A stretch of 64,000 bases of DNA, from NCBI GenBank assembly GCA_977020255.1, contig CDROCS010001567.1, forward strand, positions 1 to 64,000, read 5' to 3'. The translations under genes were made by a program, and so were the position numbers. Below, piece after piece: positions 1 through 64,000 of this stretch (its first letter is position 1; each line of letters opens with the position of its first letter). The notes beneath the pieces are model-generated. The model was not told where the DNA came from and made no database searches. It saw only the letters and a program-made list of their open reading frames with translations. This DNA comes from Obrimoposthia wandeli (taxonomy: Eukaryota).

Positions 1-435
1 TACAGGATAACCGGAATCACCTGGCAACTTATAATTGGATGTTTTCCATTTTTAGCAAAATATCTAATGCACCATCATCACGAGAACGAGTTGCGAGCCC
101 TCAAGAAGAAACAACACCAAACGAGAACCATGATGAGAGAACCAAGAAACTATCAAGAAGATGACAACGACGACGATAATGATAGTCCAGGGAGTATATG
201 CAAAAATACCAGGAAAACCAAAGATTCCGTTACCAGACAAGGAAGAAGTGGCGTTAAACCTATATCCAATGAAGGAATTGAAGGAAGAGAAGGAAAAGTT
301 CAAGAGAGGAATCTTAGTGATAAGAAGGCACAAAGTGAGCTACAGTGAAATTCCATAAGCAGAGGAAAAAGACAAAAGATAATTGAAGAATTCTGAAATC
401 TAGATATCAAATGAGAATCGAAGTAACCACCACAA

Positions 436-740
436 GTAGCAGTAACATTGAACGGAAGAGAATATCTTGCCGAAGTTGATACCGGATCTGCAGTATCAGT
501 ACTGAGTAAAGAAATCTTGTCATCAAAATTAAGAGAAGTATGTCCTAGAAAACAGACATTTGTTAACGTGAATGGTATAGATGTAGTGTCGGGAGGAACA
601 CTGAAATGTTCGTTGAATATCGATGGAAGAGCATTGCAGTTAAATGCTAGAATATTCACGAATTGCGGTAATTCCAGTCATGATTGGGATGGACGTAATA
701 CGAATGTTTGAAGGAATAATTATACTACCAAACAACAAGA
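436..740 (+). pseudogene. Retropepsin-like aspartic protease 1 (frameshifted)
   Basis: LNGREYLAEVDTGSAVSVLS (DTG active site at ~478), then after a frameshift VIPVMIGMDVI (the C-terminal I/LGxD motif). Confidence 0.85.
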
Positions 741-1003
741 GTTATAAGAATGACAGTTCAGTAAGAGAGATAAAAATGTTGAGAGGACCCATAGTCGAAA
801 AGGAAAAATGCACTACGTTCCGTATGGGAGGTTCGTACCCAGACAGAAAACGGGAAGCGCTAGCAAAGTCGATACTTCACTACAAAATGTAAATTTCGGA
901 CCTGGCTACGACGGGGAAAAATAACATATGTGAATCTGTGAGAAAGGGATCCCATGAGATTCGAGGAAGAAGAGACAGAAATATATTAGAACAGTACTAT
1001 TCA

Positions 1004-1985
1004 AAAGGAATGGCACGTAAAATGGCAAGATCAGGTTTAGAAATGTTAAACGCGACAAGCGGGGTACTGGTCAGGAGATAGTAGTACGATGCGTATGGTG
1101 TAGAGTAAAGTTCCAGAGAATGGGAAAAGAATGAAAACCCAATGAGACGTCATAAAAGAGATGCACCAAATTGTCCATTTCTTTTGAAACTGAAAACGTC
1201 AAACGTACCAGAAATCCAAACGGGAAAAGCACCCGATTTCGATTACAGTGACGGGATTCCAAAGGAGAATCCAGCTCTAATAACAGGAAGAGTAATAACG
1301 AATAAGTCGAATTGAAGATATATTCAAAGTTATGCGAAGTGAACGAATGTGACGAACAATATCGAAGTAACTTTCGAAGATCCAAGACTTAAAAAAATTG
1401 GCAAAAAGGGACTTTTTGCTATAAAAAAAGGATGGTAAAGACGTAATTAAATGCCACAAGTGTAAAAAAAGAACGAATTATCGACAGATATACTCTTGAG
1501 CTACCCTAAGAAAATTTTACATCATGAATTTTGCGAATTTTGTATTTTTAAAAACAAAATAAAGCAAAAAGAACAGAAAACAGAATATGTAATCGAATAC
1601 CAAAATCACACGAAAGAGATTTTGGCTCAACAAGACACACCGGTAGTGTCATTCGTGAGAAGGTTATATCCAAAAGAAGCAGAAAGAATCAAGAGGTGGT
1701 AGAATTAAAAATAAAAACTACGCGAAACGGATACGGATCGATTTTTAGAATTACTGCGAGATAAAGATGACGGTACAATCGAAACAAAGAAATGAGGACA
1801 CATAAATGAATTAGAATACGTACTAGAAGATCCGGAATGCACGCAGTTTGCATGGTCAACAAAATAGAAGTTGCCTTTCTACCATGCGGACATGTAAGAA
1901 CATGTTGGAGATGTGCGAATGAAATGGTATCATGTCCGATTTGTCGAAGAATAATAGATCGACAAGTGAGGGAAACATTAGATTT
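1004..1985 (+). pseudogene. Inhibitor-of-apoptosis (IAP)-like module, BIR-BIR-RING, frameshifted
   Basis: BIR1 ~1010-1190: RKMARSG..GTGQEIVVRCVWCRVKF/EWEKNENPMRRHKRDAPNCPFL. BIR2 ~1330-1550: LKKLAKR..DGKDVIKCHKC..ILHHEFCEFCIF. C-terminal RING ~1838-1980: C..CMVNKIEVAFLPCGHVRTCWRCANEMVSCPICRRII, the typical IAP RING. Confidence 0.88.
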
Positions 1986-2093
1986 CACTATCCAAACAAA
2001 GGAAGTGGACTGACAGAGTGTAATAATTCGATAAATACAATATACCATATGGGAAACATAAATGGAGCACAGCGACCAGCAGCCTATCATTAG

Positions 2094-2350
2094 GTAAATA
2101 ATTTAAGAGTAAAAGCCTTAATTGATACAGGTGCTGTAGCTTCGATAGTAAGTGAAGACTGTTTGACAGAGGAACAGAAACGAACAATGGCAGAACCAGA
2201 TGAATTCTTGGTATCGGTCAATGGAGACCCTGTAAAAGTGACGGGAATATTACCATGTACATTTATAATTGGACGTAATACGATCACTATACCAGTTAGA
2301 ATCATGAAAGAATGTCCTGAACCTACAATTTTGGGAGCTGGATGTATTAT
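2094..2350 (+). pseudogene. Retropepsin-like aspartic protease 2 (the canonical pol protease position)
   Basis: VNNLRVKALIDTGAVASIVSE...VSVNGDPVKVTG...PTILG(L)D; intact DTG. Confidence 0.9.
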
Positions 2351-2723
2351 CACAACTCAAAGGGATAAGTATTGATTTACAAGATCCAAGATTGAAGGAT
2401 AGCACATCAAACAGACAAATAAACCAAATTGATGTAATTATAGAGAATCCCATAAATCGGTAAAAGATCGCAATTTCTTATTCAAGGTCACATTATCAGA
2501 AGATAAAGGACCAGTTGTGTTCGAACCATCACGAGATTTCATAGAGAAATACGAATTACCAGTTAGCAGGTGCAATATGCCCTGATCGAAAACTTACAAA
2601 ATACCAGTTAGACTGATAATACAACCAACAATGACATCCTATTATACAGAGGAATGAGGTTGGGAACGATAGCACAGATGGAGAATCCCACCGTGTGTGC
2701 TATGAAACTCGATAAAGATACGA

Positions 2724-5420
2724 ATGATTACGAAAATAGTAATCCAATCAGAAAGATTGACAACTAGAGAAAAGGAACAATTACTTGATCTAATACATAA
2801 ATTTCCAAAAGTAATTGCAAAAAATCCATATGACATAGGAGAAACACCTGTCATAAAACATACAATACCACTGACAGAAGACAAAGTAGTCAGAAGAAGA
2901 CCATATCAGTACCATTACAGTTACAAGATGAAGTAAAAAGTCAGATAGAAGATATGTCACAAACTGGAGTAATTAGACCGAGTGTTTCGCCATTCTCCAG
3001 CACCTGTGGTGCTGGTAAAAAGAAGGATGGGAAAATGAGATTCTGTATAGATTTCAGAGAACTGAACAAGATCACAAGAAAAGATGTGTATCCATTACCC
3101 TCCGAAGAATCGAAGATGCTCGATAAATTGGGTAATTCAGATTATTTTACGACATTAGATTTGCAGAGTGGATACTGGCAAATCGAGATAGAGGAAAGAG
3201 GATAAACTGAAACAGCCTTTTCCTGCGGAGATGGATTATACGAATGCGAAAAGATGCCATTCGGACTGACAGGAGCTCCAGCAACATTTCAGCGTTGCAT
3301 GAATTTTGTACTCGCATCGTGTGCCACGATGGTTTATATCGATGACATAATATTTTCGAAAACGTTTGAAGAACATTTAAAAAATCTTGAAGTTGTATTT
3401 AAAAGACTGGAAAACGCTAAATTAAAAGTTAAACCTACAAAATGCGAATGGGCTAAAGAGCGAGTAACATTTTTAGGACATATAGTATCGAAAGAAGGCA
3501 TTCGACCTGATCCAGCAAAGATCCAAGAAAGTAAAAGCGCATTTAGCGCCAAAGACTGTTAAAGAGACCACAGAGTTTTTTGGGTGCTTGCGAATTATTA
3601 TAGACGATTTGTTGAACATTTTCAGATATAGCAACACCATTGAGAAAGTTGACGAGAAAGATGAGAAGTTCATATGGGGAGAAGAAGCCCAACAAGCGTT
3701 CGAGCATTTAAAAGAAAAGATTGATCAAAGCACCAATATTAGCGTTTCCAGATGCTAAACCGACAAATTCATACTCATGACAGATGCAAGTAACTATGCT
3801 GTAGGAGCGGTATTGGGACAAGAGGATGACGAAGGAAGAGAACACGTCATTGCGTATGCGAGTAGAGGATTAAACAGAGCCGAAAAGAGGATACTCTGTT
3901 ATCGAAAAGGAATGTCTAGCCATAGTGTATTCATGTAGACAGTACAACACTATTTGCTAGGACAAAAAGTATTTACTGTATACAGATCACAAACCACTAC
4001 AGTTCTTATATAAACTTATAGAAGATGAGATGAGTAGATTAAACAGATGGTTTCTAAAATTGGCCGAATTCGATCTAGAAATCCGTTATAGAACCGGAAA
4101 GTCGAATGGCAACGCAGATTGTTTATCGAGATTGACAAATGTAGACGAGAAAGGAAACATAATTCCAGAAGATGAAACCAATGATCAAAAAGGAGAAGCA
4201 AATCTACTGACGATTTTGCTAAAGACGGGTAAAATAGACAAAGAGATCATCAAAGAACAGAAAGAAGATGAAGAACTGAGTCTAATCAAAGAATTGTTGA
4301 AAAGGGGAATCTAAGCAATTGAAATGACGAAAAATACTCGATAAGAAGATCTTGTATATTGTCAATAATGTCGGAAAGATAGTAGTAGTAATTCCGAAGT
4401 CATTGAAAACAGCAGTGATGATCCAGTATCACGACGGAACACTAGGAGGACATCTGTCAGGACGAAAGACAATAGCCAGAATCAAAGAGAGAAGTACCGT
4501 GGGATGGTATGGAAGACGACATAAAACAATGGTGTAAACAATGTAAAGTATGTTTAACCAGAAAAGACACCGGAACTCGTACTAAAGTTCACTGAAACCA
4601 ATGCCAGTTCCCTTAGCACCAATGGAATTCACAGCGATGGATATATTGGGACCATTGAGAGAATCAAGTAAAGGAAACAAGTATGTCATAGTATTTACGG
4701 ATTACATGACAGAGATGGGTAGAAGCATATCCCATGCAGAACCAGAAGGCTGAAACAATGGCACAAATCTTAGTAGAAGAGATAATATTTCATTGCAGTG
4801 CCTAGAAAATTGTTGACGGATCAAGGTAAGAACTTCACTGGAGAAGTCATAAAAGCAGTATCGAAGATATTCGGAATCATGAAGTTACAAACTTCACCAT
4901 ATCACCCACAGACAGATGGTCTGGTAGAAAGGTTTAATAAAACTTTATGTATGATGGTACAATCCTATTGCTCAGACAAGCAAGAGGATTGGGATAAATA
5001 TTTACCTTCATGTTTATATGCTTACAGGAATTCAGTTCGAGAGACGACGGGTCACACCATTCTATCTGATGTATCTCAGACAGAACAATATGCCGATGAA
5101 TCTGGAGTGGACCGAGCCAACATCTCGAGTACCTAGAAACTGAACAATACATTGTCGTCATGAAGGAAAGGTTACAAGATGCTTGGACCAAAGCCGGATT
5201 GAAGTTGAAATTCAATCAAGAAGATTCTAAGGAACAATGTTAAAAAAGCAAAACCACATGAATTTAGAGTCGGAGATCAAGTGATGATATTGTCCGGAAA
5301 TTATCGGACATTCAAGTCTATCGTTTAAACTTCACAGACCATACAAAGGACCATACAAGGTGATCCAGACAACCTCAACAAATTTGAAAGTAATCAACGA
5401 AGAATCGGAATAAAGGAACC
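2724..5420 (+). pseudogene. pol: Gypsy pol (RT, RNase H, integrase), many frameshifts
   Basis: RT: KKKDGKMRFCIDFRELN, DLQSGYWQI, MPFGLTGAPATFQR, YIDD. RNase H: TDASNYAVGAVL, TDHKPL, NADCLSR. Integrase: HDGTLGGH..CKQC zinc domain, LLTDQGKNF, PYHPQTDGLVERFN, GPY motif near 5350. Confidence 0.95.
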
Positions 5421-7058
5421 GATGATTGTACATGCAAATCGATGCAAAGAAATTGCGTTAAAAATAAAGATAATGCGTCACGATATGAGTTAAGATCACA
5501 GAAATCGAAATCGAATACCAATACCATTAAACTTACACGAATGGTAAGTGATCGGAACTATAAACATGATGACGAGTGGTAGCGAGAAAAAACCAATAAT
5601 TGGTATGCTCAAGAATGAAGTACCAAGAGGAAAAGGAAGTAATCCGACACATCGCACCACAAGAGATATTAGAAGAAGACGAAGAGATAATAGTTGTTTT
5701 CGAAAAAACACAACCCACAGATGTGGCTAAAGAAGTCATTGTGAAAGATGCACTGACAAACGAATTTCTGTGCGAACTTAGGTGTCATACTACGACGGAA
5801 ATACATTAGTCGCAGCACTTTATCAAATTCCAATGTGTTTACGACTGAGAAAGTGATAATCCAGCTCTGACTGGCATAGGCTTATAGTTGTAGAACTATG
5901 ACGGTACTGAAGCAGGACTAGCCAGTCAGGAAGAAAAGAACCGGCCGGTGGTCACATACTGCATGGTACACCAAAAGACTCAAACAAGAATACCACGATG
6001 TAATAATGGTATTACGTAATTCACATGGGAAAAGAGATATCATGAGTCCATTTAATCGACGCTGACACTGAAAAGATAAATTGTCAGATGGACACCAAAT
6101 GCTTTGATGGAAAGACAATTGTACATGTTGTATACCAGAATCTCACCGGTTAGACACGGATCAAACGGAAGTATCTGTAAGGTTGAGCGTAATAGAAGGA
6201 TTCCATTCGCCAACCCATCCGGAAGTGACTAACAATAAAATCATCAAAGCAACAGCAGAGTTACGCATTGACAGCGGATACCGGAAGTGGGAAGCAAAAA
6301 ATAAAAAGCCACAAAGAATCAATATGATCCGAGAACAAGTGACCAACTCAATCAGCCAAAATATCATGCTGAAATAGTATCATCCGCACCAAGTGTAATT
6401 ACATCGATAAACGACAATTATAATTTTACTAAAAAATCGATGGCCGTCATCAACTGAGATACGAAGTAAACTTAATTAATTATGCGAAGACACCGATATC
6501 TAAGCTGAATGTTACCTATTTTGATGGATTGTCCATCATGAGTAAATTGGAAACAATTGTCATGTGCTATGGAGCAGTTCCAAATTGGAATACTTAAAGA
6601 TAGTGTAATACCCTATCCGATTCACAAACACGAAGGAAATCAATCCAGTTATTCTAACCCCTTCATTAATTTCAGTCCAGACAGACATACCAGAGTACCC
6701 TTCGAGCGAGTCTAGTGAAGACAGCGAACCGGAAGTAACGATACAGAATCAACAGAATCCGAAGATAACATAATAGAGCGATTCGGAAGAACCATGGAGG
6801 TTGAATTCGCTAAAGAGAGCAGAAAAAGACAAAACATAGAATTCGTGAAACAGAATATACAAGAAAGACGAATTAAATCTGCAGAAGAGACCGAATCGGA
6901 AGAAGACTCAACAAAGGAACAGACATCAGAGACAAAGATGAATACCTCTCCAGCAATACGAATGCTGAGAGGAAAGAAACTAATAGAAACTAACTAACAT
7001 CGACGAACAGATAGAGAAGAGATTAGAAAGACTAAAACTTGAAGAGTCAGAATTAATG

Positions 7059-7470
7059 CCACCAATGAGTGAGATCATTCCAGATGAAGTTATGCCTCGG
7101 AAGTAATGTGGAAGATGCAACAGATGAAAAAGAAACTGTTGGAACAAGGATAACATACGTGATCCCAACGTTACAATGAATCACAAATCACAATATCAGA
7201 CAATCAGAGCTATGACATTAGAGTAAAAAGACTCAATGGACGCTAATCTTCTCGAATGGTTTGTGAAACAAACGAAATACTTCACAGAGAACTCCGGAAC
7301 CAGGAAAAGTGTTAGTACATTGTCAGAAAGGAATTTCTCGATCAGCAACTCTAGTGATAGCATACCTAATAAAGACTAGACGAATGCAGGTACTAGAAGC
7401 GCTAAAATACCTACAGGAGAGAAAATGCCGAGCCAAATCCTATTTTTTGGACAGTTGGCAAATTACCAAC
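7059..7470 (+). pseudogene. Dual-specificity protein phosphatase domain (MKP/VH1-like), frameshifted
   Basis: Intact P-loop VLVHCQKGISRSATLVIAYLIK (HCx5R) at ~7312-7375. Upstream fragments read PMSEIIP..LGS..DA..LLEQGITYV.NVT; downstream LEALKYLQER. Confidence 0.9.
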
Positions 7471-7569
7471 TTCTGTTACCAGAGCTGTAAGACAGATGGA
7501 CGACGTACGGATCAAAAGGAAAGAATTTCCTCAAGCATTATCATTGACCGGGTTATTCTTAGCCGGAGT

Positions 7570-7945
7570 CGACAAAATTACACAGATAATGCGCAAAGTA
7601 TTTTTATGTCATCCAGGAGATATAGACACTGCTGGATTAAAGTTCCACAGTATCAACCGAGTAGTAACGTTGTTGAAGTCGGAAACGAGATAATTAGTCT
7701 GTGTCAAAATACTGAAGATGACACCACTCGATACATACATGCTTCCAATCGAGAGATAAACGATGCACAACAACATCTGACGAAATTGACTCAAACCATC
7801 CAAGCCGAAGTCACAGAAGGAAACGGCGTTCTGATATATCAGAAAAAGGTACAATGTTAGCGCCTACCATGGGTGTATCCTTGTTGGTAGAGTACCATGG
7901 TCACACGCCAGAAGAAGCGATGGTCTACATCAGAACAGAATGAAT
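7570..7945 (+). pseudogene. Second DSP-fold domain, probably catalytically dead
   Basis: ITQIMRKVFL..GDID..L.F.SINRVVTL; I.DAQQHL...IQAEVTEGNGVLIY..KGTMLAPTMGVSLLVEYHGHTPEEAMVYIR. This follows the DSP layout but has no Cys or Arg in the P-loop. Confidence 0.55.
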
Positions 7946-8039
7946 TGAATGCGGAATTCAAACCGTTACTCGTTCGAGAAATAGAGAAGTACGCCGAAAA
8001 GGAAGCAGCAACGAGAAACAAATGAAGCTACAACAACAG

Positions 8040-8290
8040 TGCCAAGCTTTCAATACCAAGGTGCTAGCGATAGGCTTGTTAAGTTGTTTAATGCCGATAA
8101 CGGGAGCACAAGGAAATAGACTCCAACCACGGAAATAGTTCCTGGTTCAACGAAATCCACAATTACACCATACAGTACCATACGCCGGCACTGATGATGC
8201 TATTAGTATTGTTAGGACTAATTGATGTGTGGATCATCCGAAAATGTCTTCGATCTATGAGAACCGACAGTAAAAGATTTCGGTTGTAAA
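8040..8290 (+). pseudogene. Small membrane-protein remnant
   Basis: Signal-like KVLAIGLLSCLMPITGAQG, then TM-like TPALMMLLVLLGLIDVWIIRKCLR; the TM segment is conserved in copy 2 (60590-60670). Confidence 0.5.
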
Positions 8291-8291
8291 G

Positions 8292-8663
8292 ATGAAAAGA
8301 CCAAATGGACCAACGAACAAAGTGCTTGTGTATCTAGACGAAAGGATCGAGGACAACATAGTAAACGAAGCGATATTTTACCCACAAAACAGAATACTGA
8401 ATCAATTTCGAATAGATTACGAAGCTGACCGACAGCGCACACTTGACCGAATATCAACAACATTCGCCGGATGCAAGCGAAGTAAACGAGTTGTAAAGGA
8501 AATACAAAAAGATGCTGATACAAAAGGACCAACGTACATATTCGACGGCAGTGTCATCAAAACACGTGAGTATGGAAGTAAGAGAGTGATAATCGAAACG
8601 ATGAAGGACATAAAACATGCTTGTCCGCAAAAACGGATTTGGAAAGTTGACGATACAAGGTAA
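8292..8663 (+). CDS. Accessory ORF of unknown function (123 aa)
   Basis: Open frame starting MKRPNGP; a clearly homologous, decayed sequence lies at 60684-61060 in copy 2. Confidence 0.55.
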   Translation: MKRPNGPTNKVLVYLDERIEDNIVNEAIFYPQNRILNQFRIDYEADRQRTLDRISTTFAGCKRSKRVVKEIQKDADTKGPTYIFDGSVIKTREYGSKRVIIETMKDIKHACPQKRIWKVDDTR

Positions 8664-9344
8664 ACCAGTACAGTTGATTATCGGAAGAAATGGAATCGAG
8701 AGATGTCAAAACAACGACAGATAACAAAACGATCTAATCAGAAACAGATATCTCTCAAACGATTGATAATTAAAACCCTTTGCAAAAGGTCAGTCAAGGC
8801 CCTGTGCACCGTTGCACAAGTTGATCTATGGAGTAGTAATTGGATTGGTACTGCAAGCCATGCCAACCAGTAAACCGAATTGATGACACTATCCGAATAT
8901 AATTTACATTTGAGAAATCTAGACAACACCCTAGAAATAATCAAGACATCCCACAGTAGAGCCGTGATGATCATGTGTGTAAAGGATGTCCAGGACGAAT
9001 GTGTATAGTCCCAGCGACCGAAATGATAACACTTAATGGACATTATGGAGTTAGTGTTGTCACATGTGAAGACTACATATTTGGACAAACTAAAATAGTG
9101 CTTCTCAGTGACATGTCAACCAAAGTGCACACAAATTTAAAATATTAACCATCAAGAGTAAAGGAATACCAGCAGTACGTTATGGTATTCTAGAATTAGT
9201 TAATCAATACTGGCACTGATCTGGATTTATAATATTGATACTACTCATCTTGTTTTTGTTGTACAAAGATAGAGTTGGATCAAAAAAGAAACGTCATGAT
9301 CTCGCAAGACGAGCAGGTCAAATGAATTTACAAAATTCAACACA

Positions 9345-10715
9345 ATGATACCAAGACCAGCATTCCTAAATGAACCAGCACCAGAGTATCAGCCAACGAT
9401 ATACGAACATATCGAGGAAAGACCATACTACATGAGTCACTTGAGTTATCCTAGAGAAGTTCCTGAGATTAGGAACCAGACGATCAGAGGAATCATGCTG
9501 ATCATGCAAATCACCACGACCGAGGCTGGTTATGAGATCGTGATCAGTAAATGGAGACAAAATACGATACGGGCGTTATCCATAAAAATACCTCTAATAA
9601 AAACAAATTACGTAATAGACATTCACCTACAAACATCAGCAACCGAAAATGTCGATCAGAAATTGTATGTCATTCGCCAGATCAAATTAAAGATTGACCA
9701 ACATAAACTTTACTACCGACTGATATTATTCTACCATGAAAAGGTATTGTACCTACGAATAACAATATCAAAAAGGAAACGGATTGTTCAAATTATCCGA
9801 ACAAAGTCATTAATATTGCCTAACGACGAGCGCATCTGGAAAGTTGTCGACAGGATTATGATCACAGGTAGACGACGTAAAACCGTATGGAATTCCGTTA
9901 GATTATTCTTCAGATTGTTAGAAACTGACAAAGTAACAGTGTCGTGTCCCAATCCAGATGGTGGAATCAGATCCGAAATTCAAAACCAAATGTTAGTACC
10001 ACATTTTGATACAGAACGTCTATGTAACCGAATTCCCAGCAATGCTAGAGAGACCTCTACCATAATCATAGTAATAACAGGTGAAATATCCTACATAACT
10101 CTAAGATACCAGACACGTCGATTTCGTGGACTCGGTATAAGTATCAAACCCAGGAAAATCATTTCCGGAAAACCAATCATAGTCATAAAAAAGAAGGCAA
10201 GGGTAAACGGAAGTAAACGCCATTCCGAGAAGCCAAAAGTAATCATAACAAAGACAGAAGCGAAAGAAAAAGAGCTCAATTCCAGAAACCAAAGTACAAT
10301 TATTAAGAGGACAAGAGTGAGGGGAACGATCCCACTAGATCCCAAACATCATTTCCAATCCAAAATAATAATACCTGTTCCATCAGAAACAAAACACCCA
10401 AATCCACGAATTTTTAGAAAATCGGACATAATACATGGAGACCGATCAAAACCCATGGAAATGTCATTCGAACCGACAAACAACAAAATGAAGTATGATT
10501 ATCAACCATCAGACAGCGGAATAACAGCGGTCAATGCTCTAATTGGAATGGCCGTAGTGTCAACAGCAGTGGTTCTATTGACAGTTGTTTGCGTAAAAGG
10601 CAGTCAAATATGCCCAAGAATACGACGAAAATGCGAAGGACTGCGATGCTGTGACACACCCATCATGGAGGAAGTGGAATTGCGACCCTTACCTCCGCCT
10701 CCCATCAAGATATGA
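9345..10715 (+). CDS. Large accessory ORF with a C-terminal transmembrane helix (456 aa), possibly env-position protein
   Basis: Uninterrupted ORF; TM ALIGMAVVSTAVVLLTVVCV followed by a Cys/Arg tail and LPPPPIKI; homologous open ORF at 61280-62350. No recognisable env family motif, so the env identity is unproven. Confidence 0.75.
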   Translation: MIPRPAFLNEPAPEYQPTIYEHIEERPYYMSHLSYPREVPEIRNQTIRGIMLIMQITTTEAGYEIVISKWRQNTIRALSIKIPLIKTNYVIDIHLQTSATENVDQKLYVIRQIKLKIDQHKLYYRLILFYHEKVLYLRITISKRKRIVQIIRTKSLILPNDERIWKVVDRIMITGRRRKTVWNSVRLFFRLLETDKVTVSCPNPDGGIRSEIQNQMLVPHFDTERLCNRIPSNARETSTIIIVITGEISYITLRYQTRRFRGLGISIKPRKIISGKPIIVIKKKARVNGSKRHSEKPKVIITKTEAKEKELNSRNQSTIIKRTRVRGTIPLDPKHHFQSKIIIPVPSETKHPNPRIFRKSDIIHGDRSKPMEMSFEPTNNKMKYDYQPSDSGITAVNALIGMAVVSTAVVLLTVVCVKGSQICPRIRRKCEGLRCCDTPIMEEVELRPLPPPPIKI

Positions 10716-10838
10716 TGAGTCAGAGGAGGTTGTAGATAAATTAGTGTGTGAAATATGTAGAAATATCTAGAAGTGATTGTACAAATAGTAGAAATATATA
10801 AAACTCATGTAGAAATTAATCATCATCATGTATTTAGA

Positions 10839-11138
10839 ATGTCCGAAGAATGCCCAATATGTTTGGAAGATCTAACCGAACGAAGAACAAGACCCGAAAC
10901 CTGCAACCATTTACACCACGAGGAATGTTTATCGACATGGATCAGAACTTATGGACAGTTCGGACATCCAACATACCCTTGTTGCCCTGTATGCAGAAGA
11001 CAATTCGCAAGATTCATCATGTTAGAACCCAACCAAGAGGATGTATATGTACAGGTGGTATTCTGTTGGAAGAATTTCGGAGAGTGTTGGTGTTATTACT
11101 GTTTGTCAGATCGACAAAATCAGACCACTTTTGTGTAA
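10839..11138 (+). CDS. RING-H2 protein 1 (putative E3 ligase)
   Basis: MSEECPIC..CNHLHHEEC..CPVC (C3H2C3) plus a tail FCWKNFGECWCYYC. Confidence 0.85.
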   Translation: MSEECPICLEDLTERRTRPETCNHLHHEECLSTWIRTYGQFGHPTYPCCPVCRRQFARFIMLEPNQEDVYVQVVFCWKNFGECWCYYCLSDRQNQTTFV

Positions 11139-11198
11139 ACATCACACAACCACCAGTCCTCAATCGAGCCCAAATTCAACATCAACCCTCCCACAGTA

Positions 11199-11512
11199 AT
11201 GTCTGGAGAATGTTCCATCTGCTACGAGAGCATCGTGGACTTCTACACCAAGCCCAACAACTGCGACCACCTCTTCCACGTCGAATGCCTCGAGACGTGG
11301 ATCCCCATTGCCAACAGCAACAATCCCCTCGACTTCCCAACCTGCCCGATGTGCAGAGCGACCTTCTCAGTACACTACGTGTACAACCAGGGACAGCCTC
11401 AAGCAGTGGTACCCATCGTACACTGCTGGAAAACATCTGCGATTGCTGGTGCTCGTTCTGCGTGAAGGAGCGAAGCACAGGCCAGCCAATCCCCAACAAT
11501 AATCGAAGGTAA
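11199..11512 (+). CDS. RING-H2 protein 2 (1-nt deletion near its C-terminus)
   Basis: MSGECSIC..CDHLFHVEC..CPMC. The tail HCW/NICDCWCSFC lies in a shifted frame; copy 2 reads HCWKDICDCWCIFC in frame. Confidence 0.85.
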
Positions 11513-11835
11513 CTTTCTGACTTGAACGTGACATCATGAACTACCCTGTGTATCGCATACCGCGATAAATTAGCTACCATAATTGTAATCATAATTATAT
11601 AATCTTGTGAACTGTAAATTGACCATTACCATTTTTATGTATGATGTTTAACTGAAATTGTAATTATTATACTGAATTTCTAAAAAGACAATTTTTTATG
11701 CTTAGTGTGAATGCGTAAACATGCCTAAATCGAAACAAAACTCGGTAGGATTAGATAACTAAGGATTCGTTTTGAAATAAAATTTAAATTAACGATGAGA
11801 ACGGTGAACCCCAAATTGAAAGGAGTTATTTTCTT

Positions 11836-12372
11836 ATGCAGATGAAGTGCTCTGTATGTATGGAGAAGATTTGGGCGGTATCAGCATCCCCTGTCGGCTG
11901 CCGTCACAAATTTCACGAGGAGTGCCTCTATTTGTGGGCCAAGGCTCGACCCCCCGGCCATATCACATGTCCACTGTGCCGGACACCCTTTGGCAAATGG
12001 ACGCTCCAGAGCCGTGGAAGGCACAAGGGCACCCGATCGCCTGCCAGCTGCATTGGTGGCATACATTGCCAATGCTACGTATGTCTCGCACGCCGGCGCG
12101 ACACACAACTGGGCATCCGCGAGAGATGGCGGTCTAGTCGAGACTGCCACTCGTGGTTCCAGGCCAGACGTCTCTGGATAGAAAATCACGCGATGAACGG
12201 GCAGTATTTCGACCTGTTTGTCGAGCGTACATTCATACTCCGGAGCCAACAACTACACCTGTACAACGGGGACAGTCCGTCCTTTCCCGACCTACCCCTG
12301 GAGCAGGTCCTGCGCTACCTGGCCAGTCGGAACCAGCCGACAATTACAATTGACCTAACTTATGACAATTGA
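11836..12372 (+). CDS. RING-H2 protein 3
   Basis: CSVC..CRHKFHEEC..CPLC plus a tail SCIGGIHCQCYVC; open 178 aa. Confidence 0.85.
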   Translation: MQMKCSVCMEKIWAVSASPVGCRHKFHEECLYLWAKARPPGHITCPLCRTPFGKWTLQSRGRHKGTRSPASCIGGIHCQCYVCLARRRDTQLGIRERWRSSRDCHSWFQARRLWIENHAMNGQYFDLFVERTFILRSQQLHLYNGDSPSFPDLPLEQVLRYLASRNQPTITIDLTYDN

Positions 12373-12544
12373 TCCTTTCCTCCCTTCTTTCCTTCCTAAT
12401 CCTTGGTTATGCATGTAGTTTTGTGTATAGATAATAATGTATAGTCTGAGACTTGCTCCAAATTATACATTATGTTTCCCACTAAAAACCGGGATTTTGA
12501 GAAATTTTGTTTTGGGCATGTTTGATGAATTGAATGACTGATTT

Positions 12545-15500
12545 TGTAGGGATGGACCTAAAATCAACAGCCAGAGGCTTATAAGAGTAAAATCGATACG
12601 TTCCGGGGACGTAACTTTTTGGAACCCCGAGATATGTTAGATTTAGGAATGGAGAAATTATTAAAAATTAAATAATTTATAGTGAAAATGAAAATCCTTG
12701 AAAGCAAGGTTAGAATTTAATTTAATAAATTTTAAAAATCAAAATTAAAATTATTGGGTTAAATAAGATTAAATGTTAGAGGACCACGAAGGTCGTGTGA
12801 AATGTGTAGGTATGTATAGAAATTTATATCTAACAAAAGGGCCCCAAAAAAGATATAGCTCTGCAAGTTATTGCAAGAAAAGAAGACTAATTGGAAAATT
12901 GGAAAAAAGGAAAAGAAGAAGTGCAAACCGGAATTCAGTCGACGTCAGCAGCCACGTCCCGACAGCTGTTCCTGAAGTGAGAAAATTTAATTAATTTATT
13001 TGAAATAAATACTTATCGCAGCAGGCCAGAAGACTGAGTGACAGATCACGTCACCGGGAAGTCATTGGAAAGGCCAGAGCTAAGTAGGCAGCTGGTTTGT
13101 GTCGACTGTGTGAGTCGTTGATTTGAAGTCGCCGAAGGGAGTCGAGGAAAAAGACTATATAGTCTACGGAAATTAGCCCAAAAAATCAATAGTGCAGAGA
13201 GACTAAATTCAGTAGAGAAAACAGAATTCTCAGCCTATACCGACCGATCGGAATTCAACGCCTCAAATTCTCGGTGGAATTCAGTAAGTCCAGAACAAGC
13301 TCTCTAAATTGAATAAAATAATCTGTTGTCGTGAAAGAAATAATAAGATAATTGAATTTTGAGATCATAAGATAAATTGAATAAAATAATCTGTTGTCGT
13401 GAAAGAAATAATAAGATAATTGAATTTTGAGATCATAAGATATTTTGAATAAAATAATCTGTTGTCGTGAAAGAAATAATAAGATAATTGAATTTTGAGA
13501 TCATAAGATATTTTGAATAAAATAATCTGTTGTCGTGAAAGAAATAATAAGATAATTGAATTTAAAGATAATAAGATAATCTGTTGTCGTGAAAGAAATA
13601 ATAAAGAATGGTGAATTTTTGAGATCATAAGATATTTTGAATAAAATAATCTGTTGTCGTGAAAGAAATAATAAGATAATTGAATTTTGAGATCATAAGA
13701 TATTTTGAATAAAATAATCTGTTGTCGTGAAAGAAATAATAAGATAGATCTGAAAGAAATAATAAGATAATTGAATTTTGAGATCATAAGATATTTTGAA
13801 TAAAATAATCTGTTGTCGTGAAAGAAATAATAAGATAATTGAATTTTGAGATCATAAGATATTTTGAATAAAATAATCAAAGAAATAATAAGATAATTGA
13901 ATTTTTGAGATCATAAGATATTTTGAATAAAATAATCTGTTGTCGTGAAAGAAATAATAAGATAATTGAATTTTGAGATCATAAGATATTTTGAATAAAA
14001 TAATCTGTTGTCGTGAAAGAAATAATAAGATAATTGAATTTTGAGATCATAAGATATTTTGAATAAAATAATCTGTTGTCGTGAAAGAAATAATAAGATA
14101 ATTGAATTTTGAGATCATAAGATATTTTGAATAAAATAATCTGTTGTCGTGAAAGAAATAATAAGATAATTGAATTTTGAGATCATAAGATATTTTGAAT
14201 AAAATAATCTGTTGTCGTGAAAGAAATAATAAGATAATTGAATTTTGAGATCATAAGATATTTTGAATAAAATAATCTGTTGTCGTGAAAGAAATAATAA
14301 GATAATTGAATTTTGAGATCATAAGATATTTTGAATAAAATAATCTGTTGTCGTGAAAGAAATAATAAGATAATTGAATTTTGAGATCATAAGATATTTT
14401 GAATAAAATAATCTGTTGTCGTGAAAGAAATAATAAGATAATTGAATTTTGAGATCATAAGATATTTTGAATAAAATAATCTGTTGTCGTGAAAGAAATA
14501 ATAAGATAATTGAATTTTGAGATCATAAGATATTTTGAATAAAATAATCTGTTGTCGTGAAAGAAATAATAAGATAATTGAATTTTGAGATCATAAGATA
14601 TTTTGAATAAAATAATCTGTTGTCGTGAAAGAAATAATAAGATAATTGAATTTTGAGATCATAAGATATTTTGAATAAAATAATCTGTTGTCGTGAAAGA
14701 AATAATAAGATAATTGAATTTTGAGATCATAAGATATTTTGAATAAAATAATCTGTTGTCGTGAAAGAAATAATAAGATAATTGAATTTTGAGATCATAA
14801 GATATTTTGAATAAAATAATCTGTTGTCGTGAAAGAAATAATAAGATAATTGAATTTTGAGATCATAAGATATTTTGAATAAAATAATCTGTTGTCGTGA
14901 AAGAAATAATAAGATAATTGAATTTTGAGATCATAAGATATTTTGAATAAAATAATCTGTTGTCGTGAAAGAAATAATAAGATAATTGAATTTTGAGATC
15001 ATAAGATATTTTGAATAAAATAATCTGTTGTCGTGAAAGAAATAATAAGATAATTGAATTTTTGAGATCATAAGATATTTTGAATAAAATAATCTGTTGT
15101 CGTGAAAGAAATAATAAGATAATTGAATTTTGAGATCATAAGATATTTTGAATAAAATAATCTGTTGTCGTGAAAGAAATAATAAGATAATTGAATTTTG
15201 AGATCATAAGATATTTTGAATAAAATAATCTGTTGTCGTGAAAGAAATAATAAGATAATTGAATTTTGAGATCATAAGATATTTTGAATAAAATAATCTG
15301 TTGTCGTGAAAGAAATAATAAGATAATTGAATTTTGAGATCATAAGATATTTTGAATAAAATAATCTGTTGTCGTGAAAGAAATAATAAGATAATTGAAT
15401 TTTGAGATCATAAGATATTTTGAATAAAATAATCTGTTGTCGTGAAAGAAATAATAAGATAATTGAATTTTGAGATCATAAGATATTTTGAATAAAATAA

Positions 15501-16508
15501 TCTGTTGTCGTGAAAGAAATAATAAGATAATTGAATTTTGAGATCATAAGATATTTTGAATAAAATAATCTGTTGTCGTGAAAGAAATAATAAGATAATT
15601 GAATTTTGTGATCATAAGATATTTTGAATAAAGTAATCTGTTGTCGTGAAAGAAATAATAAGATAATTGAATTTTGTGATCATAAGATATTTTGAATAAA
15701 GTAATCTATTGTCGGGAAGACAATTGAATTTTAGTAAATTACTGTCAAGTAAATTATTGTCGGGAAGACAATTTAAATTGTAGTAAATTATTATTGAGTA
15801 AATTATTGTCGGGAAGACAATTTGAATTTGAATTTTGGTAAAATTATTGTCAAGTAAATTATTTTCGTGAATAAAAATTGAAGCTTTAAATAGTAATTTA
15901 ATCTCGTGAAGACAAATTGAAAATAAACTGATTGTTGGAATCTAAGGAATTTGATAACGTATCCCTATTGTTCATAAGGGAATCTAAACTTAAGAGGACA
16001 TCAATATTGAAGCTAAAATTCAAATCAGTACAGTTTAGAGCAACAAGCTCCCTAAATTCATTCTCTGTTTTAGAGCTTCAGCTCTTTAGGCTACTCAAAT
16101 TTTAGATCAACAGCTCTCTAAAATCAATCCCTATTTTTAGAGTAAAGACTCTAGTGACTCAAACAAACATAACCGTAAAATCGATACGTGGTTCATCCCC
16201 ACTTGTGTAGAGACTTACAGAAGTCTTAGGAATTTTACTACCATTTTTTAGAAAATACGTACGTAAACGTATTGTTGTGTTAGTTACGTGAATTACAAAT
16301 AAACAATTTCCTACATTAGAACAAGTTGTTTTTGCACCCTTCAGAATAAGAGACATCAAATCAAATACCTTCAGATAGAACAAGAGATAGGCAACCATAA
16401 CACTAAGTAGGCCACGACCAACTTTAAGACCTGCTTCTAATCGAACTCACGTTGGGGCCATCCGCACATAAGAGGATCTGTACCAAGTTTCGTATAGAAA
16501 CCCCAACA
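12545..16508 (+). repeat. Putative ~4 kb 3' LTR (left boundary approximate)
   Basis: Non-coding. 16170-16508 aligns by eye with the reverse complement of 56885-57290 (ACCTTCAGAT..GGCCACGA..GAACTCACGTTGGG..GAGGATCT..TATAGAAACCCCAACA). 12779-12805 shares AGGACC..GAAG.GTCGTGTG.AAAT with 53837-53864. No clear PPT found. Confidence 0.6.
13311..15712. repeat. Tandem array of a 68-bp unit, about 35 copies
   Basis: Unit GAATAAAATAATCTGTTGTCGTGAAAGAAATAATAAGATAATTGAATTTTGAGATCATAAGATATTTT (period checked: 13925 to 13993). Near-identical centrally, irregular at the left end and decaying at 15700-15920. No spacers, so not CRISPR. Confidence 0.97.
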
Positions 16509-18559
16509 AATGCATAGGCCTCTTACATGGCATTATTCTACATTTTCCCCTTTAACAAGAGTGAATTCTTTAAATATTTTAATCAATTCACTTGTTCCTT
16601 GTAATTTATATAAATTTTAGTTTTTAAATACTTTAGCTCAGCAGTTTACAAAGGGGGCGATTTTTCTAAAAGGGTCGCATTAAAAAATATTTCGATATTT
16701 CAAATAAAATTATTGAACATTACCATGAAAGAATAATCTTCAATAATTTTACAAAACTATTTTAAAGTTAGAAATTTTTAAAAAGTAGGCTTTGAAAAAC
16801 TACGGAACATGTAGTTTTTTTATATTTTTCCTTTAATACGAAAGAGTAATGTTCAATAATTTTACAAAGCTATTTTTTACGTTAGAAATTTGTTTATAAA
16901 AAAAGCTTTTGAATTAATAAATATAATTGTGTTACTAATTTTTAAGAGGACGCGCAAAAGTTTTCCTTTTGTACTGGGGCACCTTCTAAAAAGTTTGGAA
17001 TTCACTGCTTTATCTATATTTAATTCATATAAGATGGTTAATATTATAAAAATATTTATATTTGATAAAAATAACTAAAATTAACTCAAACTGATAAAAA
17101 GAATAAGCAACTAATATTGTAATTACTTTTAAAATAATATTTTTGAATCATTTTCAAATAATTACATTTGTTTATATACAAAGAAATTTGATACTAATTG
17201 GAACAACTACAAATATACATGTTTATTAAATATTAAAAATGGGATTAATGGTCGAAATTAACAAAGGATTAGTCAGGCCTACTAAGTCATGTCGCTACAG
17301 ATATCACGCTGGTGGGATCTAGAAGAGGATCCTAAAAAAATATTTAAGCAAACCCCAACAAAATAGATTGATTTATGAGCTGGTTCAGTTAAAATGAAAA
17401 CGGATCGTATATATAATTAAAATTAATCTCTAAGAATAACTTTAAAGAAGTCACTCATAAAAGTGAAATTTTTAAAGACTTTAATTTTTTATTTATAACT
17501 ATTAACTATAAGAAAGATATTAAAAAAATATTAAATATAGAATATGTTCATAGTACATTTTCTTGCCAATTCCTCATATTTTTAAATATTTGTAAAAAAC
17601 ATTTTTTAAATCATAAAACATTAATCTTTTTGTTCTTAATTTAACGTACAAAAGACCTAAAACTGCTGATAATATCTAACCATTATTGCATAACCTCACT
17701 ATTTTTGGATGTTGGGAAAGTTACTGTCAGTATATTTAATGACATAGATCTTCATTTACATCCGTACTGATGATGAGTTTTCAAAAATAGAACATGTTTT
17801 CAATATAATTTTTAAATATACCAATTCTTAATATTTTAATTTTTAATAAAAATGTATAAAAGAATAGGATCAAATTTGACACACATATTGATTTAATTTA
17901 AAATGTTTTAAAACATCACTTATTGGTTAAATTTCCAAATTTGTGAAGAACTTTAATCAATCTCTTTCTGCATGTTTGATAAACAGCATATTGAACATTT
18001 CATCTATTTTTTGAACTATCGATAGAAAATACGTTTCAATAACTTTTTCGTCAAAGGCCTTGTAACTGTGGAATTTCAAAAAATCCTAGATTAGACAACT
18101 AATTATTCACCAAACATCTTCCGCTATGTTCAAAACGGGATTTTACGTGTCATTCTAATGTGTTTAGCACTGATCTGAACAAAATTTATTCGGATATTTT
18201 GGTCGTATGAACTCTACAATTATCTCTTTGATAGTAAAAACCAATTTTATAATAGTAACATTATAATCCTTAATATTTATATATAATGTGATGTGAACTG
18301 ATATGAACAATCCCTTAAACTTTCGATAAGAAAGAAGACCAGTAGATAAAAATATTAATCAAATCATGGTTGTATCACCTTCACAAACTCTCGTTTGAAC
18401 TTGAATTTTTTTTTCTATATTCCGTGTCATCTAGTCATTTGGTCTAAATAATGTAAATATGTTTTCACACTTAAATATTATCTTGTTCCAATCAACATGT
18501 ACAACTGCATTCATTTGATGTTAGTCTATATTCAGTTTCTTTAATGCCATCGAGTTGAT

Positions 18560-18810
18560 GGTAGCGTCTGTTGTCCATACCTATCTGGTTTTCTTCTGCC
18601 AAGTTCAGAAATTCGCATATTTCTTGAGAAATACATATCCTTTTCTTCTGATCTCCGGCTGCAAATAGTGGATGACAAAGGGCCATTTTAAGACCTTGGA
18701 TGCGTAATTCAAAAAACCTATTGCCTCATCGGAAAAGTCATCGTGAGGTGTCGTGCTTTGTCTATGATTGCGATTTGGTAGAATGCTATTTTGAGATCAA
18801 CTCGCATAGC
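18560..18810 (-). mobile_element. Highly decayed reverse-transcriptase-like fragment
   Basis: Minus-strand translation VDLKIAFYQIAIIDKARHLT resembles the RT DLxxAF/YxQI motif; family not assignable. Confidence 0.35.
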
Positions 18811-19149
18811 ATTATATCCTCTTGGTAGCTTATAAATAGATATGATATGAAATATCCCAATAATTTATTTGTTTTCTTACGTCGCATCGACAATCTTTTC
18901 GAGCAACTTTTTACTCAGAACATATACATGTGCAAATGAGCAATATTAATCCTCTGGGTTAACAGTTTGATAAATAATAGTATATCAATTGATTGGAGAA
19001 ATTCTACAACAATATCATGCATCTGAAAAAGTCGTGCAAACACTTGCCTTTGAAGAGCCATCTCAGATGCGTATGCAGTAAATCTGAAAAAGTCGATCGT
19101 TCAAAGATCTGACCTTGATTTTGTCCACATAATCTATTACAAAGGATAG

Positions 19150-20300
19150 GGTTTTATTGAGACGCACAAAAAGAGTATTGGCTGTCAAATACTGGCAATG
19201 AATGGTACAATGAATACCAAAATGGTTGGTAATGTATTCTTAAAATATGCAGTAAGTATAGCATAGCGACGTATCATGGAAGAGGCACCATCAGTTTCCT
19301 TTTGCTAAATAAAATTTTTTAGCTTTTATAAATCACTATACCAGTGGTGTTGGTTGACAAACTTTTGCAAAAAGCCATTTTTTCATGTTATACCCTTGCA
19401 CGGATGAACGTCACACATACACAGGACTGTATTAACTTAAAGGAAAGGAAATTAGATTTCAAAAGTCACTTGTTTAATTTATCTTTCAATTGGAAGAAGC
19501 ACCAGTTTTTGTTGTTCAATAATCGTACGCAAATAATTATCTATTATTTTTATTTTTGAAAACGACCTTAGTCTTTCATAACTGGATCCAATTTTTGAAA
19601 TGTAAATTCCAAAAACAGTGTGAACGTTTGGAAAACTCGACACTAATTTTTTATTTATTTGTGCGGCAATCAATTCGGACGCTCACATTTTGCTATCAAC
19701 TATTTTTTACATTTTAGGAGATATGTATGGCAATGTTCCCTGAAGGTTGATTCATCAAACTAAATCGCAAATTCTGTTTGCTTGAAGTACTCACATAGTA
19801 GTTTTTCATTATTCATTATTCATTTTTCATTAACACTTATTTCATCGATGCGACACCGTATTTTTGCTAAGGAGAATCTTTAGCATATTTGCTGCAAACA
19901 TATACCGCACTGTAAATTTCATACACATCAGGTACAAGAAGTGATTCAGCAATATTGTGAGGCTTACCACACTTCACTATAATCTGCGACAGATTTTGAT
20001 CCCAAAAAAACAGTTTCACATTATATGACAGCTTTTTTAGAAGAGGGATGAGACTATCGGTCACTTGCAAAATATCTCTTTCATGATTCGGAACAGCTAA
20101 AGATTATAGCGTAGCTTTTCTGAATATTTCTTCGAGAAATGATCTTCGAACCTTGGCGGCTTTATTGTCTCCTTATAAAACGAAGTCTCACAAACAAGAC
20201 AAGATGCCGTTACTTCTCGTGCTTATCATCGTTTTTGTATATGCGGAGGGAGCAAATTTTGCAGCACCTTTAAGCTCATTTCGGATTGGACGTTGAAGGT
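19150..20300 (-). mobile_element. hAT (Buster/Charlie-like) transposase remnant
   Basis: IVKCGKPHNIAESLLVP, TVSHRIDEIS, ETDGASSM and IHCTIH motifs in broken frames. Confidence 0.7.
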
Positions 20301-21414
20301 ATTACCTTACCCCTTTTTCAGTCTCATAATGCATCAAGATTTGTAATTTTGTTTCAAATGTAGTTTTTTTTCAAATTCCATTACTTTGTTGCTCATAATT
20401 ATGGTTATAAAGTTACTAATTTTGAATATAATTCACTTAAATAATTTTTTTCAAATATTAAACTTTCCAGAAAAAACAATAAAAAATATTTTTAGAAAAT
20501 CGATAATGTTAACAGATGAAAATATGTACATAAGTCACGGCTTGCTTTCCTTAAATGTTAGATTTTATTTGGCGACACAACTACAAAGCGACGCAAATCT
20601 CAGTATTGGTGTAGTGCTGTTCTACTTAAAAATGGAATGTAAAATGTCATTGCAAAAGAAACAACTTTGAAGCACCGATTTTATTGTATTGGCAAAATGA
20701 TTTCGAAACATCGAATTTACAGAAAATATGGCAAATGAATCATGTGCCTGCGAAATTCAAGTGTATGTGAGAAATGCCATTATAGAAGAGGAATTCCAAA
20801 GTATAATTTTGGATTTATTTAGTGGTAAACGGAAAACAAAGTAATAACATGCATGTTTACATTTCAGGAAAATCCCAATCAAAACTTTTGGTGATCTCCA
20901 CGACAATAATAAATCAAAATACTTTCTTAACAGATTCGCGGCTTCGGTTATTTGAAGTTACAAACCGCTAAGATGTGTAATGATCGTTTGATTTCGCACG
21001 ATGAAATATTTGGTACAGTTAAATCTATATTTTCCGAAGATGACTTTCAGCTGAAACTACTCAAAACTTTTAGATACTTTAAATATAGATTGTATAAAAT
21101 ATTCTTTTAATTTCAGAGCATTTTTATATTGCTCAGTGCGAATGTAAAAGAGTGTTAAAATGCCGGTAATATGTTGTTCTCCGGATTAAATGCAGAATCT
21201 ATCACAAATGCATTGCAATTTCCCAGACCAATAAATATCACTAACTTTACCCCGCCACTTCACAACTCAAATAATAAAAAAAGCAATTCAAAGTTTATAA
21301 AAGTATTCGAAAATGGGAATTTAAGTCTCGATATAAAATGATTAATTCACAAGTGGTTTAAAAATCAATTGTGGAGTCAGTCAAAAATCACTGGATGTCT
21401 CGCGTGGTGGGAAA

Positions 21415-24400
21415 TCAAACCAAGAAGGGACTGTCGATGTAACCGAACCCTGCAGCAACTCCCCCTTCGTTTGTGTCAAATTTCTTGCTGCGCAGGATGT
21501 GACCACACTGGAAATTGGCGTGGATCTCGGTAGCCGATCTGAAGCAAACGGAAGAAAGTTCTCGACTAAATGTATAGTAACCCTCAGTATACTATAACTT
21601 TCTAGGGGGAAGTTAAAAAGAAAAATTAATGTACAGAAAGTCAATTTAAACTTAAATTGCGCCGAAGTCAACAAGATAAACTAAAAATCCTTTCAACATA
21701 CAAAAAATATCATAAACAAAAATTTATTCAACATTTTGTCAAATTGTCTACTTAAAAAAAGTAGTTTAAACTTTGAAATATATTTTTTTTAAAACTAATA
21801 AAAAATGTTCTACTAAATGATATGGCAAAAATCCACAAGCAGATAAGATAAGATTCATCTACTTACTCACTGGATTGGACAGTCTAGTTCATTTGCATAA
21901 AAAGATTCTTTGTTGGTTGTGCAGACAAATTCGAACTGCGCTGTACAAAGCAACAAGGCCAAGACACTATTGAAACTAAGGAAAGGCTCTTTCTTCTACT
22001 GCGAAGCATTAGCCGGGAAGCTGTCGAGGAGACAAAAGAGGCCATGTTGAGCAATTGCATAGCTTGTATAGTTTGACTGTTGACTTTGTTAGTACACTTC
22101 AATATAAAAACTGTACATAATGTGAATACCCTTCCTATGAAAACCCGCACCTGTATATACGTACCAGGAATCAAATAGAAAACAATCATCTAGAAATGCG
22201 ATTTTATATTTAACTAACTGCATGTGTGTAGGTTTGAAAAAGAAAATTATTTTGTTTGACTGGTTTAACTTGTTTACTTTCTAGCACTAAAGTTGATAAA
22301 TGAATGATCCTGTGGAATTTCGCAATGTTATCCGATTTCTGTTACTGAAAGATCACAAATCCTAGCTGAATTACAATATACATATAAAAGTGATGCCCCG
22401 AGAAAGACGATAAATTATGCATGGATGAATGAATTTTCATTCGGACAAGGAAGTGGCCTTGTGACAGAGAAATTGGGAAGACCTATAAAAATTTGAAACG
22501 TATAGTTTCGCGTGATAAGGTTTTCCAAAGAGAACTTGCATCACGTGTCAAAGACATTGCAGAAAGAATTCGAAAATCTGCAACAAATTTGTTCCAAAGT
22601 TTATGAGTGAGCATTATTGGGTGATTTGGTTGAAATGTTTTGGATAACATTATCACAAATAGCTTCTATATCCCACTATCCTGGCGAGAGTCCCGTGAGT
22701 GGAAATTGCCAGAGGAAGCCACACAAGTTCATTCATAACGGAACAAGTCATTTCGAGTGCCTTATGTTAACTGTGTTTAGACAACAAGGAGCTCTAAGAG
22801 TTCATTTTACGGCTGGATTATGCGGTAATGATAACAAGGAAAATTAAACGAAATCCACGCGGTGGAACACTATTTTGGCTCCACGACAATGCACCGTTTC
22901 ACACAGCCAAAATCGTAGCATTTACGATTGATACAAGTGGACTGCAGACGTTGCATCACCCTCCATACAGCGAAGATATCGGGCCCAGAATTTTGTGGAT
23001 AGTAACCCCAGAATTATTCAAATTGGGCTTTGATAAGTTTGTGCAAAAGTGGACTAAATGTGAAGAAAACCAGAGACGTTTTGTGGAAAAAGTATGTACA
23101 TTCCAAACGTTCATACATATAGATAGATAAAAAATTGTTTACATATGATTTTTCTCTCTATGGGTCCAGGTACTTTTTATCCACATGACATATTACTCAA
23201 TAAAAATAAGAAAAGCTAAAGTCATACATTCAAAATAAGTAAAAGTAAATTTACAGATAGTTCTTTAACTTTATTTTCCTAAGAGTCGTACCATTCGTAT
23301 CAGCGCATCGCTTTCGATAAAGAAAAAACGGTTAAAGAAAATATATTTCATTTTAAATTTGTTTACAAGAATATGATTTCAAACAGCCAATGATGATTAT
23401 TCAGATTTTCAAATTTAACGATTGCTTGCGAAAATGTTTCAATTGTAAATAATTATAACCAGGCATAACATCGAAAATAAAAGGGAAATAAATAATTTTA
23501 GCGTTTTGTGGTTTCCAGTTTCTAAACTGTTTTTAGAAGAATTTACAAGGACCCATAAAAGCTATAAGCTTAAAATAAAGGCATGGCTTTTAAAAAAATA
23601 TAACGCCCAAAGTTGATACATTTCACGGCACTTTTCCCTAATGGCTTTCGAGAAACGGAAAACTGGCACATTTACAATTTTAGATTTTAATTAAATACTT
23701 ATAAGTAAAAGTGATTTATTTAAAAAATATGATCAATTAATATTATAAAGATAACATTTTCTAATACATTTATGTATTTCACATTAGCTGTTATTTTACT
23801 ATAAATTATAACGAAAATCAATCAAAATGTTACTCTTAGGTATTTATTATTGGACCACTTATAAAATGGACATTGTACTACTCATAACAAAAATCCATAG
23901 ATATATGGAATCAATTAAAATCTACTGTAAATATATTAGACCACGACTTAATTATATTTAAAATTTTTGGCATTAAAAAAATGATTAACTACTCAACTAG
24001 GTTTTCAGAGTCAATCAAATTGAAACGACACCATATATAATTTTCTGTCAAAATAAATTTTTCGTATTATATAAAAATACTCATTTTTTAAGATACTACC
24101 AAAGTCGATGAAGAACAAAGACCTTATATTACATATATGAGCTTCATTGTCAGCATGATTCCCCCTGGAAACCGCAAAGAGTATCATAAATCTCACCCAA
24201 GGAAAACTCCGAAAATGCCCAACTCCGAGACCATTTTTTCCTCGTAAACTTGTGCACTGTCGCCAGGCAGCACCAGATTCTGAAATTGCGGTGGGAATAT
24301 TCTCTGCATCAGCACATATTCATGCTGAGTTCGAGACCCGTTCACTCGCGACAGCTGCTGTGTCATCTCTTCTGCACGAAAATGAGTGGTGTGTTTTGTT

Positions 24401-27400
24401 AGGCGTAAATAAAACTAAGACCCAATGTTTTAAGGTTGCTCACTATCTGAATCTGTATCAGGACGTCAACCCATTTGCCGTGTTTTTGCAGGAAAATTTA
24501 TTAAAAATTTAAATAAATATCCAAATTTTTAATCTTAATTCGACAAAAAATATATTTACAGCTCTCTATTTAAGAGAATTTATTCATAATGCAAAAATCG
24601 AGACTGACCTTCGAAGAAGTTGTTGCCACCACCCTCTCGCTGAGGTTTGAGGACAAACTCGGAGGGGTTGGCCATAGCCTCAGCAACCTTATCGAGGTCC
24701 GTAAGCAAGAACTGCCCAGCGAATGTCTCTCCCAGCTCCTGGGCCACATGTGCGGGGACGTAGCGGCGCAGCAGAGAGAAGTCGCAGAGGGCCTGTTGCA
24801 CGAGCTTGGTGTTGACAAGCATCTGAGCCACGCTGGGACTCTTGATAGCCCGACTGCGTTCTAGCAACAACTTTGACTCCCAGATCTGAGCAAGACGCAA
24901 ATTGTAGTTCATAAATAATATAATCATACAGCAAATTATATCAATGATTATTTCATAATAAAATATGAAACTGGACAATTTAATATTGTTTGACATTATT
25001 TTCTTTAATTTGTTTAAATTTAATAAATGAATTAAATTAGGTTTCCTCGGAAAGTCAAAAATTTATTTAATTTTTTTTTTATCACCTTTGGGTCGGGCTT
25101 CATTCTTGATCTTTAGGCACGAAAAACATTACAAAAAATTAATTATTTGAATAAGACGCAATTTTTTTTGCGCCAAATGTGAAATTTTAAAAATGGCTTT
25201 TAAATAAAAAATAAAAATTTAAAAATGGCTTTTAAACAAAAAAAATTAAAATAAAATTGTTTACAAAATTTTTATAGTTTAAAAATAAAATTTTCCACAT
25301 AATTTTTATACTTTAGAATTAAAATTTTACACAGAATTTTTATACTTTAGAATTTTAAACTTATAAAAAGACGAATTGGATACAAATATTTATTAAACCA
25401 AAGAGAAAATTAGGTACAATAAATTTGTGACATATAAATTCAAACATACAAAAAACAATTATTCAAGTGAAAAATCATCTGGATATCTATGATGTCCGTA
25501 GACAACTGACCGGTTTTTCTCTACCCATTTTCTCTCATCGTCATTGCTACTCAATGCGATCTTACCAATACTGTGATAGGCAAGTTTAAGGATGAGAGTA
25601 AGCAATGTAGATTTAAGCAATGGGTATTTTTACGCTCCAAATCATATAGCTTAGAAACTATAGACGGAAAGTCCCAGATGAGAGCAAAGTGAATTAGCCT
25701 TAAGCAGACTGTGCTACGCCATGCGAATTATTTAGCTGCATATGAGAGTGGGGTTAGTGAACGAGTGCGACAACAACGCATTAGTTCAATTAATCACCAG
25801 CTCTATACCGTAAATATGAGTAAGATCGCATTGAGTAGCAATGACGATGAGAGAAAATGGGTAGAGAAAAACCGGTCAGTTGTCTACGGACATCATAGAT
25901 ATCCAGATGATTTTTCACTTGAATAATTGTTTTTTTGTATGTTTGAATTTATATGTCACAAATTTATTGTACCTAATTTTTTCTTTGGTTTAATAAATAT
26001 TTGTATCCAATTCGTCTTTTTCTAAGTTTAAAATTCTAAAGTATAAAAATTTTGTGTAAAATTTTAATTCTAAAGTATAAAAATTATGTGGAAAATTTTA
26101 TTTTTAAACTATAAAAATTTTGTAAACAATTTTATTTTAATTTTTAATTTTTTTTGTTTAAAATCCATTTTTTTAATTTTTTATTTTTTTTGTTTAAAAG
26201 CCATTTTGAAAATTTCAAATTTGGCGCAAAAAAATTGCGTCTTATTCAAATAATTAATTTTTTGTAATGTTTTTCGTGTCTAAAGATCAAGAATGAAGCC
26301 TGCCCCAAAGGGGCGGGCGGTGTGCGGTGTATGTTAGGGACTGGGTTGTGACACGGGTTGTCTACATGTGTAGTGGTGAGAGGTAAAGTGATACTGTAGC
26401 GCATGTTTTTGTAGTTATTTTCGCGAGAATGGAGCCCGCCCCAAAGGAGCGGGCGGTGGGTGGAGTGGTGNNNNNNNNNNNNNNNNNNNNNNNNNNNNNN
26501 NNNNNNNNNNNNNNNNNNNNNNNNNNNNNNNNNNNNNNNNNNNNNNNNNNNNNNNNNNNNNNNNNNNNNNNNNNNNNNNNNNNNNNNNNNNNNNNNNNNN
26601 NNNNNNNNNNNNNNNNNNNNNNNNNNNNNNNNNNNNNNNNNNNNNNNNNNNNNNNNNNNNNNNNNNNNNNNNNNNNNNNNACCACCACCAGCCTAACGCC
26701 CACCGACTTTTACCCAACACCCGTCGACTTTCCCCCATCACCCATCGACTTTCACCCAACACCCATCGTAGTTATTTTCGTGAGAATAGAGCCCGCCCCG
26801 AAGGGGCGGGTGGTTGTCGGTGGGTGTTTCCATCCAACACCCGCCGACTTTCACCCATCGCCCAAGGAAGTCTGTGATATACAGCAGTCCGAGACATTCG
26901 CCCATCACCCAAGGTAGTTAGTGATATATACGAGAGCGAGACATTCGCCCATCACCCAAGGTAGTTAGTGATATACACGAGAGCGAGACATTCGCCCATC
27001 ACTCAAGGTAGTTAGTGACATATACGAGTCCCGAGCCCTTCGCGCCGATAGGCGCGAAAAAAATGTTGGGATCCCCCCCTTGTACTTTAAAACCGTGCCT
27101 GTGTGTGGAGTGAAATTTCACTCCACACACCTACACGAAATTTCACTCCACACACATGCACGGTTTTAAAGGACAAGGGGGTGTGGATTAGACTGGACAC
27201 ATCCACCTACTGGTTTGTTTGGAATGAGTTTAACCTTAGTAGCATTGTCAATAGGAAACTCACCTTCTCACTGTAGAAATGATCCGGAACATAGCCATGA
27301 CGGAAATAAACAACGGCCACTTCTTGCTCGTTGCTGGACAGAAACATAACCCAAGTTATAGCGGCAACATAGGATAAGAAGATATGTAGAAGCAAATCTG

Positions 27401-30400
27401 GTGCATTGGGTGTAGTATCCCTTTATCATCCGTTTAACCCACTGCACTGATCATTTCTTATGATTTTATCTGAAGTTTATTCGTGATAATATTTAAAGTA
27501 ATACAATTTAACTAAATTTATGTTGTATGTTGGACTATAAAACGCGGCTTCTTTTCTCTATCTAGAGCTTTAAGCTTCACTGCGTCTTATATATGAATTT
27601 TCAAACAAATTTTAGTAATGATCAGAATGTTTTATAATTATATATTTGAATCTAACGAGGGAAATTCTGCACGTCGGCGCTATTGAGTTAATATGATGAA
27701 ATTGTCCTTTTCCCTATGACAACGGTTACATTCCTTGACGGAGATGGTTCATTCTTCTCAAAATCCACCATTACATATCTAATATTTTTTTATAATTGGC
27801 GCAAATTATATTTAATACCAACAGAGGTTTTTCTTTTTATAAGGTTACAAAGAGCATTCCTTTGAATTTGAATGGGAAAAGTTTTAATTAAAATATGGAT
27901 CTATTGGCTTTTTCTGAACCGATGAAATGTCTGTAGGTAGTAAATTTCAAGGTCTCAAATTGCTCAGTGGCTCATGAGTCATTAATTATTGTTTCTTAAT
28001 AGCATTTAGAGAAATTTTAGCTTTCTTTATTTTTATCTTTTAGTGACATTTTTGAAAGTCATCTCTGAAAGACATTCCGAATCTCTGCATCACCAACACT
28101 GGGATCAAAGTGCCCGGAAATTCTTTCCAGTAGAAAATAGGTCAAAATGAATGCAGTGAAGAAAACATTTGACAGTGCAGACCTCAAAAATGAATCGCTT
28201 TCTACAACATGATCTTTTTTTCTTCGGCCGTCGCTGTCAAGACGAAACCAGGCTACAAATGGACTTGGAACAATACCTACTCGGCTTACTTACCACAGTT
28301 CTTTCGCGCAATGCCACACTTGTGAGGGTAAATCAAGTGCAGAAATCTCATTAAAATTGTAATTATTATCTGATTACAAATTATTTAAACGGTATGTGTA
28401 TTAAAATAAAAAGAATATTATCCCATTAGAGATCGCTGTTGCATATAGGCATGAAGTCATTATCAATCTCTCGAAAATGCAAATTCCTACACTTCATACA
28501 ATTTAATTAAATTGTGAGTATTCGTTTGTTAGATGAAAAGAAACAAAAAATATCAACTGTGACTACTCAGTAAGTTTTAGGGAAATTAACAATGGTGGCC
28601 TTTATAAATCATAATGGAGTATTAGGGTTTAGATGACTGATTTATTTTGTGTGTTGAATACTGTAACTTACATCCAGAGCGTCTTGTTGTCGTCAAGATG
28701 ACCTTGTTCAAGACATTCTTCGAAGGTGTGTCGTAGCACAATGACCTGGGGATTCTGCTCGTAAATGGCGAGCTCGAGGACACGCTGATCAAACACGTTG
28801 CGCTCCGAACTGGAAACTACGAACAAAATGACCGCAATATCTATGTTGTAAACCTTCCACGCACAGAGAAGACCTTTAGCAAGACCATCGGCAGGGTTGT
28901 TGCATGGGATCTGCATCAGGTAGATGATGTATTGATCAGAAATTATCCTGCTAGAAAAAGAATGGAACATATTTAACATTAAATCGTGTTCCAATAACTC
29001 CTTATATTTACACGTTTTTCTAAAATTACATAACGCGTTTCTTTAAAATAGAAAATGTTGTGTTATATCAAAGGAAGTTTTACATAGCCTGGATAATCTC
29101 CCGTTCTCAGTTATATTGAAAACATTTGGGGTGTTTTGAAAGATAAGTTGGAGAAATCTTTCGGTTGATTACTGCAGATCAATGGCCCAGCGAATCGTAG
29201 GTGTTCTCAAAACAAAAGGAGGGCCAACAAAAAATTAACTGTTTGTTTATTATTTTTCAGTAAATTGTCTACACCAGATCCACTTTGGTCCTTTTAAGGG
29301 ATTATTTTATAGAATCTGTTTGCGAGCATTGAGGTCAGTAATAGAAACGTATTTTGAAATTTATATTTATTAAGAATTATTAAGCAAACTTAAATTTAAA
29401 TCAAAAGTATAAGTTGAAATTGAAACCTAAGCCCAGCCTGTGATCTATGGATGATCCACGCTGGGCTCAATCGGGGAGGGTGTTCTGAGTTGATGATGGA
29501 GAAAGTACACTTTACACTACAGATAAACAAGTGAGTAAAAAAGTAAACTCAAAGTAGATCTACAAATATATTTGAAAACAACAAGTACTAAAATATAAAA
29601 TGTGCAAAAATACTTCAAATCGGAAAAGATTCTAATAAAATGTATTGTACTCATTAACAGTAATCCTAAAAAGTGAATGTAATTTATTATCAGTCAAATT
29701 ATTGTAGTTCCATCGTTTGAATATAATATATGATTAAGTTTACTATGTCATTAAGAACAATTAATGTTATTAGAATTGTTTACTTTTGGGGTGCGATTTA
29801 TTCGGTCATGCACCTCTAACCTGGTTGTCGTGGAAATCGAGCCCGGTCATGTGGGAAGTGAGTCTATGCATGGGCACCAATCGCTGAGCGAGTCCCGCAA
29901 AACTGGAGGCCATGAGATTGTACTCGATCATCTTGAGCGATACGCCAGGGCAACCCTTCACCTTACTCCAGTCGTCGGAGAATCTCCGGCATTCTGGTGG
30001 CACGTGTATCATATAGTCGTTTCTCGTCAAACTCAGGAAAACCGGCTGCATGTGTGGAGACTTACTTTATACACGTTTAAATTGGAATAAATCAAACCAT
30101 ATACATTATCAGCCAATACAAATAATACATTCGATAACTAAAGTCAAAATAATACAATAGAACATAAGGAATATTAACACTAAAGCGTTTAATCAGTTTT
30201 GTAAACAGACTAACAGTGGAATGAAATATACCCAAGTAGATGTGCCTTTGATATTTTGCTCGCCAAATGTTCTCTCAAGACAAATATTTAAATCATATGT
30301 ATCGCATTGGGAATATTGAAAAACGAATAGTACAAGTGATTAATAAAATGACATTCAAAATATAAACACTAGAACTACCAAGCAGTCAAAATGACTGCTT

Positions 30401-33400
30401 TTTATTTTTCAGACATTTGTAGCTCATAAATTACTATTGCTGGATACTTGAAATTTAATGACTTTTAATATAATGAGACACATAATGATGGTGTCAAATA
30501 TCATTTAAATCGATTTCATAGTGTTAGAGATAGAGCTTTCCCTTACACGAACCCTTTGACTGCCTGGTAGTTTTTAATGCGTGGTAGTTCTAGTGTTAAG
30601 GAAATTGAATGATTAATTTTAATTGATAAATTAATTTGATGAGTTATGTTTTCTATCGTAGACATAATTCAAGACTTAGATTTCACAACACAATTTATAT
30701 TCTGATTATTAAAAATCAGTTCTTAAACAAACTTATGAAAGTATGATAATTCCGGTTTCTCATTACATAACTTTCCCCTTCACAAATCAAATGTACACTT
30801 CTTCAGCCATTCGATTCTCCTGGGAAGTATTCCTCTTGGAAACTGAATTGATACCTGTCGTGGACTCAAGAATTCTATTATTCTATATGGGCCTTCAAAC
30901 TGGTCACTTTCCTTGCTTATTTTAATTGGGTCCTTTTTAACAAGCACTTTCATTTATCCTTTCCCCTCTTCTTTCATTGTCTAACTTCTTTAATTTTTCA
31001 GCAGCGATTTGTTGGTTCTTCCTTACGTCTTGAATGATATCTTCTTTATTGTTTGTTGTTGTATTTGATGCTTGAATTGTTATTTTTCTTCCATAAATGA
31101 CCTCAAACGGTGAATGTTTTGAGGAACTATTTACTGTTGCATTTATAGCAAATTCAATTTGTGACAATAAATCGTGCCAACATTTCCCTGATTTAGTGGA
31201 CGCTATTGTCGTTACAATCATATCTCTTACCGTGCGTATAATTCTTTCTGCTAGACCGTTAGCTTGGTGTTGATAAGGTGCTGTAAGCTCTTGTTCAATA
31301 CCAAATTTTCCTAGCCAATTCTGAAAATAATTTCCAGTAAATATTCGTCCTCTATCTGTTAAAATACTCTTAGGTTTTCCAAATTTATATATCCAATTTG
31401 TCTCGAGGACTTTAGTAATTGTTATCTTGTCTTCTTTCGAGGTTGCTGATAGTGATGCTAAATTGATCGATTACTATCAACATATATTTCTTTTTAGATC
31501 TTCCTTCCTTTATGTGAGCTATATCGACAACTATTTGATCTAAAAATATCTTTGATTATAGGAATATATATTTCTTTTATTCTGCTTGTATCAATTGTTC
31601 TTTTGGCACAGTAAACGCCTTTTGATATAAATTCTTTTATTTCTTGAAACATTCCTTTTAAATAGAAGTTATCTTTCATATAGTTATAAACTTTTTGTAT
31701 TCCTAGGTGACAAAGATATTGGTGAATTTCATTAGCGTTCTTCGAATGTATGACAATTAAATCTGTAAAATTTTGTTCTAAATAAAGGATATCCTCGCAG
31801 AGTTTAAGTTTCTCTCTTATCTGATAAATCCAACTTATTTTGCATTCTTCTGATAAATCCTTACTTTCTAGTTGGAGGAAAACTTTCATTTCTTTTACAT
31901 GAATATATTCTTGTTGTATTTTTCTTATATTACTAAAGAAGTTGTCTTCATTTAGTGAGTTAATATATCGTATTTTAGATATTGTGCATCTATATATCTA
32001 GTTTCACACTGAGCATATACTGTTTCATTTAATCTTGACATACCATCGGCATTACCATGGTCAATACCTTTACGATATTCTAACTCAAAATTAAATTCTG
32101 ATAAATTTGCCAGCCATGTTTGAAATTGAAGACTGATTGGGTGTTTTTCGTCGTTCTTAAAATCACTAATGCTTTATGATCTGATCTTGCCTAAAATTCC
32201 GTTCATTATAAATATTGTTTGATATGCATAATAAATTCATGTACTGCTAAAAGTTCTTTTCTGATAACACAATATCCTTTCTCATGGGGAGTCAGATGTA
32301 TATAAGCGTATGCAATCACTTTTTCGTTTCTCATTTCATCCAGTTGGCTCAATACTGCCCAAATCGCACCAAAGCTTGCGTCTGTATCAATTATAAATTT
32401 TCTATTTCACCGGGAAAAATCTAATATGGGAGCTGTTGTTAATATTTCTTTCGGGAGTGCAAAAGTTGTTTTACAATTCGGTGACCATTGTAATGACTTA
32501 TTATCTCCGGACCCCGCTGCATATAGTGGAGCTACAGTATTTGCATAATCTTTAATAAATCGTCGATAATAGATTGTCTTTCCTAAAAATTATTTTAGTT
32601 TTCCGCTACAATCTGGTTCTTTTAAATTTTTAATTTCGTTGACTTTCAACTGATTTGTATGTATTCCGCTTTCTGTTATGGTATGACCTAGGAATTTTAA
32701 CTGTTTCTGGCCAATAAAGCATTTATTAGGGTTTATTTTGGGACCTACCGCTACAATTCTTTTGAATACTTCTCTTAATAATTTATAATGTTTTCTTGGT
32801 TGTTACTATAAACAAGGATATCATCCAGATATACAATTGTTCCTTTGAACAACAAACCATTCAATATTGTATGCATCAAACTCTGGATTGTTGTGGGTGC
32901 TGTAGCCAACCCAAATAACAATCCAGCTTCTTTGGACAACAGCAACTCAAATGCATCCCCAATATTAATCTGATTTGAGTCAACCCATTCTCCTATATCC
33001 TTTAACCATTGTTCACCTTCCATCGTATCTTCTTATGTTATAGTGGAACATAATTATTTGTTCCTTAGGCATAATCTCGAGAATATTCTTCTTTGATTGA
33101 CATCTCGTCACTATATTTATTTCGGCGTGGTCACCAGTTAAGTTTTCTATCGTAGAAATAATTCAAGACTTAGATTACACAACACAATTTATATTCTGAA
33201 TATTAAATATCAGTTCTTAAACAAATTATCGAAAGTAAGATAATTCCGGTTTCTGATTACATAACTGGATTAATTACTTCAATATTATATAAAACACAGT
33301 AACCAATGTAATTCATATATTATACAAATTAGCAATATTTATGGGTCAAATATAGTAATAATGCACACAAAACTCATCCAAAACTGTGCTAATAATCTCA

Positions 33401-33808
33401 CCTGAATAAGACCATCTTTCTCAACTGTTTCATATATCTGCCACAGATGCCTCATATAATCGTCGGTAACAATAACCCTATCATAAAAATTATTAAATAA
33501 TTAAATTCTAACAAACCTCTCCAATATTTTGTGCAAAACTTTGTAATCTCGAGATATTTTATTAAACAAGATATTAAAATCCTTTTGGATTCTAACTGCA
33601 TACTGAAAATGGTAATCCGGAAAATTGCTCGGCAGTATAGTTACGGGTGCATTTTGAACAGATTGAAGATCAGGCTTTTTTATCAACAATCCTGTAAAAT
33701 AATTAAAAGTATTTTGTCAAACTACTTACCATTTAAAACAGCTAAATCCTTTGCAATGTCATTTATTCGATCATTGTTTTTGATTATCATCGAATTTCTT
33801 AAATCCAT
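21415..33808 (-). CDS. GSS: Glutathione synthetase, 9 exons, 479 aa
   Basis: Exons 33808-33730, 33691-33517, 33477-33402, 30045-29821, 28910-28672, 27333-27264, 24885-24609, 24371-24197, 21538-21415. All introns are GT-AG, phases are consistent, and the total is 1440 nt. Motifs: APVTILPS, LTRNDYM, ERNVFDQR, EVAVVYFRHGY, FVLKPQREGGGNN, SELGIFG, GHILRSK, EGGVAAGFGYIDSP. Confidence 0.96.
22270..23150 (+). mobile_element. Mariner transposase remnant
   Basis: N-terminal EFRNVIRFLLLK; C-terminal LHDNAPFHTA and LHHPPYSEDIGP (a degenerate HPPYSPDLAP). Confidence 0.85.
25085..26311. repeat. Long inverted repeat (foldback); arms 25085-25565 and 25820-26311, spacer 254 bp
   Basis: The arms are reverse complements with few mismatches, e.g. 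TTCATTCTTGATCTTTAGGCACG vs CGTGTCTAAAGATCAAGAATGAA and CAATGCGATCTTAC vs GTAAGATCGCATTG. Confidence 0.95.
25567..25926 (+). pseudogene. C-terminal fragment of a Polinton/Maverick-type family-B DNA polymerase
   Basis: VIGKFKDE..FLRSKSY..RAK*(G)..INHQLYTVNMSKIALSSNDDER..VYGH matches the GKFKDE/LRxKxY/KAKG/ALSxxDDKR/YGH pattern; one in-frame stop. Confidence 0.8.
26312..27181. repeat. GC-rich subterminal repeats and terminal hairpin of the polB element
   Basis: Duplicated TAGTTATTTTCG.GAGAAT.GAGCCCGCCCC at ~26412 and ~26769; three 47-bp repeats at 26891/26938/26985; hairpin 27075-27181 with a perfect 30-bp palindrome at 27101-27130. Confidence 0.8.
26471..26680. other. Assembly gap (210 N)
   Basis: Run of N within the GC-rich repeat block. 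Confidence 1.
29090..29280 (+). mobile_element. Tc1-like transposase C-terminal remnant
   Basis: IENIWGVLKDKL and SMAQRIVGVLKTKGGPTK, the typical Tc1 C-terminus. Confidence 0.65.
30642..33266 (-). mobile_element. Internally deleted Gypsy element with paired 131-bp LTRs, inside GSS intron 3
   Basis: LTRs 30642-30772 and 33136-33266 with AGTTA..TAACT termini; TGG-initiated PBS (TGGTGACCACG) and PPT GAAGGGGAA on the minus strand; fragments of RT (VYLDDIL), RNase H and integrase (LTDRGRIF, PYQHQANGLAER); gag absent. Confidence 0.9.
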
Positions 33809-35180
33809 TAAAAAAATTGAGTAAGACAAAAAATATAATTTTTACAACTATTTTTTATCTATGAACTATGAACTTTTCCAAAAATTTAATATAAAAAACT
33901 GTTTTGACCTTTAATCATTTCATTAAATAATTAACATATGATTTATGATATTAGAAAATCTATTATTTGTAACAAATAAAGGATTGATTACTTTAAAAGT
34001 TAAAAGTAAATGTAACAAAACATGTAATTAAATTAAATATTTGCGTCTTTGTATTTATGAATCAAATTTTAGTGTCACTATGGAATACCAAAAGTAGAAA
34101 AATAATTAAAATTTATATTTGAAATTAGAATTGTAGTTTGAGATTTAACATTAAAGCTCAACAAGATTAAACACATTATTATTACAAATTAATAAATTTC
34201 TAAATTAGTAATCATGTTAATGTTGCACATAGTTTTTTCTGTAGTCATTAAAAAATGTCTGAAAAAATATAATAATTATGTTATTGTTAGCCAGATGACA
34301 AATATAAATAAACCAATCATAAATTATAAATTGAATTATTAACAATATTAAAATAAAATTTTACATATAGGAAAATTACTGGTGTCCTGACATATACATA
34401 AGTATTTCCATGTACATTGACCGGTTATATAATATTGTGACTAATTTTAAATTTTCTGATTAATATATATAGAAAGTTAATATAATAAATTATTAGGTCA
34501 ACGATATTTTAGTTTTATTCTATATTGTTAGTATATAAGTAATTATTTTTCTTAAATTTCATATACAGTAAGTGAGACTTTCAGTTCATTTACTCTCTTC
34601 GAATGCTTTTCAAAAACCTAATTAATATTACTTTTGATTTGTTATAAATATGATATAATATTGCTCTTAATTGTATACTTTATATAAGTTATTAAATTAA
34701 TTAATTTTTACATGAAAATTCATCGGTTCAGTTTTTCTACTATATTAAATATAGTATATTTAGTGAAGACAGTTGATTTTTTGCTGAAACAGTTGTATTT
34801 AATTTAAAAAAACTGTAAATTTCTTTATTTATCAATATATTTTATGGTTTAATAAAGTACAACGTTGAAGTTCTATCAATATTTCTGATAAATGTATACT
34901 TCGCATTTGAATAAACTATTTCATTTTAAATTTAAAATTATTGGTCTCATCAGGTGGTTGACGAATAGTTATATCTGACTTCAAACTGGACGAACGCCCA
35001 AGAAGCTAGAGATAATTTTGCAGTACCATAAATAAAGATATAAGTACGGTGATGGAGTGTCTCCCTATTGGAAGTTTTTGATGGGAATATTTTAAGTATT
35101 AGGGGTAGTTTTTAAATAAATGAAAAACATTAAGAATTTTAACAGTAGATACTTTGATGGAGTCTAGACCACTGATGGGG

Positions 35181-35500
35181 TACCCCCTTGTGTGCGCACA
35201 CCATGTTAAAGCGTGTCACACCATAATGGTGTCACACCATGGGGGTATATGTTGACTCACCATATGGTGTCGTGCCACACTATAAGGGTCGGGCTCAGAA
35301 AGGTTATGAAGGTTTGAAGGTATGGTCGTGACCTTCTATAGATGGCCAACATACCCAAGGAGTTGTGATCATACATAGGTGAAAGAGTCGGACTCGAAGG
35401 TTTGAAGGTATAATTGAAGTCAACTATGGTTGACCAACACACCTAAAGTGAAAGGGTCGGACTCAGTTTTGACTTGAATGTTTGAAGGTATAATTAAAAA
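35181..35500. repeat. Terminal hairpin and subterminal repeats of a second polB element
   Basis: TACCCCC..GGGGGTA stem (35181-35247) enclosing the palindromes GTGTGCGCACAC and ACACCATAATGGTGT; three GAAGGTTTGAAGGTAT-type repeats at ~35308/35396/35476. Confidence 0.7.
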
Positions 35501-35696
35501 TTTTGAAAATTTATTTTAAACATTAACTTTAAAATGCCCGGGATATTTTTAATATTTAAAATTAATACTTTAAAACAAAATTTTGATTCTAAAATAAAGC
35601 AAAATATCATATGAATATTCTTTGTAAATAAGTATATAATAAATCAAAAGACATAAAAAAAAATCACACAAGAAATCAAATTATATTAAATCATCA

Positions 35697-35950
35697 AAGA
35701 GAATAATATCCCTACGCTAAACTCTTGTTTTTCTGAATCCAACAGAGTTTTTCATCCATTGAGCTTAGAGCAATTTTTGAAGATTGTATTGAATATAATT
35801 GATGGTTCACTGTTCCAATCTTTTTCTGAGGTATACTATGAGTTTTTCCATTTTCGTATACATCCAAATAAGTCTGGTGAACAACCATTGAATCTTTTAA
35901 ATTAACTCCTTTGGCCTTTTGTGTTTCGTCACCATCTTCAAATTTACTGC
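35697..35950 (-). pseudogene. Second family-B DNA polymerase C-terminal fragment
   Basis: QKAKGV..VNHQLYSIQSSKIALSSMDEK..WIQKNKSLA*G, homologous to 25567-25926. Confidence 0.8.
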
Positions 35951-36234
35951 TTATCATAAAGGTGATTAGAGAAGACCACGGGAATCCATATTGACCCCGA
36001 CGGCTTATCGCTGACGAGATTTCAAATAATATGTTCATGTGAATATATTACTACTATTTTTAAGAAAAAGTTTAGATTACCACATGTTTTTTTAAATATC
36101 TAGGTAAGTTTTATAAAAGAAAAAATAGGTCAGATCTATATAATTTAGAGGAGAAAAACAAAATATGAGTCAAAATACTTTTCAAAACATTTATTAAATC
36201 AAACATAAAACACCATATTGGCTTCACTCAAAGT

Positions 36235-36639
36235 TCAAAGAGGCTGCATTTTCCCGTCAACGGCAAAATATCCATTGAAACATATTGAGATATTCCATTG
36301 TTCTTCATCTAAAACTGGAGCAATAAAATATCCTAGATCATCTCTAAATGCCAGACTGGAATCAGTTTCAAGCTGGAAAGAATTTCCTTCATATACATAA
36401 TCAGGAATGTAAAATCCCAAAATATTTTTCAATTTATCAATATCAGATATTGTTAAAATTTCAGTGAAATATTTATTATCCACTTTTGATATTTTCACAG
36501 GATTCATAACTCGTATAATTTGATGCATCTTTAATATATTACATAGTTTTCCTTTTGAAATTCTTTCTGGATAATAAAAATCTCCTACATATCTCAGAAG
36601 AGGATCCATTCTAAAATAAGGAAACTGATTAAAAAACAA
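36235..36639 (-). CDS. Hypothetical ORF within the polB-associated block
   Basis: 134 open codons in very AT-rich DNA; co-oriented with the polB fragment; no recognised motif. Confidence 0.4.
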   Translation of the reverse strand: MFFNQFPYFRMDPLLRYVGDFYYPERISKGKLCNILKMHQIIRVMNPVKISKVDNKYFTEILTISDIDKLKNILGFYIPDYVYEGNSFQLETDSSLAFRDDLGYFIAPVLDEEQWNISICFNGYFAVDGKMQPL

Positions 36640-36719
36640 TGTTTATAAAAAAATACATATAAGAAACAAATATTATGATAAATAAAACTGATTATTAATT
36701 GCCAAATGAAAGAAAAAAG

Positions 36720-37201
36720 TTAAAACATAGGAATATGAGCACGATAAATATTCCACATAGGCAACTTTGTTCCAATTTCATCCTTCTTGTAACCATAAAG
36801 TCGAATTGTTACAGTCCATTGTTTCTTTTTCGGAGACGCATCAACATATATTTCTCTTCCATAATCATCTAGAAATGCTGCATCGGCTCCTCGGATATAA
36901 AATTCGTTCTTATTGAAAGTAAAATTTGGAACTGCCTTTTCAACTTTCTGATTAAGATATTGAAAATCTGTTTTTTGAATATTTGATAGATAATAGCTGA
37001 CTTTCTTCTTTCAATTGTCACAGGATTTACTAAAGCAATCAGTTGAGGCTTTTTTAAGAATCTGACTTTGTATTTGAAATATTGTTTCAATTCTTCATAC
37101 ATATTCTTATCCGATACTTTAAACATTTCTAAATCTTCGTCGCCGCTTAATATCCGTTGGATATCGTCCATCATTGATAATTGTCTTTGATATGAATGCA
37201 T
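36720..37201 (-). pseudogene. Hypothetical ORF within the polB-associated block (frameshifted)
   Basis: 110-aa ORF (MDDIQRILSGDEDLEMF..) that appears to continue after a frameshift (LDDYGREIYVDASP..); no recognised motif. Confidence 0.35.
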
Positions 37202-37384
37202 TTATTGTGATTTGTCCTCCAATGGCGCATTCTTTTATACTAATTTCTAACAAAGACATGAATCTCATTGGTTAATATAACTAAAGCATTGATTTTGATT
37301 GGACTAAATCCATATTAAAAATCAAAATTGATTGGAAGAAATATATCCTCCAATTATAATAGGTCTACAAAATAATTACAAGAA

Positions 37385-37856
37385 ATGCGCAATAAAAAAG
37401 CAGGTTCAGACATATATAAAAAAGAATTTACAGAATACAATTTTAGTCTAATGAAACTCGTAAATATAAATTATAAAGGTAGAATAGAAGATGATGTTTC
37501 ATACTTACCCTTCAATGAATGGAAGCCGAGACAATATATGAAAAGGTTTGACAATTTCACAGTTGTTATTTTTCCCACTGGTTAGTTTTTTATTATATTT
37601 TCATATTTAATTTTTTAGGAAGTTGTCGTGTTATGGGATGCAAAATAATTTTGCTTGAGTTCAATTTAACATTTGGAATTCGAATCACTGCAATATATTC
37701 AATCACAATATCAGCTAATCTCGGGAAACAAATAAATATTTATAAATTGCAGAGAAAATGAAAGAAGAATGCATGTTTGAAAAAGAAATTTCTCCTGCTC
37801 TCAGATATTTGGGGCCAACAATTATTAAGAGTTATGTAAAATTAAAAAGCAAATAA
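37385..37856 (+). pseudogene. Divergent TATA-binding-protein-like ORF with a 38-nt intron
   Basis: MKLVNINYKG..FTVVIFPTG|SCRVMGCK after removal of GT-AG intron 37581-37618 resembles TBP LIFxSGKxVxTGAK; then ITISANLGKQINIYKL and, after a 1-nt shift, MFEKEISPALRY resembling YEPExFPGLxYR. Confidence 0.6.
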
Positions 37857-40800
37857 TAATAGCACAAGATAAAAATGACAAAAAATAATAACCTGTATAA
37901 CTTCTCGTAGAATGAGGTCAGTCAAGATGTTCAGTAAAATTTTATTGTGTTCCTATCTCTAAAAAGCAGGGTTTTTATATCCTTCTAATTTCTATGTAGT
38001 GTCCGGGTTTTCCTGTTGGGGCTTTTGATTTTGATTAATTTAATCTAAACGGTGTTTGGTTCCTTAGATAATTTGCCCACTTAGATAACCCGTTAGTAGG
38101 TGTGTTTGCCTGTTAGTATTGTAAAGTTTTATGTACTTTCTTATACTATAGGACTTTTTTACCCAAAGATGTGATTTTGATGAGCCGTACATTTTTTTCA
38201 ATTGGAAATAATTTATGCTTTAAAATTATGTTTTGTTAATTTATGTGTGACTTTAGATGTCTAGAAATTCTTTTTTAAAGTTTAATTAATTAACAAAATT
38301 CACATTTTTGTAGATCTTTCTTAATACGAAAGTTGAAAACTTTCGAAAATACATGAAACAAATCGATATTTCATTACTAATTTATGTGTAGTTCAGATTT
38401 TGAGCTAAGGTCTTTTTTTAAAAGGTTATTTGTAAAAAAGTGAATTTTACATAAAATTAATTAATATTTTTAAACTATTATTCTTTATTGTGGGTCACTA
38501 CATAACATTTTAATAAGTATTTTGGCATAAACTTTATGCATAACTTAAGCAATTGTTATTTATTTGCTTAAAAGTTTTTAAGGATAGTAATTTAAATATT
38601 TGTTATTTTAATGTTCTTTTAAATTTAACTCTAACAATAGAAAGCAGTACATGGAAAGAGCTTTAAAAATAAGTTTGGAAAATGTACATGCTAAAAATTG
38701 ATAGCTTAGAGAGATAATGTAGTGCAGAAATTGTGGTGACAATAAAAACAGACTGATCAGGCGTGTAGCAGTTGTTAATGCTGTTGGTAGAGGGAGAGAT
38801 TGACAGGCGGCTGTGGATGACGGTAGAGAGTGCGGTAAGCTGGGTGAGATACGGATTGGAGAGGCAGTCTGTTCTGGGGCTGTCCTGGGCAAATTTCAAC
38901 TGGGGTAAATAATTCTCCAAACTTCGCTTCGGTCACAGATCGAATTGACCCTATGTGGTCTACTCGATCTACAATTGATTTTTCGTCAACTTTTCCTATT
39001 TTGTTACTGTCATTTGTTATCTCTGACTTCATGGGTTTTCAACCACTACAAAGGCAGAAATAACACACGATAACTGCCTAATAAGCCCATAGTAGAACGA
39101 AGCAGTCAAATATGTTGACTGTCGCGATTTGACATATGTTTGCCGCCTGACTGTAGGCATTTCAGTAATTAAAGTTTTCAATTAGTTAAACTAATTAATC
39201 AGCCCAACAAAAGTAGGTACATATTAGAATTATATGGCAATCACCGACTAAAGTTCAACCCACAGTATTAGTGTAGTTATAGTTCAATCATTGCACTAAG
39301 TACACCATTGCATTCCTATTAAACCTTCTCTACACTACAAACCCAAGGACATAAAGATTAAATGGTTTTCAAATGACAGATTTACAGTTAATTTTTTCGT
39401 TGTTAGAAGGAAATGAAGTTGTACGTCATTTGCGCTAATCTCTAGACTGGTGGGTAATGGGATATACATTTTAACACTGGTAATTATTTTAATAATCATA
39501 AAATAAAATTTGAGGTATTTATTTTTACATTAACTTTGTCTAAATATTCACTATTAAAACGAGATATTTATTAACTTTTCAAATAATCCCAGGCTGTCAG
39601 AAACATATTTAACCACAACGCAAATCGCCTCCCAATCAGTGTTGAAGAGGATTTTCTAGAGTTAATCAATTACTCCTTTGCTAAATATGACTACGAGAAG
39701 TTAAAACTGACGGATATTTGGATAACATTTTGAGGACCATACCCCATTCCGGCTCAGCAGGCACTGTAAATACTTCTTCACTTCTCTTCTCCTTACCTAT
39801 GTGAAAGTGGATTTTCATCACTTTTGGCGATAAAACTCAAAGCAATGAATCGGTTTCGTGTTGAGAGTAATCTACGATGTATTATCTCCAAAATGTCTTC
39901 GAGGATTAAATTACACGTCTCGAAGAAAAAAGTGAAAAAATCACACTAATATTATTGATTATATTTCTTGAGAGAATAATAAAAACAAATAACTGTATTG
40001 TTTATAAAGTGATGGGTAATCCAAAATGTATTTTTCTAAGATGAGAAATTGATAAAAATGGGTTAAGAAACACTGGTCTAGATTTAATTCCATACACAAA
40101 GAGCCTTGAGGACGAACTTGTGCTTCATGAACACCAGTGCAATTGACAAGAAATGTTTGTCAAAGCTGAAACAAATAAAGAATATATTCAGATAAATTAT
40201 GATCCAAACACGCATGAATTGACTAGCAGCTTTGTCAATTAAAAACTATATATTCCACAATTTGCAGTTAATAAACGTTCGGCAGACATATTCTAGCAAT
40301 AGATTGAATAAAACAAAAACTAAATTGTTCTTTATTTTCCACATCGTTTTGTTCCATTTTTTATTTCTCTTGCATTATACGGACAAACTCAACAAAACAA
40401 AGTCAAAATATGCCAGGAAAAAGATTATGGAGGAACAAGTTTTATTCACTGAAAGTACATTTTAAATGTTTTTTGTTGTCAAGCCAATCTCTAAGTTGGA
40501 TTACGGCCTTGCGACCACTGCCATTAGCAGTTGGGGACTTGTCAGAGAATTGACTTGGTTTGGCAAGTCAGGTCTTATAAATTACGAGTGGTTTGGTAAG
40601 ATTGGCATTTTTAGGTCTTTCAGTTTTTAAGATTATTAAATACAAAAAGGACTAATTATGTTATATTGATGAAGATTGGGAAGCAAAAGAAACATGGTAA
40701 CAAGAACATGGTTAATATCACGGCATATGATGGGAGTGGGGACTCAGCAACCCTCTAAGCTGTTGACAGAAGTGGGCAAATCCAACAAACTTTAATATAG

Positions 40801-41099
40801 TGGAGCGGTTGGAGGCCGAATCGAACCTGAATGAAGTCCGGCTTGTGATAAACGGTTGTGGGAAAGGGGGCATGTGTAGTGTGTTATTGCCGGTACCCTC
40901 AACGGCACTATGTGAGGTTGAATAGCTTGTGCTACACTCCGGCAGTGGGTGGAGTCTAGAACGATTATCAGAGGACGAAGGATAGGGCTATGTTGACCTA
41001 GACTTCGACGTCTAAGCCGACAAAAAGATCAACAAGGATGTATCTGTATCTTCAGCGAGGAGTGACGAGTGGGGCTTTACGGAGCTGACAAAGCATTTT

Positions 41100-41620
41100 G
41101 GAGTGAGGAGCAAAGTGACTAAATAACATGAGAAATGGTATTCCATATTTTATGCCTGTATTGGGAATGTGAGAGGGGATAAAGTGGAACAGCTGTTACA
41201 CTTGCGTCAATACTTAAGTGGTAACGCATTAAAGTTAATTGACAATTTAGGTTACAATTCTGAAGCATATGAAGCGGGCTTATTACGAATTCATAATAGG
41301 TATTGTTGTACAGAAATAAACTATTTGAGTTTAGTTGAAAATATTGATAAGCTAAGAGTTAATAAATATGGACATAAAGTAGCTAGTAGAATAGTTAGAA
41401 ATAACAATAATATGTTTGAAAAAATTAGGAAGGGAACACAAATTAGAGAATGGATTTATACTACAAAAACTTACAAAAGGTACAATCGTCAATTGGGAAA
41501 GGTGGAACGCAAAGATAGGTGGAGATCAAACAGTAGAGAAGCTCTTGATATGTACCCAAGAGAAAGCTATTTACTTGAGAAAGACGATGAAGATGACAAG
41601 AGAGTAGGGGAATGTGTGTC
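41100..41620 (+). mobile_element. BEL/Pao gag remnant
   Basis: LLHLRQYLSGNALKLIDNLGYNSEAYEAGLLRIHNRY and WERW..TVEKL patterns typical of BEL/Pao gag. Confidence 0.65.
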
Positions 41621-44600
41621 TTTCGGAACAAAGACATTTTGATCCCCCCTAAAACTAACACCAGAAACTGATTTTTTGTCAATTTTTTTTGACAAATGTC
41701 GGTGAAATTTTGTTCAATTTTTGACGATTTTCGTGGATTATTTAGGTTCGAAAATATCGTGTGAGTAGTGGATGTGTGACTTCAGGCACAAAGCCCACGA
41801 TGTGTCACGTATTTGTGGTAAAAATCTGTTTCTCGTCGATGACTCATCGAGGACTCATTTTCTTTGTGGTCGTATTTTTAGTTACATATTTTCAAACTTA
41901 TTTAATTTTTTATCTAAAGGTCGTATTGACTTGTGGATTTTACTAAAGGATACCTTAAGGTTATTTCTATGTGTGTATGTGAAACTGCACGCTTACTGCA
42001 TAAACTTGTATTTAAATTACAACATAAAAAGCTTTTGTTTAAATACATCAATTTCTATGTATCTGTGTGCATAACAAAAGTGTCACTTACTGCATGTGAG
42101 TTGCAACTATTCATCATAAAGAAATTTTGTTTAAATTCATCAATTTCATAATTATTTTATTTAAACAAAAGTAATTTAATTAAAATAATGTATAATATAA
42201 TTTATATTAAATAATGTATCTAGGTTATTATATATCATATGTATTTTATTTTATTTGAAATTTTATTATATTATCCATTGATCCATTGGATTTAAAAGAA
42301 AATTTGTTTTACTGCATCAATAAAATTAATTAATTCAGAAGAGTATATAAAAAGATATTTTAGAATCATTTTATTAAATATAAAATGAAATTCCAAAGAC
42401 AAACTTTCTTGAAAGAGCTAATGGAAAGCGAGCACACACTAGCCGAGAAGTGTTATCTCGTGAGGGTTTGATACTCCGTGAGTCTCTTGAAGTTGAAGAT
42501 ATCCTGGGATTCATTGTTTGGTCTTCAAATGGCCAATCACTCATTATACCTCATGAGAACTGACAATGAGACCCACAAAGATATGAGAACGACCCAAAGT
42601 ATTCATTATGGCTACATAAGAAAAGGAGTTTTTTCAAAAATAAAGTTTTTAAACGTCATATAGAAAATAATTTTTAAAACATTAGGTACTTACTATTAAA
42701 AGTAGCTACACGTACTATCTACTTAAAAAAAACTTTCTACATTTATTTATACTAATTACTTTTAAAAAGAATGCATATATAATTATCTAAATTTAATTAA
42801 ACTAACTGTTTATAAATATGAGTATTATATAATTACCAAAAGTTAATTTCATATTTTAAAATTTGAGTCTTTGGACTTTTACGGAAATATTTTGTACCAA
42901 GATATACACTAAGAACCTTTTCAATTGCCGTGAATGCTTTATGTAATCCTACAAAAATATTAAGTATACCATTCCTCTTTTGTTTACCTGCAATATAATC
43001 AATATTCTTTTTCAATTTAGAGAATTCGTATTTACTCCAATAAATCATCTACTTAAAAGATTCCGAACTATAAAAGGAACACTCCCACCCTCATCAATTT
43101 CTTTTTACCCTTTTTAGTCTTTTTAGACTTTAATGATTTAGCAGATATTTTACTCATTTTCTTATTAAATATTTTATTAAATTATTACTAAATTATTTTA
43201 AAAAAATTATAAGAAATAATAAAATAAAGATACAAAAATTTATTAATAAACTCTAATTTCCTTAATTATTTTCCATAACGGAGTTTCTAATCCAGAGGGC
43301 CCAATCATGTATCCATGAATTCTGAATTTGAGAATTCATTCTAATCTAGGAGGATGTCCATCGAATACTGCTTCATTATCCTGCTTGAAAGGGGCATTTT
43401 CTCAGTTGATTATGAATTTGTTTTTTCGAATTTCATATTTGATCCCGAATTGATTGAAGAAAATATTGATTCTCTCTTAATCTTCTGAAGTCACATTTGA
43501 TACATGAAAATAAAATTTAATCGCCTTTATGTTGACTGGAAAAATAAAATTATAGTTGTGAGTTTTCTTCACAAATGCATATTATATCCGTGGTATTTAT
43601 GCATAGGCTGATATAGCTTTTTACAATTCAGATTCTTAAAATTCATATTTACAATTATGTTATATATTTTCTAAATAAATGGAAAAAATGCAATATCAAA
43701 ATTGTTGATGGGAACGAACAAATTATCTTTCCCAAATAAATTGATAAAATTCAGGATCAAAATTGTCGATGGGAACGAACAAATTGTCTTGGCATCAAAA
43801 TTGTTTATGTTTAATCATATAGTTTGAACGTTATTTAAAGTAGAAATAGCCATTGATTTGAGCTTCTGCTACTGGTTCTATAGTAAAGAGTTAGCGATAA
43901 GTAAAGAGCCAGTCAGCCAATAGGGAGAGTGGCTAAAAGAAGAGATGATTATGGGGAAAAGATAGAGAATATAGGGAGATATAAGGAATATTGCTGCCCG
44001 ATTGAAACTAGGAATGGTGTTTCTTCTGTTAATTGCAGGGATATAGCACAGTTGAGGGAGCATTTAAGTTTGGGTAACGAGGTCAGGGTTGGCAGCGATT
44101 ATTGTTGCTGCTACGGTTGCCATAGGAAAACAGGTGAGAATTTTGGCAGGCCAAGAAAACTTCTCAAATGACTCTGCATCACATGGATATTTGGTCAGAG
44201 GCAGGGAATAGGCACACTGGCATTAGTAGCGGTGAACGATAGGTCGCGGTATGTGTGTGTGTGTGTGTGATTGAAAATGATGATGGTGTTGGCCGACTGG
44301 GATGACAGGGAGAGATGATGGGGAAGGAAGGTGGAGGAGGACCAAATCTGCTGCAAGTCCAGAGATCTGGGCGGAAAATTCCAGCGAGATAAAAACACTT
44401 CCTTATCTCCGCTCTGCCTATCAAAACATTCATTTTTTCGCCGCCTTCCTGACGAGCCTGGCAAGGCAAAACGGGGTTTTACTCCGTCGGAGGCTGATAA
44501 AAACAACCTCCCTGACTGTAAGCACCTCGGCAATTCCAATTAAATATGAATTTAAATTGATCAAAAACCCATTCTACTTAACTATTCATTACACTCACAA

Positions 44601-45229
44601 TTATAAGTTCAATTATTATGTTTATGAAAATCGTTTAGTAATAGTCAAATCCTTAAAGGGCGTACGTTCAACGGTTACTCGCGTAGGACTTGTTATTGTT
44701 TGAGTTGAGGTATTGATATTTTCGCTATGATTATTTCTATTATAATTCATATTAACATATAAATTATCATGGGAACCTATATATGTACTTGCTATATTTT
44801 GATCATTTTGATTATCCATTTCCAATAAAATCATTATCAAAATATTGTGTATACTGATTTGTTTTCGGAGATAAAGACATCACGTGACATCACTTGTATG
44901 TAAGTTGCAATTTTACTAATAATAGATTTTTAAATAGTTTATAAGCTGAAAATTTTCTCATTCGGTTTTGTTATGACAACTAAATTTATTGCACATTATG
45001 TTTCGCGAAATGGAGAACTTAGCATTTTTCACAAAATTTCGAGAGGAAATGTAGATATTTAATCCGAATGGGTTAGATTAGAATCATTACAAAGAGCGTT
45101 TACTGGTTTAGTCTATAAGAGCGCATTAGCAAAAGCCAGTGTTTTATAAACATGATGATTCAACTGATAATGTAAAATTTGTATACTGTAAAGTTGCATT
45201 ATTTGAATGGGAGTGCTATCTTAAATTCA

Positions 45230-46150
45230 AGATAGTCCTATGTTTTCCATTCAATTGAATGAATCAACCGATATTGAAACATTATCTTAGCTTATATGTT
45301 TTGTAAGATATATTGATGTAGTTGAAAATGAAATTACTGCAAGAGCTATTGATATCATAAAAATAGTAGAGGACTATTTTACAGAAAATGAAATAGATTG
45401 AAATAAATTAATAGCTATAACAACTGATGGAGCACCATCTATGATAAGCAGAAAATCTGGTGTGATGACTTTAGCAAAAGAAAAATCCACTAATTTGATA
45501 GTTACACACTGCTGCTTGCACAGACAGGTTCTTTCAAGTAAAATAATGCCTGATGAATTTTCATATGTGTTTCAGAAAATTGTTATTATAAAAAACTCAA
45601 TAAAATCTAAACCAACTGTTGCAAGACTATTCTCTCAATTATGTGAAGAAAATGAAGCGGAGCAATACACAAGACATATATTTTACTGCTGTAAGATGGT
45701 TGTCACGTGGAAATGCAGTTTTGAGACAAACTGAAAAGCTATTTACAAAATTTTAATCTGGAGAAAAGAAGAGTTAAAAATTCAAATTTTGAACACTTTA
45801 ATGAAATATACATGAATATGTTACAAATTTTTATAATAAATGTAACTTCACTGATTTAATTTTTGAACATATCGGCCTATTTTGACTAGGATATTTCAGA
45901 CTTTGAGGAAAATCAATGGATTCCATTTCCATTTGCCAATGAAGCTGAAAAGGCATTTTCAGATGATGATTATGAAATTAAAGAAGAATTTATTAATATG
46001 AGCTGTGACTCTTTATTAAAAATAGAATTTAAAGAATTTTCTCTTGAAAAATTCTAGATCAGAAAACTACCAAAATTCAGAAGACCTGGTATTCAATTGT
46101 TTGCTTTGAAAATGGTACCACAGCTCGGAATTTTCATATATAAATTTAAA
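45230..46150 (+). mobile_element. hAT (Buster-like) transposase remnant
   Basis: FSIQLNESTD, ITTDGAPSM, THCCLHRQVL, RLFSQLCEE. Confidence 0.85.
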
Positions 46151-46269
46151 GAATCTCATCGTTGGTTTCATTCAGTGGTATACATTGTCTTTGAGAAAGT
46201 CGACTACACTATACAAACTGGAAGACAGAAATGTTATAAAAACGGCTGTTGCATTCTTTGTTGACGATT

Positions 46270-46860
46270 TTGATTTTACATCATAAATGCTATGGACAAA
46301 ACTGCACTTTATATGGGACAGAAATCTCAAACACAATTGAACAGAAAAGAGCATTATCAATCTACATTTCTTACAGACTATGAAGGTACACGAGTAATCT
46401 GTATTCCAATTAGTCGTCTGGATGGAAATAAAGCAGTACCTTAATCATCACTGAGAGTAAAAGTAGATTAGATTGAACGTGTATCAGGCATTTATGTTAT
46501 TGAAACTTGAAGGCCTGGTGCACACAAGCTGTTATAAGAAAGTACGTTAACTTGATGCTGCTACTTGTTCTGAAAGGTGACGAAAGAAGAATGGTCATCT
46601 GAGATTTTGCCAGCACTCACCGTGCTAAATACAAGCAGAACTTTCTTGCAGAGAGAAGTATAGAAGAAATCATGAAGCCATAAACATAATTAAATACAAC
46701 ATTGAAAACAGAAAAGAGAAATCAGTGTAACAATACTGTGAAGCCTAGTCTGCTAATGTTTGTCACTTCTGTGACAAATGCATGGAATGAAATCACTGAG
46801 AGTTTTGTTTTTAATGCTCTACTAACAGGCTACTAGGACAAGAAATTCCAATTTGATGAG
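46270..46860 (+). mobile_element. pogo/Tigger-like transposase remnant
   Basis: Broken motifs INAMDKTAL, DGNKAVP and V..AWNEI; heavily decayed. Confidence 0.45.
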
Positions 46861-49844
46861 AGCCATATTATCTAACAAGAGAATCAAGCCTCTGATTCTG
46901 TAGGAATTATAACCACAAGTAATATCGGTTGGCATTATGTTTGAGTTTGGAGAGGTATGATGATATTACTGAAGAAAATAACATGACGGTAATTGAATAA
47001 ATTTGAATATTTTTGTCAACATGCATGCAATATTCATACATGCAAAAATAGAAGTCATCCCCAAAAGAAACCAAGGATATTTACGTAGAAAAATAATACA
47101 GATCTGTTTTATTACATAATATGCCTCTAAGTCGCCAAAAATAGTAATCAACTTCAAGTACTATTTTTTTTATTTCAAGAAGCTATAAAATTATTCTTTT
47201 AAGTATTATGCTTACATCAAATATATAAATATGGATTTTGTTGCTTTGTGAAACATAAGATGTTTAAATAGATCATAGTTACAAATTATTTAAACAATTA
47301 CAAAATAACCTTGGGTAAAATATATTTATAATTAATATTCTAATTTTTAAGAGAACATTTGAATTAAACTGTATAAGTCTATATATATTTCTTTTAATAA
47401 TGGGACTTTTTAAGATAATTATTTTGCCCGAATTATAAAATAATTATTCTTTAACAAAAATTTAGTCGTCCGATTAAATTATTTTAATTTTTTAATTGTT
47501 TAAATTTACTATGCTTATTTAGAATAAATTTTTAGACAAAATATAAAGTTTCAATATGTTTATTGTATATAATACTGTTATACATCATACGCAATATATA
47601 ACATAAATATTTAAGGTTAAAAAATAATTTGTCTCATTTGAACATTTATATTATTTTATTTTTTAGTTATTAATTAAAAAATAAAATTTTAATTAAAATA
47701 AATTAAACATTTAAGTTTTAAGTTTAGTATAAATTATAGAAAACTTGGATTTTTATTACCAAAAATTGATCACTATGCATTGCATTAAATTGTGTGACTT
47801 CATTGAAGAAAGCTTCACATCGTATTCATTTAAATTTGAAAATAAATATTTTGCTTTATCAGATACAACTACGTTCAAAATGGCAAATTTTTATTTCCAC
47901 TTTTATGACAATAATATTAAATTTTATAAAATGGAAAATCTTATCAATTAAATTGTTATAAAGTATAAATAAATATAATTAAAGATGAATAAAAATGAAA
48001 GTGAGATTATAATATTTGAATATTAGAATGATATAAATTGTATTGAAAATAAAGTTTCATGGATGTTGCTAAAATTTTAGTAATTTTAAAGTAAAAATTA
48101 GAAACATTGGTTGTGTTTTCAAAAAATCAAAAATTGAACTTTCAAATTAATGAAGTGATAAGAACATGCAACAGTCATATTAAAAAGATTTTAAAAATAA
48201 GAAACCATCTTACTACTGAAATAATTACAATGACTACGTATTCAAAAATTATATAAAAACTTGATATTCAAAATTATTTAATGTTTAATATTTCAGCTTA
48301 TAATATAAATGGTTTACTTAATATTTTTAACAAAGTTCTCGGAATTTTATTCAAATTTAAGACAAGTATTAGAGCAAGTGAACATTTATAAAGCAGATTT
48401 GGCTAATGATCAATGCCGGAATTAATTCAAGATCGTACATGTTATTAAAAAAGTATTATATTTTAAAAATTGATATTGTAATGAATTTGGTTTGTTATAA
48501 ATTGAAAATTAATACAGATTGATTTTATTCTGACTAAAAATAATATACAAAATTGTTAGAAATATATCAACAAGAAAAATGCTGTTATCATTTTAGGCAT
48601 TTCTGCTAATATATAGAGTTCCAATCAGTACAGCTAGAGACATATATCAGTAATGCAACAGGACACACATAGGACAGATTACGGCAAGTTTGGATAAGTT
48701 GCAGGTAACTATGAATTGTATGCGGTCTGTACGAAAATCGATCATGAAATGAAAGGAATCGAGGATTGAGAGTAGATTCAACATGTCCGTGTCTTTGGGT
48801 CAGAGAGAATCAGGGTAGAGAGACTGCTGTTCAAATTGGCGCAATGACGCCTGAAGCTGATTTTCAGCGTAATCATCAGTAGTGACTGCTGTTTCGATAT
48901 GGGTGATACCGGCATAGTGAGAGAATAATGACCAGACATTTCCAGGTTTTCCTGTCCATATTCGAGGGAAATCAGCCTGGAGTTTCGAATCGGCGCAAGT
49001 GCACGCATGTATTTGAAAACGGGAGTGAGGGATATAAATAGCGAGGGACTGTTGCTACAACGGCCGTCGTCTTATTGTTACCACCGTCATCGTCGCTAGT
49101 CGAGCTGGTAGTCAGTCCTGTCTGAGCAGCTAGAAAAAATTTAGACTGAGCCAACTTCGATCACAGATTGAACTGGATCGAGTTTGTCCAGTTGATCTAC
49201 TATCAAGTCGTTCTCATAAATAATCTTTTCCATTATTTTTATCTCTGACTTCGCGGAAAAACTCACCGGAATTGACACAAAAGGAATTAATTAATTCCGA
49301 AGTTTTATATAATTAAACATATTAATCCTTATTCTTGAACCTTAAGACACCAGTTTGGTTTAAAAACGTCTCATTTATAAAATAAATATTACGAATATTA
49401 ATGTTAAACTAAAAGCTCTTTTTCCTAATAAATAATAGATTTTACTGAAAAATAATCTATATAAATTGTCCAGAATTTATTTATTCCTTAGAAATCTTTG
49501 TACTTCTAACTATCTTTTTTCATAAATATTGTTTAAAATTACTGCTATTAAAAGGAAAATTTTCAAAAATTAAAATCACTTAAATTTACTATGTTTACAA
49601 AAAAGAAAACTTTTTTATAATTTTATTTCTGTAAAAAGAATTTCAAATTTCTGGCTGCTATTTTCTATTAAAAAAGTATTAACCGTTTAAATAAGGTTTT
49701 ATTATATAAAATTTATATGATCAAAGAAAAATATAAATAAAATTATTATCACCTTAAGATCATATGATAATTTAACTTTGAAATCTTATATTACATTTCT
49801 GATAAAATTATTTATTTTCATTTTGTAAGTAAAAATTACATTTA

Positions 49845-52800
49845 ATGAAAAAATTATATAGTCAAGTTTTTCAACATATTAAATCTGAAAAGAAGCGTTA
49901 CACTAGACTCTGTAACAATGAATTTGATGAATTTAATAAACTTTTTACGAAGAAAAAGCGTGTGTTTACTTTAAGACTTAATAAGTAAATTTTATTTCAT
50001 TATATTTAATTTTTTTAAGAAATCAAATTACTAAAGAAGAAATTATTAAATATCACAAAGATTTAATTACAAGACTTGAGGAATACCGTTTGTCTACAAT
50101 TTCTGATTATGAAAGGTTTGTGCAAGCAGTTAGAAATTTTTCTGGTGAATCACGTAAGCGAAAAATCGAAGATGCTTGTATTAATACACCTGATAGTAAG
50201 AAACAAAAAATGGTTGTGGAATTCAATCCTATTACGGATATTGTAGAAGAAGAAGAGAAGGAAAATGAGATACCAGAAGTTATAGATATAAAAGCAGATA
50301 AATCCATAAATAGTAGTGTGTTTAGTAAAAAATCTACAGCGATTAGTGAGAATGTTGGCAGAACTTTGCGTAGCAATGCTAGCAATAAATCAATCAAATC
50401 ATATGCATTGTGTGAAAGTTCTATTATAATTATGGATACCAAATTATCTGGTAAGTCAATCAAATCAAATAAATCGGTAGGCAAATTAACCAAATCAATC
50501 GATAATGTGAACCAAATTGATATAAATACCGATACGTGCATTGATAAACAGGAAGACGCTATAGAAGAAAAGGTGCATAATATGAGTATTGGGAACAGTA
50601 AAGAGGAAACTGAACTAATGAACTATGAGAATTCAAGTGTATGTATGATCTCTGAAGCTGTCGGCCACAGTGACAAAACTTATGATAACGTTGACTATAT
50701 GGAAGTAGTTGAAATGAATGAAGAAGACAGTCAAGCAAAGAGTAAACCTGTAAACAATGGCATAACAAACAAAGCAATGGTTACATCGGTACAGTTACAT
50801 GATCAGAAATCTCATGTGGAGACTGATGTAATTGAATCACAATCGAGTAAGAATGCTAAAAGTTCTGTGAAAGAATATGTCATACCGGAGATACAAAAAT
50901 CGACAAAAATAAATCCAGTCGAAAAGAAACGTATCATAGCCAAGCCAAATCGATTAATCTCTGTCGCCAAAAAGTACACTCCGACGACACCACCGCTCAA
51001 ACCGATTATCAAGAATAATGATTTAAAGGTACGTTAACTTTTTGCAATTAATATTGATAACTAAATTACATGGCATTTTATTTGCATACGTATTGTCTAA
51101 GATATATGTTGGAGTTCAAAAGTAACGATTTTTGTACTTTGTGCAACATTTTTGGGAAAAGTCAGTCTAAAAATTAATATGGTAATCATTGTGTTAAGCA
51201 AATACATTAGAAATTCCACATATTTATGTTTATTAATAAATTGTGTCTTTAGTTGAATACACCGTTGGCGAAAAAAACATCGAAGAAAACGCCAGTATTT
51301 GGAAATCCGCTTGTCAAAACAGCTGCATTTACACGGAACCACCAACCAACAACTGCAGTAGTGGGCTCCAGCCAAGCAAATAGCGCTCGTGCCAAGGCCC
51401 AAGAAAAGTTTGCTCTGCTCTCATCATCCAGTCATAAGTCTGCTGCCGCCTCGAAATTTAAGATACCAACACCCATCTCAGGTGTCAAGACTGCAGGAGT
51501 ATCTGCAGCAACTTCTTCCGAAAGCCACCGCACTAGAGCTGCTATCCCAAACTATATGCGGCCAACTCTTCAGGCCAACAACAAAGCACTGGGTGGAAGT
51601 GTACACAGTCTTAACAAAATGTCAAAGACATCATCGAGGTTTGTATTTTGTTTTCTAGGTTAAGTTCATTTTCTCCATGAGTAGCATAAAATAATATCAG
51701 AATTTTAATAATCTATTGATTCCAAATATAAATATATTAAAATTGATAAAAGAGACAATTGCAAATATCTAATATAAAATGTCTGGCGATTTTGAGTGAA
51801 AATAAATAATCATAAAATTAGAATATTAGTAAACAGGAACCCATAAACACTAATCGAATTTTACTAGACCTGACAAAAAAGTGCCAACAGGAAGTTTTTC
51901 ACGTATAATTTATGTAAAATTAGGCAATTTCAATATTTCTGTCGTTTTTATTTAACTAATGATATTTTGAACATTTAGAATCGATAAAATGGAGATACAA
52001 TTAACAATGTGTTATAAAAAGGAAAGTTATGGAAGGTAGACATTAGGGTTTCTAATACCATTATTTTCGAAACCAGGATCCTCACAATGTATGACATAGT
52101 AATTAAAAAGAAATGGTATTTCGGTAATATAATAACCGTTATATCATTTTATACACATGTGGTTCTCAAACCGTTTGTCGACGGTACACGTAGTTCTAAA
52201 TTATTTTGTCTTTCTAAAACAACGCATATGTATTTAGTCTGGCGAAGACAAATGTTCAGCATTTATTTACAATGTAAATGACTAGCGAGGAATAAACGTA
52301 GTCGGCGCAAATCGCCTGAGCTCATTTGACATAAAATATCAACTAAAGCAGAAAAGCCCTTCTCGCAAAAAGATGGAAAAGCGATTTTAGCATGTAAAGC
52401 TTGATATTTGAGAAGGAAATTTTCGGGTATTTATGCTACTCTTAGCTAACCTTTTACACTTATAGTGCAAATGGATTTCTGATCCTTTGTATTTTAACCA
52501 ATCTTTCATTGCAAAGTAGAACTGAAAGTTGTCATGCACTGATTTGTTCATCACATGCACTTGCCAAGTCTTTCATGAAGATGGGATTGAAACGCTGTTA
52601 CGCAAACAAGAGTTAAAATATTTTTCTTCGGGGCCTGCAAGGACACATTCAATTTCTTTAACAGTGCGAAAATATCCGTCACATATACCAAGGTGAAAAG
52701 GTCAAAAATAATTTCGTTCATATTTGGAGCGACTAACAGCTCTTCCCAAACCATTTGACCGTCACATGTATGTATATAAAAATGTAAGATTTTCAAATTA

Positions 52801-53450
52801 TAGATCTTGTAGCAAAACGACATTTAATCTTAATTCTGAAGATTGTCTATGTACTTTGCGATAGTTATTGAAATCGCTGTATCATGTCATATATTCCAAC
52901 CAGAGGTAGAAACTTAGAAGAAACTCAGACCCATCATGAATTTTAACATTTAAATACTTTATTGATATGCAATCCTAACCCTGGCTATTTGAACTGACCT
53001 GTCTATCTTTGGTCCGTCAGCCCTGCCTGTAGAAGCAAGACCAGCAGTAGCACCAGTATCCAGTGCATATCCGAAACAGTAGGTCCACGAACAACTAATG
53101 TAGCAGGTGCTGTGCTACACGAAGAACCGGAGAAGAAGCAACATGTAGACATGGAAAAGCTGCTGTCACAGTCGTGTCGCGAGATCATCGCAGACAGAAA
53201 CTGTATCCCAATAGACTGTCTGTTGTCCGACTCTGATGACGACGACGATGCCCGCGTCACACTAGGACCCATAGCCTCGTGGTGTCGCAGCTCTGCAGCA
53301 CTATCCCGTCTCACAGCCTTCCATGCTCGCTATTTACAGGACAACAAGATATTTCTGAACCCGCGTCGCATCCGAACCGACCCCGACATCATCTTTAAAG
53401 GGTACAATTTCAAAAAGCAAGTTCGTGGAAGCAGTGTCTGGCTAAACTAG
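49845..53450 (+). CDS. INCENP: INCENP-like protein (Aurora-B-binding IN-box); 5' end uncertain
   Basis: Phase-consistent exons ~49845-49984, 50020-51028, 51253-51638, 53021-53450. The last exon encodes LLSDSDDDDD..PIASW..L..IF..DPDIIFKG..KQVRGSSVWLN*, matching the IN-box (acidic patch, PIPxW, DLxxIF, RxSSxxW). Confidence 0.72.
52540..52830 (-). mobile_element. hAT transposase remnant in an INCENP intron
   Basis: LVYVTDIFALLKKLNVSLQA..NIL..TAF matches the Buster-type LAYLxDIFxxLNxLNxSLQG motif. Confidence 0.6.
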
Positions 53451-53679
53451 ACGACTCAGCTTATTCTTATGTATGTTTGTCCTTTAATATATTACATTTT
53501 TCGAGAAACACGTTCTGACTAAGCTGATTTTTTTTTTAACCAAAATATTTACCTCACAAAATAACCGAGATATGGGGTGATCTCATTTGAGATCACTGGG
53601 ATAATAAGGTATTAAATGTATAGTTAATTCAAACAAAAACACCAATTTTTAAAAAAATGTATTGACGAGCTATTACATT

Positions 53680-54468
53680 TTGTGGTACGGTAAAAAACAA
53701 TCGACACATATAGGGATATTGCATTTTGAGCAATATGTTCTTGGTCATGAAGAACAGGGCTTGTTTTGATATCTTTGATCAAATGTTAAAAGGAAATAAT
53801 ATTAATTTTTTTTTAAAAAACAAATTAAATAAATTAGGACCTTGAAGAGGTCGTGTGGAAATATATAAAGGATGGTAAATCAGTGAAAAAATGTAAGACA
53901 AAACATAAGAAAATCAGAAAAATATATTTTTTGGAAAACTCGATTGTGGGAAAAATCAGGATGCACAACTCTCGAGCAAAATCTATTAAGAGCTCGAGAC
54001 GATCTTGCCATTATTATACGAGTAAAATCCATTAGAAGCAGACAGCAGTCCCACAAATAAAAGTCAATTTAATATATAAAGAAAGAGGATTGACTATTCC
54101 ACTCCGCAGAAATTAGACCAAACACCGATAGAATAGAAAAAAGGCAGAAGAGAAAGATTCGTCCAGCAAACGATTAAATCACGTCAGACAGGTGGGAATC
54201 GAGGTTCCTTATAAGATAAGAGGAGCATTCTAGGAGCTAGACATCAAGCGAAGGACCAGGAAAGAACTGATCACACAGACGGAATTCGGGAGTTTGAACA
54301 GTAAAGGTGATCGGACGAAATATTGTAATATTCGAAAATTGTTATTTTGATTGTAATTGTCGAAGGCCTGGAATTGAGAGATTGCAGGACGCTGGGAATT
54401 GAGAGAAAATAAGATAAAACAATTTATTGTTTAATAAAAATCCATTGAAATTATTATTTGCAATATAT
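53680..54468 (+). repeat. Partial LTR-like sequence related to the giant-element LTR
   Basis: Shares AATCGA.AC..GGGA..TTTTG and AGGACC..GAAG.GTCGTGTG.AAAT with 12590-12805; low overall identity judged by eye. Confidence 0.4.
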
Positions 54469-55743
54469 AGAAAGTCCCCGATCTCATAAAACGTTAAATT
54501 TAACAACTAATAAAGGTTGAAATTAAACAAAAAATAACACACACAATTTGTTAGAGCTCTATTTAACATTTATACTATCTATTTTTCAATGTGGCCGCCT
54601 TTGGCTTCAATTACACGCTCAAGTCTCCCCCTGAAGCTCTTCACTGCGGCACGAAAGGATTCCTGGGGAATTTTGGCCCATTCCCGCTTAAGAGACTTCT
54701 TCAAAGCTTCTGTATTATCATGGGCTGTAGCGCAGGCCTCTCTCTCCAAGATGGACCAGACACAAAAGTCCAGAGGGTTCAAGTCAGGTGATGAAGGAGG
54801 CCACAATTCCTTCCTCCAGAAAGCTGGAAAGTTATTCTCACACCAGTCCTGAGTTTTGTTCGCAATGTGAGAGGGCGCACCGTGCTGTTGGAATGTGAAA
54901 GGGTCATTTTTGAAATGTTTCTTCATTTCAACATGGACTGGAGTCAAAATATCCTGGATGTACGAGTTTGCGTTAACTTTGGCACCCTCTTTAACAAAAA
55001 TGAGAGAGGATCTCCAATTCTCAGAGATGGCAGCCCATACCATTACCGAGCTAGGTTTTTGGCAACGGTAAACGGATTTTACCGAACTGGGAATGCTATC
55101 AGCACTCTTAGCTAAAATTCTGTCCTTCTGCGAGTTGAACTGGGCCTCAACAGTGAACATTTTTTCATCAGAAAAGACAATTACCCCAGCATCCGTGCCA
55201 TCCTTCTTTCGGTTCAGGAGAATCTTGACTCTTTCGACCCTCTTCTGTTTTTGCAATTCCGTCAGTTGTTGTCTGTTGGTCATCTTGAAAGGGGATAACT
55301 TGAGATCATCTTTGACAATTGTTCTGATAGTTTTTTTGTCAACTTTGAAGTCCTTGGCCATTTTCCTCATTCTTCGTTTGGGGTTCCTCCTTATTCGCTC
55401 TCTAACGGCCTTTATTTTGGCTGGGGTGCGAGCAGTTCGAGAGCGTCCACTTCTGGGACGATCGTCTGATGTCCCAAGTTCTTTGTATCGGTTTACTGCA
55501 TCCCGAACTGTTGATTTTGGAGCTTTTAAGATCTTAACAATCTCTGGGTTCGTCTTTCCCGCGCAATGAAGTTGGATAATGGCCTCACGTTTACTCATTT
55601 TAAACAAATGCAAATTAAATTTTAGGAAATTTGGATCTGAAACATATAAATATATGTATCTACAAACAAAATAAGCTAAAAATGGATAAATTTAGTTAAA
55701 TAATAATATCTTTAATTCGATCGGGAACTTTCTCCTCACCCTG
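54469..55743 (-). mobile_element. maT (DD37D) Tc1/mariner transposon, near full length
   Basis: ORF 55613-54579 with VFSDEK, FQQHGAP (D>H) and WPPSSPDLNPLD, with 37 residues between the 2nd and 3rd catalytic positions. TIR CAGGGTGAGGAGAAAGTTCCCGATC plus TA at 55744-45; truncated partner AGAAAGTCCCCGATC at 54469. Confidence 0.92.
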
Positions 55744-55745
55744 TA

Positions 55746-56884
55746 GATGCCAATAAAACTACAACATGTCCACACATAAATAAATTGCAACACAAAAATA
55801 AAGAGGGATGAAAGAGGCAGAGAAAAAGGATAGGGTCACAACATAACTTATCCCTAAGATAACGGAGTCATGGAGTGAGTGGTGTTTTTCGGATGTGTTT
55901 CGGTGGGGAATTTGACTGTCTTGTGCTTGTTGTTTGTGATATGGTTTTATGGATTTTTTTAGACCGAATGGCAACTTGATGTATTCGTAGAGTCCGAATG
56001 GTGTGATGATTGCTGTTTTGTTGATGTCCTCTGTGTGCATAGGAATGTTGTGGTAGGCTGATGTGAGATCTATTTTACTGAAGATTGTTGCGTGAATTAA
56101 GCGTGTGGCGATGTCTCTTATGAGTGGAAGTGGATACGAGTCTGGTGTCATCATAGCATTCAACATTATGTAGTCTCCGCTGTATCTCCATGTTTGGTCT
56201 TTTTTGTTGCATCATGTAAGCTGATGACCAAGGGAAGTTAGATTTTTGAATAATGCTTTGTTTTTCTAACTCAGTGAATGTTTGTTTTGCGGCTCCTAGT
56301 TTATCTGATGGAAGTTGCCTTACTTTGGCGTGGCATGGTCGTCCGTTTGTAATGATTTTTGGGGTGGTATAGTTGATTGTAGTGTTTTGGTCGCTCCTTT
56401 TTTGTGTATATTGTTCCTAATACTTTTTGGTGATGTGTTCTACAGTTTGTTGTATGGGTGTGGGGGTTTGTGTGTGTTGGTGTTTGGTTTCGTATTAGTG
56501 TTTTGTTTTTGCAGTCGATGATTAGGTTGAAATTGGCTATAAAGTCAGCTCCAATGATTGGTTATATTAAGTCAGCTATGACTAAATCCCATTTGTAAGG
56601 GATGTTGTCTAAAGTTATTGTTAGGTTTGTCGTACCGAAAGATTTTATTTGTGTGTGGTTCGCTGCCATTAATGCGATGGGTGGGGTGTGTTGTCTGTGT
56701 GTTGGTGTGATGGTGTATGGGATTATAGATACTGAAGAGCCAGTGTCAATGAGGAAATGGATGTTGTTGATTTTTTAGTGCACCGTGAATAGGTTGGAGC
56801 AAACAACTATTTCAGTCGTTTTTTAGTTATGTACAAGATGTGGCTCGTTTGATGGCTTTGGTGCCGTATGTATTGTGGTAATAG
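55746..56884 (-). mobile_element. CsRn1-like Gypsy remnant (gag knuckle, protease, RT N-terminus)
   Basis: YYHNTYGTKAIK knuckle remnant; FLIDTGSSVSIIP; PDSYPLP..IFSKIDLTSAYHNIP..KTAIITPFGLYE..LPFGL. Confidence 0.8.
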
Positions 56885-58050
56885 TGTTGGGGTTTCTATA
56901 TGAAACTTCAAGATCCTCGTATGGAGGCTCCCAACGTGAGTTCTATAGCAATAGGGCTTGCAGTTATTCGTGGCCAATTTAGATTTTTTTCTTGCCTGTC
57001 TCAATCTCTAATCTGAAGGTTTTTTGATCGGTGTCGTGGGAGATGTGTAATGAGTTGTGTACACAGGGTTATTGAGAATTTCCCTTTTTGTTGTATAGTG
57101 TATGAAGGGTGGGTACTTGCCTGATTTTAAGGGTTCGTTCAAAACAACACTTCTTGATTGTAAGAAAATTCTATTCTCTATCTCACTCTAACTAAGTTCC
57201 TAAAAATTACAAAAACTAGTCCTATGTCACTTCTCTAAACTTCATACAAATGAGGATGTCTTGACATATCGATTTTAATCGTACCTAATAATTTTAAAAG
57301 CTTCTAAGTTTGGTGAAATTTGCTCTAACTTTTAGGGTTTTGTCCAACCTTTGGGTATTCGAAAATTACCGTACTCAAGACCACTTGAATACAACTTATC
57401 TTAATTACTGGAGATCAATATTACTAAAATTCAACTTTTTAAATCAAATTATTTTACTTAAATTCAAAACTATTTTAATCAAATGCTTTTATAACTTCAA
57501 ATTTATTTTAATCAAATGTTTTTGTAACTTCAAAATTCTTTTAATCAAATGCTAAGAGTCAGTTCCTCTAAGCCTCTCACCTTCCTCTTGAACTTAGAGA
57601 TATCCTCTCGTCTGTCTGTCCTTCCCGTATAGTTGGGTTCCTTGCGTCTGTCGGTCTTTCCTTCAACTTCTGGGAATCAGAATAATAATTTTTGTATTAG
57701 AACTCGATTACCTTTCTTCTTCACGGATAACTTGCACAATCCGATTCGTATTGGTAAAAAACAAGTAGTAGCTCAACTTCTTTCTTCTTCACGACTAACT
57801 TTCACCCTCCGATTCATATTGGTAACAAGCAAGTAGTGGCCCAACTTCTGGAATGCAACTCTTCTGCCAATAATAATAATTACTTTGCTTTTTTATATTA
57901 AATTTACCTTTACTGCTAAGGGATTCTCGGAGCTGCAGTCTACCGGCTGCTTGTTCTCTTAGTCTTCGATAGTTCTTTGGATAGACCCTAATGGATCAGA
58001 TGTTCACCTTTCAGAGTCTTCTGATTCTTTTCTTGTAGTGGTGCTAAGTG
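56885..58050 (-). repeat. LTR fragment of the giant-element family, inverted, inserted into the CsRn1-like gag
   Basis: The reverse complement ends GAAACCCCAACA as at 16508; contains short internal tandem repeats (~57470-57555); abuts the gag knuckle codons directly. Confidence 0.6.
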
Positions 58051-61000
58051 GCGCTAGAGATGGTTGATAAATTAGGTAATTCAAACTACTTTACGACATT
58101 GGATTTGCAAAGTGGATACTGGCAAATCGAAAAAGAGGAAGAGGATAAACACAAAACAGTTGTTTCCTGTGGAGATAGATTGTACGAATGTGAAAAATGC
58201 CATTCGGACTGACAGGAGCGCCAGTAACATTTCAGTGTTGCATGAAGTTTGTGCTCGCATCGTGTGCAAACACGATGGTTTATATTGATGACATCATAAT
58301 ATTTTCTAAGTCGTTCGAAGAACATCAAAAATCTTGAAGTTGTATTTAAAAGACTGGAAAATGCTAAATTAAAAGTAAAACCTACAAAATGTGATACGAG
58401 CAAGTAATATTTTTAGGACATATAGTATCAAAAGAAGGCATCTGACCTGATCCAGCAAAGATCGAGAAAGTAAAACCACATCCAGCTCCAAAGACTGTTA
58501 AGAAAATACAGAGTTTTTTAGGTCTTGCGAATTATTACAGACGATTTGTTAAACATTTTTCCGACATAGCAACACCATTCAGAAAAGAAGCACAACAAGC
58601 GTTTGAGGATCTAATGGAAAGACTGATAACAGCACTGATATAAGCGTTTCCGGATATAAATTGAAAATTCATACTAATGACATATTCAAGTAACTATGCT
58701 GTAAGAGCAGTTTTAGGACAAGAGGATGAGAAAGGAAGAGAATACATCATCACATATGCCAGTAGAGGGTTTAATAGAGCAGAAAGAGGATACTCTGTTA
58801 TTGAAAAAGGAATGTCTAGCCATAGTATATTCGTGTAGACAGTTCAGACACTACTTGCTAGGACAAAATGTATTCCTGTAGACAGATCACAAACCACTTC
58901 AGTTCTTGTATAAATATAGAGACGAGATGAGCAGTTTAAACAGATGGTTTCCGAAATGGGCTGAATTTGACCTAAAATTCCGATATAGAACCGGAAAGTC
59001 GAATGGCAACGCAGATTGTTTGTCGAGATTGGCAAATGTAGACAAAAAAGGAAACATAATACAAGAATAAGGTCAATATGAAGTCAATAACCAGAGAGGA
59101 GAAGCAAATCTACTGACGATTTTGCTGAAAACTGGTAAAATAGACAAAGAAATCATCAAAGAACAGAAGGAAAACGAATAATTGAGTCTAATTAAAGAAC
59201 TGTTAATGAAAGGAGATCTAAATGATGAAATGATGAAATGAAGAGAAAATACTCTATAAAAGAAGGAATCTTGTATATTGTCAACAATATCGGAAGGATA
59301 GTAGTAGTAATTCCGAAGTCATTGAGAGCGACAGTGATGATCCAGTACGCGATGGAACACTGGGAGGACATATGTCAAGACGAAAGACAATATCGAGAAT
59401 CAAAGAGAAATACTATTGGGATGGTATGAAAGACGAGATAAAACAATGGTGTAAACAATGTAAAGTATGTTTAACCAGAAAGGATACAGGAACTCATACT
59501 AAAGTTCCATTGAAACCGATGCCAGTTTCGTTGGCACCAGTGGAATTCACAGCGATGGATATATTAGGACCATTGAGAGAATCAAGTAAAGGAAATAAGT
59601 ACGTCATAGTATTTACGAACTACATGACGAGGTGGGTAGAAGCATACCCTATGCAGAACCAGAAGGCTGAAACAATAGCACAAATCATGGTAGAAGAGAT
59701 AATATTTCGATATAGAGTACCTAGAAAACTATTAACAGATAAAGAGAAGAATTTCATCGGAGAAGTAAAAGCAGTATCAATGATATTAGGGATCATGAAG
59801 TTACAAACTTCACCATATCACCAACAAACTGACAGGTTAGTAGAGAGGTTAAATAAAACTCTATGTTTGATGGTACAACCTTATTGCTCCGATAAGCAAG
59901 AGGATTGGGATAAGTATTTACCTTCATGTTTATATGCTTACAGTAATTCAGTTCGAGAGGCGACGGGTCACACACCATTCTATCTGATGTATCTCAGACA
60001 GGAGCTCAGGAACAAAGAGCCGATGATAGTACATGCGAACCGATATAAACTGGTACCGAATAAAGATAATGCGTCACGATATGAGCTAAGATCACAGAAA
60101 TTGAAGCCGAATACCAATACAATTAAATTTACACGAATGGTAAATGATCGAAATTACATAAATACGATGACAAATGGTAACAATGAAAAACCAGTGAGAA
60201 TTGGTATGCTTAGAAGGAAAGAGAAGTAATAAGAAGTAATCCGACACATCATACCTCAAGAGATATTAGAAGAAGACAAAAGAGATCATAGTCGTTTTCG
60301 AAAAAACACAACCGACAGATGTAGCGAGAGAAGTTATTTTGAAAGATGCATTAACAAAAGAATTTCTGTGCGAACTTAGAGGGTCATATTTTGATGGAAA
60401 TACACTAGTCGCGAAACTTTTTCAAAACTTCAATGTGTTTACGACTGAGAAAGTGATCATAGAAATCACACTGACACCAAACGTAGTTGCATGGCAGAAC
60501 TATGACAGTACAGAAGTAGGACTAGTCAGTCAGGAAGAAAAGGAACCGGCTGGTGATCAAATACTTCATGGAACACCGACACTGATGATGTTACTAGTGT
60601 TGATAGGACTAATCGATGTTTGGTTAATCAGAAAATGTTTTCGACTCATAAGAACCGACAAAGAAAGATTCTAGTTTGTGAAAATGAAGAGACCAAATGG
60701 ACCAAAGACGGAAGTACTTGTTTACATAGACAAAAGAATAGAGGATAAAATAGTAAATGAAGCGATATATTACCCACAAAACAGACAACTGAATCAATTC
60801 CGAATGGACTACGAATCTGACTAACAGCACACACTCGATAGAATATCAGAAACGTTCGCAGGATGTTGGCGAAGAAAACGAATTGCGAAGTAAATACAAA
60901 AAGAAGCGGATACAAAAGGTACAACATATATATTCGACGGCGATGTCATCAAAACACGTGAGTATGGAAGTAAGAGAGTGATAATCAAAAACAAAGAATG

Positions 61001-61279
61001 ACGTAAAACATACTTGTCTGCTAAAAATGGATTTGGAGACCTAGTGATACAAGGCAAACAAGTACATTTGATTATAAAAAAACGGAATCGAAGAAATGTC
61101 AAACAACGACAGATAACAAAGACAAAATGATGCAACCGGAAACAAATATGTGTGAAACAAATAATAGAAAAGAGATCCGGAAACAGAAAATAATAGGCAT
61201 CATACTGGTCATACAAGTCACAACAACTGAGGCTGGTTAGGAGATCTTTGTCAGTAAATGGAGACAAGATACGATACGA

Positions 61280-62350
61280 GTGCTATACATAGAAATACCT
61301 TTACTAAAAAGAAATCACATAGTGGACATTCAACTACAAACATCTGCAACTGAAAATGTCAACCATAAATTGAACATTATCCGTGATATCAGAATAAAGA
61401 TCGATGAACATTTACTCTACTACCGACTAATTCTTTTTTATTACAAAAATATGTTATACCTACGAATAACCATATCTAAAAGGAAACAGATTATCCAAGT
61501 CATTCAAACAAAATTAGTAATATTTCCTAACGACGAACGCATCTGGAAAGTTATCGACAGGATTATTGTCACCGGTAAACGACGTAAAACTGTATGGAAT
61601 TACATTAACCTGTTTTGCAGATTGCTGGAGATTGACAAGGTAACAGTGGCGTGTCCCAATCCAGTTGATGGAATCAAATTCGCAATACAACCCCAAATTT
61701 TAATACCACATTATGATGCAGAATGTACATGTAACCAAATTCCCAGTGATGCTAAAGAAACCTCTACCGTAATCATCGTAATAACAGATCAAATATACTA
61801 TGTAACTCTAAAGTACCAGACAAGTCAATTCAATGGAATAGGCACGAGGATTAGACCCAGGAAACCCCATTCTGGAAAACCAAGCACAATTATAAAAAAG
61901 GCAAAAGTGAAAGGAAGAAAGCCCAATTCCAGAAACCGAAGCACAATCATCGAGAGGAAAAGAGTGAAGGAAACGATTCCACTGGATCTCAAATCTCGAA
62001 TAATAATACCACTTAGACAAAAAACAAAAAGTCTAAAACCTCGAATGATCAAAACATTTAAAATTACATATGGAAATCAAACAGCACCACTCGAAACGCC
62101 ATTCAAACCGACGAACATCAAAGGAGAGTACGATTACCAATCCACAGACAGCAGAATGACACCAGTCAATACTTTAATCGTAATGGCCGTAGTCTCAACT
62201 GCAGTATTTTTACTAACAGTAATGTGCGTAAAAGGCAGCCAGGTATGCCCAAGGATACGACGGAGATACAAAGGGCTGCGATGCTGTAACACACTCATGA
62301 TGGAGGAAGTGGAATTGCGACCCTTGCCTCCGCCTTCCATCAAGATATGA
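61280..62350 (+). CDS. Paralog of the 456-aa membrane ORF
   Basis: Open for 356 codons; aligns with 9345-10715 using in-frame indels; same TM and LRPLPPP.IKI end. Confidence 0.7.
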   Translation: MLYIEIPLLKRNHIVDIQLQTSATENVNHKLNIIRDIRIKIDEHLLYYRLILFYYKNMLYLRITISKRKQIIQVIQTKLVIFPNDERIWKVIDRIIVTGKRRKTVWNYINLFCRLLEIDKVTVACPNPVDGIKFAIQPQILIPHYDAECTCNQIPSDAKETSTVIIVITDQIYYVTLKYQTSQFNGIGTRIRPRKPHSGKPSTIIKKAKVKGRKPNSRNRSTIIERKRVKETIPLDLKSRIIIPLRQKTKSLKPRMIKTFKITYGNQTAPLETPFKPTNIKGEYDYQSTDSRMTPVNTLIVMAVVSTAVFLLTVMCVKGSQVCPRIRRRYKGLRCCNTLMMEEVELRPLPPPSIKI

Positions 62351-62480
62351 CAAGTCAAAGGAGGTTGTAGATAAATTATTGTGTAAAAATATGTACAAAA
62401 TGTTAAGAAAGTGAGTGTAAAAAACAAATGTAGAATTATGTAGAAATTATGTAGAAATTAATTGTCATCATGTATTTAAA

Positions 62481-64000
62481 ATGTCTGGGGAATGTCCAAT
62501 ATATTTAGAAGATATACTAGAACGAAGAGCAAGGCCCAATACCTACAACCACCTATTTCACGAGAAATGTTTATCAAAATGGATAATAACTTATTGAGAG
62601 TTACCTCATCCAACATATCCTCGCTGCCCTGTATGCAGAAGACAACTCACAAAGTACATCATAATAGAACCCAACCAAGAGGACGTCGATGTACAGGTGG
62701 AATTTTGTTGGAAAAGCTTGAGAGAGTGTTGGTGTTTTTTCTGTATATCAGAACGACAGAATCCGACAGAATCCGACCAAATCTTTAAACATCACACAAC
62801 AACAAACCCTCAATCGAGTCCAAATTCAACACCACCCCTCTCACAGCAATGCCTGGAGGATGTTCCATCTACTACGAGAAAATCCAGGACGACTACACTA
62901 AACCAAACAACTGCGGCCACGAATTCTATATTCAATGCCTCGAGACCTGGATCCCCATCGTCAACAGCAACACGCCCCTCGACTACCCAACCTGCCTAAT
63001 ATGCAGGGCATCCTTCTTGGTATATTCCATATACAACCGAGATTGCCTCCAAGCAATGGTATCCATCGTACACTGCTGGAAAGACATCTGCGACTGCTGG
63101 TGTATTTTCTGCGTGGAGGAGCGACGGACAGGCCAGCCCAACAGCCAACAATAATCGAAGGTAACTTTTTGACAAAAACGCGACATCATGAACTAACCCT
63201 GTGTATCACATACCGCTGTAAAATATCTACCATAAAATTGTAAATTATAATGGAATAATCTTGTAAAACCGTAAATGACCTTAACCATTTTTATGTATGA
63301 TGTTTATTTGAAATTGTAATTATTATATTGATAAACACCTAAGAAGACAATTTTTATACACTTAGAATGTGCAGATAGGTACCCAAGTAATATGACAAAC
63401 TTCGGCAATTAAAATATTAAGAATTAAATCATATAAGATCAAGGATGAGAAGGTAATTTAACTAATACACCACCACTCATGAAGAATGCTGTGTTCAGTT
63501 TGTCTCAACAAACTCCGAGGCCCGTCGGCAGTTCCCCAAGGGTGCGGTCACCACTTTCATGAAGAGTGCCTATACACCTGGGCCACATCCCGGTCAGTCA
63601 ACAACCTTACCTGCCCCATATGCCGAGCCGCTTTCGAGGATTGGACGGTCCAATGCCGTGGCCGTCTGGTAGGCAGACACTCACCCACCAGCTGTATCAG
63701 TGGCGAGTAGTGCCGATGCCCCATATGCCCAGTACGCCGTCTCGACGCGCAGTGACAAGTTTGAGAGTTGTGGCGGTCCAGCCGGGACCACCACTATTGG
63801 CAGTATGCTCGGAGAGTGTGGCTCAACACTCGAGAGCGACACATTTCCGGCGTTTGGGGCACCCCAACGTTTCGTCAGAGCCCCAACTTGAACATTTTCC
63901 AACAGCTGGGTCTCTATTTCGGTGATGTTCCAGTCTTTTCAACTCTACCCCTGGAGCAGGTGATGCTGTTCCTGGAGGAACAGAACCAACCCGTACAGAC
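62481..64000 (+). pseudogene. Three decayed RING-H2 ORFs of copy 2
   Basis: RING1 has C>Y changes and an in-frame TGA; RING2 (62849-63154) has C>Y and H>Y at zinc ligands; RING3 (from 63486) has an intact RING followed by a TAG at 63710. Confidence 0.8.

Follow-up and report, generated by a model that had tools for sequence, protein, structure and literature searches.

A putative Burro-like Ty3/Gypsy errantivirus with proposed cell-survival cargo in a flatworm genome

The element in the window and its copies

The window, namely the whole stretch of 64,000 nucleotides analyzed here, begins at base 1 of its contig, and its positions 1–16,508 comprise the 3′ two-thirds of a Ty3/Gypsy element truncated by the contig start (Table 1). 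Gag and the 5′ LTR are missing from the window only because of this starting point; together with the rest of env, they lie beyond the contig start, upstream of base 1. All parts lie on the plus strand. Pfam searches of the three forward frames (stops replaced by X) scored the BIR, the RING of the IAP, an aspartic protease, RT, RNase H, integrase, DSPc and the three RING-H2 domains, and the order PR-RT-RH-IN, found in both the window and other copies, is that of Ty3/Gypsy (Metaviridae). The original prediction, made from the window alone, had listed two proteases, an IAP, RT/RH/IN, two DSP folds, at least two TM proteins and three RING-H2 proteins. All of these were present on the plus strand and in the predicted order (the TM proteins as hydrophobic segments after the DSPs in a hydropathy scan), and the predicted end at 16,508 was exact, since the 3′ LTR runs from TGTT (12,635) to AACA (16,508). 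The prediction had missed the end of a gB-type env at the window start, the three IPT/TIG-like repeats and the family of thousands of copies.

Table 1. Features of the element in the window.
Feature	Position	Strand	Evidence or remark
C-terminal end (second hydrophobic segment) of gB-type/class III Env	1..70	+	Base 1 just past the first Env TM
Aspartic protease 1, DTGS motif	427..698	+	PF13975, E 2e-6 in another copy
IAP module, whole, in frame between proteases	954..1948	+	BIR, BIR2, RING-HC
BIR1	954-1178	+	BIR, E 8e-11 (Pfam)
BIR2, degenerate	1360-1541	+	BIR, E 0.008 (Pfam)
RING-HC of IAP	1835-1948	+	IAP-type RING, E 8e-10 in window
Aspartic protease 2, DTGA motif	2073..2340	+	PF13975, E 4e-4 in window, 7e-8 in another copy
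Reverse transcriptase	3041-3485	+	Pfam, E 6e-31
RNase H	3736-4129	+	Pfam, E 4e-20
Integrase: H2C2, core, GPY-type C-terminus	4385..5446	+	Pfam (zinc and core in window)
Three tandem beta-rich repeats, ~80 aa each	5681..6596	+	Probably IPT/TIG-like, after integrase
DSP1, MAP-kinase-phosphatase-like catalytic domain	7083..7464	+	Intact HCxxGxSRS loop
DSP2, pseudophosphatase	7592..7984	+	DSPc, E 7e-7 (Pfam)
C-terminal membrane-module chain	8060..10715	+	Hydropathy scan and sequence
Signal-like/hydrophobic segments	8060-8106, 8182-8242, 8799-8875, 9477-9525	+	Hydropathy
TM segments	9207-9260; final about 10539-10595	+	Hydropathy
RING-H2 ORF 1, 99 aa	10839..11138	+	PF13639 (zf-RING_2), E 3e-9
RING-H2 ORF 2, 88 aa in window	11199..11465	+	PF13639, E 2e-9
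RING-H2 ORF 3, 178 aa	11836..12372	+	PF13639, E 3e-7
3′ LTR	12635..16508	+	TGTT...AACA, 3,874 bp
68-bp tandem array inside 3′ LTR	13,309-15,718	+	35 copies
Second, older copy	58056..63365	+	Internal deletions, 76-86% identity

The older copy retained RT-RH-IN, the first IPT repeat, the membrane modules and RING ORFs 1 and 2 in unchanged order; its DSP pair has been deleted, and a remnant of the third RING ORF follows, to about 64,000. The first copy is itself unusually broken, being separated from four other copies by 124–143 indel events over the first 7–9 kb, compared with 16–67 among those four.

The element spans 22.8–24.8 kb in eight LTR pairs; two other pairs gave 25.9 kb and 21.8 kb. 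Copies with paired LTRs and target site duplications (TSDs), for which the original prediction had urged a search, were found. A 4-bp TSD flanks 8 of the 12 LTR pairs examined (7 of 10, one untestable, plus 1 of 2) and is missing from 3 of the 11 testable pairs. Paired LTRs were 89.5–100% identical over 780 bp (≥99.5% in 5 of 9 pairs), with two further pairs at 99.9% and 95.6%. The motif TGGTGCCCCG, a primer-binding site which we take to be of the elongator tRNA-Met type, lies 8 nt from the 5′ LTR end in 9 of 9 copies and three more. No plain purine run directly precedes the TGTT of the 3′ LTR in the window or four other copies, in which a conserved non-purine motif occupies that position. The copies were thus inserted by integrase, as marked by their TG..CA LTRs, 4-bp TSD and primer-binding site. 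Host domestication of the element was rejected in view of the dispersed copies with TSDs.

Exact probes matched the assembly 7,402 (LTR end), 4,256 (RT), 4,606 (BIR), 3,431 (DSP1) and 5,195 (RING2) times, corresponding to 3,400–5,200 internal copies, and reversed-probe controls gave 0. Among the 44 RT matches on contigs C1–C51, BIR, DSP1 and RING2 were found at the expected spacing in 33, 23 and 34, respectively. The prospect that other copies would lack the cargo, raised in the original prediction, did not materialize: 42 of the 44 carry one or more of these probes and only 2 carry none. No RNA data set was among the sequencing runs listed for the element. Two runs of unrecorded kind from one sample covered 30 of 30 bins; both may be the source of the assembly and therefore lend no independent support. 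No interpretable splice joint was found in the two runs.

The predicted long reading frame, its domains and selection

The overlapping open frames of different copies point to a single ORF of ~5,400 aa, which would encode Gag, a ubiquitin-like domain, a Bcl-2-like region, Env, protease 1, IAP, protease 2, RT, RNase H and integrase, followed by three IPT/TIG-like repeats, DSP1, a pseudo-DSP and several membrane modules. The longest listed frame has 4,895 aa, and the whole ORF was assembled across copies, not from any single one: Env to DSP2 is a single open frame in three of the eight copies chosen for long frames, and the stretches from Gag to the start of Env, from DSP1 to TM and from TM to the end of the ORF are each uninterrupted in at least one copy. 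At the level of sequence, Gag, Env, Pol and most of the cargo share one frame. The three RING-H2 ORFs are separate from, and downstream of, the long ORF.

In other copies, Pfam recovered Gag (Retrotrans_gag, E 0.008; one CCHC knuckle, 1e-5), a gB/class III Env and then PR-RT. Env was assigned to PF24664, which three ORFs in another copy matched at E 4e-53, 1e-23 and 6e-11; the protein is long, with a signal-like segment, 15 Cys and a TM. Given a gB-type env joined in frame to gag before it and pol after it in full copies, the retrovirus-like character proposed in the original prediction is stronger than could be seen from the window. A ubiquitin-like domain precedes Env (PF00240, E 0.003), the PDB matches of which were dominated by ubiquitin, ISG15 and SUMO. 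The pre-Env region also shows a weak likeness to Bcl-2 (PF00452, E 0.073, below the cut-off). This region had no PDB Bcl-2 match and no significant similarity to 4 of the 11 host Bcl-2 loci (best E 0.44). Its single-sequence AlphaFold model, all-helical but uninformative (pLDDT 39), matched no fold at E 0.001, viral and cellular Bcl-2 folds among the weak rows being uncounted.

Protease 1 of the window is too broken to score by Pfam, and protease 2 occupies the usual position ahead of RT. The BIR scored E 0.0045 in the window itself. The best PDB match of the IAP was cIAP1 (E 1e-15), and its RING was nearest to those of cIAP1/2 and XIAP. No Pfam match was found at E 1 in the spacer between PR and RT, for which the published dUTPase-like call in Burro used HHpred. 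The three post-integrase repeats are probably IPT/TIG-like, an identity taken from ESM Atlas feature matches to PF01833 TIG clusters (0.90–0.91, 155–165 shared features) as a lead, not proof. They resembled one another (z 5.8–10.6; 0 of 500 shuffles), had neither a Pfam nor a PDB profile match, and gave an uninformative single-sequence AlphaFold model (pLDDT 33).

DSP1 scored E 4e-16 for DSPc in the window and 1e-40 in other copies. Its best PDB match was DUSP10/MKP-5 (E 1e-23), with DUSP4, DUSP1 and DUSP2 also among the best. DSP2 lacks the catalytic Cys and Arg, yet is conserved. In the membrane-module chain, a Pro-rich tail follows the final TM, and the long ORF ends at 10715. These modules had no Pfam or Atlas identity, their last ectodomain had no usable Atlas match, and comparison with the ectodomains in nine segments of relatives revealed nothing clearly similar (best z 4.8). 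When the DSP-to-TM ORF served as a phmmer query, the best 150 matches were all to DSPs, so that the search is uninformative on the membrane modules. RING-H2 ORF 1 is open with an ATG in 4 of 4 other copies, and ORF 2 has 101–104 aa in other copies. Of all the modules, ORF 3 varies most between subfamilies: its aa identity with its counterpart in the L012 copy is 65%, in contrast to 97% when the last membrane ORFs of L007 and L012 are compared.

The substitution patterns show that all of the tested cargo has been kept by selection. Among copies of the family, synonymous against nonsynonymous changes number 20 against 0 in DSP1, 16 against 2 in DSP2 (over three non-independent comparisons) and, for protease 1, three against 0 in each of three comparisons (9 against 0 in total); dN/dS is 0.02–0.09 for the IPT repeats (0.22 versus the old copy) and 0.14–0.22 for Env, the latter indicating purifying selection. 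Against the diverged old copy, it is 0.43 for the last membrane module and 0.37 for RING-H2 ORF 1. RING2 stands at 0.63, and the IAP shows little change, synonymous or nonsynonymous (dN/dS 0 to 0.55). The heavily broken window copy, and nests at other copies (C3543), might suggest a chance nest of insertions, or host exons that were captured and carried along neutrally. Nevertheless, cargo under purifying selection is not a chance nest, and the idea is refuted by the fixed spacing of the cargo in thousands of copies, the frame shared with pol, and the unchanged order in a copy 14–24% diverged; we give it practically no credence.

Relatives and the origin of the cargo

In the multi-copy COX1 found on contigs that bear the element, AAA stands for Asn (4 of 8) and ATA for Ile (6 of 10), as in table 9, the mitochondrial code of flatworms and echinoderms. 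The host is called a platyhelminth based on this COX1 and the likeness of Env to those of Schmidtea elements. The RT tree comprised 48 rows (the best 45 of 112 full-length matches plus Env-fused rows; Schmidtea elements not included), and a 12-row clade including four Env-fused polyproteins received an SH-aLRT of 100 in this quick tree. The relatives in the RT clade of the element keep Env in frame, and their cargo differs, with ankyrin in P0017 and an exonuclease-like ORF in L097. Inspection by eye of the ends of eight relatives showed a post-integrase type I membrane protein in every one. No Env-region homologue was found in 118 candidates among proteins of 2,646–5,000 aa, no relative among viral contigs, and no cargo match in 58 metagenome loci (35–52% identity) outside the close clade.

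Burro elements are over 30 kb long, have thousands of copies and carry one ORF of ~5,000 aa (PMC6431247). Their plan is Gag, Ubi/SUMO-like, BCL2-like, Env, PR, RT, RH, IN, BIR, accessory ORFs and tandem repeats, with cargo including MATH, Smc and ankyrin, two to three CCHC knuckles and a dUTPase-like region between PR and RT (PMC6431247). Like the Schmidtea mediterranea elements Burro-1 to -4/GYPSM1 and their Burro-like counterpart in Dugesia tigrina, the present element has a giant Gypsy ORF with Env between gag and pol. It shares with Burro the CCHC Gag, Ubi/SUMO-like domain, BIR and accessory ORFs, and likewise has tandem repeats, a flatworm host and copies in the thousands; for the BCL2-like region before Env, there is a weak candidate here (E 0.073). 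It differs in being shorter (23–26 kb) and having one CCHC knuckle, and Pfam gave no MATH, ankyrin or Smc match in 26 ORFs from several copies and no dUTPase match. Unlike Burro as described in PMC6431247, it encloses a whole BIR-BIR-RING IAP between two proteases and carries three IPT/TIG-like repeats, a DSP of MKP type with a pseudo-DSP, the membrane-module chain and three RING-H2 ORFs.

As Gag-UBL-BCL2-Env-Pol in frame plus BIR is the published Burro layout, we regard the element as a Burro-like errantivirus, not a new class, and, being without MATH or ankyrin, as none of Burro-1 to -4. The original prediction was right in pointing to Burro and to a BIR in it, whereas its phosphatase in Burro finds no support in two sources: the word occurs in neither PMC6431247 nor PMC13524379. 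Its suggestion of an undescribed combination is weakened for the overall plan. The DSP pair, the IPT repeats, the protease-flanked IAP, the membrane modules and the three RING-H2 ORFs are described in neither source. No LTR element with phosphatase and IAP cargo was found in the literature searched (most subscription papers and Repbase lay outside it), in which these two papers were the relevant ones.

GAG-ENV-POL elements of flatworms have been catalogued by Chary and Hayashi (PMC13524379), with HSV/gB-type errantiviruses in Platyhelminthes, Bryozoa and Nematoda. The Schmidtea elements have 1–215 intact copies, under a definition stricter than our probe counts. The present element resembles Smed_errantivirus_1-6 (group C1a) in Gag-Env-Pol order, gB-type Env, multiple copies and a flatworm host; by eye, the cysteines and motifs of Env match those of the six Schmidtea Envs, with roughly one third of the residues identical. 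It is rather improbable that the element is an already annotated Burro family (a longer Schmidtea element or that of Dugesia tigrina) with phosphatases noted elsewhere. The front-end layout is shared (PMC6431247), and Smed_errantivirus_5 and _6 span about 17–18 kb with no cargo described in PMC13524379, which treats gag, env and pol only ('accessory', 'apoptosis' and 'RING' do not occur in it). On the other hand, the MATH, Smc, ankyrin and multiple knuckles of published Burro, and the limited identity of Env, speak against this explanation. Anakin is likewise an LTR retroelement with a chuvirus-like/gB-type glycoprotein, but belongs to BEL/Pao and resides in mosquito (PMC7642597).

Baculovirus IAP, poxvirus VH1 and F1L, and viral RING ligases exemplify the accessory genes of large DNA viruses, and two BIRs plus a RING is the baculovirus IAP layout. 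By domain type, the cargo falls into their functional classes, namely block of apoptosis, dephosphorylation of signaling proteins and targeted ubiquitination, whereas here it is part of a predicted retroelement polyprotein. We consider it very unlikely that the cargo was taken as a block from such viruses, despite the viral class III fusogen and the one full-length IAP homologue found, which shares the layout at 22% identity. The IAP RING is nearest to cellular cIAP1/2 and XIAP, and the modules lie dispersed along the ORF and vary from one clade member to another, which fits piecemeal capture. A VH1 origin of DSP1 was rejected, as the nearest proteins are cellular MKPs and VH1 is absent from the best 60 of its 76 PDB matches. 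DSP1 looks host-derived rather than poxviral, and an MKP-like rather than VH1-like phosphatase points to convergence, not descent. The virus-like toolkit of the original prediction thus stands by functional class and not by demonstrated origin.

Proposed expression, function and significance

Judging from domain order, a full-length RNA would give one polyprotein of ~5,400 aa. Env and the C-terminal modules would enter the ER by way of internal signal peptides and be freed there by signal peptidase. The cytosolic parts would be set free by the aspartic proteases, and protease 1, located after the Env anchor and ahead of the IAP, would be the likely releaser of the latter. The RING-H2 proteins would come from their separate ORFs via subgenomic RNA or reinitiation. 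The cargo may keep a cell that produces the element alive and quiet. Apoptosis would be countered by the IAP and by the Bcl-2-like domain, the MKP-like DSP1 would counter JNK/p38 stress signaling with the pseudo-DSP as a substrate adaptor or regulator, and the RING-H2 ligases would degrade host restriction factors. The cell would then survive heavy retrotransposition and shed Env-bearing particles.

Alternatively, cell-to-cell spread may have been lost with Env retained, and the cargo may act cell-autonomously, so that expressing stem cells resist apoptosis or stress, out-compete their neighbors and pass insertions to the germ line or fission progeny. The cargo is indeed dominated by intracellular survival and signaling domains, and the very high copy number needs no infection. 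We nonetheless hold this unlikely, as Env is long, keeps its signal-like segment, 15 Cys and TM under purifying selection, and stays in frame in relatives of the same RT clade. Altogether, the element is probably a Burro-like GAG-ENV-POL Ty3/Gypsy errantivirus that inhabits a rhabditophoran flatworm, is autonomous and has recently been very active, with the expression and cell-survival function proposed above.

More tentatively, Burro-like elements could possibly be still-active enveloped retroviruses of flatworms with host-captured accessories on a poxvirus scale, the post-integrase type I membrane protein being a hallmark of the clade. This family would add an MKP/pseudophosphatase pair, a protease-released IAP, IPT decoys and signal-peptidase-released surface proteins, and switching off JNK/p38 apoptosis in stem cells would have led to thousands of copies.

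With 3,400–5,200 internal copies of up to ~24 kb, many of them partial, the family may account for several percent of the assembly, and such abundance bears on flatworm genome size and assembly difficulty. To our knowledge, host-control genes are rare in retroelements, with Burro as the known exception. In the present family, Burro-type cargo proves to be modular and maintained by purifying selection, and its range reaches beyond apoptosis and ubiquitin domains to MAP-kinase signaling and cell-surface proteins. Clear assays exist for DSP1, the IAP and the RING-H2 proteins, all of them small natural domains, and flatworms permit RNAi, so that the possible manipulation of stem-cell survival by a selfish element would be directly testable.

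Presence, copy number and age of the element

The giant Burro-like Ty3/Gypsy element at the head of the window is a genuine feature. When Pfam was run on the three forward frames of this copy with stops read as X, the domains appeared in the order BIR, IAP-type RING, aspartic protease, RT, RNase H, integrase, DSPc and three RING-H2, and an LTR closing the copy was found as well; the parts that the original prediction had listed here were correct. As the window starts at base 1 of its contig (assembly of 1.35 Gb in 6,912 contigs), the missing 5' part of the element reflects an assembly cut. The + strand of positions 1-12,600 contains 37.7% A with a strong AT skew, and its long frames are split into pieces. 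Over 7-9 kb, 124-143 indel events (about 60% of them single-base) separate the window copy from other copies, and its breaks are probably a mixture of contig-end error and decay.

DNA searches of the assembly returned at least 40 matches with 91-100% identity. Probes derived from the window, counted as exact matches in an assembly that does include bacterial contigs and may include duplicate haplotypes, hit 7,402 (LTR ends), 4,256 (RT), 4,606 (BIR), 3,431 (DSP1, the phosphatase) and 5,195 (RING2) sites, while reversed control probes hit none. On contigs C1-C51, 44 RT hits were listed, of which 33, 23 and 34 had BIR, DSP1 and RING2, respectively, at the expected distance and strand. All three accompanied 19 of these hits and only two had none of them, so that the cargo recurs in other copies, as the original prediction of a complex retrovirus-like family implied. 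Copies with paired LTRs and target site duplications (TSDs), which it had proposed to seek, were also found: a 4-bp TSD was present in 8 of the 12 LTR pairs examined, absent in three and untestable in one. Eight pairs delimited elements of 22.8-24.8 kb, one an element of 25.9 kb and one a shorter element of 21.8 kb.

Over the last 780 bp, the LTRs of nine pairs were 89.5-100% identical (at least 99.5% in five of the nine), and two further pairs showed 99.9% and 95.6%. All 127 DSP-pair matches scored were 100% identical after rounding, with open frames of 411-4,895 aa, albeit these were scored among the best candidates only and are biased to young copies. The window holds a second, old copy that is 76-86% identical and retains the module order with the DSP pair deleted. 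Given the near-identical LTR pairs and this old copy, the family has been recently active and is also old.

Features of the window and of other loci (L numbers) of the same assembly
Feature	Position	Strand	Remark
Giant element, window copy	1-16,508	+
RING ORF 3	11836-12372		compared with L012:2844
Region 5' of 3' LTR	12587-12634		15-nt motif directly 5' of LTR
LTR of window copy	12,635-16,508	+
68-bp tandem array	13,309-15,718		35 copies, inside LTR
15-nt motif, second occurrence	16174-16188		inside LTR
Glutathione synthetase exon (host)	24580-25062	-	PF03917 E 1e-15
Inverted-repeat element, 1.2 kb	25085-26311		adjoins glutathione synthetase exon
Other LTR retroelement fragments	30937-32840	-
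	41127-41642	+
	55759-56211	-
	56879-57024	-
Low-complexity host protein, exons	49985-53450	+
Tc1/mariner-type transposase	54579-55691	-	open 370-aa frame; HTH and DDE_3 hits
Old copy	58,056-63,365
LTR-interior arrays, other loci	L005:1921-3278; L079, L085, L089, L093, L095, L012
Primer-binding site	L005:4072-4098
5' leader arrays, 39 and 49 bp	L005:4126-5166
Second family	L012:5615-10000; L097:1-3991		directly 3' of one copy

Among the LTR fragments, the one at about 56.9-57.0 kb is a reversed remnant of the giant family's own LTR end. The last exon of the low-complexity host protein, which gave no match in Pfam, presumably resembles the INCENP IN-box.

The tandem units of the LTR interior are wholly different between subfamilies (68/72, 49/56, 29, 20/30 and 69/45 bp), despite LTR ends and coding DNA that remain close; the 5' leader is also filled by arrays. 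The primer-binding site begins 8 nt past the 5' LTR in 12 of the 12 copies seen. No purine tract was found ahead of the 3' LTR in the copies seen, and the 15-nt motif directly 5' of that LTR is found again inside it. Priming may be non-standard.

Predicted polyprotein, cargo modules and selection

The front part, read from other copies, encodes Gag, with one CCHC and a Retrotrans_gag hit at E 0.008, and then a domain like ubiquitin (E 0.003), whose PDB matches are ubiquitin, ISG15 and SUMO. A helical domain with a weak likeness to Bcl-2 (E 0.073) and a class III fusion glycoprotein come next; the glycoprotein matches PF24664 at up to E 4e-53 and contains a signal-like segment in its interior. 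Among eight copies picked for long frames, the 10 kb from Env to DSP2 (the pseudophosphatase) form a single frame in three; the remaining five are broken within the Env-to-BIR part and open from BIR to DSP2. Other open frames run from Gag to Env, from DSP1 to the third hydrophobic module, and from that module to the ORF end. As overlapping frames from different copies cover every junction, the modules probably form a single ORF of about 5,400 aa, pieced together here from several copies.

The IAP (BIR, degenerate BIR and RING-HC; cIAP1 closest among solved structures) lies between two proteases, each of which retains its DTG motif. Three repeats 3' of the integrase resemble one another (z 5.8-10.6) and are tied by ESM Atlas to IPT/TIG clusters (0.90-0.91); as their 155-165 shared features fall below the 170 typical for true family members, the IPT/TIG assignment is a lead. 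The catalytic loop of DSP1 is intact, with DUSP10/MKP-5 as the closest match (E 1e-23), and DSP2 is without catalytic residues. Towards its 3' end the ORF alternates signal-like segments, ectodomains for which Pfam and ESM Atlas gave no identity, and TM helices. Three RING-H2 ORFs, each with its own ATG, are open in four of four other copies. RING ORF 3 is 65% identical between the window and L012, and the last membrane ORF about 97% between the same subfamilies, suggesting module swapping or fast evolution of RING ORF 3.

Comparing one copy with three others and summing across these non-independent comparisons, synonymous to nonsynonymous changes were 20:0 in DSP1, 16:2 in DSP2, 42:7 in the IPT repeats, 9:0 in protease 1, 21:13 in Env (dN/dS 0.14-0.22) and 8:6 in the IAP. 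Against the old copy, dN/dS was 0.14 for integrase, 0.22 for IPT, 0.43 for the last membrane module, 0.37 for RING1 and 0.63 for RING2. Purifying selection maintains the cargo, with the weakest signal in RING2 and the IAP.

Host, relatives and possible role of the cargo

In many near-identical COX1 copies, one of them sharing a contig with the element, AAA codes for Asn and ATA for Ile (table 9). Together with the likeness of Env to Schmidtea elements, this code suggests that the host is a rhabditophoran flatworm. A second COX1 type on a 27-kb contig fits table 5, is of an animal and is probably foreign. The assembly also holds many bacterial-type COX1 contigs and many nuclear host COX1 copies.

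In the RT-RH region the element shares 57-62% identity with ten polyproteins, which form a 12-row clade with the element and a second family of the same genome (SH-aLRT 100 in a quick tree). PF24664 lies in frame ahead of the protease in four of the ten, and a C-terminal signal-like segment, ectodomain and TM helix were seen by eye in all eight relatives whose ends were viewed. The second family (62% identical) encodes a signal-ectodomain-TM protein after its integrase, followed by a DEDDh exonuclease-like ORF (RNase_T E 0.003). P0017, a related polyprotein of 2,387 aa, continues 3' of the integrase with protease-like repeats, an IPT-like domain, ankyrin repeats, a further protease and a type I membrane protein; its single repeat ahead of the ankyrins scored z 6.2, 4.8 and 0.9 against the three repeats of the element.

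By all features fully testable here, the element belongs to the gB-type GAG-ENV-POL errantiviruses of flatworms. PMC6431247 gives Burro an ORF1 of 4,873-5,140 aa with Gag, MATH, Ubi/SUMO-like, BCL2-like, Env, PR, dUTPase-like, RT, RH, IN, BIR, ankyrin, Smc and AIR1 RING domains, Env lying in frame between gag and pol; the word phosphatase is absent from that paper. Compared with Burro-1 to -4, the element is Burro-like, but shows neither MATH nor ankyrin and is shorter. Nine flatworm GAG-ENV-POL elements are catalogued in PMC13524379, the excerpts of which hold no mention of their cargo under the terms searched, and those of PMC11410931 and bioRxiv 10.64898/2025.12.11.693146 give no further domain detail. 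Judged against such published summaries, part of the cargo appears undescribed; some of these modules may already be listed in the figures of Grohme 2018 and Jurka 2007.

The element combines integrase-type insertion with cargo held in frame under purifying selection. IAPs inhibit caspases and ubiquitinate, MKPs inactivate JNK/p38, class III glycoproteins are membrane fusogens, and internal signal peptides of viral polyproteins allow cutting by signal peptidase. The main rival explanation is that the same cargo gives a cell-autonomous advantage to stem cells, without spread between cells. In the mechanism that we propose, signal peptidase and the two element proteases would cut the polyprotein, and the freed cargo would inhibit apoptosis and stress signalling, whereby producing cells may survive and shed enveloped particles.

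Follow-up and report, generated by a model that had tools for sequence, protein, structure and literature searches.

The three small RING-H2 genes that lie in tandem in the window (the whole stretch of 64,000 nucleotides of Obrimoposthia wandeli DNA that was analysed) belong to a Burro-like giant Ty3/gypsy element as accessory genes and are not genes of the host, and all three are under purifying selection, with omega of 0.2-0.4. The combination of RING and Cys-rich tail that they encode, and a reading frame that overlaps two of them, match no described family in the databases searched. The overall picture preferred here, to which a probability of about 0.5 is given, is of accessory E3 ligases that would be made from separate mRNAs, with long alleles of the third gene being SUMO-targeted ubiquitin ligase (STUbL)-like and acting against SUMO-dependent silencing. 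The identity of the target is its weakest step.

A host gene cluster is ruled out by the location of the triplet inside an LTR element that is flanked, in the one copy checked, by a 4-bp target-site duplication. In the four other copies compared, the element is ~23.6 kb from LTR to LTR, with LTRs of about 2.26 kb (TG...CA). Its coding span, assembled by coordinates from several copies, is about 16.5 kb and specifies a single polyprotein of ~5,000 aa. Pfam matches, collected from the open frames of more than one copy, place its domains in the order Gag zinc knuckle, ubiquitin-like domain, fusion glycoprotein (PF24664), BIR, RING-HC, protease, RT, RNase H, integrase and two DSP. The env/fusion match (E 3e-96) is in frame between zf-CCHC and protease; BIR and RING-HC are matched at E 3e-9 and 4e-11, and the ubiquitin-like domain between Gag and Env is a weak match (Pfam E 0.04; locus L040:5980-6160). 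This last domain, being the element's own, is a possible partner of its RINGs. The DSP pair is in tandem after the integrase (window about 7090-7900; L041), and since HCxxGxxR is present in the first only, the second may be a pseudophosphatase. At the polyprotein end (window 9345-10715), about 900 aa without a Pfam family are followed by a hydrophobic segment and then by a stretch rich in Cys; the terminus itself is proline-rich. The primer-binding site after the 5′ LTR begins TGGTGCCCC (L036:2738-2760), which we take to resemble elongator tRNA-Met; no clear polypurine tract was seen upstream of the 3′ LTR.

The likeness to Burro is one of published layout. In the parts covered of the account of planarian Burro/GYPSM1, one huge polyprotein has env in frame between gag and pol, and the features shared with the present element are the Gag zinc knuckle, the ubiquitin-like domain, a mononegavirus-like fusion protein between gag and protease, BIR, the PR-RT-RH-IN series, accessory ORFs and thousands of copies (PMC6431247). 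Burro1 also has BIR plus RING in its polyprotein (as cited in the covered portion of PMC13465017). Differences are that Burro/GYPSM1 is over 30 kb, and that two DSP follow the integrase here. MATH, BCL2-like, ankyrin and dUTPase domains had no Pfam match in the polyprotein; according to the same partly covered account these vary among Burros, some being detected only by HHpred (PMC6431247).

The window begins within the element, and the triplet follows the polyprotein stop and precedes the 3′ LTR, the start of which is about 260 nt past RING3 (Table 1). Spacers are short: 123 nt from the polyprotein stop to RING1, then 60 and about 340 nt. A 22-base sequence comprising the RING1 acceptor and start has 3,897 exact matches in the 1.35-Gb genome, and at least 150 copies have an identical RING1 protein. 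Further Burro lineages were sought in this genome, and every one of the 30 env loci looked at falls in this one family (88-98%). Near-identical young copies (window 1-12400, many loci) have many single-base indels, and assembly errors, as opposed to decay, may account for some of the breaks. While the LTR ends are common to copies (91%), the interior is wholly different (12634-16508 versus L034:1959-4218), being here a 68-bp array of 35 units. Elsewhere in the window are an open Tc1/IS630-type DDE transposase of 339 aa (54579-55598, minus strand), an inverted repeat pair of about 490 bp and 95% identity that is MITE or foldback-like (25085-26311), and probable host exons at 28671-29042 (minus strand) and 49985-51660 (plus strand), one of which we take to resemble glutathione synthetase, the other encoding a low-complexity charged protein. 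Another LTR element in the genome (L157, L158), presumably BEL/Pao-like, carries an in-frame ubiquitin fusion and, upstream, fragments captured from host genes.

Table 1. Features of the element in the window. Acceptor counts are of ORFs with YAG 0-2 nt before the ATG, among which a few loci may be counted twice.
Feature	Positions	Strand	Basis or remark
3′ two thirds of polyprotein gene, broken in this copy: env end, BIR, RING-HC, protease, RT, RNase H, integrase, two DSP, unassigned region and C-terminal hydrophobic segment	1..10715	+	Pfam on frames of other copies, mapped by tblastn; A-rich sense strand
Putative splice acceptor TTTAG, 1 nt before RING1 ATG	10833..10837	+	52/52 RING1 ORFs; use predicted
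RING1, 99 aa: RING-H2, beta-hairpin region, Cys tail (11064-11102)	10839..11138	+	Pfam, paralogue alignment
Overlapping open frame over RING1, spacer and RING2; candidate overprinted fourth gene	10850..11512	+	225 codons in unbroken copies
Putative splice acceptor CACAG, 2 nt before RING2 ATG	11192..11196	+	46/46 RING2 ORFs
RING2, 101 aa in unbroken copies; tail codons (11424-11461) out of frame here	11199..11502	+	ORF here 11199-11465
Putative splice acceptor TGCAG, abutting RING3 ATG	11837..11841	+	63/67 RING3 ORFs
RING3, 176 aa: RING-H2, hairpin, Cys tail (12049-12084), helical region, disordered C-terminus	11842..12372 (ORF from 11836/11842)	+	Pfam, model
C-terminal ITIDLT of RING3, SIM-like motif	12343..12360	+	likened to RNF4 VDLT and VZV ORF61 LTIDL
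3′ LTR (TG...CA) with internal 68-bp tandem array at 13309-15718	12634..16508	+	ends 91% to LTR of another copy
Second copy, older and decayed: RT-IN, deletions, RINGs at 62481, 62849 and 63486	58057..64000	+	76-84% nt identity to copy 1

A preliminary description of this DNA had proposed an element-specific, tandemly duplicated family of small E3-type RINGs, and that proposal stands, the genes being under purifying selection and their tail having no known-family match in the databases searched. It did not name the element, and it passed over the splice acceptors, the SIM-like end of RING3 and the overlapping frame. The three C3H2C3 RING ORFs that it recognized all exceed the Pfam zf-RING_2 cut-off. 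Its statement that the order of the triplet is preserved in the second copy holds; all three ORFs there are damaged by stops or lost Cys/His. RING2 of the present copy is itself disrupted by small indels near 11,390-11,435; it is of full size with an in-frame tail in 24 of 30 young loci (chosen by identical RING1, the window itself included). The paralogues are 25-37% identical to each other, and in 27 sequences representing all three the eight zinc ligands, Pro50 and Arg53 are invariant, with Trp34 nearly so (at least 90%). Trp34 and Pro50 are, we presume, E2-contact positions and Arg53 the linchpin, so that conservation at these positions makes active ligases likely, and RING1-3 are predicted, with high though not full confidence, to be active RING-H2 E3 enzymes.

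An AlphaFold model of RING3 has pLDDT of 85-93 over residues 1-70, which comprise the RING and a beta-hairpin (53-65), and is poor beyond; it superimposes on the RNF4 RING with Z 6.7 and rmsd 1.6 over 53 residues. Fold searches with it gave matches to the RING part only, among which ICP0-family models recur, none at E<=0.001. A word-indexed protein search with RING1 returned no match and one with the alignment 44 candidates, none of which passed, and the ESM Atlas provided no usable match for RING3 residues 52-176. The nearest ESM Atlas clusters to RING1 (score 0.91-0.94) are small stand-alone RINGs of large DNA viruses and polinton-like viruses. Separately, 29 viral loci match the RING core. 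Matches cover the RING and at most the hairpin, and the Cys tail is absent from the best 150 of the 15,365 database matches. What we take to be polinton-like DNA polymerase fragments adjoin copies of the element (flanks of L034 and L038), and viruses of the polinton-like kind could have supplied small RING genes, but the likeness itself is not evidence of origin.

The tail, of the pattern C-x5/6-C-x-C-x2-C, had been described as following the RING in each ORF. In this copy it is in frame in RING1 (CWKNFGECWCYYC) and RING3 (CIGGIHCQCYVC), and in RING2 it is out of frame after the indels. Its conservation in further copies, a check set at that time, is borne out by 42/44 RING1, 37/37 RING2 and 35/40 RING3 full-length ORFs (two loci being counted twice). 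That one tail is common to all three can be upheld by score for RING1 versus RING2 (HHalign 96.6%); the RING3 tail is alike in spacing only, its score against the other two being 10-11 where column-shuffled controls have a mean of 9.4-9.6 and a maximum of 17-18 (30 shuffles). In all three paralogues, however, the first tail Cys is 24 residues past the last RING Cys and is followed by CxCxxC, a common register that favours one origin for the three tails. The earlier impression of unfamiliarity agrees with the searches made: five tail pieces had no Pfam match at E<=10, and the tail was absent (0/150) from the best 150 of the 15,365 RING profile matches among 1.84 billion proteins. The tail is probably a Cys4 module that would bind a single zinc, and together with the hairpin it may serve as a surface for substrate or partner; AlphaFold pLDDT is about 56 over the RING3 tail.

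At the other end of RING3 is a feature of a different type. Long RING3 alleles terminate in [TI]IDLT-x-D, with the I, D, L and T kept in 19, 19, 20 and 19 of the 20 alleles that reach the motif (23 aligned), in a context where positions 165-168 vary widely. This SIM-like motif falls in the low-confidence, unstructured end of the model; there is one per RING3 protein and none of this type in RING1 or RING2. Viral precedent is provided by VZV ORF61, a SUMO-targeted ligase with an N-terminal RING and a C-terminal SIM, LTIDL (Kd 15 uM), which, in the portion of that report covered, depends mainly on this one high-affinity C-terminal SIM (10.64898/2026.03.11.710994). ORF61/ICP0 and RING3 thus have in common an N-terminal RING, a closely similar C-terminal motif and a proposed lifting of SUMO-based repression; RING3 differs in being RING-H2, 176 aa, retroelement-borne, and in having a single SIM-like motif and a Cys tail. 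Convergence is the probable source of the resemblance. With RNF4 the common elements are a RING plus a type-b SIM reading VDLT, but in RNF4 four SIMs precede a C-terminal RING, a multivalent arrangement in the opposite order (PMC3901395, in the part covered), and RING3 has no such cluster. By analogy, and at slightly better than even odds, long RING3 alleles look like putative SUMO-targeted ubiquitin ligases in which the terminal TIDLT would dock on SUMO and the N-terminal RING would ubiquitylate SUMOylated proteins, as with ORF61. The SUMO exon of this genome is closest to flatworm SUMOs.

The motif is far from universal. Of 39 young copies sampled without bias (plus-strand matches to the RING1 start in the order listed, less one fetch of the wrong size), 29 have RING1 and 26 RING2 at full length with the tail, and 27 have a RING3 of at least 160 aa; IDLT is present in 15 of the 39. 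Only 10 of the 27 long RING3 ORFs end with IDLT, and alleles of 165-170 aa without it are widespread, as illustrated by one SIM-bearing allele end with 272 exact genomic matches and one SIM-less allele end with 283. The motif is therefore not needed in cis for spread. When 59 distinct RING3 proteins are placed on a tree (built from residues 1-160 without frameshifted or repeated rows, with a midpoint root and no outgroup), gain or loss of the motif requires at least two changes and the motif is on both sides of the root, a distribution compatible with losses. From these comparisons the motif appears old and selected, yet dispensable in cis.

Its patchiness, with over half of young copies lacking IDLT, speaks for an explanation in which the RINGs are active accessory E3s whose substrates are picked by the hairpin and Cys tail and not via SUMO. 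On this account, which we consider unlikely, the ligases would tune apoptosis or innate signalling together with the polyprotein BIR-RING and the phosphatases, or would turn over the element's own proteins, with IDLT being a localisation aid or incidental. Conservation of the tail in all three genes and the BIR-RING, DSP and ubiquitin-like domains that the element also encodes are in keeping with it; the close match of IDLT to a proven viral SIM, and its maintenance against variable flanks over dS above 1, are not.

The mode of expression has its own alternatives. YAG is at 0-2 nt before the ATG of virtually every RING ORF (Table 1), against a background of 68 among 1,206 flanking-DNA ATGs and 20 among 250 within the element (5.6-8%), and in 32 distinct RING3 upstream sequences the last four bases alone are invariant. 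This suggests one spliced or trans-spliced mRNA per RING gene. That 3′ ORFs of LTR elements are typically spliced is stated in the part covered of PMC5408684, and flatworms have both operons and a trans-spliced leader ending in AUG (PMC12582326, portion covered), so that trans-splicing is an alternative to cis. Each RING would then, as seems likely, be translated from its own mRNA after cis- or spliced-leader trans-splicing onto the YAG. The competing possibility is that the genes are functional but that ribosomes reach their starts by reinitiation or leaky scanning on RNA that is genomic or internally promoted, with the AG inherited from duplication or reflecting start context. The short spacers are congenial to it, as is a search for spliced retrocopies in which none of 17 copies altered at an acceptor (3 + 14 pattern matches) qualified, all being mutated ordinary copies, though the patterns would miss some donors. 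It is nevertheless doubtful, given the practice of other LTR elements and the retention of YAG in three such diverged paralogues and in RING3 upstream sequences that have otherwise drifted. Four sequencing runs from one sample of unrecorded kind have even, DNA-like cover, and in the rows listed neither a joint nor a loose end falls at an acceptor; as the runs look like DNA they are uninformative on splicing.

A further layer of coding may be superimposed. The overlapping frame begins 11 nt after the RING1 ATG and is stop-free in 46 of the 56 copies in which both RING1 and RING2 are full length, including subfamilies at 80% RING1 identity, whereas each of the 56 has 2-9 stops in the other alternative frame. 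Synonymous shuffles lead to an expectation of 5.9 stops in the overlapping frame, with P(0)=0.0005, a test that counts as one event because the copies are related. In the polyprotein control, the same relative frame is not depleted (207 versus 222 stops) and 0/155 windows are open. Four-fold-site divergence is 0.17 for RING1 and 0.23 for RING2 against 0.27-0.33 for the polyprotein end, from one young copy versus 24 older and with only about 20-25 sites per gene. The product has no Pfam family. An overprinted fourth gene is accordingly a candidate rated at a little short of an even chance, RNA-level constraint being the alternative. In the young family the frame is already open at the base directly following the RING1 acceptor, and translation begun at a leader AUG would therefore run into it; a stop is present there in three copies from among the most diverged.

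Selection was gauged by pairwise omega, calculated on full-length ORFs only, with broken ORFs left out, two repeated loci dropped and the pairs being non-independent. At dS 0.3-0.6 it is 0.36 for RING1 (82 pairs), 0.26 for RING2 (165) and 0.20 for RING3 (46), and for RING3 at dS>=0.6 it is 0.28 (605 pairs). RING3 is the most variable, with a mean identity over the first 99 aa of 0.80 versus 0.92 and 0.93 for the other two; positive selection on it was considered and set aside, no region having pN above pS. Another explanation is that the ligases serve the animal, in stem-cell survival or stress tolerance, and are kept by mutualism and not conflict; a Burro1 product, B-IAP, reportedly shields stem cells from apoptosis (Lee et al. 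2026, as cited in the covered portion of PMC13465017). Host-beneficial cargo of this type is improbable in view of the thousands of mobile copies and the fast allelic turnover of RING3, and no fixed host locus was met among the loci looked at. Passively carried, non-functional captured sequence, for which the broken RING2 of this copy and the three broken RINGs of copy 2 might speak, is largely refuted by purifying selection, omega being 0.2-0.4 between subfamilies, and by the full-length RING1 and RING2 of most unbiased copies.

What accessory ligases would act on is suggested by work in other animals. In Drosophila, SUMO connects piRNA targeting to chromatin silencing (PMC8490990, part covered), and in planarians removal of a nuclear PIWI causes BURRO1 RNA to rise (PMC8532177, part covered). 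The SIM-like motif makes degradation of host silencing factors a specific hypothesis, and SUMO-dependent chromatin-silencing factors acting on the element can tentatively be put forward as targets, with the allelic diversity of RING3 perhaps reflecting conflict with the host. A more ambitious version, rather unlikely in its entirety, would have a retrotransposon-encoded STUbL, convergent with ORF61/ICP0, dismantling SUMO-dependent piRNA silencing, its operon-like cassette being resolved by host spliced-leader splicing and including an overprinted fourth gene, with SIM+ and SIM- RING3 alleles as helpers and free riders.

The element type and the Burro1 polyprotein RING were already known; the 3′ RING-H2 accessory cassette is new within the literature covered. 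The triplet is not mentioned in the covered portions of the Burro texts (figures and supplements of Grohme 2018 and Lee 2026, which are outside that scope, may show these ORFs), and the tail, the SIM-like end, the overlapping frame and a retrotransposon STUbL were not found in the literature searched, again with Grohme 2018 and Lee 2026 outside scope. In its position, the triplet resembles the accessory genes that complex retroviruses carry at their 3′ end. To our knowledge, transposon-encoded anti-silencing proteins are rare in animals. An anti-silencing role for the cassette, argued by analogy, is plausible. Burro has already been tied to PIWI silencing and to planarian stem-cell survival, and since RNAi and RNA-seq are routine in planarians the idea would be directly testable there. 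With thousands of copies and a polymorphic SIM-like motif, the family may constitute a natural experiment on counter-defence.
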